A stretch of 64,000 nucleotides of DNA from Eledone cirrhosa (Eukaryota), in contig OZ024740.1 of NCBI GenBank assembly GCA_964016885.1, positions 349,866,001 through 349,930,000 on the forward strand, read 5' to 3'. Below, one piece after another: positions 1-64,000 of this stretch. Numbering within the stretch: the stretch's first letter is position 1; every line of letters starts with the position of its first letter. The translations under genes were made by a program, and so were the position numbers. Under the pieces are notes generated by a model. The model ran no database searches and was not told the DNA's origin. It was given only the letters and a program-made list of their open reading frames with translations.

Positions 1-239
1 CGGATATACATATATAAATATACACTCACTCATACACACTCATACACACACACATACACACACATAGTTAGTAAGGTACTCAATACATTAGTAGAGTGTA
101 AGCATCTTGTTTAATATAGAACTGACTTCTACAGGACTGGAACTGTTTCATCCAGAAGAAATCATAAGGTTTAAAAATTCCCTAGACATGCCATTTGACG
201 GTGCCTCTACGATTCCGCAAGGAGTTATGGAATCTTTAT

Positions 240-280
<41 letters not shown>

Positions 281-284
<4 letters not shown>

Positions 285-840
285 AACAAGTATGACCCCG
301 ACGTATTGCGTACTTTGGTGCGTTATGGTCCATCTGGTTCCTTACCACATTTCTTTCGTTATATATATATATTAAGGACAAAATGAAAACACACACACAC
401 ATAGAACAAACAACCAACCAGTAACATGTAAATAAACAAATAAATAAATGAACATAAACACACACAGACACCCGGATGTGGCGCATGCGCAGACTGAGCA
501 CACAACACACACACAGAAACAAAATGGCGTAGGACAGAACAAAGGAGAGGCACAGAAACAAAGAAAGGAATCCCCAGTCACTGAAGAGGTTACAGAGTGT
601 GTGACGACAGAACTATGACTATATATAAACAACTATCTGGTTGTGGAACCAACCAACCAACCAGAAATTTATAAATTTATAAATTTATAAATTTATTATA
701 AATTTATTATAATAAATTGAAGTGAAAGCAACTGGTGCGTGTGTTTCTTATTGGCAACATGACCCTCCCAAAGTATAACAATATCGGTTTCAACACACGA
801 TTTCAGATAAAGAATCTTGCTAAACAAATTCAGAAACGAA
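281..840 (+). mobile_element. Non-coding Penelope/retrozyme-like element between (TA)n arrays, with a degenerate type I hammerhead at 576-620
   Basis: AGTCA-CTGAAGA-GGTTACA/gagtg/TGTGAC-GACA-gaac-TA-TGACT: stem I AGTCA/TGACT and stem II pair, but GAAA is mutated to GACA. AATAAA follows downstream. The 3' end recurs at 4813-4893. Confidence 0.5.
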
Positions 841-3238
841 ATATATATATATGAATGTATGTATAGTATATTTGGCAATATACCGTATGTTTAATTTAAA
901 ACATTTTGAAGACCATATGCTATCCCGTTCCGCGAAAGCATATACAGATTCACTTTTATAAACACATCTAGTCCTCTATAATATGATATCAGGTGAGGCG
1001 TATTGATGATCTTCTTAAATCCATAACTCTAGTTGGAGTCGTACAGTTACCGTCGTGATATACGGTGAGTCTTTGGCATTTTAAACCTGGTCTGAACACA
1101 GCCTATATCTTCCAATATCTTAGAGCGGACTTGAGAAAGTAATATAGAAGAAGAAACGACCACAGTACTGGGCTGGTACTTTTTTTATCGACTTCAAAAG
1201 GAAGAAAAGTAAAGTCGAGCCAAACCGAATACCGCAAATCATTCTATCCGACGGTCTCATGACTTAAGCACTGATGTAAAAGCCATCAAAAAGGTTTAGA
1301 ATTCGTATCACTCTGGGACAGTGAATTTGAAGATGGAGTGCAAGCCCTATTGGTGTAGAATGGTAATATTTGGTGAGGCCTATGACTTCAGAAAGGGACA
1401 TATACACTCTTCTATATATTATAGTGTGTGTATGTGGGGGGTCAGATTTTCTTTTTAGAAAATCAATGTGTGGCATTGGACGAAAAGTTTGAGAAACACT
1501 AATCTGAAATGATTCTGCGTCTTTCTATATTTATATATACACTCAATAGTTAAGGTGAAACAATGTCTGTACCCCTAACCCTGCAGGTCCCTGGGAATCC
1601 TGGAAGATAGGGCTAAGTTCAAAATTTGAAGAGGTTGCAATGTAAAATGAAGAAATACTCACAAAGAGAATGATATAAATAAACTTTGATATTTTTAAAA
1701 TGTTTCAAAATCTACTGTAACAGTCTATTTTACATTTTTTTTTTACACTGTGGTCTACGTCTGAAACTGTCTACCATTGAAACTCCAATTTAGTACACAC
1801 TATCAACAAAGTATCAACCATTTAAAACATTTTTATCCTGACAGTTATTTAACTAAGATTTATATATTTATATATTTCAAGTAAGAAACCAAGAAATTGA
1901 TTTTGTTTTTACTAAACATTCGGCCTTTTAAGGGGTCAGATTATTCAAAGCCTGGGTTCCATTGAAAAAATCATTTGAACGAAATAGTTGAAAACCACTG
2001 CTCTGCGTGGTAATTCAGTCTGTTAGAAATGGCAGTCAAATCTCTGTGGCCTAAACAAAAATAGTATTCAGTCACACATGCCAATCATTAAACAACACAG
2101 AAGCCCCTACATGGCCGCTTTTTCTCTTATTTTTAATGTTTTAGTCAGACGAGAATGGAAAATACATATGACCCTTTTCAATGACTAGTTGGAGGAAGAG
2201 GGCAATTTATTCCCAGATCAGAGACCTAGATCGAATGCTTGTGAACTCTGGTAAATACACCCATGCGCTTGGTCGTCGTATTAGATTTGATGACAGATTG
2301 AGAATACTGTGCCAAGAATACAAACGCTTCCCTGGACAGGTACCGATAATGTTTCCGTCTATAAAATTACATTAACGTAGATTTAATTGAGTCGAAGCTA
2401 TGGTAGACACTTGCCCAAACTACTATACAATAAAATCGACCTCGAAACCACGTAGTTGTGAAGGGAATTAGTTAACCATGCAGCCATACCGGTTGCACCT
2501 TAACTAAGACATTTAATCAAAATCTGAACGAAACCAGAATACTTCGGCATCGTTGGCCGAATCAATTTAGATGTTTGAGAAACCATGATGATGAGACTCA
2601 TATACTCAGAGTACTGAACTGGTTTCATCACTTATATTTGACAATTGAACGGCAGTTGTAATAGGTAACAAAATACTCATACATTACACAACACAAATAG
2701 ACATAGACACACAGACAAAAGCACATACAGAAACACACAATCACACGTAAACACATACACGCGCGCGTTTACTCCACCCCTTTCTCCATTTCTAAATCTA
2801 TCACAGTGCTCCTTGTCTCATCTTGAAGCAGTAACATGTACCAACACAAGCTGCATATTTACATCACAGATGTCGAGCTGACTTGTACATTTGTGCATTG
2901 GCCATAAATATTTCGCAATGACAATACAACAGGGATGCGATATTACGACTCTTCTCTAGGCAGCATGATTCCTTATCAAATTAGTTAAAAGCAGCTGTGC
3001 ACAGTGAGTGTAATAAATTACATACTGCAAGGAACTTATTTGATCATGCTGTGTAAATTGCATAATAAGTATAGTATATATATATATATATATATTTATT
3101 AAAATATCAGATTAAAGTTTAAGCAAAGAATCGCTGCTTAAATCGAGCCCTCTTTCGATTTTAGTCTTCAAATTTATTATTATTACTATATATATATCTA
3201 TATATATATATATGTGTGTATATATATCTTGTTATTCA

Positions 3239-3278
<40 letters not shown>

Positions 3279-3478
3279 TTAATAACAAGGAACTTTGAAG
3301 TGAATGATATATATATATACATATATATATGTGAGCGTATATATATATATATATATATATATATACGTAAATAAGAGCAACAGCTAACCTAGTATATAGA
3401 CTGTCACCAGACTAAACAAATAGTAACGAAGTAATAGCTGTATACTTCCCGGAAATTGCCTCATTTCAATAGACAAGA

Positions 3479-3921
3479 TTATGTATGTATGTATGTATGT
3501 ATGTATGTATGTATGTATGTATGTATGTATGTATGTATGTATGTATGTATGTATGTATGTATGTACGTATGTATTTATGTATGTATGCATGTACGTATGT
3601 ACGTATGTATGTATTTATGTATGTATGTATGTATGTATGTATGTATGTATGTATGTATGTATGTATGTATGTATGTGTGTGTGTGTGTACGCGCGTGTGT
3701 ATGTCTGTATATGCATATACAGACATACACACGCGCGTACACACACACACACACACACATAAATACATGCATACATGCATACATACATGCAAAATGTATA
3801 CATGCATATATACATATTGCACATACATACATGCATGCATGCATATATATGCACATATATACACACACACATGCACACACACATATATATTATATGCTTG
3901 TGTGTGCGTGTGTGTGTGTGT
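3479..3921. repeat. Compound (TATG)n/(TG)n/(CA)n microsatellite
   Basis: Directly visible; explains the MYVC/HTYI pseudo-ORFs. Confidence 0.97.
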
Positions 3922-4246
3922 AACAAAGAAGCAAAACTCCTTCAACAATCGTTGAAATTTAGTTGCATACTAAACCTTAGAAACGTCTTGCATATTTTGA
4001 CTCCTGCTTATAATTTAACACTTTCATTGCCGTCGAGGTTTTCGTGGGAAGTGCCGCCATGTTCTTGTGTTATTAGCACATTTTATATTTATCCAGATCA
4101 GTACACTACACAGTTGATATTATATATTGCTTTCTCAAGAACATCAAATTGCATTGGAAGGTAATACCTGGTGAGACATTTTGGACCAGTATAAGCTATT
4201 AACATATATTACAGTGTTTTCTCTATATGTGTCCATTGAAACGTCC

Positions 4247-4820
<574 letters not shown>

Positions 4821-4891
4821 ATACTTTGGGAGGGTCATGTTGCCAACACACGATTTCAGATAAAGAATCTTGCTAAACAAATTCAGAAACG

Positions 4892-4938
<47 letters not shown>

Positions 4939-4952
4939 TATGTGTATATATG

Positions 4953-5288
4953 CGCGGGGACATAGAAATAATCGGGCTGAATACCCGATCACTGGGAGTG
5001 AAGGACCCCTAGCCTTTGTCAGGGCATTCTTCTAGGAGAAGGCAACTCAGGAAACTGGGATAACACCGACATAAACCTGTGGCTCAGTAGTTACCGATGA
5101 TGTTGATCTTTTCTTCTTTTCGAGTTATAGCTACTGTCGCTCAGAGAGTAAGATTGGCTCAGTGTACAGTCTTTCCTCACTTTCAAGAAATCTTCACGCA
5201 CAGGCATTGCATGATAAAATTAATTAATAATTATTAATAATGGCATATCGTGCAATGGCCATACTCGATAACGAGAGGGCAGCCATCA
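4953..5288 (+). mobile_element. Short RTE-derived non-autonomous element (variant B) with (ATGT)n tail
   Basis: Shares CCCCTAGCCTTTGTCA..TTCTAGGAGAAGG with the longer copies. Its 3' end GGCCATACTCGATAACGAG..GGCAGCCATC is followed by an (ATGT)n tail. Confidence 0.7.
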
Positions 5289-5294
5289 TGTATG

Positions 5295-5346
<52 letters not shown>

Positions 5347-5424
5347 TGTATGTATGTATGTATGTATGTATGTATGTATGTATGTATGTATGTATGCGAT
5401 CGACAGTGTCTCTTTCTCCATATG

Positions 5425-6032
5425 TCAGGTCACCAGTTGATGCTATTGGTAACATGTATCCCAGTACAACCTGTCTCATGGTCGGGTCGTTGACGACTAA
5501 ACTGGAAACCCCACCAAGGTTTCTTGGCGAGGAGGGTGACTTTGAACATCCTGCAGGACTAAAAACAAAACCTGTCAAAGGGCAAAGGAGCTCTTAAGAG
5601 TCAATGGCCATCCAAAATCACCGGGAGAGATCACCCCTTAGCCTTTGTCAAGGCAGAATTCTAGGAGAAGGAAAACTTTGATATAACACCCGCAACCCTG
5701 ATGGTATCCAATGATGTTGACTTGTTCTTCTTTTTGGTAAATATCATCTTGGTTAAGAGAGTGGGACTGGCTTTGTGCAGTGCCTTTGCTCACTATAAAA
5801 GCTTCACGGCACAGGCATTGCTTTGTATCTGGAGATCTCTCTGCACTTGTCGTCACATGGTACCATGGGCCCAGCACTATGTGTCAATGATTGTCACAAG
5901 TGTAGTGTTTGTACCAGAGTTTTCAAGTCGCTGGCTGGACTAAAAAGTCACACTCGTTAAGCGCATCGGTAGGGGTTCTCCTACATGGATATAAAGTAGT
6001 GGCCGTACTCGAAAACAAGTTGGCAGACACCA
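5425..6032 (+). mobile_element. Bipartite RTE-derived SINE (RTE 5' UTR plus RTE 3' end), copy 1
   Basis: RTE-type 5'-UTR motif TAGGAGAAGGAAAACT.TGAT; the 3' part encodes a C2H2-like RTE C-terminus (CSVCTRVFKSLAGLKSHTR); terminal hairpin and (ATGT)n tail; near-identical to 7546-8151. Confidence 0.8.
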
Positions 6033-6062
6033 TGTATGTATGTATGTATGTATGTATGTATG

Positions 6063-7467
6063 TTCTTCTGGTTTTATAATTTCACAAAGTTTTACCAATA
6101 GAGAGAGAGTCGGTTTCTAACATAAACACAAGACTCTCTCATTGGAATTTACACAACATCAACTAGGTAGATATGTATGTATGCATGCATGTGTAGATAT
6201 GGATGTTATTGTATGTGTGGATGTGGATGTTTTGAGTTGTATGTATGCATGTGTATATGCTTTGTATCTGTACATGTGTATATGCAGTTATTAGATGCAA
6301 CATTTTTGGAATGTTTTACATATTTTTACTGTTCCATTAATGGATTGTACTTGTAATTTCCTGACTAGTTGTGTTCTTTCTGTTCCTGTGAAGCCTAGCT
6401 TCTCAAGATTTGTATTGAGGCAGTTACTAACATATCCCAGTGCCCCAATAATCACAGGCATAAATCTGAAGGTGTAATCAGGGTGGAGTATCTGCAGATT
6501 TCTCATCAGTTCTGCATAAATATTCTCCTTTTCACTAATCTTTGATATTATATTGGCATCTGTTGGGCAGCTAATTTCCACTACTGTGCATGTTTTCTTC
6601 TCCCTGTCCCATATCATAATATCTGGTCTGTTATGCCTGCATTTTATTGGGGTTTTTACTGGAACATTCCACCAGTACTCTTTCATATTATGTACATGGA
6701 TGTCTTCCACATTGTTGTAGCTTTTAATGTGTTTATTATCGGGGCTATCTTTTTTACGAACTGCATTGTACAGTGTTTTGGCCACTACATCATGCCTCAT
6801 AGGTAGATAGTACCTCGATGACATCTTTGGGCAGCTGCTGATGACATGGGTGATATCCTCGATGTTAGTTCTGCAGAGTCTGCACTTGTTATCACATCTA
6901 AGTGTTTTGCCTGCATCCCTATCTCTTTTGTAAATCAGGTATTTCGTGCTAATCTCCTGTTCTTGGATTGCAAAAGCGTATCCTTCAAAGTGGGAGCCAA
7001 TATAGCGGTTGTTGGTCCAAGATAGACTACTTTCCTTATCTATATTACTCTCACTCTGGAGCTTCCTGGCAACATATCCATGCATGAATTTTTGCTGATA
7101 GGCATGTAGTTTTTCATCCATGGATTCACTGCGATACTGCTGAGCGACATCGCTGGGTGTGAGTTTTTGATTATCACACAGGGAATATCTCTCAAGGAGT
7201 TCCTTCCCAACTCTCATGATCTTATCTATTTCATGCAGATAGACTTGCTCGAGAAGCGGGCTCCTAAGCTACGAGGTTCGTAGATGTTGTCGGAGAGATA
7301 TGATGCGACATTCAAATGTTGTCTGGACTGATGTTAGGCCTCTGCCTCCCTGCTTACGTTTCGAGTAAAGGCGGTCTATGTCACTGTTGATGTGGAAGTT
7401 TCCGGTGTTGTTCAGTATTTTTCGGGTTCCAACATCAACTGCTCGGATTTCGTCTATCGTGCTCGGA
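6063..7467 (-). mobile_element. 5'-truncated R4/Dong-clade non-LTR retrotransposon (end of RT, CCHC knuckle, restriction-like endonuclease, 3' UTR)
   Basis: ORF 6291-7217: AIQEQEIST..CRLC..EDITHVISSC..RHD..NRPDIMIWD..VVEISCP..PVIIGALG. Upstream [15 protein letters not shown]. 3' UTR hairpin at 6095-6145. Flanked on both sides by (TATG)n. Confidence 0.9.
6291..7217 (-). pseudogene. C-terminal part of the R4/Dong ORF: zinc knuckle plus PD-(D/E)xK-type RLE endonuclease
   Basis: 308-aa open segment with the motifs above; stop codon upstream and 5' truncation. Confidence 0.88.
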
Positions 7468-7545
7468 TGTATGTATGTATGTATGTATGTATGTATGTAT
7501 GTATGTATGTATGTATGTATGTATGTATGTATGTATGTATGTATG

Positions 7546-8151
7546 TCAGGTCACCGGTTGGTGCTACTGGTAACATGTATCCCAGTACAACCTGTCTCAT
7601 GGTCGGGTCGTTGGCGACTAAACTGGAAACCCCACCAAGGTTTCTTGGTGAGGAGGGTGACTTTGGACATCCTGCAGAACTAAAAACAAAACCTGTCAAA
7701 GGGCAAAGGAGCTCTTAAGAGTCAATGGCCATCCAAAATCACCGGGAGAGATCACCCCTTAGCCTTTGTCAAGGCAGAATTCTAGGAGAAGGAAAACTCT
7801 GATATAACACCTACAACCCTGATGGTATCCAATGATGTTGACTTGTTCTTCTTTTTGGTAAATATCATCTTGGTTAAGAGAGTGGGACTGGCTTTGTGCA
7901 GGCCTTTGCTCACTGTAAAAGCTTCACGGCACAGGCATTGCTTTATATCTGGAGATCTCTCTGCACTTGTCGTCACATGGTACCATGGGCCCGGCACTAT
8001 GTGTCAATTATTGTCACAAGTGTAGTGTTTGTACCAGAGTTTTCAAGTCGCTGGCTGGACTAAAAAGTCACACTCGTTCAGCCCATCGGTAGGGGTTCTC
8101 CTACATGGATATAAAGTAGTGGCCGTACTCGAAAACGAGTTGGCAGCCACC
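7546..8151 (+). mobile_element. Bipartite RTE-derived SINE, copy 2
   Basis: Same 5' start (TCAGGTCACC) as copy 1; CHKCSVCTRVFKSLAGLKSHTRSAHR* at 8012-8092; CTCGAAAACGAG hairpin; (ATGT)n tail to 8215. Confidence 0.8.
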
Positions 8152-8186
8152 ATGTATGTATGTATGTATGTATGTATGTATGTATG

Positions 8187-8215
<29 letters not shown>

Positions 8216-8217
<2 letters not shown>

Positions 8218-8585
8218 GTGTTGTCCCTTTCTTTTAATTTTGAGTTTATTTTTGACCGGCAGCCTTTCCAATGGCAATGTGATACAGAAGATTCAATGTT
8301 CGTCCTCCCATGTGCTACTGTCGCCCAGAGAGTGGGATTGGCTCAGTGCACAGTCCTTCCTCACTTCAAAAAAATATCTTCACGCACAGGCATTGTACGA
8401 TAGAATTATTTAATAATTATTAATAATGGTATATCATGCAATGGCCATACTTGATAACGAGGGGGCAGCCATCATGTATGTATGTAAGTGTTGTCCTTTT
8501 CTTTTAATTTTGAGTTTATTTTTGACCGGCAGCCTTTCCAATGGCAATGTGATACAGAAGAGGAAATGTTCGTCCTCCCTTGTGC
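8216..8585 (+). mobile_element. Two tandem short RTE-tail elements (8216-8473 complete; 8486-8585 partial)
   Basis: Both start AAGTGTTGTCC.TTTCTTTTAATTTTGAG. The first ends GGCAGCCATC-(ATGT)n like 4953-5288. Confidence 0.7.
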
Positions 8586-8589
8586 AATT

Positions 8590-9870
8590 GCCCATTTTTT
8601 GAATTGTAAGAATGTTTTACAGATTTTGAAGATTCCAGGTATCGTCATAAATGAAGCTTATAAATCAAAGACTTGCGTTCTTTCTCTACAAATTCAAATT
8701 CATTCATAATAATCGTTATGAAACTGAACGTGTATCTTGGGTACTAGATCTACAAGCTCCTCATCAATGGTCCATATATATATCCTTCTCTTGTATGTTT
8801 CTTACTAATTAACATCGAGTTGTTAATTGGTTTCTATAACAGAGTATGTTTTTAAAGTCTGGTCCTAAACTACAATATCAGATCGGTTGTGCTTCTTTTT
8901 AATTTTAGGTCCCACCAATATTCTTTTGAGCCATCAGTCTGAACATATTTCTCCCTATTTGTTGTTATTTTTGCCTTCCGTAATGCATTCCAGATCGTTT
9001 TATCTATTACATCATGCCCCATAGGAGATTGTATCGAAAAGACATTCTTTCACAGCTGGAAACAATGTGGCTAACATTTTCGGTCTCTGTTTTGCACAGC
9101 CTACATTTATTGTTTACTGATGACTTTCTTCTTTTGTGCACTAGGCACTTAGTGGGGATTTCTTGTTCCTGGATTCTATGGAGTTATTCTTCATGATGGG
9201 ACGTTTTAAAGTTGTCGAAACCCTATGCCTGGCTTTTAGTGTGGATTGCCTCCTTCATGGTTTGTATTTTTCGTCTCAAGTACCTATGTACACCCTTCTC
9301 AGAGAACTGGTCTATTTTTATTTTATTTTGCTCGAGTATTGAATTGAGTTTTCTAATATTCCTGGGAATGGGATTTGAGTCAGATTTTACTTCATGTCGT
9401 CCTAACAATGGTTGTCCTAACAATGTTCTTATTTCCATGCTCATAAACCTGAGCGAGGTTGTTGCTGACTCTTTTCTTCTGTTCAAGATGTTGCTTCAGT
9501 ATCCCTATTCGGGCTAGTACGATGTTAATATGGATATTAGTCTCCGGCCACGGAAATGTAGTCTATCCAAATCACCATTGATTTTGAAAATTTCAGTGAT
9601 ACTGAACAGCTTGTGAATCCTTACAATTATCCTGTTCAGTCCTAGCAATGACCAGTTCAGCAGGCTAAATGTTGGCGTTAGGATGGGCACAGCAGAAGTA
9701 TTATGGGCAATGTGCTTTTTGTACCTTGAGAGTTCTGATGATCTTATTCCTTTTATACTCTTGAGATATTCATTCCTGGTTCTCTCCTTGTTTATGGGTT
9801 CATTGTATCTGACATTTTCATCCTGACTAATATACCTATAATTGTCAAGTGACTGTTGACGTTGCGTCAT
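8590..9870 (-). mobile_element. Older, degenerate R4/Dong fragment
   Basis: YRYISQDEN..NEYLKSIKGI..SELS..AHNTSAVPILTPTF (late RT/thumb); ends GIFKICKTFLQF, homologous to GTVKICKTFQK in the younger copy; many frameshifts. Confidence 0.8.
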
Positions 9871-9879
9871 TAATTTTTT

Positions 9880-10695
9880 TGATTTTCAGAAGAGAGCACA
9901 ACTTATCCACGTTTTATCACCAACAATGTACATTTAGACTTGCCAATTTCATTACAATGTCTGAGAGAATTGGGTGATATTTGGCCAATACAACTTCAGG
10001 TCGTCGACAAAGAAAGGATGCGGGGATATTTTTGGTTCCTTTCCTATGACCACTGTTTTATGAGCAGGTATGATAATGGGTTTAACGTAAGGACGAAGAG
10101 CAACACTGACAAGCTATCACCCTGAAAGATGCCTTTTTGATAATGTATGGACACATCCTGCGGGCTGTGTCAGTTTTGTTCTTTATGTGGGTACTCCAGC
10201 TTAAGTTGCTATCAACAGTTACTCCAAGGTCTGTAGTGCTGTTAAATGACACGAAGCTTTCACCTGAGGAAGACAATATAGTAACTTAAGTGCATTCTCT
10301 TTCCAAAGTTGATTAACTCAAATTTATATTCGTTTAGAAGCATATTGTTCTTTTTTGCTCATTGGATAACAGCAAACAGATCCAGCTGAAGGAATGTCCG
10401 GTCTCGCATTTCATTGACGACTTTCAGGGCTTTAGAATCATTTGCAAAGTTTCTTATTTTGCTGTGCTTGATGACGTCTGTAATGTTATTTATGTAAATA
10501 ATGAAGAGAAGTGGGCCCAACACAGTTCCTTGTGGGATGCCACTACTGGCTTTGGTTGAGCTTGATCGTATGTCCTCGACCACGACATGCAGAAAATACT
10601 TAATCCACTGTAATAGCTTTCTGTACACTCCGATGTTGGATAGTTTCTTCAACAGAATGGTGTGATCTGCCCTGTCAAAGGCTTTGTTAAAATCA
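9880..10695 (-). mobile_element. CR1/L2-group LINE reverse transcriptase fragment
   Basis: DFNKAFDRADHTILLKKL..SSGIPQGTVLGPLLFIIYINNI..FANDSK; DLGVTVDSNLSWSTHI; 5' side cut by (CA)n. Confidence 0.88.
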
Positions 10696-10807
10696 ACGCA
10701 CAGACACAGAGATACACAGAGACACACAAACACACACGCACACAGACACACAAACACACACAGACACAGACACAGACACACAGACACACACACAGACACA
10801 CACACAT

Positions 10808-10909
<102 letters not shown>

Positions 10910-11276
10910 CTTATTACTTTCTATCTTCTTGGTCTTTGTCCTTTAAATTTGATACCTGACTATCTTAGACAGTAATAGAGCAGCCGATCCGTTGGTGGTT
11001 TAGTGATTACGAAAATTATCCATAATATCATTCTGTTAGGCTGGGGCTAGTACTGCCATTAAAAAAAATGGTTCATATCAATTTGACAAAATAAAAGTGC
11101 AAGATATCTTTGGAGTAATCGGCCTCACTGTTGCCCAGCATGCAATCGTTACGTTGTTCGAGTCTCGTGGGAGAACCTTTCTCTCCTTTGTGTCATAGAA
11201 TGGAGTTTGTAAATATGCTTAATATATATATATAGTTTAATATGTATATATATATATAGTTATATATATATATATA

Positions 11277-11389
<113 letters not shown>

Positions 11390-11429
11390 TATGTATGAAT
11401 ATATATATATATGTATATATATATATAGG

Positions 11430-11517
<88 letters not shown>

Positions 11518-11835
11518 TATGTATGTGTGTGTGCATTTCATTGCTTGCATACATATATGTATCAAAATATCACAGACTGTCATAAGTATAATTAGGTATT
11601 GTTATCGTTTACTTTTGTATGTATGTACACGTTTTTGTTTTGTTTTGTTTTTATATACTAACTAAAATAAAATAATAAGTAATCACAAAAAATATTTCGA
11701 TCGCAAAAAAATTTAAAGAAATAATTGAACAAAATTATCTTTATAGCCTACCCAAATTATCGAAGCTATTAAGCTGTCAACATTCATGTTGGCAGCTAGC
11801 AAAATGCTGAATTATCAACATTATGTATATGTATA

Positions 11836-12025
11836 TGGGTGGTGGATTGGCAGTATCGGTAGAGGGTCGGACGCCATGCTTTCCAGCATAGTTACGTCCC
11901 TTTACGATCTAAGTTCAAATCCCGCCGAGGTTGACTTTGCCTTTCATCCTTACGGGGTCGATAAAATAAAGTACCAGTAATGCACTGGGATAATTGCTGG
12001 CCTTGTGCCTAAAGTAGAAACAATT
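11836..12025 (+). mobile_element. tRNA-derived SINE with MetaSINE/MESC-like core
   Basis: Box A-like TGGCAGTATCGG, box B AGTTCAAATCC, core GCCTTTCATCCTTACGGGGTCGATAAAATAAAGTACCAG, tail GGCCTTGTGCCTAAAGTAGAAAC; more than 12 related copies in the window. Confidence 0.85.
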
Positions 12026-12535
12026 ATGTATATGGTGTTAATAGCCCATGTCACTTGTGAAAGCAGATGTAGTTATTAAGGTAGTTATACCACTAGGAAA
12101 CGCTTAGGTTATAGGAATGTATTGATTTCTTACATTGGTACAAAACCTCAACTTTTGGTGGATAGGCATAGTCGACTGTGTGTATGTGTATGGTCCCGTA
12201 AGCCCAGATAGAATCGTAGGAGCGCCGTATTGACAAAGTTTCAGCCTCTACCGTCTGCGCACCACTTGAGAATCACTGTTTTGATGTCTAATTTAAGGTA
12301 CAATTAATGAGGCAAGGGAAGTAGATTAAATCGACATCAGTAAAATTGTCTGATATTTTATTTCATCGATCCCAGAAAGATAAAAATTTAAGTTGACTTC
12401 AACAGGATTTGAACTATTATTAACAAATAAAGAAGGGAAAAGGATCCGTAACTCCTTAACACTTGATAGAGTCGTATGAGCGCCATATCTTGACAAGATA
12501 TCTTGCATACTTTAAACTTCTTGAAGTTCATCCCA

Positions 12536-12578
<43 letters not shown>

Positions 12579-12581
<3 letters not shown>

Positions 12582-12948
12582 AATGAATAATAACAGGTAG
12601 ACATCAAAAAAGGTAATTTATTCCGTGTGCTTACAAATGTTTCCACGGTGGTACTATAGCCTAGTTATGCTATGTGCAAATTTACAAGTATTAAATACTT
12701 GTAAATTTGCACATAGCATAACTAGGCTGTAGTACCACCGTGGAAACATTTGTAATCACACGGAATAAATTACCTTTTTTGATGTCTACCTGTTATTATT
12801 CATTCTTATATACACTCCGGAATACAGAAGGATCAGGAACTAAGTTTCTTCAACAATTCTTCCATAACTCGTAGAGTAACCTCTCACCGTACGTCAACCA
12901 TATCCAGTGTAGTAATTAACCATTACTACATCTTGGGTAATCCTATAC

Positions 12949-12951
<3 letters not shown>
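12579..12951 (+). mobile_element. Penelope-like 3' fragment with a 114-bp fold-back palindrome (12579-12807)
   Basis: Arms 12579-12692 and 12694-12807 are reverse complements with about 2 mismatches and a 1-nt loop; HHR 3' half GAAAC-ATTT-GTA at 12743-12754; embedded in (TA)n. Confidence 0.65.
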
Positions 12952-13044
<93 letters not shown>

Positions 13045-13166
13045 ACAATAGACCCTCCTAACATCTTAAACTTCGCATTTTCCTCTTTATATATATACTC
13101 CGTCTCCTTGTTTTTAGGAAGTAATATGACGTTGAGTGCTAGAAGTGAATTGCATCCTTGTATACC

Positions 13167-13205
<39 letters not shown>

Positions 13206-13240
13206 AATGAAAGTACACCATATTCGAAGCTCTAGCCGCA

Positions 13241-13391
<151 letters not shown>

Positions 13392-13402
13392 TATATATAT
13401 AT

Positions 13403-13448
<46 letters not shown>

Positions 13449-13454
<6 letters not shown>

Positions 13455-14838
13455 GTGAGGTTTTTTTACAAAATGAAAAAAAAACCGAAGTGTCCTACAC
13501 GAGTGAAAAAAGATGAAATCGAAAATGCAACTGGAGTCTTTTAAAAAAAATATATATTTATTTGGTTCCTTTACCGGTTTCACAGCTCTTCTGCTTTTCA
13601 AAAGTAGAATTGAGATGGAGGGTTTGTGGTTTTCTCACATCTGGTTGGTCTTTGAATGTTACTTCTGTTTTATATGAAAAAAAACTGGTGGCTCGAAGTG
13701 CTAGGTTTTTAGAGAAGTAATTTGGTTGGTGAATAATTATAATAAATTTCGCGCCAGTTCGCGTTACAAAGTTCTTACTATATTTGCCTTAAAAAAAAGG
13801 GGGCGAGGGCCTCAGGTTGTTTTTTCATATATGAGTGAAGTTTGGTTGGTTGATGCAGTCACGCGAATAAGCACATCAGCTTTCGCGCCGGTTTGTGTTT
13901 GAATTTCTTTTTTCTTAAAATAAGGTGGCTCACGAAGGCTTTTTTTATTTTTTATATAAATGTAATTTGATTGGTTATAAATGAAATTATGACTGTCACG
14001 TGAACAAGTACATTAAATTTCGCGCCCGTATTTGGGAATTTATTTTGTAGCCCTTTAGAGAATTTTGTGCCAAACAAAAGATAATGGTTAAGAAAAAAGA
14101 GATAGGGAGAATTGTTGTGGTTCAGTGAATATGGCTGATGTGCTGGGGTATCAAAATTCAGACTTTCTATTGAAATAAAGAAAGTAGAGATATGTTTATT
14201 TGTGCTGGTGTGTGTGTGTAGGAAGATGATTCTATTAGTAGGAATTGTGGAGGGAGTTGTGTGTGTATGGGTGTTATGTGTGTGTATGTGTGTGTGGGAG
14301 CATGGTTAGCATGTTAAGATGGAGAGAATATATATCTATTTTGTGTGTGTGTGTGTGTGTATAATAAAATGATTCCGTTAGTAGAAATGGGGAAGGGAGT
14401 TATGTGTGTGTGGGGTGTGTGGTTAGCATGTTAAGGTGTTAGAGTATTAACGTATGTTAAGGTTTATTTATTTCTGGTTTTTATTTTTTAAAATAGAAGG
14501 TGTTATGTGTGTATGTGTATGTATGTGTCTGTTTGGATGGTTAGCATGTTATGGTCTTGACATAATGTATATTAAACTATATTTAATGCTGGCGCGAAAT
14601 TTATTATACTTATTCACCAACCAACTAAATTATTTCTCTAAAAACCTAGCATTTCGAGCCACTTTTTTCCATATAAAACAGAAGTAACATTCAAAGACCA
14701 ACCAGATGTGAGAAAAACCACAAACCCTCCATCTCAATTCTACTTTTGAAAAGCAGAAGAAATGCGAAACCGGTAAAGGAACTAAATAAATATATATTTA
14801 AAAAAAAAAGACTCCAGTTGCATTTTCGAATTCATCTT
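13449..14838. mobile_element. Unclassified element with ~250-bp inverted repeats (13510-13757 and 14588-14838) and internal tandem repeats
   Basis: Inverted arms read directly; ~135-bp repeats with TTTCGCGCC and ~117-bp repeats with GGTTAGCATGTTA; related to 33560-34617. Confidence 0.75.
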
Positions 14839-14911
14839 GTATAAATTGACATAACTTAGGATTTATCATATATATATCATATATATATATATTTCGAGAG
14901 AACGAGAGAGA

Positions 14912-14981
<70 letters not shown>

Positions 14982-15030
14982 TGAGAGAGAAAGAAAGAAG
15001 GAATCGACGTTAGTATTAGACTAGTATTAT

Positions 15031-15220
15031 AGGGCGGTGGATTGACAGTATCGGTAGAGGGTCGGACGCTATGCTTTGCAGAGTTACAGCCCTTTATGGT
15101 CTGAGTTCAAATCCCGCCGAGGTTAACTTTGCCTTTCATCCTTACGGGGTCGATAAAATAAAGTAGCAGTAATACACTGGAATAATTGCTGGCCCTGTGC
15201 CAATAGTAGAAATAATTATA
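15031..15220 (+). mobile_element. MetaSINE-like SINE copy
   Basis: Same head, core and tail as 11836-12025. Confidence 0.85.
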
Positions 15221-15651
15221 TTTAACCTTTGTTTTACGATTAAAGTCGCAGCTGCCAAAAATGAGTTGTTTGTGTATTTCAAAGGGCTGGCTTCGTCACA
15301 GACTGTGTATCCGGATGATTCTCTCTGTTGCAGATGTCTGTAGAATGAGAAACGTTAATTTCACGTGAAATGTGTTTCGTTGATCAGACAAGTGGAACAT
15401 TCATCGTTGAAACTGATGGAGCTTCTACAACAATTGTCTATAAAAGAAAGGTTTTTTTATTCTCACAAGACAGTTAGTTTTCCTATTGATTTTTCCTATT
15501 AGCTATATGAATTTGCATAACATCAGTTAAACAAAAAAAAAAAAAAAAAAGATTACAAAACAAACAAGAAACATTCGTATTTAATATTATAGGGAATGTC
15601 ATGCAAGCAATTATTAAATACCTCTGTATCTATGTATCTACCAATCAATCA

Positions 15652-15725
<74 letters not shown>

Positions 15726-16132
15726 TCTTTATTATGGCTACGTGGTGAGTCTTGTTACGCTGTAGTTTCACCCGAGCACTTACAGGATCATCACACAAGA
15801 CTAAATTTTCAATAACAGAGACAGTATAAATAGAGGAAAGCTCGAGAGCAAAGAATGGGGAAAATAGGTGTGTTTGAATGGATGTGTGGGGAGGATGGGT
15901 AATAGGGAAGGTGTATACAGTAATAGAGAAGATATGAGAAACAAAGAGGTATAAAAATGTAAAAGAACAAGGAAGTAAAACGAATTAAAAGGAAGTTATA
16001 GATATGGTACCAGAATGACGATAATAAAATAAAAAATAGGAATTAGTAAAATTAACAAAAGGTTTAAGGTGATTATAATGAATAGGATGAACAAAATGAA
16101 TAGAAAATAACTTAGGTGGGTAGGCGGGTGTA

Positions 16133-16191
<59 letters not shown>

Positions 16192-16445
16192 TTAGGTTTT
16201 GTCGGTTCACCACTGGATAGAACTGGTTGTTCCGTATAGTCAACCTTGATGTAATATTAGGGAGAGCACTCGACGTAATGCAACTCACCCGTCTTCGTTT
16301 GTGTTGTTGGTGGTGTGAGTACGGAGTTAATTATTATAAAATAACAGGGGGTTGAACTGATGTAATTCTTTAAAGGTTTATTATACTATGAACATTTCAA
16401 TTACCGGGATCAGTATGAATCCGGTGACATCATCAGGTATTCCGA
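16192..16445 (-). mobile_element. Penelope-like terminal segment with a type I hammerhead motif (16383-16440)
   Basis: Minus strand ATAC-CTGATGA-long imperfect stem II-GAAA-TGTTCA-TA-GTAT followed by AATAAA; abuts (TA)n. Confidence 0.55.
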
Positions 16446-17660
16446 AATTTATCCAGCAAAGGAATATAATAATAGACACAATCCAAGGGGCTGAAAAGCA
16501 GTACAAGACAAAGTAAATTCCTCACTTGAAGACGGCCGACCGGACTAGCAACTGCTAATTTGTGGCCGCCTTCTCGTCTTGGGCATCTCTTTCTGCTTTT
16601 CAGCCATCGTAGATGTGGTAGCCAGTGGTTGGTGCAGGAATGGAGTAAAGTATTTATTAAACAACAACAGAAGGCCGCACTGGAAAATTTACTTTAGAAT
16701 TTTAATTCCGTGAAATCACTATACGTATTTCGATGGCCTAGCTGCATCATCCAATTATGATGCAAGACAGGACGAGTTTCGGATTCAACGTAACCCTATT
16801 AAATAATTCTGTGGATGAGAGAGAGATCAAGTTACCCTTTCCCAGACAAATCTAGTACAGTTATGATCTGAGTTCACATCCCGCCGAGGTTAACATTGCT
16901 TTTCATCCTTACGAGGTCAATTAAATAAAGTACCAGTCACGTACTGGGGTTGATTTAATCGTGTTTCCCCTCCCTCCAAATTGCTGACCTTATGCCTATA
17001 TAAGAAACCATTATTATTATTATGATATATAGAATATTTAGTCTGATCCAGTAAACTATTACTCTGGAGTTTCCACGATATTTAGTTGGTTGGTTTGCAG
17101 AGAATAAAGACCTGGTTTATTGTTTCCTGTAGATTTCACATGGAAGAAACAGGCTATTGGATCAACCTAAATAAATTCGTTCCTTAATGCTAATACACTC
17201 GCTCACGTGCATCAATACATATTCACTACCTCCCTCTCTCCCTCTCTCTCTCTCTCTCTGTCTCATCCTATCACTCCCTGTCACACACACACACACACAT
17301 GTATGTGTGTGTGTGTGTGTGTGTGTATACATGTGTGTGTGTGTGAGCACGTACGTTTGTATCTGTTTTGAAGCAATAATTAAATTTTGAGGAGGTCTTT
17401 AGTGGTATAAGTGATAGTTAAAATATTTCCTAACTATAACGAGAATCGTATCTCGAGTAATAGCATTAGTAATCAGCTTTATTAAATACCATAAATCGAT
17501 ACTTCAGAATAAAGATTATATACATATAGTTATATAAAAACAGTATAAATTGAATGACATGTAGAAAATAAGTCAAGCTTTATATATGATAATAAATAAA
17601 CATTATGTATATATTTTTTCTGGACATCATGGAATCAGATTTTGCACAGAAACTTGCAGA

Positions 17661-17738
<78 letters not shown>

Positions 17739-17824
17739 TGTAATAAACAACATAAGATAATTATTTCATTTACCAGTCGTTTCTTGATCTCTTTTTTCCT
17801 GTACGTTTCCGACGGAATTACTTC

Positions 17825-17955
<131 letters not shown>

Positions 17956-18039
17956 ATATATATATATGTATATATATATATATACACACATATATATATA
18001 TATATATATTGTATATATATATATATGTATATATATATG

Positions 18040-18083
<44 letters not shown>

Positions 18084-18084
18084 T

Positions 18085-18117
<33 letters not shown>

Positions 18118-18120
<3 letters not shown>

Positions 18121-19707
18121 TGCCCCACAAAAGTTTACAACACATTAGGAAAAATGCGGTTTTAGGTATTTTTAATAAAGTTAGGGTAATGAAAATGTAA
18201 CTACTGATAGAACATATAGTGAGGCATTTAATGATACAATCATATTTAAAAAAAATTAACAAGGAAATAACTCATGAAGAAAAATCAATATTTTTATAAC
18301 GCAAAAGTTTACAACACATTTTATATTTATCGCTTTTTTTCAAGAAAATTCTTAAATTTTCAGATTTAAAATTCAGTAGAATGTTCTAGATTAGGTTTAA
18401 GGTAACTTCTAAGGACAATTAAAAATATTACGTCATTATTTGTCTGACAACCATCCTGTAAACATTGACAACCGTCCTGTAAACATTGACAATATGGGGA
18501 AAAATAAACTGATTGATCAAGACCTCCGTAAACGCATTGTAGACCTTCATACAAATAGTGTTGGTTATAGAAAGATATCTTGTCAGTTAAATGTGCCATT
18601 GAGTTCAGTTGGTACTATAATTCGTCACTGGAAATCTCATCATTCCATCTGTCCTCTAATTAGTTCTGGTCGTCCTAGAAAGATAACGGAACGTGCAGCT
18701 CGGTTATTGATGAGAAAGGTTGGCAACGAACCCCGGTGTACTCATTAAAATCTTCAGGATGACCTAGAATGAAGTGGAGTAAAAGTGAGCACAGATACGA
18801 TTAGTCGTTCACTACATCGATATGATATCTTCTCGAGGTCTCCAAGGAAAACACCACTTCTTACAAGGAAACACGTTCTTCGTCGATTAAACTTTGCAAA
18901 TGAGCATCTCATCAAACCTGCGTCATTTTGGGAAGATGAACTTTGGTCAGACGAAACAAAAATTGAACTTTTTGGTCGAAATGCTGTGGCAAAAGTCTGG
19001 AGAAAGAAAGGTACTGAATATTCGCTGAAGAATACTATTCCAACTGTAAAATTTGGAGGTGGATCAGTCATGGTCTGGGGTTGCTTTAGTGCCACAGGTG
19101 TAGGAAATATTGAAATAATAGAAGGAAGAATGGATGGCGCTTATTATAGAGGTATTTTGCAAAGGAATTTATATCAAAGTGCACATTCTCTCAGCTTAAA
19201 GCCAGTTTGGTTTTTTCAACAAGACAACGATCCAAAGCATACTGCAAAGCTAACACAATCTTGGTTAAGTACGAATGGAACAAATGTTCTAAAATGGCCA
19301 TGTCAGTCTCCAGATCTTAACCCGATCAAAAATTTGTGGAGAGAACTGAAACTCAGAATTCAAAAAAGGTAACCCCAAAATATCCCTGAACTAAAGAAAA
19401 TTTGTTGTGAAGAATGGAAAAATATTAGCCAAGAAGTTTGTAGGAGGCTACTCCAAACGCCTACAGGCTGTAATTAGCAACAAAGGTTACGCTACGAAAT
19501 ATTAAGAGATGATTTAATAAATGTGTTGTAAACTTTTGCGTTATAAAAATATTGTTTTTTCTTCATGAGTTATTTCCTTGTTATTTAAAAAAAAATATAA
19601 TTGTATCATTATATGTTCTATCAGTAGTTAAATTTTCATTACCCTAACTTTATTAAAAATACCTAAAACCGCATTTTTCCTAATGTGTTATAAACTTTTG
19701 CGGGGCA

Positions 19708-19710
<3 letters not shown>
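18118..19710 (+). mobile_element. Tc1 DNA transposon of the IR/DR type, full length but defective
   Basis: ~210-bp TIRs starting CAGTGCCCC with the internal direct repeat AAAAGTTTACAACACATT; TA flanks inside (TA)n. Confidence 0.95.
18494..19505 (+). pseudogene. Tc1 (DD34E) transposase pseudogene
   Basis: MGKNK..GRPRK..WSDETK..GGGSVMVWGCF..QQDNDPKH..SPDLNPIKNLW (catalytic E changed to K); in-frame stops at ~18746, ~18770 and ~19370. Confidence 0.93.
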
Positions 19711-19750
<40 letters not shown>

Positions 19751-19753
<3 letters not shown>

Positions 19754-21270
19754 AAAAATTGAACGGGAACAAAACAGAGAGGCAGTACGAACAAAGGTTT
19801 ATTAGTTTCACGCTCTTGAAAGTGGGGTGGTGGTGGGGAACGACGTTTCGGGCATAAGCCCTTCTTCAGGTGAAAAGTGTGTGGGAAGAGAGTTTCAAGG
19901 GTGTGTAGGGGAGTGGTGGAGAGACATATAGAAAAAAGGCGGTGAGAGGAAACGGTGCAAATGAAATTAAAAATAAAGGCATGATCAAAATAAAATTAAA
20001 AATACACATGGAGTAAAACAGGTGGTGGAAGGGTGTGGGGCGTGTAGGGGTGGTGGCGGGTGGAGTGGGGAGAGGGAGACGGGGTGTCCGAGCGGGGAGG
20101 GCTGAAGGTGGTGTGTGTGTGTAGGTGTACGTGTGTGTGTGTGTGTGTGTATGTGAAAGCAAGAGTTGGGGGAAGAACGGGGTTGCATGTTCAGGAAGAG
20201 GTGTGTGTGGGGTGGGGTGTAGGTCGGAGTGTGTGTGCGTGTGTGGATAGAGGGTGAGGGACGAGGATTCCGGGGGCTGAATGTGTAAATATGTGTTGGT
20301 ACGCACGTGTGTGTGTGGTGTTTATGCGTGTTGTGGATGTAGGTGGCGTGTGGGGAAAAAATTTTTTTTGGGTGTATGTCCGAGGGTGAGTCGTAAAGGT
20401 AATTCCGTAAAAGGATGTGGTGGAATGCTTAGTAATATCCTTGGGATGCGGTAGATTCTCGGGATCAAGGTTCACATATGTGTAATCCGTGAAGAGATTG
20501 GTCGGAAGAGAGGAGATGTGGGGTGCGCGCGCAACAGGAAGCGGTCAGAGAGGCATAGCAGCAGTAGAGTAGAATGGTAAGTGAAGAAAGTCGGTGTGTC
20601 AGTGTGTGCGGAGGTGCGGTGGACAGGGGAGAGGATGGGTAGGTGTGAAAGTTGGAGTGAGGAGGGGGTGTGTGTGTATTAGTAGAGGTGTTAGTGGGAT
20701 GTGTGTGTGTTTGAGAAAGGGTGTGGGTGGAGCGGGGAGAGAAGGGTGTGGGGCCGATGGAGGGAGTGTAGTGTACTGGTGTGTGTGTGCGTGTTTGGAT
20801 GAGTGTGTGTGTGGTGAAGGGGGTGTTAGTGGGTGTTAGTATACTGGAGGTGGAGAAAGGGTTGAATGCGGGTGTGAGTGGGGGTCAGTGGTGGTAGGGT
20901 GTGTAGAGTGGGTGGTGTAAGAGGGTGTGTGTGTTCGTGTGCGTAGGGTTGGGGGGTGTTAGTGATGTTAGTTGCGTGTAGAGTGGGTGGTGTAAGTGGG
21001 TGTGTGTGTTCGTGTGATAAGGAGGGGTCAGGGGGTGTTAGTGATGTTAGTTGCGGGGTGGTGGGGTGGATATATATACATGTGGAAGCTTAGTAAAATT
21101 GAAGCTTTGGCTGTGGGCAAGCAAAGTCGACCTACAATATGAATGAGTTAGCAAAGCACTCAATAAGGGTAGTAACAACATACGTTTAAATAGCTTGACA
21201 AATTGAACATTGTGGTAGGCAAAACCTAACACTCAATACCAGAACAACGAAAAAACTAACAGGTTAAAAA

Positions 21271-21271
<1 letters not shown>
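19751..21271 (-). mobile_element. 1.5-kb non-autonomous Penelope-like element with a minimal hammerhead core near its 3' end (19838-19872)
   Basis: Minus strand CTGAAGA-A-GGGC/TTAT/GCCC-GAAAC-GTC; bounded by (TA)n on both sides; 3' end homologous to 34805-34920; CA-rich body with no RT ORF. Confidence 0.55.
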
Positions 21272-21309
<38 letters not shown>

Positions 21310-21315
<6 letters not shown>

Positions 21316-21768
21316 TAAGTTTGAAGAACAGTCAGACAAAATCTATCCAATTCTTTTCCTCCTTAGTCCGTAGAAATCAACTAGATAAATAGTAATTTAA
21401 ACGGAGCTAAGTTTGAAATGTAACTTTGAAGAAATAACAGATAAATGTTACAGACTTTCCTCTGTGAGCAATAGTCAGATAAAATTTGCCTTGTCTTTCC
21501 TCTTAGTCCATAGAAATTAACTAGACAAATAATCAATTAAACGGAGCTAAGTCTATAATGTAAGTTTGAAGTAAATAATAAAGATAAACTTTACCAAAAT
21601 TCTTCTAGTCCCGACTATCGATAGTTTCGCAGTTCTGTTTTCATGCCAACACAAGAGCAAGAATGAGGGGCTCATTCTACTGACATAGCTTTAAAAATGA
21701 GGCTTGTTTGCATAATGGCAAACAAATCGAATATTGTTATTAATATTCGAAAAACTCAGATTACACAC

Positions 21769-21863
<95 letters not shown>

Positions 21864-22423
21864 ATCTGAGTTTTTCGAATATTAATAACAATATTCGATT
21901 CGTTTGCAATTATGCAAACAGGCCTCATTTTTAAAGCCATGTCGGGAGAATGATCCCTTCATTCTTGCTCTTGTGTTGGCATGTAAACAGAACTGCAGAC
22001 ACTAATGTTTCTGGTTATCACTCTTCAACAGTACAGTTCACTGTTCACCTGCCAACTGTCAGAGCTAGTGAACATATATGATATTTTCTAAAATATACAG
22101 TGACTGATCAGCCTGATTTGCATATTAGCAGACTGGCTGATCAGTCAGATCTGCATATTAGCAGATCCACTGATCAGCTAGATTTGCATATCAGCAGACT
22201 GGCTAGTCAGTTTCCTGTATACGAGCAATCAATGGCCGGCTTTTCCATATTCAAATAAAAAAAAAAAATGTTTCGCTCAACATGGTTGAATAGAATAAAT
22301 GTAATCTGAGTTTTTCGAATATTAATGATAATATTCGATTCGTTTGCAATTATGCAAACAAGCCTCATTTTTAAAGCCATGTCAGTAGAATGAGCCCCTC
22401 ATTCTTGCTCTTGTGTTGGCATG
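21310..22423. repeat. Composite inverted/direct repeat around a (TA)n array
   Basis: 21628-21766 is the reverse complement of 21860-21997; 21860-21985 is directly repeated at 22300-22423; internal ~30-bp repeats contain ATTTGCAT; two ~140-bp tandem units at 21330-21590. Confidence 0.8.
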
Positions 22424-23725
22424 AAAAAAAAAAAAAATATATATATATATATGCAGCTAGTTCCAGACTAATCAAATTTCGCAAATAATATCTGAAATTA
22501 GTAATAAGAAAATAACAATTAATTTGAATTTTTCTAACCATAAGCAGACAGACATTCAAACTACTAAATTCTACTTACCAAATATCTGTCCAGTATATAT
22601 ATCTTTAAAAAATCGATGTTTATACGGCTATAGTCAAATAAAACGTTAATCTGAAAATCACCCATTAAATCGGTTTAACAACAAACCAATTCAAACTTAG
22701 ATACAATTAATATAATTATACTTTCTTGATATAAACATAGAACATTTGAAAACGCAGCCGCCAACATATTCGGAGTTTGAAAACTAAGAATTTCACGTCT
22801 AAGATTTCACGGCGGGTTTAGATTTTGTTAAATCCCACCACTTACCTTTGTTATTTATTCATACTTGATATAAGCTTTACGCCACACAAAAGCATTAAAC
22901 AAACTAAACGAATTAATTTTTTCTTGGCTTCATATGCGTTGGTATCTACTAAAATATAAAACTATGTCACCGATATAGATATAGTCAGTAACAATTATTT
23001 TTATGCAATCATTAAATTGAGATGTTGATGCCAGTGTGACTATCTTTCGTTAAAAAAAGTTGCATTTTTTAACGGCTCATTGTCTGAGTAGCATATCTAC
23101 GTGCATAAATATAAACATTTATGCGTATATTATCAAGAGCGTGTTTAATAAATTGCCACTACCACCATCAGATGCCATCAATACACACAGATCTCATAAC
23201 TGGACACCATTTATTCTTCACCAACAAATGATAGTCAACGTTTATAAATTTAGAAATATGCCAACAGAAAATTTAACAGTAAATTTAACACTATAATAAA
23301 ATGATTCACAAATATTTATAATGTTTTATTTTCAAAATACCCGATAAGCCAATGAATACTAATAAAGATATAGTTTTCAGTAAACAAGTATTGAGGCCTC
23401 TTTTACATAGATAATTGTTTTATTTTCTGTGTAAATATATCTGTATACATAGAGAGAGAAACACACACACTTTACTTGCACATGCACACACACACATAAA
23501 CATGCACACACATACATATTTATATATATATAATTATACTTTCACACTAACGACACGAGAAACAGAGCTACACCAAATACTCATGCGCTTGAGGTTAATT
23601 ACATAACGAGGAAGGTTAAATATATCTTCTAATAGAGAATTCCTATAAATAATTACTTTTCCAATTGAAAAGAAATATTATATTGCATTGTAATCGGTAC
23701 ATAAAACACACACACACACACACAA

Positions 23726-23821
<96 letters not shown>

Positions 23822-23843
23822 GCACGCACGCACGCACGCACGC

Positions 23844-23887
<44 letters not shown>

Positions 23888-24421
23888 CCTCTCTCTCTCC
23901 TTCTCTCTACTTTTTCTCCCTCACACACACACATATATATACATAAACGCGTGTGTGTATACAGTTCTGCTCAGTTTCGCTCACAAGACTATTGGAGAGG
24001 TCTCCTGCCTAAAGTGCAATACTGTGGGGCTGGGGGCGACCACAATTTAAGTTAAAATACTCAATATATAAAGTAGAGTAGATATGTTTTCATATATTAA
24101 ATTGACACCTCTTACAGGACTAGTTCTGTTTCCTTCACTTTAAGAATTCCCTGAGATTAACGCAATAAGAGTGAGGTAGAAAGATTGGAGAGGAGGGGAA
24201 GTTGGTGGTTAGTTGTGTGAGTGTTCTGTCTGTTGGCGGATTGCGAAGATTTAGATTCCAATCTAGGCTTAAAGAGGGGCGTTAATGCTAAGAGAGTGAA
24301 AGAAAGAGTGGGAAAAAAAAAAGAATGAAAGAATCGGCAGTAATTTGTGGGACATGTGTCATTTAGGTTATAAGATGGTGAGGGGAAGGGCGGGTTAAGG
24401 AGACTTGGAGCGTCGATTAAT

Positions 24422-24507
<86 letters not shown>

Positions 24508-24511
<4 letters not shown>

Positions 24512-25402
24512 GTGCGTCAGAAAAGTTCCTGGACTGATGTCACAAAAGATTTATTTCAAACCCAAACTTCACACTAAGAGTTTTCTCCTTCAAAGTAACC
24601 CCCCTGGAGTCTAATGCACTTTTCCATCCTTTTTTGCCACGCTTGCATGCACTCCTGGAAGGATTCTTCCGGGATCCTCCGCAGTTCCGTCGCCACGGCC
24701 TTTTTGATGTCGTCCACGTCTTCAAAACGGATTCCCTCCGGGTCGTACTCGAAGATCCATGACTCATCACCGGTGATGACTGTCCCTAGAAAATCTGGTT
24801 CGGTTTCAAGACGCTCGACGAGGTCCTGGCACACTTTCATGCGTCGATCCTTCTGGTCATCGTTCAGCAGTTTTGGCACCTTCTTCGCGCAGACTTTCCG
24901 CATGTCCAAATCTTCAGTGACATTCTTCCAGACGCTGTCCCGATTCATGCCCAGCTCATTTGCCATCAGTCGAACAGTCAGCCGACGATCGCTACCAACC
25001 ATCTGCCTGACACGCTCAACGTTGACCTCAGTCCTGGTTGTTGAGGGCCTTCCGCTCCTGGGGTCATCTTCAACGTCCTCGCGTCGTTCTTTAAACCTCT
25101 TGCACCACTCAAAAACACGTGAGCGTGACATCGTCTCATCTCCATACACTTGCTGCAGCAATCCCAGTGCTTCTGACGGAGTTTTCAAGTTTGTTCGTTG
25201 CTCTGTGCTCATTGCTTGACAACCTGAAACAGAGGACATGCATATAAAATTATGAAGAAAAAAGTTTGATCGCTGCAGAGAGCTAAGATTACAGTTACAT
25301 ACTCCAGGGGGATTACTTTGAATGAGAAAACTCTTAGTGTGAAGTTTGGGTTTGAAATAAATCTTTTGTGACATCAGTCCTGGAACTTTTCTGACACACC
25401 TC

Positions 25403-25403
<1 letters not shown>
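24508..25403 (-). mobile_element. Internally deleted mariner element, copy 1
   Basis: ~100-bp TIRs (CGAGGTGTGTCAGAAAAGTTCC..), TA flanks, 896 bp. Confidence 0.93.
24574..25212 (-). CDS. Truncated mariner transposase (HTH region and first catalytic D fused in frame to the C-terminus), 212 aa
   Basis: MSTEQR..SRSRVFEW..DDPRSGRPST..KVPKLL..ITGDESWIFEYDPE joined directly to GIRFEDVDDIK..GGYFEG; second and third D motifs missing. Confidence 0.7.
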   Translation of the reverse strand: MSTEQRTNLKTPSEALGLLQQVYGDETMSRSRVFEWCKRFKERREDVEDDPRSGRPSTTRTEVNVERVRQMVGSDRRLTVRLMANELGMNRDSVWKNVTEDLDMRKVCAKKVPKLLNDDQKDRRMKVCQDLVERLETEPDFLGTVITGDESWIFEYDPEGIRFEDVDDIKKAVATELRRIPEESFQECMQAWQKRMEKCIRLQGGYFEGENS

Positions 25404-25487
<84 letters not shown>

Positions 25488-25631
25488 AATAAATTTAAGA
25501 AACATGCTGATGTTACATACATCTTTTATTCATTATCTTTCTTTGTGTTATTCCATCGTAACTACACACTACGAATGTAGAGAGCTTTCTCCTGCTTACT
25601 CCTGTTTTTACTAAAACAACTTCTACCGAAC

Positions 25632-25733
<102 letters not shown>

Positions 25734-26058
25734 CCTGCATACGCACATATAATATTACTGCAACATTTTAATCTAGAAATGTTATAGTCAATTAACTCCA
25801 AACCTATTAATAGCAATGATTTAGTAAATTATATAATACGATATAAGTATTACAAAGAATAAAATGTAAACGAAATGACATACCAGTAAAGTATGATTAT
25901 ATAATGATGGATCTTACGTTTATTTCGACGATGAGCTTTCAATCAACTAAACTTCCAACTAGTGAATTAACGTGTAAATGGTTGAGTATTCCACAGAGTA
26001 TTCCTTGCCATTCTCAAGCCGAATTCGTATGAACCAATATGTAATGTGGTTGGACTTA

Positions 26059-26370
26059 TCTATTATATAAATGGCAATTTCTGTCTGTGTATCTGTGTAT
26101 AACCAGTTGGCATCTACACCAGTGATCCGATCCTGATGAAAATGTACACATATGTTAAGCTAATATTCAAAAAACAGGACTGGCTAATTGGATTTCAATA
26201 AAAATCAATAATGGAACCCCTGGGGACATCTTTACAATGGAGGTGGAAAGAGAAGACGTTTCAGTGAGAGAGGGGAAGAGGAGATACTACTACTGTATGT
26301 TAAACCCTCCCTCCTCCCACAACTGCGAATAACCCCACCTTTCCCGGGTATTACCGGGTACTGCAGCTAG
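26059..26370 (+). mobile_element. Non-autonomous Helitron, copy 1
   Basis: A|TCTATTATATAAAT 5' end; subterminal hairpin CCCGG-gtatta-CCGGG; 3' CTAG|T; no TSD. Confidence 0.8.
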
Positions 26371-26969
26371 TGTATTATAAATGCAACCTAACGGGCTACC
26401 ACACACTTTCAGTCGACCAAATTTTCCTCTCAAGGCTTGGGTCGACACCAGATTATGATAAAGATAATTTCCCAAGATGTTACGCAGTGGGTGCGAATCC
26501 GGGATATTGTGATGAGTAAGCGAACTTCTTTACCTCTAAACCATGCCTACTTCTAATAAAGTATGACTATACAGAACTTATTTTAATAGAGCCTAACGCT
26601 GATAAATTTACTAAAATCTCTCACTGTCATAAGGTAATATATTTCACTCCCTAACACTATGTAGAATTTTGTTTATTTATTTTGTTTTGTAAGCAACATT
26701 CGGCTAGGAACTCTAATTCAGTGGTTTCCAGCCAACGGCTCAAATCAGAAACTGGGTCGTGGAATAATTCTGAAAAGATCACCATTTATATGAAAAACGT
26801 AAATGAATAGTCAACACAGGAAAATGATACTGTACAATGGAGATATAAGATTAACGCTACACACACACACACACACACACACACAACACACACACACACA
26901 CACACACGCGCGCGCACACACGCACACACACACGCACGCACACACGCACACACACACACACACGCACGC

Positions 26970-27036
<67 letters not shown>

Positions 27037-27057
27037 TATACATATATGCATGTAACA

Positions 27058-27292
27058 ATTGTTTCTACTTTTGGCACAAGGCCAAATGTATGTATGTAAT
27101 AATAACTGTTTCTAATTTTATGCACAAGGCCAGCAAATACCCAGTGCATTACTGGTACTTTATTTTATCGACCCCGTAAGGATGAAAGGCAAAGTCAACC
27201 TCGGCGGGATCTGAACTCAGATCGTAAAGGGACGTAACTATGCTGGAAAGCATGGCGTCCGTCCCTCTACCGATACTGCCAAACCACCGAAC
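27058..27292 (-). mobile_element. MetaSINE-like SINE with a duplicated tail (duplicate at 38286-38520)
   Basis: Reverse complement of the 11836 family. Confidence 0.85.
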
Positions 27293-27420
27293 ACGCATAT
27301 ATAAATATGGGCGAAGTGTCAAATTTTCATTACTTTTATTCAGGTGGATCACGCGTTTCGCGATTGATCAACTCTAGGTTCGATCTGTATCGATTGGACC
27401 CGACTCTGGAATCAAAATAT

Positions 27421-28744
<1,324 letters not shown>

Positions 28745-29301
28745 TATCAGCATATCATCTTGTATCATTACATCTTGTGTAAGATATTGTTTGAAATTGC
28801 TGTTCTTTTTCTCCGCTTAGTATGAAATACATAACTTCTTAACTTACACATGATAGTTTAATGAGCGCAAGCCATCTTGGCGCCTATGTTCTATCTGAAA
28901 GCTATGTCCAGAGTTGATGTTGAACTCAATACTGTAACTTCTCATGTCATCAGATTTTTCCTACGCATCATTATTGTTTTTAAGCTAGTTGCAATGGACC
29001 ATTAGTGAATTAAATATGGCTACGGAGAAAACTTGACACAAACTGCCAGCTCCTTGACGGGTAACTCCGTGTGTATGTTATACCTATTTGGTCGTTCGAC
29101 AATATGCAACACACACAAATACATGATATATACAACATATACTATATGTATCTACAATATATATGCATTAAATCCATGAGTACATAATCTACTGGGTAAT
29201 ACGGACAACACTACAATTGTTCATGTTCAAACTTTACCTACGGAAAGAAAGCTATTGAAACAATTGTTAACATCGCAGTAATGAGTAGTGACAAAAATGA
29301 G

Positions 29302-29371
<70 letters not shown>

Positions 29372-30929
29372 GAGGAGGATTAGTTGCTGTTGTAGTAGTA
29401 GTTACTGCTGATAGATGCTACAGTTGTTAACATACCGTTATATTTCTAGCTATTCCATGTATAGCATATCTAAGAATAAGTTATTTAAAGTATGCTTTGT
29501 ATGAAGCGATAGACTATGATTTGTGGAAGATTGTGGCTGTTATTTCGCGCGGGTTGACCGATCCTGTTGAATCTACCCTTTTTAGTTGGAAGTTTTACAT
29601 GAATCAAGTATATGATCGTAATTCAAAATTGCACAATGACAGCATATAAACAAGTTTCTTCACATTTAGATATAATATATTGAAGCTACATTGTTTTTTA
29701 TGCGATTTGTACTAATATGCTTTTTGCTTTCATATATTAACTAAATTGGAGTGCCTTACATGTTTGCCACTCTCGTAAAATTTACAACAAGCTAAACCGG
29801 TATTTCTTACAACTGCAATTAACCATTTTTCAAAAGATACAATTTTAAACCACACATTTCGAAAGTTTTGCATTTGCTTCGGCATTTTAGGGGGTTACAA
29901 AAATCCTTTAGATGATTTATAGAAAAAATTGCGCTCAACGAATTGTTCAGTACTGGGTCTGGTTCACATTTGTTTTTCCACCTACCGCAAGGGAAATTGA
30001 ACCAATTTCCTGTTTATAATAAAAAGAGAAATTTAGAATAGTGAAGTCTCAAACTGAAACTTAGAAAAGTGAAAGCTTTACGTCTTAATCTTTACGTAGT
30101 GTTTTTGAATAATAAGATACATTTAAAACGACACATATCAAAAACGATAAAACGCTTATTCACGATATAAAGTAGATAAAAACGATGTAATGAAAGAAGA
30201 AAGAAACATTTAAATGACATAGATTAAAAACGATAAAAATCTCATTCCTTTTACTTCTAAAGATTGAAATATATATTTTAAAAAAAATGACACATCCTCA
30301 ACTATTTACGATTCAGTTTGGGGACACGGATATAGTCTTCTTGGGCATTTCCAAGTGAATGCCGTTGTACTTCAAGAGACATTTATTCGTCTTTTCTTTG
30401 TATCAATTTCATTATTTAAAAATATTTCATTATAAACGAAACTTTAAAATATTTTCTACACACCAATGACGATTTTTAATTCAAGTTGGTGATATAGAAG
30501 CAGGCAGTATGGGGTACCCGCAGTCTCAACAAGTGTTTTATTGTTTTAAATATGTAGTTTTCTTTCTCTTGTTAACAATATAGATAGTTTCAAATATTTC
30601 CTTTCGTCGTTTTTTACTACATATATAGTTATATATAATTTTCATTAATTTGGAAATGGACTGGAACAAATAAGAGTTTTATTACTTTTAATATTTTAAA
30701 GCATATATTATTCATATATTCTATATGGGAATGGGTGGAATTGATTACTTAGTCGTTTTTAACAGGCATAAATGCCAATTAACTCTACAAACAAGTTTAT
30801 AGTTATAAGTTGCAGGTGGTCACCTAGCTTTTGCGTCATTTTAAATATAACTATACAGCAAGCATAAATATGCTTACACCAGCTGTTTTGCAACAACTGA
30901 TTTTGTATGTCATGAACACAACAAATACG

Positions 30930-31041
<112 letters not shown>

Positions 31042-31221
31042 GTACTACATCATTCACAAAAAAGTATATTAACAAAATAATGCATATTACATTTATAGGA
31101 ACTTTACGGAACATGCTTTACTGAGACAATTCTATTTTCATATATAATTTAACAGCATTTTAAGTATAAGTTTTTTCAGCTGATATTCACAAAAATCTCA
31201 ATTATCGATAATGTGTGATAG

Positions 31222-31656
31222 GGTCTTTGGAGTAATCTTACTGGATAAAGTGCGTAGCTCGTAGATCAGAGAGTAACACCAGGTTGAGCCGCTACTCCGA
31301 ATTGAGAGATCACAGCTCTGATACTATGGGCGTGTGGTAAGAATGTCTCAGGAAAGAATGGTTAGACAGATTTTACAGGCAAAACCAAACGACAAGAGAG
31401 CCAGGGGTAGACCCCGAGCAAGATGGTTGGGTAACATCAATGAGCTTGGCTGATCTCGCTTGCGGATCCAGCTTGATCAGTTGGAGACGGTTGCTGGAAG
31501 TTGCAGGACCCGCTGGAAGGAGTGTTTGAGGACTCTTCCTCCACGACACTCTCAAGAAGAAGAAGAAGAAGAAGAAGAAGAAGAAGAAGAAGAAGAAGAA
31601 GAAGAAGAAGAAGAAGAAGAAGAAGAAGAAGAAGAAGAAGAAGAAGAAGAAGAAGA
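31222..31656 (+). mobile_element. RTE-clade LINE 3' fragment with (GAA)n tail; duplicate at 42352-42823
   Basis: LRYYGRVVRMSQERMVRQILQAKPNDKRARGRPRARWLGNI, a typical RTE C-terminus, followed by (GAA)n. Confidence 0.75.
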
Positions 31657-32679
31657 TAATGTGTGAAAGCCTCTTTCACCTCGACAAATCTGTGATTAAC
31701 CCTAACAATGGCATAACCACGTGGCATTTTGAAGTAAAATAAAACTATGGCTATTCCACAATTTCCAAATGTAATCAGTCCTTAACATAGCCAATCATTT
31801 GGAGATGGAGTGTGATGAAGTCGTCTGATTAAAATGATAAAAATACTAAAGATACTAACAATGAAAAACTAATTAGAAAAAAAAAAGATAACAAACTAAA
31901 ATACACTACTTTTTATTGAAATTTAACTAGATTTATAACTACCCGCCAGGTGAATATTTTCATTAGCAATGATATTTTAAAATAGTCTAGATCTAACTAG
32001 AAATTAGCTGAATTGGCAACCTTGATACGCCAATCGATGATAACCAAACGGAATAAGTTACTAATGTACTGTAATTTGTTGGTACCCAAGCTTTCTTAAT
32101 TGATTCAAACGGCAATGCTGGTGTTAACCTTTAAAAACAATTGAGGCAAACTAATCTGCTCACGGAAGTGTATTACTACAAGTGATGGTGAGGCGGGGAC
32201 GTTGAAACAGGGAAGAACCTTCACAAGCATCATCTGATACAGCTTTAAGACGACTCCGGTCACGTTGAGTCCCTCATTGACACCTGAAATACAAACTCGT
32301 TTTTAAAAAGAAAACATAGAACAGCGTAGTTCCTGATTTACTGAACTAACTGGAGTTAAGCAACATAAAAAACAACAAAAAACAACAACAAAAGCAACAT
32401 TAGCACAAGTCAACAAATTTTATTTGAAAATTGGGTTCAGTATATGACTGGTATTTAATTACATCAGCCAAATGAGGGTGGCTGAAATGAAAAATTGTAC
32501 TTGTCAGATTTTAAACCGGATTGGTGACTTGTCATCTTCACGACTTAGACTGAAATATAAATAACCTTACCTACTAAGTGGACTTGTAGGTTGTATTTAA
32601 ACAATACTTTCTGTGTCTATCCCTTATAATTAGATGGGGTGTGAGGGTGTGTCCGTAAAACATATACATGTACACCAGG

Positions 32680-32945
32680 TCCGAAACACAAAGGAACCAA
32701 ACTCCCACTGTCACTGCCTCTATCTCTCCCGCTCTCCCCCATCTCTCACTATTATGAGCAAATAGGGGCCAACGCGCTGGCTGCCCCGCGGCTCCGGCGG
32801 ACAGAATAGAGAAGGCATTTCCTCGGAGGATGATGAGGGAGACCCGCTGGAAGAGCTATTCCAGCTCGCGAGGCTCATACCTGCGGGTAGCCAACTTTGT
32901 GGTGGTGGTGGTGAGTAGGAAGGTGGCCCTAGGACCAAGGACAAC
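32680..32945 (-). mobile_element. CRE-clade (RLE) retrotransposon 3' end; duplicate at ~43850-44115
   Basis: Minus frame VLGPRATFLL..EPRELE*LFQRVSLIILRGNAFSIL resembles the CRE C-terminal motif (L.QR.S....RGNA..I). Confidence 0.65.
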
Positions 32946-32957
32946 AGAGTTGTCCTT

Positions 32958-33302
32958 GGTCCAACTGGTAGACAACGTTTTATAGTAAAACACAATTTCA
33001 CATGTGCATCGGAAAATCTAATATATGTATTAACTTGTTCAGGTTGTCGAGAACAATACATAGGCAAGACCAAAAACAGCCTCCGCCAACGCATGACTGT
33101 CCATAGATCCCAAATCAAAATACGGGAATACAGGAAAATACCACTGAGTGAACACATTGATACCTGTGCCGCCCAAAATCACCCCAACTTCAGAATCTTT
33201 CCCCTCTACAAATTTAAAGATAATGCCACCCACACCCAGCGCATCAGCAAGGAATCTTACTTCATTAACAAATACGGACCCCGTCTAAACATTTCTCCCT
33301 AA
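32958..33302 (+). pseudogene. Penelope-like GIY-YIG endonuclease fragment; duplicate at 44128-44472
   Basis: [52 protein letters not shown]: IY..CxxC..YIG, R, H, E and LN motifs. Confidence 0.9.
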
Positions 33303-33442
33303 GACGAACCCACAACATACACACGTCAACATACATACCTACATCAGCACACATCTCTACCCACATATAAACACAATGACATACGTAAACACACATGCTC
33401 TATGGTGCAACACAAAAAAATATATGTGCATATATGTATGTA

Positions 33443-34649
<1,207 letters not shown>

Positions 34650-34651
<2 letters not shown>

Positions 34652-34790
34652 TTAGAGCATTAGGCTTGCAATCGAAAGGTTGTGAGTGAGGCGTAACCCT
34701 GCGATGGACTGGAGTCCTGGCCAGGGGAGAGTCACGCCATGGAACCGGGATAAGCACCGGCCAAATGAGCCTTCTGGCTGAAGACAGACT
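34650..34790 (+). mobile_element. Remnant of a second tRNA-derived SINE family; duplicate at ~46352-46490
   Basis: tRNA-like GGTTAGAGC..GGTTGTGAGT head fused to AACCCTGCGATGGACTGG..CCGGGATAAGC. Confidence 0.45.
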
Positions 34791-34959
34791 TTAGACTTTT
34801 TATATATAGTTCAAGGAGACCACAAACAGCGGTACAAAAAGTCTTATTGGTTTCACGCTTTATATGGAAAAGAGGAAAGAAGTTTCGACGTGTCAGGCTT
34901 AAGACGTTCTTCAGGAGTACAATTAGAGACAGGATCATACACAGACACACAGACACACA

Positions 34960-35163
<204 letters not shown>

Positions 35164-35697
35164 CCTCTCTCTCTCCTTCTCTCTACTTTTTCTCCCTCAC
35201 ACACACACATATATATACATAAACGCGTGTGTGTATACAGTTCTGCTCAGTTTCGCTCACAAGACTATTGGAGAGGTCTCCTGCCTAAAGTGCAATACTG
35301 TGGGGCTGGGGGCGACCACAATTTAAGTTAAAATACTCAATATATAAAGTAGAGTAGATATGTTTTCATATATTAAATTGACACCTCTTACAGGACTAGT
35401 TCTGTTTCCTTCACTTTAAGAATTCCCTGAGATTAACGCAATAAGAGTGAGGTAGAAAGATTGGAGAGGAGGGGAAGTTGGTGGTTAGTTGTGTGAGTGT
35501 TCTGTCTGTTGGCGGATTGCGAAGATTTAGATTCCAATCTAGGCTTAAAGAGGGGCGTTAATGCTAAGAGAGTGAAAGAAAGAGTGGGAAAAAAAAAAGA
35601 ATGAAAGAATCGGCAGTAATTTGTGGGACATGTGTCATTTAGGTTATAAGATGGTGAGGGGAAGGGCGGGTTAAGGAGACTTGGAGCGTCGATTAAT

Positions 35698-35769
<72 letters not shown>

Positions 35770-35773
<4 letters not shown>

Positions 35774-36664
35774 GTGCGTCAGAAAAGTTCCAGGACTGAT
35801 GTCACAAAAGATTTATTTCAAACCCAAACTTCACACTAAGAGTTTTCTCCTTCAAAGTAACCCCCCTGGAGTCTAATGCACTTTTCCATCCTTTTTTGCC
35901 ACGCTTGCATGCACTCCTGGAAGGATTCTTCCGGGATCCTCCGCAGTTCCGTCGCCACGGCCTTTTTGATGTCGTCCACGTCTTCAAAACGGATTCCCTC
36001 CGGGTCGTACTCGAAGATCCATGACTCATCACCTGTGATGACTGTCCCTAGAAAATCTGGTTCGGTTTCAAAACGCTCGAGGAGGTCCTGGCACACTTTC
36101 ATGCGTCGATCCTTCTGGTCATCGTTCAGCAGTTTTGGCACCTTCTTCGCGCAGACTTTCCGCATGTCCAAATCTTCAGTGACATTCTTCCAGACGCTGT
36201 CCCGATTCATGCCCAGCTCATTTGCCATCAGTCGAACAGTCAGCCGACGATCGCTACCAACCATCTGCCTGACACGCTCAACGTTGACCTCAGTCCTGGT
36301 TGTTGAGGGCCTTCCGCTCCTGGGGTCATCTTCAACGTCCTCGCGTCGTTCTTTAAACCTCTTGCACCACTCAAAAACACGTGAGCGTGACATCGTCTCA
36401 TCTCCATACACTTGCTGCAGCAATCCCAGTGCTTCTGACGGAGTTTTCAAGTTTGTTCGTTGCTCTGTGCTCATTGCTTGACAACCTGAAACAGAGGACA
36501 TGCATATAAAATTATGAAGAAAAAAGTTTGATCGCTGCAGAGAGCTAAGATTACAGTTACATACTCCAGGGGGATTACTTTGAATGAGAAAACTCTTAGT
36601 GTGAAGTTTGGGTTTGAAATAAATCTTTTGTGACATCAGTCCTGGAACTTTTCTGACACACCTC

Positions 36665-36665
<1 letters not shown>
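35770..36665 (-). mobile_element. Internally deleted mariner element, copy 2 (ORF 36474 to 35836)
   Basis: Near-identical to 24508-25403. Confidence 0.93.
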
Positions 36666-36715
<50 letters not shown>

Positions 36716-36859
36716 AATAAATTTAAGAAACATGCTGATGTTACATACATCTTTTATTCATTATCTTTCTTTGTGTTATTCCATCGTAACTACACACTAC
36801 GAATGTAGAGAGCTTTCTCCTGCTTACTCCTATTTTTACTAAAACAACTTCTACCGAAC

Positions 36860-36910
<51 letters not shown>

Positions 36911-36925
36911 CTGTGTGTGTGTGTG

Positions 36926-36981
<56 letters not shown>

Positions 36982-37306
36982 CCTGCATACGCACATATAA
37001 TATTACTGCAACATTTTAATCTAGAAATGTTATAGTCAATTAACTCCAAACCTATTAATAGCAATGATTTAGTAAATTATATAATACGATATAAGTATTA
37101 CAAAGAATAAAATGTAAACGAAATGACATACCAGTAAAGTATGATTATATAATGATGGATCTTACGTCTATTTCGACGATGAGCTTTCAATCAACTAAAC
37201 TTCCAACTAGTGAATTAACGTGTAAATGGTTGAGTATTCCACAGAGTATTCCTTGCCATTCTCAAGCCGAATTCGTATGAACCAATATGTAATGTGGTTG
37301 GACTTA

Positions 37307-37618
37307 TCTATTATATAAATGGCAATTTCTGTCTGTGTATCTGTGTATAACCAGTTGGCATCTACACCAGTGATCCGATCCTGATGAAAATGTACACATA
37401 TGTTAAGCTAATATTCAAAAAACAGGACTGGCTAATTGGATTTCAATAAAAATCAATAATGGAACCCCTGGGGACATCTTTACAATGGAGGTGGAAAGAG
37501 AAGACGTTTCAGTGAGAGAGGGGAAGAGGAGATACTACTACTGTATGTTAAACCCTCCCTCCTCCCACAACTGCGAATAACCCCACCTTTCCCGGGTATT
37601 ACCGGGTACTGCAGCTAG
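37307..37618 (+). mobile_element. Non-autonomous Helitron, copy 2
   Basis: TC..hairpin..CTAG between A and T, as in copy 1. Confidence 0.8.
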
Positions 37619-38120
37619 TGTATTATAAATGAAACCTAACGGGCTACCACACACTTTCAGTCGACCAAATTTTCCTCTCAAGGCTTGGGTCGACACCAGA
37701 TTATGATAAAGATAATTTCCCAAGATGTTACGCAGTGGGTGCGAATCCGGGATATTGTGATGAGTAAGCGAACTTCTTTACCTCTAAACCATGCCTACTT
37801 CTAATAAAGTATGACTATACAGAACTTATTTTAATAGAGCCTAACGCTGATAAATTTACTAAAATCTCTCACTGTCATAAGGTAATATATTTCACTCCCT
37901 AACACTATGTAGAATTTTGTTTATTTATTTTGTTTTGTAAGCAACATTCGGCTAGGAACTCTAATTCAGTGGTTTCCAGCCAACGGCTCAAATCAGAAAC
38001 TGGGTCGTGGAATAATTCTGAAAAGATCACCATTTATATGAAAAACGTAAATGAATAGTCAACACAGGAAAATGATACTGTACAATGGAGATATAAGATT
38101 AACGCTACACACACACACAC

Positions 38121-38179
<59 letters not shown>

Positions 38180-38216
38180 GCACACACACACACACGCACA
38201 CACGCACACACACACG

Positions 38217-38264
<48 letters not shown>

Positions 38265-38777
38265 TATACATATATGCATGTAACAATTGTTTCTACTTTT
38301 GGCACAAGGCCAAATGTATGTATGTAATAATAACTGTTTCTAATTTTAGGCACAAGGCCAGCAAATACCCAGTGCATTACTGGTACTTTATTTTATCGAC
38401 CCCGTAAGGATGAAAGGCAAAGTCAACCTCGGCGGGATCTGAACTCAGATCGTAAAGGGACGTAACTATGCTGGAAAGCATGGCGTCCGTCCCTCTACCG
38501 ATACTGCCAAACCACCGAACACGCATATATAAATATGGGCGAAGTGTCAAATTTTCATTACTTTTATTCAGGTGGATCACGCGTTTCGCGATTGATCAAC
38601 TCTAGGTTCGATCTGTATCGATTGGACCCGACTCTGGAATCAAAATATATGAATGTACATGATCAATATGGCGCTAACAACAGTTGCTATACGTTGCCGT
38701 CTATCAATTTTCCCAGTTATACTCTATTACATACGCGCGCGCATCTTTCTGCCTTTAACTCTATCTATTTATGTGTG

Positions 38778-38911
<134 letters not shown>

Positions 38912-39646
38912 GCGAGAGAGCGAGAGAGGCACATATATATATATATACAGTGGCGGACTAGGTCTAAAAATATTGGTTGAAGGGGTCCACCTACATATAG
39001 AATGCTATCATTTAATTTTTATAATGAATAAATAACATTTTCGAAAAATACATAAGTGGAAACAAAACAGTGCAATCAATTTTTTGTGGAAATATAACTT
39101 ACCTTCTGCAATAAAAAATATTATGTATTTTGCCAAATCCAGAGTCTTTCAATAATGACCAGAAGTCAACCCTAAATATTACTAGGAAAGCCATGAACGA
39201 CACCGCATCTTTTCAACTTTGATTTTGAAAGTAGGTTTATAATTATCAATTTTCGTTATCCTTTTGTAACTTTCTCGGTGGCCTAGTTGGAGGAATCGCA
39301 GACAGTGGTGATCGTGGTTTGAAGTTGGTCGGAAGTAAGTCTTTTCAGTTTTTTTTTATTGGTTGTAAAATAAAAACTGAAAAAGGCTACATGTACCTCT
39401 TGACCAAGATTGAACCCAAGGTCAGGATCTCCACCGTCTCTAGTACCTACCGCTAGGCCACAGAGACAACTACGAAAACCTTGTGAAAATTCATACTTAT
39501 AAACCTACTTTCAAAACTTTCAAAACAAAGTGTTGTGGTGTCGTTCATGTCTTTCTTAATGTTATTGCTACTACTTAAGGTCGACTTCTAAATCATTTGG
39601 GTGTTCCATAAACTACATCCTCGTTTTGTTTCACATCTATCTTGAC

Positions 39647-39716
<70 letters not shown>

Positions 39717-39735
39717 CGTGTACATATATATACAT

Positions 39736-39786
<51 letters not shown>

Positions 39787-40462
39787 GCGAGAGAAAGGTA
39801 GATAGATAGGTTCGCGCGCGTATGTAATAGAGTATAACTGGGAAAATTGATAGATGGCAATGTATAGCAACTGTTGTTAGCGCCATATTGAACATGTACA
39901 TTCATTATCAGCATATCATCTTGTATCATTATATCTTGTGTAAGATATTGTTTGAAATTGCTGTTCTTTTTCTCCGCTTAGTATGAAATACATAACTTCT
40001 TAACTTACACATGATAGTTTAATGAGCGCAAGCCATCTTGGCGCCTATGTTCTATCTGAAAGCTATGTCCAGAGTTGATGTTGAACTCAATACTGTAACT
40101 TCTCATGTCATCAGATTTTTCCTACGCATCATTATTGTTTTTAAGCTAGTTACAATGGACCATTAGTGAATTAAATATGGCTACGGAGAAAACTTGACAC
40201 AAACTGCCAGCTCCTTGACGGGTAACTCCGTGTGTATGTTATACCTATTTGGTCGTTCGACAATATGCAACACACACAAATACATGATATATACAACATA
40301 TACTATATGTATCTACAATATATATGCATTAAATCCATGAGTACATAATCTACTGGGTAATACGGACAACACTACAATTGTTCATGTTCAAACTTTACCT
40401 ACGGAAAGAAAGCTATTGAAACAATTGTTAACATCGCAGTAATGAGTAGTGACAAAAATGAG

Positions 40463-40493
<31 letters not shown>

Positions 40494-42075
40494 GAGCAGT
40501 TGTAGTAGTAGTAGGAGGAGGAGGATTAGTTGCTGTTGTAGTAGTAGTTACTGCTGATAGATGCTACAGTTGTTAACATACCGTTATATTTCTAGCTATT
40601 CCATGTATAGCATATCTAAGAATAAGTTATTTAAAGTATGCTTTGTATGAAGCGATAGACTATGATTTGTGGAAGATTGTGGCTGTTATTTCGCGCGGGT
40701 TGACCGATCCTGTTGAATCTACCCTTTTTAGTTGGAAGTTTTACATGAATCAAGTATATGATCGTAATTCAAAATTGCACAATGACAGCATATAAACAAG
40801 TTTCTTCACATTTAGATATAATATATTGAAGCTACATTGTTTTTTATGCGATTTGTACTAATATGCTTTTTGCTTTCATATATTAACTAAATTGGAGTGC
40901 CTTACATGTTTGCCACTCTCGTAAAATTTACAACAAGCTAAACCGGTATTTCTTACAACTGCAATTAATCATTTTTCAAAAGATACAATTTTAAACCACA
41001 CATTTCGAAAGTTTTGCATTTGCTTCGGCATTTTAGGGGGTTACAAAAATCCTTTAGATGATTTATAGAAAAAATTGCGCTCAACGAATTGTTCAGTACT
41101 GGGACTGGTTCACATTTGTTTTTCCACCTACCGCAAGGGAAACTGAACCAATTTCCTGTTTATAATAAAAAGAGAAATTTAGAATAGTGAAGTCTCAAAC
41201 TGAAACTTAGAAAAGTGAAAGCTTTACGTCTTAATCTTTACGTAGTGTTTTTGAATAATAAGATACATTTAAAACGACACATATCAAAAACGATAAAACG
41301 CTTATTCACGACATAAAGTAGATAAAAACGATGTAATGAAAGAAGAAAGAAACATTTAAATGACATAGATTAAAAACGATAAAAATCTCATTCCTTTTAC
41401 TTCTAAAGATTGAAATATATATTTAAAAAAAAATGACACATCCTCAACTATTTACGATTCAGTTTGGGGACACGGATATAGTCTTCTTGGGCATTTCCAA
41501 GTGAATGCCGTTGTACTTCAAGAGACATTTATTCGTCTTTTCTTTGTATCAATTTCATTATTTAAAAATATTTCATTATAAACGAAACTTTAAAATATTT
41601 TCTACACACCAATGACGATTTTTAATTCAAGTTGGTGATATAGAAGCAGGCAGTATGGGGTACCCGCAGTCTCAACAAGTGTTTTATTGTTTTAAATATG
41701 TAGTTTTCTTTCTCTTGTTAACAATATAGATAGTTTCAAATATTTCCTTTCGTCGTTTTTTACTACATATATAGTTATATATAATTTTCATTAATTTGGA
41801 AATGGACTGGAACAAATAAGAGTTTTATTACTTTTAATATTTTAAAGCATATATTATTCATATATTCTATATGGGAATGGGTGGAATTAATTACTTAGTC
41901 GTTTTTAACAGGCATAAATGCCAATTAACTCTACAAACAAGTTTATAGTTATAAGTTGCAGGTGGTCACCTAGCTTTTGCGTCATTTTAAATATAACTAT
42001 ACAGCAAGCATAAATATGCTTACACCAGCTGTTTTGCAACAACTGATTTTGTATGTCATGAACACAACAAATACG

Positions 42076-42173
<98 letters not shown>

Positions 42174-44612
42174 GTACTACATCATTCACAAAAAAGTATA
42201 TTAACAAAATAATGCATATTACATTTATAGGAACTTTACGGAACATGCTTTACTGAGACAATTCTATTTTCATATATAATTTAACAGCATTTTAAGTATA
42301 AGTTTTTTCAGCTGATATTCACAAAAATCTCAATTATCGATAATGTGTGATAGGGTCTTTGGAGTAATCTTACTGGATAAAGTACGTAGCTCGTAGATCA
42401 GAGAGTAACACCAGGTTGAGCCGCTACTCCGAATTGAGAGATCACAGCTCCGATACTATGGGCGTGTGGTAAGAATGTCTCAGGAAAGAATGGTTAGACA
42501 GATTTTACAGGCAAAAACCAAATGACAAGAGAGCCAGGGGTAGACCCCGAGCAAGATGGTTGGGTAACATCAATGAGCTTGGCTGATCTCGCTTGCGGAT
42601 CCAGCTTGATCAGTTGGAGACGGTTGCTGGAAGTTGCAGGACCCGCTGGAAGGAGTGTTTGAGGACTCTTCCTCCACGACACTCTCAAGAAGAAGAAGAA
42701 GAAGAAGGAGAAGAAGAAGAAGAAGAAGAAGAAGAAGAAGAAGAAGAAGAAGAAGAAGAAGAAGAAGAAGAAGAAGAAGAAGAAGAAGAAGAAGAAGAAG
42801 AAGAAGAAGAAGAAGAAGAAGAATATAATGATGAAAGCCTCTTTCACCTCGACAAATCTGTGATTAACCCTAACAATGGCATAACCACGTGGCATTTTGA
42901 AGTAAAATAAAACTATGGCTATTCCACAATTTCCAAATGTAATCAGTCCTTAACATAGCCAATCATTTGGAGATGGAGTGTGATGAAATCGTCTGATTAA
43001 AATGATAAAAATACTAAAGATACTAACAATGAAAAACTAATTAGAAAAAAAAAAGATAACAAACTAAAATACACTACTTTTTATTGAAATTTAACTAGAT
43101 TTATAACTACCCGCCAGGTGAATATTTTCATTAGCAATGATATTTTAAAATAGTCTAGATCTAACTAGAAATTAGCTGAATTGGCAACCTTGATACGCCA
43201 ATCGATGATAACCAAACGGAATAAGTTACTAATGTACTGTAATTTGTTGGTACCCAAGCTTTCTTAATTGATTCAAACGGCAATGCTGGTGTTAACCTTT
43301 AAAAACAATTGAGGCAAACTAATCTGCTCACGGAAGTGTATTACTACAAGTGATGGTGAGGCGGGGACGTTGAAACAGGGAAGAACCTTCACAAGCATCA
43401 TCTGATACAGCTTTAAGACGACTCCGGTCACGTTGAGTCTCCCTCATTGACACCTGAAATACAAACTCGTTTTTAAAAAGAAAACATAGAACAGCGTAGT
43501 TCCTGATTTACTGAAATAACTGGAGTTAAGCAACATAAAAAACAACAAAAAACAACAACAAAAGCAACATTAGCACAAGTCAACAAATTTTATTTGAAAA
43601 TTGGGTTCAGTATATGACTGGTATTTAATTACATCCGCCAAATGAGGGTGGCTGAAATGAAAAATTGTACTTGTCAGATTTTAAACTGGATTGGTGACTT
43701 GTCATCTTCACGACTTAGACTGAAATATAAATAACCTTACCTACTAAGTGGACTTGTAGGTTGTAATTAAACAATACTTTCTGTGTCTATCCCTTATAAT
43801 TAGATGGGGTGTGAGGGTGTGTCCGTAAAACATATACATGTATACCAGGTCCGAAACACAAAGGAACCAAACTCCCACTGTCACTGCCTCTATCTCTCCC
43901 GCTCTCCCCCATCTCTCACTATTATGAGCAAATAGGGGCCAACGCGCTGGCTGCCCCGCGGTTCCGGCGGACAGAATAGAGAAGGCATTTCCTCGGAGGA
44001 TGATGAGGGAGACCCGCTGGAAGAGCTATTCCAGCTCGCGAGGCTCATACCTGCGGGTAGCCAACTTTGTGCTGGTGGTGGTGAGTAGGAAGGTGGCCCT
44101 AGGACCAAGGACAACAGAGTTGTCCTTGGTCCAACTGGTAAACAACGTTTTATAGTAAAACACAATTTCACATGTGCATCGGAAAATCTAATATATGTAT
44201 TAACTTGTTCAGGTTGTCGAGAACAATACATAGGCCAGACCAAAAACAGCCTCCGCCAACGCATGACTGTCCATAGATCCCAAATCAAAATACGGGAATA
44301 CAGGAAAATACCACTGAGTGAACACATTGATACCTGTGCCGCCCCAAATCACCCCAACTTCAGAATCTTTCCCCTCTACAAATTTAAAGATAATGCCACC
44401 CACACCCAGCGCATCAGCAAGGAATCTTACTTCATTAACAAATACGGACCCCGTCTAAACATTTCTCCCTAAGACGAACCCACAACATACACACGTCAAC
44501 ATACATACCTACATCAGCACACATCTCTACCCACATATAAACACAATGACATACGTAAACACACATGCTCTATGGTGCAACACAAAAAAATATATGTGCA
44601 TATATGTATGTA

Positions 44613-44682
<70 letters not shown>

Positions 44683-45023
44683 AAATATGTATGTGTATAT
44701 ATATATAGTGAATATCATTTCACACCTTTTATTGTTAAGTTCTATTAAGAGAACCGATTTTACTGAAAAAATCGAATAATGTACACCATTTTACCAGGGG
44801 AAAAAAATACTGGTACACCCCCCCCCCCCCCACACACACATATATACACACACACACACGCGTACATCAACATACAAAGAGACTTATATATACACACACA
44901 CACACACACGCACTTCTCCGTATAAGACAAAAGCTGAAAAATATCTTTTGACATGCTAAAATACCCCCCATTGCTTTCAGACACATTCTTACTGACCATC
45001 CCTGCCACCATGAATTACTCTGC

Positions 45024-45144
<121 letters not shown>

Positions 45145-45738
45145 ATCTTAATAGCCATTTGACACACATCGCTGCTAACCATTATCACAACATCGAACAC
45201 CTTACTACTACTACTACTACTACTACTACTACACACACACATACACACACACACACATATTTGTTGTGAAAGAGTCATTTCTCAATCTTGGCGCAAAACC
45301 AATTTTTTATTCACATGACCTCTACCGACCAATCAAAATTGTTTTGACCACAAGAATTTTTGCTGGAGCCACTTTTTTAACATAAAAACAGTCTTGGCGC
45401 AAAATCAATTTTTTACATTCACATGACCTCTACCGACCAATCAAAATTGTTTTTACCACAAGAATTTTTGCAAATTGGAGCCACTTTTTTAACATAAAAA
45501 CAGATAGAATTCCCAAAACTAATCAGATCAGAGCAAACAGCACGGACACTCTATCTCAAAATTATTTTTGAAAAGCATTTAGAAATGCGCAACCGGTAAA
45601 AACTTAAGAACTTAAAACCACAACTGAATACTAACCCATACAATCACTAATACTCTTTTATTCCTAATTAAACCATTTTTCAACTGTGAACAATTTGTCA
45701 GCATTTTCTATTCCGTTTACCAATATATATATATATAT

Positions 45739-46347
45739 ATACATTATGAAGAGAGAAGAAACATTTAGATATAATTAGTAATAAAATGTATCATACCTAA
45801 ACTGCCCCTAAATTCCTCGACTACGTAGTTTCGTGGCATAAACAAAAACAATATATCATAAAGACATAGAGTCCCTGCGAGGTCTGCCGACTTATCAAGA
45901 GGATACCTCATTTTACTAGTCTCAAGAACACGTCCACACGACGTGAGAAAGAATCCCAAAAGGCGGAGGGGGAGATAGTCACGCGATATAACGGTCGAGA
46001 AACGGAGCTAAGCCTCTTATAACCACGAAAAAAATACCACGGAGGCGGAGGGGGTATTCATATCGAGGCCGCAGAAGAGGTGGTGAAGAAGGCTAGAAGT
46101 ATGAGTAATGGAAGCTTTCCAGTTGTCCCCACACTTCAAAGATTGCTCGACCAGAGGGAGTTATTAACAATATATTTAGAAACACACAGATACATGCGGA
46201 CACACACATATATACATGAATGCATCCGCACCCAACTGTGAGTTAAGGGTGCCAACTTCACCGATGTTGCTCAATGAATGACCGGGACAGACCAATTCAG
46301 TTGAACTAGACTGAACCAGTATCAGAGTTAAAAATACATTATGAAGA
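45739..46347 (-). mobile_element. ~600-nt non-coding, terminally redundant, hammerhead-bearing insertion (retrozyme-like)
   Basis: Absent from the paralogous site at ~34617-34650; 14-nt direct repeat ATACATTATGAAGA at both ends (period 595); inserted in (TA)n. Confidence 0.7.
45814..45903 (-). ncRNA. Type I hammerhead ribozyme, U3-A8 core variant
   Basis: UCCUC-UUGAUAA-GU(C)GGCA..UGCCAC-GAAAC-UACGUA-GUC^GAGGA: perfect 5-bp stem I, G10.1-C11.1, palindromic stem III, GUC cleavage triplet. Confidence 0.7.
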
Positions 46348-46658
46348 TATATGGTTAGAGCATTAGGCTTGCAATCGAAAGGTTGTGAGTGAGGCGTAAC
46401 CCTGCGATGGACTGGAGTCCTGGCCAGGGGAGAGTCACGCCATGGAACCGGGATAAGCACCGGCCAAATGAGCCTTCTGGCTGAAGACAGACTTTAGACT
46501 TTTTATATATAGTTCAAGGAGACCACAAACAGCGGTACAAAAAGTCTTATTGGTTTCACGCTTTATATGGAAAAGAGGAAAGAAGTTACGACGTGTCAGG
46601 CTTAAGACGTTCTTCAGGAGTACAATTAGAGACAGGATCATACACAGACACACAGACA

Positions 46659-46722
<64 letters not shown>

Positions 46723-47008
46723 TATACACCAACATACACATATTTATATTTATCATTACATGTCCGTATACTCATCACTTTTAATTTTCTTGTCATTTCA
46801 GTTCATTTGTACTTATTCATTACTTTGGAACTCCTTGCTTGGAATCATGGCAGCAGGACGGCCGATAAGGTCAGGCAGATAACTTTGGAACATATATACT
46901 TAAAATGATGGCGGATGTGGGGGGGGGGGGTGTACACGTGTTTTGATGGGGCCCTGTGAAGAAGCAGAAAACGTAAAAGAAGAGGAAGTAGAAGTAAAGA
47001 AGAAAACT

Positions 47009-47047
<39 letters not shown>

Positions 47048-47194
47048 GTTTTCGTGTTTCATGTAAAGGTCAAATATGTCAGTTGTTGTCAGAATTGGGA
47101 GGTGAAAGGTCAACATGTCAACTAGGTTTCAGAAATGAAGTTTATATTTTGAAATATTTCAATGTTTCAAACTTTGTCACAACTTGATTTCATT

Positions 47195-47280
47195 AACGTT
47201 GTTGTTGTTGTGGCTGTTGTTGTTGCTGTTGTTGTTGTTGCTGTTGTTGCTGTTGTTGTTGTTGTTGCTGTTGTTGTTGT

Positions 47281-47312
<32 letters not shown>

Positions 47313-47801
47313 TTCTTGGTTGTTGCTGTTGTTGTTGCTGCTGCTGTTGTTGTCGTTGCTGCTGCTGTCGTTGATGCTGTTGTCGTTGCTGCTTCTGCGG
47401 TTGGTGTTGCTGCTTCTGCGGTTGTTGTTGTTGTTGTTGTTGTTGCTTTAAAGCTAAGCAGTGAGTGAAGGACCGTCACAAACAAATAATAATTGGTATT
47501 CGTTATTTGATGGAGGACTGCGTTGGTTTTTTTATTGTTTAGTTTTGAAAGCTGATGGTGGTGATCGTGTTGTTGTTGTTGTTGTTGTGGTTGTTGCTGG
47601 TGGTGGTGGTGGTGGTGGTGGTGATGGTGATCGTGTTGTTGTTGTTGTTGTTGTGGTTGTTGCTGGTGGTGGTGGTGGTGGTGGTGGTGATGGTGATCGT
47701 GTTGTTGTTGTTGTTGTTGTGGTTGTTGCTGGTGGTGGTGGTGGTGGTGGTGGTGATGGTGATCGTGTTGTTGTTGTTGTTGCTGGTGGTGGTGGTGATG
47801 C

Positions 47802-47832
<31 letters not shown>

Positions 47833-48110
47833 GATGCTGTTGTTGTTGTTGTTGGTGGTGATGGTGATATGTTGTTGTTGGTGGTGGTGGTGATGCTGTT
47901 GTTGTTGTTGGTGCTGGGGTGGTGGTGGTGATGGTGATCGTGTTGTTGTTGTTGTTGTTGTTGTTGCTGGTGGTGGTGGTGGTGGTGATGGTGATCGTGT
48001 TGTTGTTGTTGCTGTTGTTGTTGCTGGTGGTGGTGGTGGTGGTGATGGTGATCGTGTTGTTGTTGTTGTTGTTGTTGCTGGTGGTGGTGGGGTGGTGGTG
48101 ATGGTGATCG

Positions 48111-48144
<34 letters not shown>

Positions 48145-48345
48145 ACTGTTGTTGTTGTTGTTACTGTTGTTACTGTTGTCGTTGTTGTTATTGTTGCTGT
48201 TGTTGTTGTTGTGTTATTGGTGGTGGTGGTGGTGGTGGTGATGGTGGTGGTGATGGTGGTGGTGGTGGTGTTGTTGTTGTTGGTGGTGGTGGTGTTGGTG
48301 GTGGTGATGCTGTTGTTGTTGTTGGTGGTCGTGGTGGTGGTGATG

Positions 48346-48377
<32 letters not shown>

Positions 48378-48514
48378 GATGTTGTTGTTGTTGTTGTTGT
48401 TGGTGGTGGTGGTGTTGTTGTTGTTGTTGGTGGTGGTGGTGATGCTGTTGTTGTTGTTGTTGGTGGTGGTGGTGATGCTGTTGTTGCTGTTGGTGGTGGT
48501 GGTGGTGGTGATGC

Positions 48515-48545
<31 letters not shown>

Positions 48546-48549
48546 GATG

Positions 48550-48581
<32 letters not shown>

Positions 48582-49048
48582 GGTGGTGATGGTGATGATG
48601 TTGTTGGTGGTGGTGATGGTGATGCTGATGGTGCTGGTGGTGGTGGTGGTGATGCTGTTGGTGGTGGTGGTGGTGTTGGTGATGGTGATGCTGTTGTTGT
48701 TGTTGTTGGTGGTGGTGATGGTGATGCTGTTGGTGGTGGTGGTGGTGGTGGTGGTGGTGGTGGTGGGGATGTTGGTGGTGGTGGTGTTGTTGTTGTTGTT
48801 GGTGGTGGTGGTGATGCTGTTGTTGTTGTTGTTGGTGGTGGTGGTGATGCTGTTGTTGCTGTTGGTGGTGGTGGTGGTGGTGTTGGTGATGGTGATGCTG
48901 TTGGTGGTGGTGATGTTGTTGTTGTTGTTGTTGTTGGTGGTGGTGGTGATGTTGTTGTTGTTGGTGGTGGTGGTGATGCTGTTGTTGTTGTTGTTGGTGG
49001 TGGTGGTGATGCTGTTGTTGCTGTTGGTGGTGGTGGTGGTGGTGATGC

Positions 49049-49079
<31 letters not shown>

Positions 49080-49083
49080 GATG

Positions 49084-49115
<32 letters not shown>

Positions 49116-49794
49116 GGTGGTGATGGTGATGATGTTGTTGGTGGTGGTGATGGTGATGCTGATGGTGCTGGTGGTGGTGGTGGTGATGTTGTTGGTGGTG
49201 GTGGTGGTGATGGTGATGCTGTTGGTGGTGGTGGTGGTGGTGGTGATGGTGATGCTGTTGGTGGTGGTGGTGATGATGGTGATGCTGTTGGTGGTGGTGG
49301 TGGTGATGATGGTGATGCTGTTGGTGGTGGTGGTGGTGGTGTTGGTGATGGCGATGCTGTTGGTGGTGGTGGTGGTGGTTGGGATGGTGATGCTGTTGGT
49401 GGTGGTGGTGATGGCGATGCTGTTGGTGGTGGTGATGGTGGTGATGCTGTTGGTGGTGGTGGTGGTGATGATGGTGATGCTGTTGGCGGTGGTGGTGGTG
49501 GTGATGATGGTGGTGATGCTGTTGGTGGTGGTGGTGGTGATGGTGATGCTGTTGGTGGTGGTGGTGGTGGTGGTGATGGTGATGCTGTTGGTGGTGGTGG
49601 TGGTGGTGGTGATGGTGATGCTGTTGGTGGTGGTGGTGGTGAGGTTTCAATTTCGACGGGCGAAAACAACAACCTGCAATTAATAAAGGAATTAATCAAA
49701 AAATAGATAAATAAAATCAAATAAAATAATTTAAAAAGAATTCAGCTCGTTGAGATGATGAAGATGATGATGGTGGTGGTGGTGATGGTGATGG

Positions 49795-49835
<41 letters not shown>

Positions 49836-50550
49836 ATGATGATGATGTTAATGATGATGATGGTGAGGAATCGTTTGAGGATAGTAATAATGATGATGAT
49901 GATGATGATGGTGGTGGTGATAATGATGATGGTGATGATGATGACGACGAGGATGATGTTGATGGTGGTGGTGGTGGTGATTATGTTAATGGTGATGATG
50001 ATGATGACGATGGTGATGATGACAATGATGATGATGTTGATGGTGGTGGTGGTGGTGGTGATGGTGATTATGTTAATGGTGATGTTGATGACTATGATGA
50101 TGTTAATGGTGATGATGATGTTTATGATGATGCTGATGATGATGATGAGGATCATTATGATGATGATGATGATGATAGTGACAATATGGCGACAGTTATA
50201 CAGATAATTGTTTCTACTTCAGGCACAAGGCCAGCAAATACCTAGTGCATTACTGGTACTTTATTTTATCGACCCCGTAAGGATGAAAGGCAAAGTCAAC
50301 CTCGGCGGGATTTGAACTCAGATCATAAAGGGACGTAACTCTATGTCGGAAAGCATGGCGTCCGACCCTCTACCGATACTGCCAATAATGATGATGAGGT
50401 GGGATTAACATAATGAGGATGACAAATAGTAGTGATGGAAATAGGGATGTCATTTACCATGTCGTTAATAACGACGACAATGATGAGGGAGGGATGATGA
50501 TGATGATGATGATGTTGATGGTGATGATGAGGTTGATGTTGCTGAACAAC

Positions 50551-50592
<42 letters not shown>

Positions 50593-50634
50593 GTGATGAT
50601 GGTGATGCTGAGGATGAGGATGATGTTAATATAA

Positions 50635-50666
<32 letters not shown>

Positions 50667-50749
50667 AAGAACATGATGATGATGATGACGATGATGAAAT
50701 GATGACAATGATGATGATGGTGATGACGATGATGATGGTGATGATGATA

Positions 50750-50780
<31 letters not shown>

Positions 50781-50826
50781 CGTTAATGGTGATGATGAAA
50801 ATGATGATGATGATGATGATGATGAC

Positions 50827-50859
<33 letters not shown>

Positions 50860-50862
50860 AAA

Positions 50863-50913
<51 letters not shown>

Positions 50914-51023
50914 AAAGATGATGATGATGATGATGATGATGATTATAATGAGGATGTTAATGATGAAATTGTAATGATGCTTGTATTGGTAATGATGATA
51001 AATGACAAAAAAGAGGTAATAGT

Positions 51024-51088
<65 letters not shown>

Positions 51089-51099
51089 CAGCAGCAACT

Positions 51100-51159
<60 letters not shown>

Positions 51160-51235
51160 TCAGCAGCAGTAATAGTAGCAGTAGTAGTAGAAAAATAGTA
51201 GTAGTAGTAGTAGTAGTAGTAGTAGACAAAATAGC

Positions 51236-51279
<44 letters not shown>

Positions 51280-51390
51280 ACAAAATAGCAGTAGTAGTTG
51301 TAGTAGTAGTAGTAATAGTGGTAGTAGACAAAATAGTAGTAGTAGTAGTAGTAGTAGGTGGTGGTGGTGGTGGTGGTAGCAACAGCAGTA
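47195..51390. repeat. ~4-kb strand-biased compound trinucleotide tract: (GTT)n, then GGT/GTT/GAT/GCT, then (GAT)n, then (GTA)n
   Basis: Directly visible; interrupted by short unique islands and a SINE at 50207-50385 (minus strand). Confidence 0.95.
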
Positions 51391-51769
51391 GCAAATGACA
51401 GCAAATTGAAGAAGTTTGCTGGCTAAGGTAGAGAAGGATTCAAGAAGAGCAGCAACAGAAGCTACATATAAAATAACAAAATATATAAAACTACATAGGA
51501 AATAAATAATATAAAATAACTAACATAAGAAGGTAAATGAGTATAATGAGTAAAATGATGGCGACGATGGCGGGGGAGGAAGAAAGTCCATGAGTACTAA
51601 CAAAATGGAAGAATTAATGAATTTCTTTGTCCCCGAAATCAAGGTCATCTTTAAGGAGATATAATTGATTACACGAGGCTTTGTCTTATTGGAACGTATT
51701 TCATCAATAGCAAAGTCATTAAAACTTCTAGAAATCGACTCCGACACGATTATAACAGGGATATAATAA

Positions 51770-52690
51770 CGATTTCTACTATAGGCACAAGATCAATAAT
51801 TTGAGGGGGAGGGGAAAGTCGATTAAATCGACCCCAGTAAGTTACTGGTGCTTTATTTTATCGATCCCGTAAGGATGAAAGTCAAAGTTAACTACGGTGG
51901 GATTTGAACTCAGACCGTGAAGGGCCGTCACTCTATGCTGCAAGGCATGGTCTCTGACTCTCTACCGATACTGCCAGGGATATAATAACGAGAGCTGAAT
52001 GTTGTACTGTTTAATATATATTTAGTATCCAATCAAAGAATGGTGATTTGCTGGACTGGTAAATCTGACTGGTAAACTCACTGGCACGTTACAACCCGTA
52101 TGTAGCCTACTAATGTATCTTCCATATATCGTATCTAGGCAGTGATATGGCAGAAGCGCTACAGTGCATTGTGATACTTATTCGGGTTCCTTGAATTCTG
52201 AATTCAAATCTCACGTTCCTTTTTTTCTTTCCGGGGTCGATAAAATAAAGTACCAGTTAATCACCGGAGTCGATATAATCGACTATACCTCTCCCGCCAA
52301 ATTGTAGCCTTGTGCCTATGCTAGAAATGAGTATTATTATGGCAGTATCGGTAGAGCGTCAGACACCATGCTTTGCAGCATAGTTAAGGCCCTTTACGTT
52401 CTGAGTTCAAATTCCGCCGAGGTTAACTTTGTCTTTCACCCTTTCTTGGTCGATAAAATAAAGCACCAGTAATGCACTGTGGTAATTGCTGGTCTTGTGC
52501 CAAAAGTAGGCACAATTACATCATAGATTATGATAATCACCATTGAGTAACGAAATACTTGGGTGTCGGATTAAATGACTTGAACGTTCTGAGTTCAAAC
52601 CGTATTGAGGGCAACCTTGCCTTTCACCTCATCATCTCAGATTGAATAAAATAATCACCAGTCAAGTACTACTGGGATGGCCTTGTGAGA
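51770..52690. mobile_element. Cluster of four MetaSINE-like copies (51770-51975 minus; 52140-52335, 52341-52520 and 52560-52690 plus)
   Basis: Repeated GTTCAAA box B and GGTCGATAAAATAAAG.ACCAG core. Confidence 0.8.
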
Positions 52691-52807
52691 AATCCTCATT
52701 GTGATTGTCATAAAAGGAAATCATATGATAGCTATCATAATTAGGAATTATGATTCTGAATCATTGCAGAGAAACGAATCCGTTTTACAACAACAACAAC
52801 AACAACT

Positions 52808-52868
<61 letters not shown>

Positions 52869-53319
52869 CTACAACAACAACATCAACAACAAAAAGATTA
52901 ATAGAACGACAATAAAAAAAAGCTAAACAAACAGAAAACACAAATGAAAGTTTTCTCTTTGCAATAAATAGTTCAGTTGAATAACGGAGTTAGGTCGTTG
53001 TCAGTAAAATAAATATATTGAAAGACAAAACAAAAAAAAACATATGACATTACTACTAAACTATATTTCCGAAATAAGAGAAACAACTCAGTGAAGAAAG
53101 AAGAATAGGAGGAATAGGAGAAAGGAAATATAAAGCAACAACAAAAGCAACAAAGACAGAATAGAAAATAACAATATCCAAAATTTTAGTCATGTGTGTT
53201 GTCCTTTCTTCATATCGGACGTAATATATTAACAAAAATGAATAAATAAATGATGGCAGAAACAAATAAATATGTGAACCAACGATTAGACCAGGAAGAG
53301 AATGAAAATAAATATCGCC

Positions 53320-53362
53320 GAGATCATGTGACCATAAACCTTTGATTTACAAAATGGCGTTC
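53320..53362 (+). promoter_or_regulatory. Candidate core promoter/TSS region
   Basis: E-box TCATGTGACC (53324-53333) and YY1-type CAAAATGGCG (53350-53359), ~260 bp upstream of the putative start exon. Confidence 0.45.
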
Positions 53363-53615
53363 TTTTCACTTTTATTTGGTTATTTCTTTACTCCACTGTT
53401 GTTATTGTATTTTTTCCATTTTTTTCATGCATTTTACTATTTTTTAAAGTAGTTATCTGGGTCTTTATGTTTATTTATTTACTTATCCATTTGTAGAACC
53501 TTCTTAATATTTCAGAAATAAAACAGCAGGTTATGATAAGAACAAAATACTACCAATGTAAGAAATTATGATATGGAATATTTTGTTAAAGTTTAATTTA
53601 TTTTTGTATGAAAAT

Positions 53616-53891
53616 ATGACGGCGATACGAAGATACTTAGAGATCGAGTCCCCTTCGTCCACCCTGCAAACATGCACTCTGGTGACTGATGTGACCGATC
53701 CGATATCCGTATATCCGCCCACAGTGGCCACAGGGAAATATCTGTGTTGTGATTGGCTCCGCCCTGACACAGCCCTTCCATCAGGCTTTTCTCTCCTCCA
53801 GGCTGACCCGACGGTTTGTCTCAAATGCGCTGGTATCCAGCAGAATGATGCGGTGCTAAGTATTGCAGTCAGCGACCTCGGTGGTACACAG
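53616..53891 (+). CDS. Probable first coding exon (92 aa) of an unidentified host gene
   Basis: Unique GC-elevated island; aatATG start; open frame MTAIRRYLEIESPSSTLQ..VLSIAVSDLGGTQ ending at a strong phase-0 donor CAG|GTGGGT. No downstream exon recognised in the window. Confidence 0.6.
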
Positions 53892-54164
53892 GTGGGTATC
53901 GATCTTACATTCCTTCAGGGTCTTTTTTAGCATATCTTTGTACTATTTCTTCAGCGCACCGCTGTTTTGACAAGAAGACAATTCTCCGTAGAGTGCGATT
54001 TTGGCACGCGACAGTCTGTCTGTGCGTGTGTGTGTGTGTGTTTCTGTGCGCGCGTGTGTGTGTGTGTGTTGATTTGTATACTGGTGATCCATGTAGATAG
54101 TGATTATAGCTACAATATTGAAGTTTTCTGTGTCCGTAGATGGCTATTAAGATCGATGTTTTAA

Positions 54165-54880
54165 AGGAAATAATTGTTTCTATTTTTGGCACAAGCCCAG
54201 CAATTATCCCAGTGCATTACTGGTACTTTATTTTATCGACCCCGTAAGGATGACAGGTAAACTTAACCTCGGCGGGATTTAAACTCAGACCATTAAAGGG
54301 GCGGAACTCTATGGTGCAAAGCATGGCGTCCGACCCTCTATCGATACTGCCATTTAAGGAAATATTTGTTTCTACTTTTGGCACAAGGCCAGCAATTATC
54401 CCAGTGTATTACTGCTACTTTATTTTATCGACCCTGTAAGGATGAAAGGCAAAGTTAACCACGGCGGGATTTGAACATTTAAGGAAATAATTGTTTCTAC
54501 TATTGGCACAAGGCCAGCAATTACCCAGTATATTACTGGTACTTTATTTTATCGACTCCGTAAGGATGAAAGGCAAAGTTAACCTCGGCGGGATTTGAAC
54601 TCAGAATGGCAAGGGCCGTAACTCTATGCGTCAAAGCATGGCGTCCGACCCTCTACCGATACTGCCAATTCACCGCTCATTTAAGGAAATAATGATTTCT
54701 AATTTAACCACAAGGCCAACAATTCTGTGGAGAGATCAATGTCGATTAAATCGACATCAGTATGTGACTGGTACTGATTTTATTGATCTTGGAAGCATGA
54801 AAAACAATGTTGACCTCGGCGGAATTTGAATCCAGAATATGAAGAGCCGGAACAAATACCGAGGCTCTAACGATTCTGGA
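54165..54880 (-). mobile_element. Tandem array of four SINE copies (three near-identical, each preceded by TTTAAGGAAATA; the fourth a diverged subtype)
   Basis: Units at about 54170-54352, 54360-54476, 54487-54676 and 54690-54880. Confidence 0.85.
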
Positions 54881-54889
54881 GCGTAAGGC

Positions 54890-57800
54890 CTACAGTAAAC
54901 AGATTAGCACCTTAGTTAAGTGCCAGTTGATGAGGGCGATCGTCAACAACAGGTGGTGGAGCTCTCTCAAGAGAGCAATTAGAATAGAATCGATAGCATT
55001 TAGCAAGGAAGTAGCTTTAGAAAAAAACAAAACTGAAAAGGAACTGGTAGCTAAAATAGAAGAGGCACTTAGGAATGGCAGTACAGCTGAGGTGCTAGCG
55101 GCGAGAACGGCACTAGACCAGTTCTTCAACGTGAAACACGAAGGTTGTATTGTCAGAAGTAGAACACGTGCTCTAAGAAACGAGGGAGCCAAAGCTGTTA
55201 GCTGGGCCCGAGTGGCAGAGGCGAAAAGTGGCAACAAATCCACAATTTGGTCTTTGCAAGACAAAGATGGACGCATTATACTTGAATCCAAGCAGATGTA
55301 CACGACCTTCCAGCAGCATTTTGCACAACTGTTCAGGCAAAGCGGTACATTGAGCGAGGTGATGGACTTCAGCTTCTACCTCGACGGCGTACCGCGACTC
55401 TCGAGCACGGATGCGGAAGGCCGATCACAGCGGGCGAAATAGAAGATGCCCTAGGCTGCTGCGGGAAACGCAAATCACCCGGTTTAGATGGTCTACCCTA
55501 TGAGTTTTGCATAGGCATGCCAGACTTGTTCTCTGGCATCCTCGAAGCGGTCTACTACAACTGGCAGCAGAACGGGATGATTCCCAGTTCTGTAGGCAGA
55601 GGCGTAGTAACGCTGATCAGGAAATATGAGAACAAGGGGGGTGAGATAAGCAATTTCAGGCCCATAATTCTGCTCAACACAGAGTTAAAGATTTTGGCCA
55701 AGGTATTAGCAGCAAGGCTGGTGCTTGTCGTCGAGAACCTAGTAGGGGAAGCCTAAACGTGGGCAATCCCGACCAGGTCCATACACGACAACCCCCACTC
55801 ATGCGATACATCATAGAGAGGGTAGGGTGTAAACCTGGCTTCGGTGGAGCTCTGATCAATTTAGATCAGTCTAAGGCATTTGATAGGGTCGACCATCAAT
55901 ACTTGGAAGCAGTTCTCAAGGCGGCCGGCTTCGGTCCCGTCTTCAGAGGCTGGATAGCTGCCATGCACGCCAGCATCTTCTCGGCAGTCAAGGTGAATGG
56001 CTACCTATCAGAGCCATTCCAAATCATGCGTTCCATCCGTCATGGATGCCCTCTCTCCTCCATTCTGTATGTACTGACTCTCGAGCCGTTACTGCGGAAG
56101 TTGGAGCTGTTGCAAGGCATCCTGATCGAACCACGACTGCGCCGACGACATAACCGTAATGGTGTCGAAAACCTCGGAAATCGGGGTAATCAGCAACCTA
56201 TTACAGGAATACGTAATATTGACAGGAGCAAGACTAAACCCAAACAAGTCTGTCGGTTTGCAACTCGGCACATGGAGAGGCAAACCCATGCCTTCCGACA
56301 GTGTCGTTGGACGCTGGACGGAAGGACCGGTGAAATTGCTCGGAGTCTGGTGGACAAGAACTGGAACAAGGTCACGGCGAAGGTGTTTGCACTCACCCAG
56401 AAGTGGGCTGAGTGCAAACTCTCCTTGAAAGGTCGAGCGGAGGTGGCGAACACTTACATAGCGTCTGTCATCTACTACCGTTTGACAGTCGTGCCTTGCC
56501 CCCGCGAATACCTTACCAAAATGGAACGCCTACTCTTCAAGTTCTTCTGGAAGAAACAGGCTCCATTGGTGAGGAGATCCATCTGCTGTCAACACCCTTC
56601 TAACGGAGGGCTGGGCATACCGTGGCTGATGATGCACAAACACGCGCTGAGACTACACCATCTCCAGGTATTCCTGACCGGTGAATCGGTGTGGCTGTCG
56701 TTTGCGAGACAAGCTCTTCCACAACTCGTCTCACTAACAGAGCTGCAGTCCTGGGTCAAGCGAAGACCGAAAATGGGTGCCTGGCACCTCGAGTGCCTAC
56801 AGGCGTTCACAGCCCTCTACCAAGCGGAAACGGCAATCAGCGGAGACTCTATAATGAAGAATGTAAGTCGTTAGATCAGAAGGCATTAAATAGACAAACT
56901 CCATTACAAGTATGTACTTCATTTATTCTTGCTTCACACTGTGAAACTCATTTTACCTGTATTTCCATGTGTGAGATACGACAGGATATGGCGTATCGAA
57001 GAATCGACGTTTTGACGATAGTAGATTCTTCTGTCTTAACTTCCGTTCTCTGGACTAAGTAGTCCAGTTACTTGTATCGCTACGCCGAAGGTTTTGATTG
57101 GCTCACACTTCAGCCAATTTACTTCCGTAACATTTTTCTTCCGCCGAAGGAAAATACATTTAATTACAAAGGATATATATTACTGCTACAACTCCACTTC
57201 GACATTCTATAGGGGATTAGTGGAGTATAAGTGCGACGACGTTCTCGGGGAAACTCTAGGCATGGAGGAGGACGAACTGACCAGTCTGTTCGGGAGGATT
57301 TTCCGTCCACGGCCTATGGATAACTGGCCTGGCAGTGCTACCGAGGAGCTCTACCAGTTCGAGACAAAATCTACAGGCACGGACGCCCTGGCAGAGATCC
57401 TGCCAAAAGGACCTGTCCAAGATGCGAGCAGGACATCGAAACCGTTCTGCACGCAATTGTTCAGTGCGCAGGGGTGACCGACCTGTGGAATTATGTCGAA
57501 CAGCTGATGTCACGTGTGGGACGCATCCAGTTATCAGCCGAGTCCATCGTGAGGATCACCCCACCGCCTTCATTTAAGAACGAAGGAGAGGCGGTTTTCC
57601 TCTGTCTGGTGGCTATGGCGAAAGAGGTAATATGGTGGACGAGGTTAAAAGGACTGAGGGCAAACACCTTTCTCCCCGGACAACAACTTATCCCCTTCTT
57701 TAAGTATCACTTCAGAAGGAAGGTGAGAGTGGAGAGAGAGGTGCTACAACCCAGTAAATTCGCTGAAAAGTGGGTGAATGTGGCGAAAATGGCCCGAGTG

Positions 57801-58080
57801 AATGGGGCTTCTCTGTATATAAACCTGTAAGTTGAGGAAGATAAACAGAGGGAACACAGGGACACCTACAAAACGTGTTCCTGGTGTTGAAAGTTGTTCT
57901 ATCCACGGGGTGTAAAACAACCCTGCAGTAACGTCCCCCCCCCCTATTGAGGATTTCAATTGTTATTTTATTATATATAGTTTATTGTTATTTATTAATG
58001 TTAAAGTTATTTTTATGTAAAACCCCCGCCGTCACGTCTAGTAATGTCCCATTTTTGTACGCCTCTGTGGCAAATAAAGA
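54890..58080 (+). mobile_element. 5'-truncated, degenerate Tx1/L1-clade LINE
   Basis: Frameshifted homolog of ORF2 at 60135-63575 (LDQSKAFDRVDH, GCPLS, LSLKGRAEV); 3' UTR ends GTGGCAAATAAA plus (TATC)n. Confidence 0.92.
56850..57190 (-). mobile_element. Solo LTR (341 bp) inserted in the Tx1 copy
   Basis: Interrupts GGA GAC TCC ACT; 4-bp TSD ACTC (56846-56849 and 57191-57194); ends T(A)TA..TACA; AATAAA on the minus strand. Confidence 0.75.
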
Positions 58081-58307
58081 TATCTATCTATCTATCTATC
58101 TATCTTGATAGAGTAAGACACGCTTCACATCGGCTCCGCTATTCCATCGGGATTTACCCTTACTATTGTAAGTACCGGATAAATTTTTCAGTGCAACACA
58201 TTTGGAACACTAACCCCTGTTTTTTAGGGAAACATTTTTGCATTTACCCCCTTTTTAGGGGGTAAAATAAATATCTATTTTTGCCGAAAAATTTCTTTCT
58301 TGGCAGC

Positions 58308-60135
58308 ATGGCGGAAAAGATGGCAGACATGTCTGCCATTAGCTCTGCCACGCCCCCCAAGTCTGAAGAACAAAAAATAATTACAACAAAATTAGACAAT
58401 GAAACAAACAAAGAAAATGAAAAAACAAATGTTAAGGAAAATGAGCAAACAGAAAACAAACAAACAGAAAATAATACAAATAACAACAGGGCAACTTTCG
58501 CCCAGAAAACAAAACAATCCATTACATACACACCAATTGACCTAACTGCCGCCAGAGAAAAACTGGCCGAAGCAAAGAAACACATTGTTTTGGGGGAGAA
58601 CGGAATGTTTTCCATTAACTCCCCCCCAGAATTCAAGAAAGCCAGAGCAGAAAACACAGTTCTCTACAGAACTATACTGAACCAGACAAGAAAGCCAGCA
58701 CAGCCCAGCCAAATGGAAATAGAGTTAGTCCTAAAAGACTATATGAAGAATATTCTCTTCATACGAAAGGACCGACTCTATGGCAGCATTTCGGTCCTAA
58801 CAAGAGACAAGGAAACGGCGGAGAAGCTTTCCTTAAGCCCACTCTCATCGACAACGTATAGCTTCTATCCCTCCTACATGGGTAGAAGAACACAGAGAGT
58901 AAAAGTAAAAACAATGCTGCCCACAATGGACTTCTGGTGGGCTATTGCTGGCTTCATTGATATGGGCGAAGACACAATGCTGTCAATGGGGAAGGCAACT
59001 GGAGATGCGTTCCTGGGAATGGGCCTCGACATACTAGTCCAAATGAGGCCCGAAAGAATAGCACAAATCCCGGATCGCATCTGGCTGGATGACCTTACCC
59101 CAATAGACATAATTGTAGAGGGGAGAAGACCAGCATGCTATTTATGCATGGAAAGGGGACACGTTAAGGCTAACTGCCCGAAACGTATCCCCCAAAAAGG
59201 ACTATTGCCCACACCCACCACAAACAGTACACCAACACCACCCACCTCCAAAAATACACTAATACCACACACAGCAAACAAAATACAGACACCACCAACC
59301 ACAAACACAACACAAACATCACCACCACCAGCACCAAACACAAGCACGACACAAAAATCACCACCACCAACCACAACACAAACACCACCATCACCAACCA
59401 CAAGCACGACACAAACATTACCACCACCACCACAAAACCCATTCCAAACAAATAATAAAAAAAACAGTAACAAATCTACCCCTCCCGCAAAAAAAAAAAC
59501 AACCACACAACACGTCCCTCCCACCTAGCGCTGAAGAGTTTCCCCCAACTTCTGAAGAAGAAGGAGGAGAAGCCTTCAGACAAGTTAAAAGAAAAAAAAG
59601 AAAACACACACCCAGCACACCACAAATAACCCACACACAAACACCAACTCCAATCAAAAACACCCCACCCTCAACAAACAAAAATAAATCTGCGCCTCCC
59701 CTCTCCGAAACATTGACAGCATCACAAAAAAAGACGTTGCAATACACATATATAAATAAAGAAAACAAAAAACTGGTTAAATTAATAAACAATAACCCTA
59801 TGGTGCAGACCGAAGGGCCAAACTTTATCTCAACAGAGAACTTCACCCATTTAAAAATGATAAAGGTCCCTCTGGACCTTTATCGTTCCTTAAAAGAACA
59901 ATTTAGACGGGACGTGAGCCCCCCCTGTTTAAAACCGTTGAATCGCGTCCTCTTGAAAGATTTCCCCATAACCGCCCCTCTCCCTGACACAACTCCAAAT
60001 ACCCCAACCCCACCACACACGTGTACCCCCACACCACCACAAAACATCCCTCCACCCAACACACCTGATGCCATGGAAATTACGCAACCCGGAGAGGTAA
60101 GTGCTTTTCTTTCTTCACTTTCAACACCAAAATAG
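58308..60135 (+). CDS. Tx1 ORF1 (gag-like, CCHC zinc knuckle, P/T-rich linker) with a +1 frameshift in A11 at 59489-59499
   Basis: CYLCMERGHVKANC knuckle; removing one A joins it to ..EAFRQVKRKKRK.. and ORF 59713-60135. Confidence 0.82.
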
Positions 60136-63100
60136 ATCAATTGAGAGTTGGCTGTTTGAACGCGCGTGGCCTGGGCTCAGCTTGGAAGCAAGCAAAGCTT
60201 CTAAGTGACCTCAGGTCACAAAGTATAGATGTGATGGTTGTTTGCGAGAGTCGGATCAGCAGCGTGAGATAGCTGGCGCCCGCCTTCGATGACTTTGAGA
60301 TGCACGCATCTCTCTGTCAACCCGGAGGCAGGGGGGGGGGGGGGTTTGCCGTACTGCTGGATAAACGTCTGACTCTCGACGTACAGATTGTTCACTCGGA
60401 CCCGGGGGGTCGATTACTGGTGCTGGACGTCGGAGGCGGTGAAGGCGGGGCTTTCAGACTGGTCGGTCTTTATGCTCCCTTCGGGGCGGAAAGAGTCGAC
60501 TTCTTCCAGCGTCTGGAGACTTTTCTAGGAACGTCGCGTTCCCTGCTTTTAGTGGGGGACTGGAATGGAATCCTAGATGCGCGTTGGGACTATGCAGGGG
60601 CATGTCCCGATAGAGGGGGGTGTAGCAGCCTCAAGGGGTTACTCGATCGATTCGACCTGGTCGATAGATTTCGACTAGATTGTCCAACTGCGCCAACCTG
60701 GACCTGGGCAAACCGCAGTGGACAATCTAGATCGTACCTAGATAGGTTTTTGGTTAGGAGTAAGGATAGGGACGTATTTAGTTGTCCAGAACTGATCATG
60801 GTTGGCTATTCAGATCACAAATTAGTGACCTGCGTGGTCAACCTTGATAGAACGCATAGACAGGGTCCCGGTTACTGGAAGATGAACTTGTCCTTACCGA
60901 CAAAGAAAGATTACAGAAACCGGATTAGTAGCTTAGTTAAGATGCGGTTGACGGGAGCGATCGTCAACAGTAGGTGGTGGATATCTCTAAAGAGAGAGAT
61001 TAGAGTAAGTTCGATAGGTTACAGTAAGGAACTAGCGGCGAATAGAAATAGGAGGGAAAGGGAGTTAACAGATAAACTAGAAGAGGCGATTAGGAGCGGA
61101 GACGTAGCCAGAGTGTTAGCGACGAGAACGGCATTGAGCCAGTTCTTTGACGCGAAGCACGAAGGCTGCGTTGTCCGAAGTAAAATACGTGCTTTAGGAA
61201 ACGATGGGACCAAAGCTGTTAGCTGGGCCCGCGTGACAGAAGCCAAGAGTGGGATTAAATCCACCATTCGGTCTTTGCGAGACCAGGATGGACGGGTGAT
61301 CCTTGAACCTGAGCGAATGTGCGAGACCTTTCAAAGGCACTTTGCTCGACTGTTCGGAGGTGGCGGGGGGCCGGACGGGGATGTGGACTTCGGTCCATAC
61401 CTCGACGGTCTACCGCGTCTTTCGAGCGGCGAAGCGGAGTGCTGCGAAAGGCCAATCACAGCCACTGAAATCGGGGAAGCGCTCAGCCAATGCAGCAGAC
61501 GCAAATCCCCGGGTCTCGATGGTCTACCATACGAACTTTATTTAGCTATGCCGGTCTTGTTCTCCGAACTCCTCGAGGCTGTCTATTGCAACTGGCAACA
61601 GAACGGGAGAATTCCCTGTTCTGTGACCAAGGGCGTGGTCACGCTAGTGAGGAAGGACGAGAGCAAGGGGGACGACTTAAGTAACTTTAGGCCCATAACT
61701 CTGCTGAATGCAGAGTTACAGATTTTGGCCAAGGTGTTGGCGAAGAGGTTGGCGCTTGTGGTGGGTGGTTTGGTGGGAGACGCGCAGACATGCGCTATCC
61801 CGTCCAGGTCCATTCACGACAACCTCCACCTCATGCGATACATCATAGAGAGGGTTGGCTACGAACCCGGCTTTGGTGGGGCCCTGATCAACTTGGATCA
61901 ATCTAAGGCGTTCGATAGGGTCGACCATGGTTACCTGGATGCGGTGCTAGCGGCGGCGGGCTTCGGACCCGTTTTCAGGGGCTGGATTTCTGCCATGCAC
62001 AGTGGCAACATCTACTCTAGGATTAAAGTAAACGGCTACCTCTCGGAGCCGTTTCAAATCACCCGATCCATCAGACAGGGGTGCCCCCTCTCCTCCCTTC
62101 TGTACGTATTGACTCTCGAGCCACTGCTGCGGAAGTTGGAGTTGCTGCGGGGCATACCCCTGGAACCGGGATTGCACAAAGCGGTCTCGGCCTATGCCGA
62201 CGACGTAACAGTAATGGTGGCGGACGCCTCGGAAATCGGGGCGATCGCCACCCTACTGGAGGAATACGAAAGGCTGACGGGGGCTAAGCTGAACCAGGAC
62301 AAGTCAGTCGGTTTGCAACTCGGAACGTGGAGGGGCAAACCGATGCCGTTAGACGGTGTCGTCGGGCGGTGGACGGAGGGCCCGGTGAAGCTGCTCGGGG
62401 TCTGGTTCGGACCGGACCTCCAGGTGGAGAAGAATTGGGGCGAGGTGACGAGCAGGGTGTTTGCGCTGACCCAGAAGTGGGCCAAGTGCAAACTATCACT
62501 GAAAGGTCGGGCGGAGGTGACGAACGCTTACATAGCGTCCGTCATCTACTACCGCCTGACCGTCGTGCCTTGCCCCAAGGAAAAGCTCACCATCATGGAA
62601 CGCATGCTCTTCCAGTTCCTCTGGAAGAAGCGGCCTCCCATGGTGAGGAGATCCATCTGCTGCCAGCACCCTTCGAAAGGAGGGCTGGGTATGCCGTGGC
62701 TGTTGATGCGTAGGCACGCATTGAGGCTACGGCATCTACAGGTATTCCTCAACGGTCAGCCGGTGTGGGCCCCGTTTGTGAGGCGAGCCTTCCCACAGCT
62801 CGTCTCGCTCACCGAACTGCAATCCTGGGTGAAGCAAAGACCGAGAAAACTGGGCAACTGGCACACCGAGTGTGCCCAGGCGCTCACGGCTATCTGGCAA
62901 GCGGACCCGACTGTCAGTGGAGAATCCACCTCGACATTCTATAGAGGGTTGGTGGCTAGCAGGGGCGACGACACCCTTGGAGAGTCGCTAGGCATGGAGG
63001 AGGACGAACTGGCCAGCCTGTTCGGTAGAACTTTCGGCCCGGGACCCATGGATAACTTCCAGAGGTCCCTAGCCTGGCAGTGTTACCGGGGGGCTCTGCC

Positions 63101-63575
63101 CGTTCGAGAAAAGCTCTACAGACACGGGCGCCCGGGCAGGGATCCCGCGAAAAAGATCTGTCCCAGATGCGTGCGCGACGAGGAAACCGTTGCGCATGCA
63201 CTGGTACACTGCCCGGGCGTTGCCGATCTGTGGGGCTACGTCGAACGACTGCTGTCGCGTGTGGCGCCGATTCGATTAACCGCCGAGTCTGTGGTGAACA
63301 TCAAGCCGCCTCCTCCCTTCAGAAATGAAGCAGAGGCGGTCTTTCTGTGCGTAATAGCCATGATGAAAGAGGTTGTGTGGTGGACGCGCCTGAAAGGTCT
63401 GAGGTCGGGTGACTTTCTCTCCGGCCATCACCTGGTTTACTTCTTCCGATACCACTTCGGAAGAAGAATCAGGATGGAGAGAGAAGTGCTTGGTCCCAGA
63501 CAGTTTTATGAAAGGTGGGTGAAAGAAGCGAGAATGGCCCGTGTAAATGGGCCTTCTCTCTACATTGTTCTGTAG
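60132..63575 (+). CDS. Tx1 ORF2 (APE endonuclease, reverse transcriptase, zinc finger); in-frame TAG at 60270, open from 60273
   Basis: LNARGL, GDWN, SYLDRFLV, SDH (APE); SPGLDGLP, FRPITLLN, LDQSKAFDRVDH, RQGCPLS, AYADD (RT); CPRC..ETVAHALVHC. Confidence 0.95.
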
Positions 63576-63822
63576 GTGAAGAAGTGAAGAGGAAAGGGGG
63601 AGCGCCTCCTCTCTGGGCTTCCCCCGCGAAAAGAGTTGCACACTTTTCGGGGTATGTGCAATCCCCAACACGCCCCCTCCCTTTTGAGGACTTTTTATTG
63701 TTATATTATTATTGTTATTCCTTTTTTCTTTACTCGATTTATGTAAACTCCCCCACTGTGTAAATGTCCCCTTCTTTTGTGCCCTCGTGGCAAATAAATA
63801 GAAATTTATCTATCTATCTATC

Positions 63823-63901
<79 letters not shown>

Positions 63902-63907
63902 ATATCT

Positions 63908-64000
63908 GAAAGGTGGGTGAATGAAGCGAAAATGGCCCGAGTGATTGGGCCTTCTCTGTTTATAAGCCTGTAGGTTGAGGAAGAGAGCAAAAGGAAGAAA
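63908..64000 (+). mobile_element. Third, heavily 5'-truncated Tx1 copy running off the window
   Basis: ERWVNEAKMARVIGPSLFISL* matches the ORF2 C-terminus; starts right after (TATC)n. Confidence 0.88.

Follow-up and report, generated by a model that had tools for sequence, protein, structure and literature searches.

The closest described counterparts of the element reported here are the metazoan non-LTR retrozymes, and, as far as the accessible text of the two surveys goes (PMC7229834; bioRxiv 10.64898/2026.07.22.740005), they have in common with it a non-coding unit arranged head to tail, a single type I hammerhead ribozyme (HHR), a GC content below 50%, strong predicted self-pairing, the lack of LTR, PBS and PPT, the occurrence of dispersed monomers beside tandems, and the presence of Penelope-like elements (PLEs) in the same genome. 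These retrozymes have been argued to be non-autonomous PLE derivatives (bioRxiv 10.64898/2026.07.22.740005; PMC7761336), and tandem type I HHR repeats yield circular RNAs (circRNAs) in coral, mussel and axolotl, with most metazoan circles being predicted to leave the HHR free (PMC7229834). The 2026 survey counts as active those families in which at least two consecutive full units each carry a complete HHR (bioRxiv 10.64898/2026.07.22.740005), and no cephalopod is among the species named in the available portions of the two surveys. The 595-nt unit of our locus exceeds the 150-450 bp first reported and lies within the 51-972 bp of the 2026 survey; it differs from the described retrozymes in its U3-A8 core, in a stem II of 59 nt as against about 4 bp, in having no visible target-site duplication (TSD), and in a ribozyme that is predicted to be blocked in the monomer.

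The second point of comparison is provided by the PLEs themselves, for which we draw on the accessible parts of PMC8557442 and its supplement. The Neptune, Hydra and Naiad clades share with the unit a (TA)n microsatellite target, which hides any TSD, and the formation of partial tandems; Neptune and Hydra elements additionally share a sense hammerhead shortly before the 3' end, and Chlamys elements such as MRC1 are likewise non-autonomous head-to-tail derivatives, which form partial tandems without canonical HHRs. Unlike the (TA)n PLE clades, the unit has no protein. Octopus PLEs have been published in the same work, including Hydra-1_Obim of Octopus bimaculoides, which has a sense 3' hammerhead and a preference for (TA)n; the hammerhead of this element has another sequence and a C3-G8 core, and the stem III palindrome of our unit has no match in the PMC8557442 supplement. 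A literature search, with Repbase/Dfam, subscription papers and some supplements outside its scope, returned no report of a cephalopod retrozyme family. The element type, the U3-A8 core and the PLE link have thus all been published, and it is the cephalopod family that is likely to be new.

The window, by which we mean the whole 64-kb stretch of Eledone cirrhosa DNA that was analysed, holds a tandem duplication (23706-34990 versus 34982-46692 by self-BLAST) whose copies have diverged by 0.46% (40 substitutions in 8645 non-repeat columns), and the insert at 45739-46347 is the sole break in it. The filled site reads CCA(AT)9-[ATA CATTATGAAG A ... 595-nt period ... ATA CATTATGAAG A]-TATAT-GG, and the empty paralogous site (34613-34651) reads CCA(AT)17GG, with no TSD-like remnant. 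The original prediction of an insertion that is present in just one of two near-identical duplicates, sits in (TA)n (here (AT)9 to the left and (AT)3 to the right) and carries a terminal redundancy with a period of 595 nt therefore stands: a 595-nt unit is accompanied by a terminal repeat of 10-14 nt, in which a 14-mer recurs at both ends, the left ATA and the right A being equally assignable to the microsatellite as microhomology, and CATTATGAAG is the unambiguous 10-nt core, with two occurrences in the window, one at each end of the insert. The coordinates of these and all other features are collected in the table.

Since the insert occupies one of two copies that differ by 0.46%, it must be young or polymorphic, whether the copies are duplicates or haplotypes. 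The start, join and end of the duplication all lie within (CA)n tracts, and the 11-kb duplication may have arisen by unequal exchange between microsatellites or may represent haplotypes joined in assembly. The earlier description of the insertion as recent is upheld by the presence/absence pair and weakened by the copy itself, which is 13 substitutions and 3 indels away from the sequence that dominates public run X4. It is accordingly conceivable, albeit very unlikely, that recent activity has been overstated, with the insertion predating the duplication and slippage between the (AT)n flanks having deleted it from copy 1, or with the two copies being assembly-joined haplotypes. The distance of about 2% from the dominant sequence in runs X1, X4 and X10, compared with 0.46% between the duplicates, would favour such a reading, as would the (CA)n borders of the duplication; against it stand the clean empty site with its intact (AT)17, the fact that a 2% distance can be explained by, and in our view points to, a subfamily or another population, and the fact that a haplotype pair would still imply a polymorphic insertion. 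Loss from copy 1 is possible and less likely than recent gain, and the question bears on the age of the element, not on its nature.

Table. Features of the insertion, its target and the neighbouring Penelope-like fragment (positions are those of the window)
Feature	Position	Strand	Remarks
Full non-coding repeat unit, 595 nt, 42% GC	45753-46347	- (putative RNA strand)	self-closing in X4 record 16 and X10 record 12
Extra copy of the first 14 nt of the unit; putative RNA 3' end, likely the first-copied cDNA end	45739-45752	-	
3-nt microhomology with the (AT)n target	45739-45741		within the extra 14-nt copy
Second 14-nt repeat copy, putative RNA 5' end	46334-46347	-	other copies run on into 45753
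Left part of (AT)n target	45723-45741	none	
Right part of (AT)n target, (AT)3	46347-46352	none	
Empty paralogous site, (AT)17	34616-34649	none	
Type I hammerhead motif	45814-45903	-	descriptor, fold, shuffles
Stem I, 5 bp	45903-45899/45818-45814	-	
Core UUGAUAA	45898-45892	-	U3=45898, A8=45893
Stem II, 59 nt, branch-free irregular hairpin	45891-45833	-	G10.1=45891 pairs with C11.1=45833
GAA	45832-45830	-	
Stem III ACUACGUAGU, 10-nt palindrome	45829-45820	-	
C17 (GUC triplet)	45819	-	predicted cut 45819|45818
Competing GAGG/CCUC hairpin, predicted	45899-45909	-	pair probability 0.86-0.89 in the circular ensemble
13-bp A/U-rich hairpin between cut site and insertion end, predicted	45764-45801	-	z -3.0 minus versus 0.0 plus
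Long irregular hairpin with UG/CA microsatellite-like arms, predicted	46181-46244	-	z -3.1
5'-proximal hairpin, predicted	46270-46327	-	2 of 2 listed variants keep pairing
3' fragment of a PLE with C-terminal endonuclease (Neptune/Nematis-type), GIY-YIG	44089-44472	+	outside the insertion; second copy 32919-33302 (+)

Part of the element is contained in 20 of the 24 public runs listed, under the labels of 17 organisms and 16 studies; no RNA run is among those listed as containing it. The analysis of junctions and depth covers four of these runs, with 45714-45750 skipped as a repeat, and an exact head-to-tail junction is present in three of the four: nine contigs of X1 pass from 46347 straight to 45753, record 12 of X10 joins 46027-46345 to 45751-45804 (exact junction 46345 -> 45751), and record 16 of X4, with 621 nt, consists of a 591-nt unit and a 30-nt overlap, being self-closed and flank-less. 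The Logan assembly graph is built with k=31, and a 14-nt repeat is too short to close such a graph, so real junction molecules must exist, with the proviso that short-contig graphs reveal the junction and not the length of the array. As the head-to-tail unit is thus present in the source material, the terminal repeat is the surplus end of a copy that spans 1.02 units, which is what had been proposed from the window in describing the insert as a copy slightly longer than one unit; the 1.02-mer is the only copy within the 64-kb window. The further proposal that the repeat is not a simple TSD is borne out as well, an ordinary TSD being ruled out by the absence of the repeat from the empty site together with the junction in X1, X4 and X10. 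The same closure bears on the reading of the insert as a solo pLTR, left by 5' truncation of an autonomous element of Neptune or Hydra type and followed by a second, 14-nt truncated copy. Its 3'-end anatomy and target do match those of PLEs, and according to the accessible part of PMC4209133 the majority of PLE hammerheads occur as solo motifs in truncated copies, but the unit is self-closing at about 591 nt, no ORF intervenes and the insert is without PLE protein similarity, which leaves this reading decidedly improbable; an autonomous relative having part of the unit in common is possible.

In X1, from organism A, 7928 contigs fall on the stretch and the summed depth over the element is 1.2-4.2e5, the longest X1 contigs listed having depths of 2-12; Logan depths are not copy numbers, and it is from depth that we take organism A to hold thousands to tens of thousands of copies. 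Organisms B and G each yield a flank-less element contig with a depth of 8-13, about 1/30,000 of that in X1, which accompanies other high-copy repeats of the window. For organism D, 1938 Mb of raw Hi-C reads contain no element read outside the CA-repeat patch, although 48% of the words were present in a further run of this organism. Horizontal transfer, which the 17 labels had suggested, was set aside for B, D and G on these grounds, namely D reads without the element and a low-depth, flank-less consensus in B and G; small shares of the words in the remaining runs carry no weight as evidence, and trace contamination or diet is the simpler reading for the three other organisms analysed (B, D and G). 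Trace carry-over of a very high-copy repeat is a caution for horizontal-transfer claims that are based on k-mers.

With regard to content, the original statement that the insert has no recognisable coding capacity agrees with our results, the longest stop-to-stop frames that lie in the insert or extend across its ends measuring 72-105 aa and tblastn with five PLE proteins giving a best E of 0.25. Three classes were considered and rejected: a tRNA-derived SINE, as no tRNA head is detected by ARAGORN (0 tRNA genes on the insert) or Rfam, both of which degenerate heads can escape; a plant-type LTR retrozyme (type III HHR, LTRs of about 350 bp, PBS, PPT, 4-bp TSD), as the insert has a single type I motif and a 14-nt repeat; and an autonomous EN+ Penelope-like element, as there is no RT plus GIY-YIG ORF and the unit closes without one. 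What is found is the combination by which non-LTR retrozymes are recognised in sequence (595 nt, type I HHR, GC below 50%, no LTR, PBS or PPT), along with the insertion hallmarks of EN+ PLEs at a single locus ((TA)n target, partial tandem, sense HHR near the 3' end). Judged on these sequence properties, the element probably belongs to a family of non-autonomous, Penelope-dependent non-LTR retrozymes. Rfam gives no match in the window at the gathering threshold, and the unit may be a sizeable unannotated repeat that this resource has overlooked.

The hammerhead motif lies on the minus strand, as first described, and is complete: it agrees with the core consensus in its 3-8 pair, GAA, A15.1-U16.1 and NUH triplet (UUGAUAA / GAAA / GUC, 45898-45819), and the predicted cut position coincides with that of the earlier reading. 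A relaxed descriptor matches once in the whole window, at this motif; since the same descriptor finds 5 matches in 30 block-shuffled windows, the motif alone is not rare at the scale of the window, and dinucleotide shuffles of the insert produce a match in 2 of 3000. The profile search that had been proposed as a check did not return the motif, Rfam yielding six chance-level matches and no hammerhead even at E<=10, which the 59-nt stem II probably explains. Elsewhere, the motif scan gave no match in viral contigs and none in genome contigs, and two matches in metagenome contigs were set aside as bacterial-looking chance occurrences with no similarity beyond the 19-20-nt motif. The recognition of U3-A8 as a compensatory variant has firm precedent in the accessible literature, in which it is a natural covariant that is active in vitro (PMC3088659) and occurs in the hammerheads of the Cercyon PLEs of S. 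mansoni, with about 1,300 matches (PMC4209133). With the minimal hammerheads of PLE pLTRs, Cercyon included, the unit shares U3-A8, a 5-bp stem I, an enlarged stem II, the G10.1-C11.1 pair and a palindromic helix III for dimeric cleavage, and it has a helix II bulge as in D. virilis Penelope; it differs in a helix III of 3 bp with an ACGU loop, in having no extra base between positions 9 and 10.1, in a far longer stem II and in the lack of an ORF (PMC4209133, as far as accessible).

The C3-G8 covariants that the original prediction had sought among other copies do not occur among the variants listed, with X4 and X10 keeping U3-A8. In the X4 contig, this core and stems I and III are identical to those of the window copy and all of its differences lie elsewhere, which makes U3-A8 a family trait; record 13 of X10 has the same 5' core. 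Folding of the hammerhead segment alone shows no significant signal relative to shuffles (z -0.26; -0.95). For the isolated motif, the constrained hammerhead fold reaches -22.9 against an MFE of -24.0, and with two strands the double hammerhead at -61.7 kcal/mol equals the cofold MFE, compared with -48.0 for two separate monomers, the 10-nt palindrome giving a perfect predicted dimeric stem III. The proposal that the palindromic stem would suit dimeric cleavage is therefore supported for the isolated motif in these models. The structure has no canonical short stem II, and the partner in a loop 1/loop 2 contact could, on the modelled fold, be an internal loop located 6 bp from the core.

Within the whole unit, the predicted picture is that of a strongly structured RNA in which the ribozyme is held off. 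The circular fold has a z of -5.0 on the minus strand and -0.5 on the plus strand (60 shuffles each), and the linear fold of the minus strand a z of -5.9 (0 of 100 shuffles as good), the signal coming mostly from the hairpins at 46327-46270, 46244-46181 and 45801-45764. In the monomer, the GAGG/CCUC hairpin is predicted to sequester the 5' arm of stem I, so that, together with long-range pairs, this upstream hairpin blocks stem I, whose probability in the circle is about 0. The active monomer would cost 7.4 (linear) or 9.1 (circular) kcal/mol, and the double hammerhead lies 12.3 kcal/mol above the two-strand MFE, 1.1 better than two free monomers. Cleavage, if any, would on this modelling need co-transcriptional folding or protein help, as has also been reported for the hammerhead of the Poseidon PLE PAc of Anolis (PMC11167929, in its accessible part).

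Natural variation is compatible with this structure. Of 40 variant rows listed, 26 fall in the element, and leaving out five in the CA-repeat patch (46189-46201) and the rare second allele at 45805 gives 20 variants, of which 10 keep pairing, 3 break it and 7 are unpaired, where 4.8 and 7.1 would be expected to keep and to break pairing (P 0.004 and 0.025, respectively); since the structure was predicted from the window copy, the test is supportive and not independent proof. In the stem II extension, three of three variants are A-U/G-U exchanges. These results speak against a satellite that spreads as DNA (eccDNA, rolling circle or unequal exchange) and in which hammerhead and folding would be relics. 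A tandem, high-copy unit among recombinogenic microsatellites would suit such a satellite, and a DNA product by itself is no proof of an RNA step; a folding signal that is confined to one strand and accompanied by pair-keeping variation, a PLE-like target and 3' anatomy, and the absence by eye of Helitron or TIR termini together render this origin highly improbable.

On how a Penelope-dependent retrozyme of this kind might have moved, the insertion itself provides one constraint: since its ends are located some 77 nt downstream from where the cut is predicted, the template was uninterrupted at that site and internally primed. In a full retrozyme cycle, tandem arrays would be transcribed on the minus strand; two palindromic stems III would then pair and the RNA would be cut after the GUC at 45819; a host ligase would circularise the resulting monomer of 595 nt, whose predicted fold keeps the ribozyme switched off; the endonuclease of a Penelope-like RT/GIY-YIG protein acting in trans would nick (TA)n, and the 3' end would pair with the UAU at 46336-46334, a position some 77 nt downstream from the cut; finally, the RT would go once round, over the re-joined cut site, and continue for 10-14 nt more. 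For this cycle with self-cleavage and a circle, we consider the chances evenly balanced. The U-rich tract with the putative priming site comes after the hairpin at 45764-45801. The idea that this site is the most accessible region was dropped: it lies within the longest unpaired run (30 nt) of the circular MFE and ranks 18th-102nd of 595 windows in ensemble accessibility.

The same Penelope-dependent family could instead have been copied from a linear tandem transcript that had not been cut, or by a template jump of the RT, with no circle and with the hammerhead as a weak or protein-assisted pLTR passenger, an option to which we give appreciable but clearly lesser weight. The accessible text on PAc reports that its RT initiates internally at AT-rich nicks, that uncut RNA is the dominant substrate in vitro and that HHR cleavage is dispensable for insertion (PMC11167929); as a Penelope-like RT thus starts internally and uses uncut RNA, a circle is not required for the DNA seen. 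PAc and the unit have in common an RT start away from the RNA end and the hammerhead cut, and an AT-rich target; PAc is autonomous and starts without target homology in an AC-rich stem-loop, whereas the start in the unit, deduced from one junction, would lie at a 3-nt microhomology in a U-rich tract. Further points in favour of a linear template are the modelled cost of the active fold in the full unit (7-12 kcal/mol), which also counts against the circle cycle; a junction depth near that of the body (10.2 versus 12.6 in X10, a flat 7.8 in X4), by which tandem DNA is likely common; a roughly twofold excess of depth on the RNA-3' half over the 5' half, noisy but as expected from 5' truncation; and the partial tandems that PLEs and the non-autonomous Chlamys elements form without canonical HHRs. 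Against it are the fact that the window copy and X4, which differ at 13 other positions, have the same core and the same stems I and III (small numbers), strand-specific folding that covers several parts of the unit, and a 10-nt palindrome that is predicted to form a perfect dimeric stem III. Weighing against the circle cycle, only one of nine Xenopus retrozyme dimers was cleaved in vitro in the accessible text of the 2026 survey (bioRxiv 10.64898/2026.07.22.740005). A ligated circle and an uncut tandem transcript leave the same DNA, and the family assignment holds under both.

Retrozyme mobilisation has so far been inferred; here, the exact junctions of a filled site and its empty counterpart record the outcome of a single event, namely a TA target, a microhomology of 3 nt, a start some 77 nt away from the predicted cut, read-through of the cut site and 1.02 units. 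Thousands of copies in one genome would permit circle and linear tandem, as well as fixed and permuted ends, to be tested against each other, and the family would show whether a hammerhead that combines U3-A8 with an unusually long stem II is under selection; the element possibly yields an abundant circRNA in a model cephalopod.

A Penelope-like partner, as the original prediction suggested, would fit the (TA)n target and the 3'-end anatomy by analogy with the PLE clades above. The GIY-YIG fragment in the window is 5'-truncated, 44-73% identical to five RT-EN proteins and followed by a CA-rich UTR and then (TA)n. This neighbouring Neptune-type fragment was rejected as the parent, as there is no convincing similarity and no hammerhead behind it was detected by the relaxed descriptor, which is not exhaustive and missed the hammerhead of contig L003 (U-U at the base of stem II); the region after its TA tract, compared with the unit, gives scores that 4 and 8 of 200 shuffles reach, in six uncorrected tests. 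A PLE alignment search gave 0 of 61 candidates among viral contigs and 1 of 9 among genome contigs, the latter being L003, in which positions 1-2021 are an animal Neptune-type PLE within a bacterial genome assembly (contamination). By eye, its 3' UTR holds a minimal sense hammerhead at about 1846-1888 whose centre is ACGT; a U-rich tail follows after about 52 nt, and then (TA)n. The score of this UTR against the unit is 27, with a shuffle mean of 28.9, and neither of the two PLE 3' regions compared, those of L003 and the window fragment, has significant similarity to the unit.

Cephalopods have high ADAR activity, and one may ask whether an octopod-specific retrozyme circRNA is edited, with A-to-I changes being written into the genome by reverse transcription. 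On the RNA strand, the window copy differs from the majority sequence by six A-to-G and two U-to-C changes (P about 0.035, post hoc); four of the six A-to-G changes fall on predicted A-U pairs, and among 17 transitions on this strand 11 are A/G (P about 0.05). The same bias is explained equally well by selection for pairing on its own, A-U to G-U being tolerated, so that the lead is weak and we consider editing unlikely; our literature search found no paper on editing fixed in element copies.

The window is otherwise rich in transposable elements and microsatellites, and its SINEs presumably resemble octopus SINEs. An intact-looking L1/Tx1-type non-LTR element (58266-59528 and 60273-63575, +) encodes a 420-aa ORF1 and an 1100-aa APE-RT-zf ORF2, the latter with 36 protein matches, of which the only one with a named source is from Argonauta hians at 64%, in keeping with an octopod host; an older, decayed copy (54891-58105, 69-74% identical) lies just upstream, and both end in (TATC)n. 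The non-LTR retrotransposon 3' fragment at 5322-8183 lies between 742-nt direct repeats with (ATGT)n tracts and has a 325-aa frame (6291-7268, -) with no Pfam match. Mariner-like and Tc1-like transposase remnants, named by eye, are found at 24574-25494 (-), 35836-36753 (-) and 18413-19372 (+), with terminal inverted repeats and (TA)n flanks, and about 4 kb of G-skewed trinucleotide repeats (GTT/TGG/GAT/GTA) at 47198-51357 contain long low-complexity frames.
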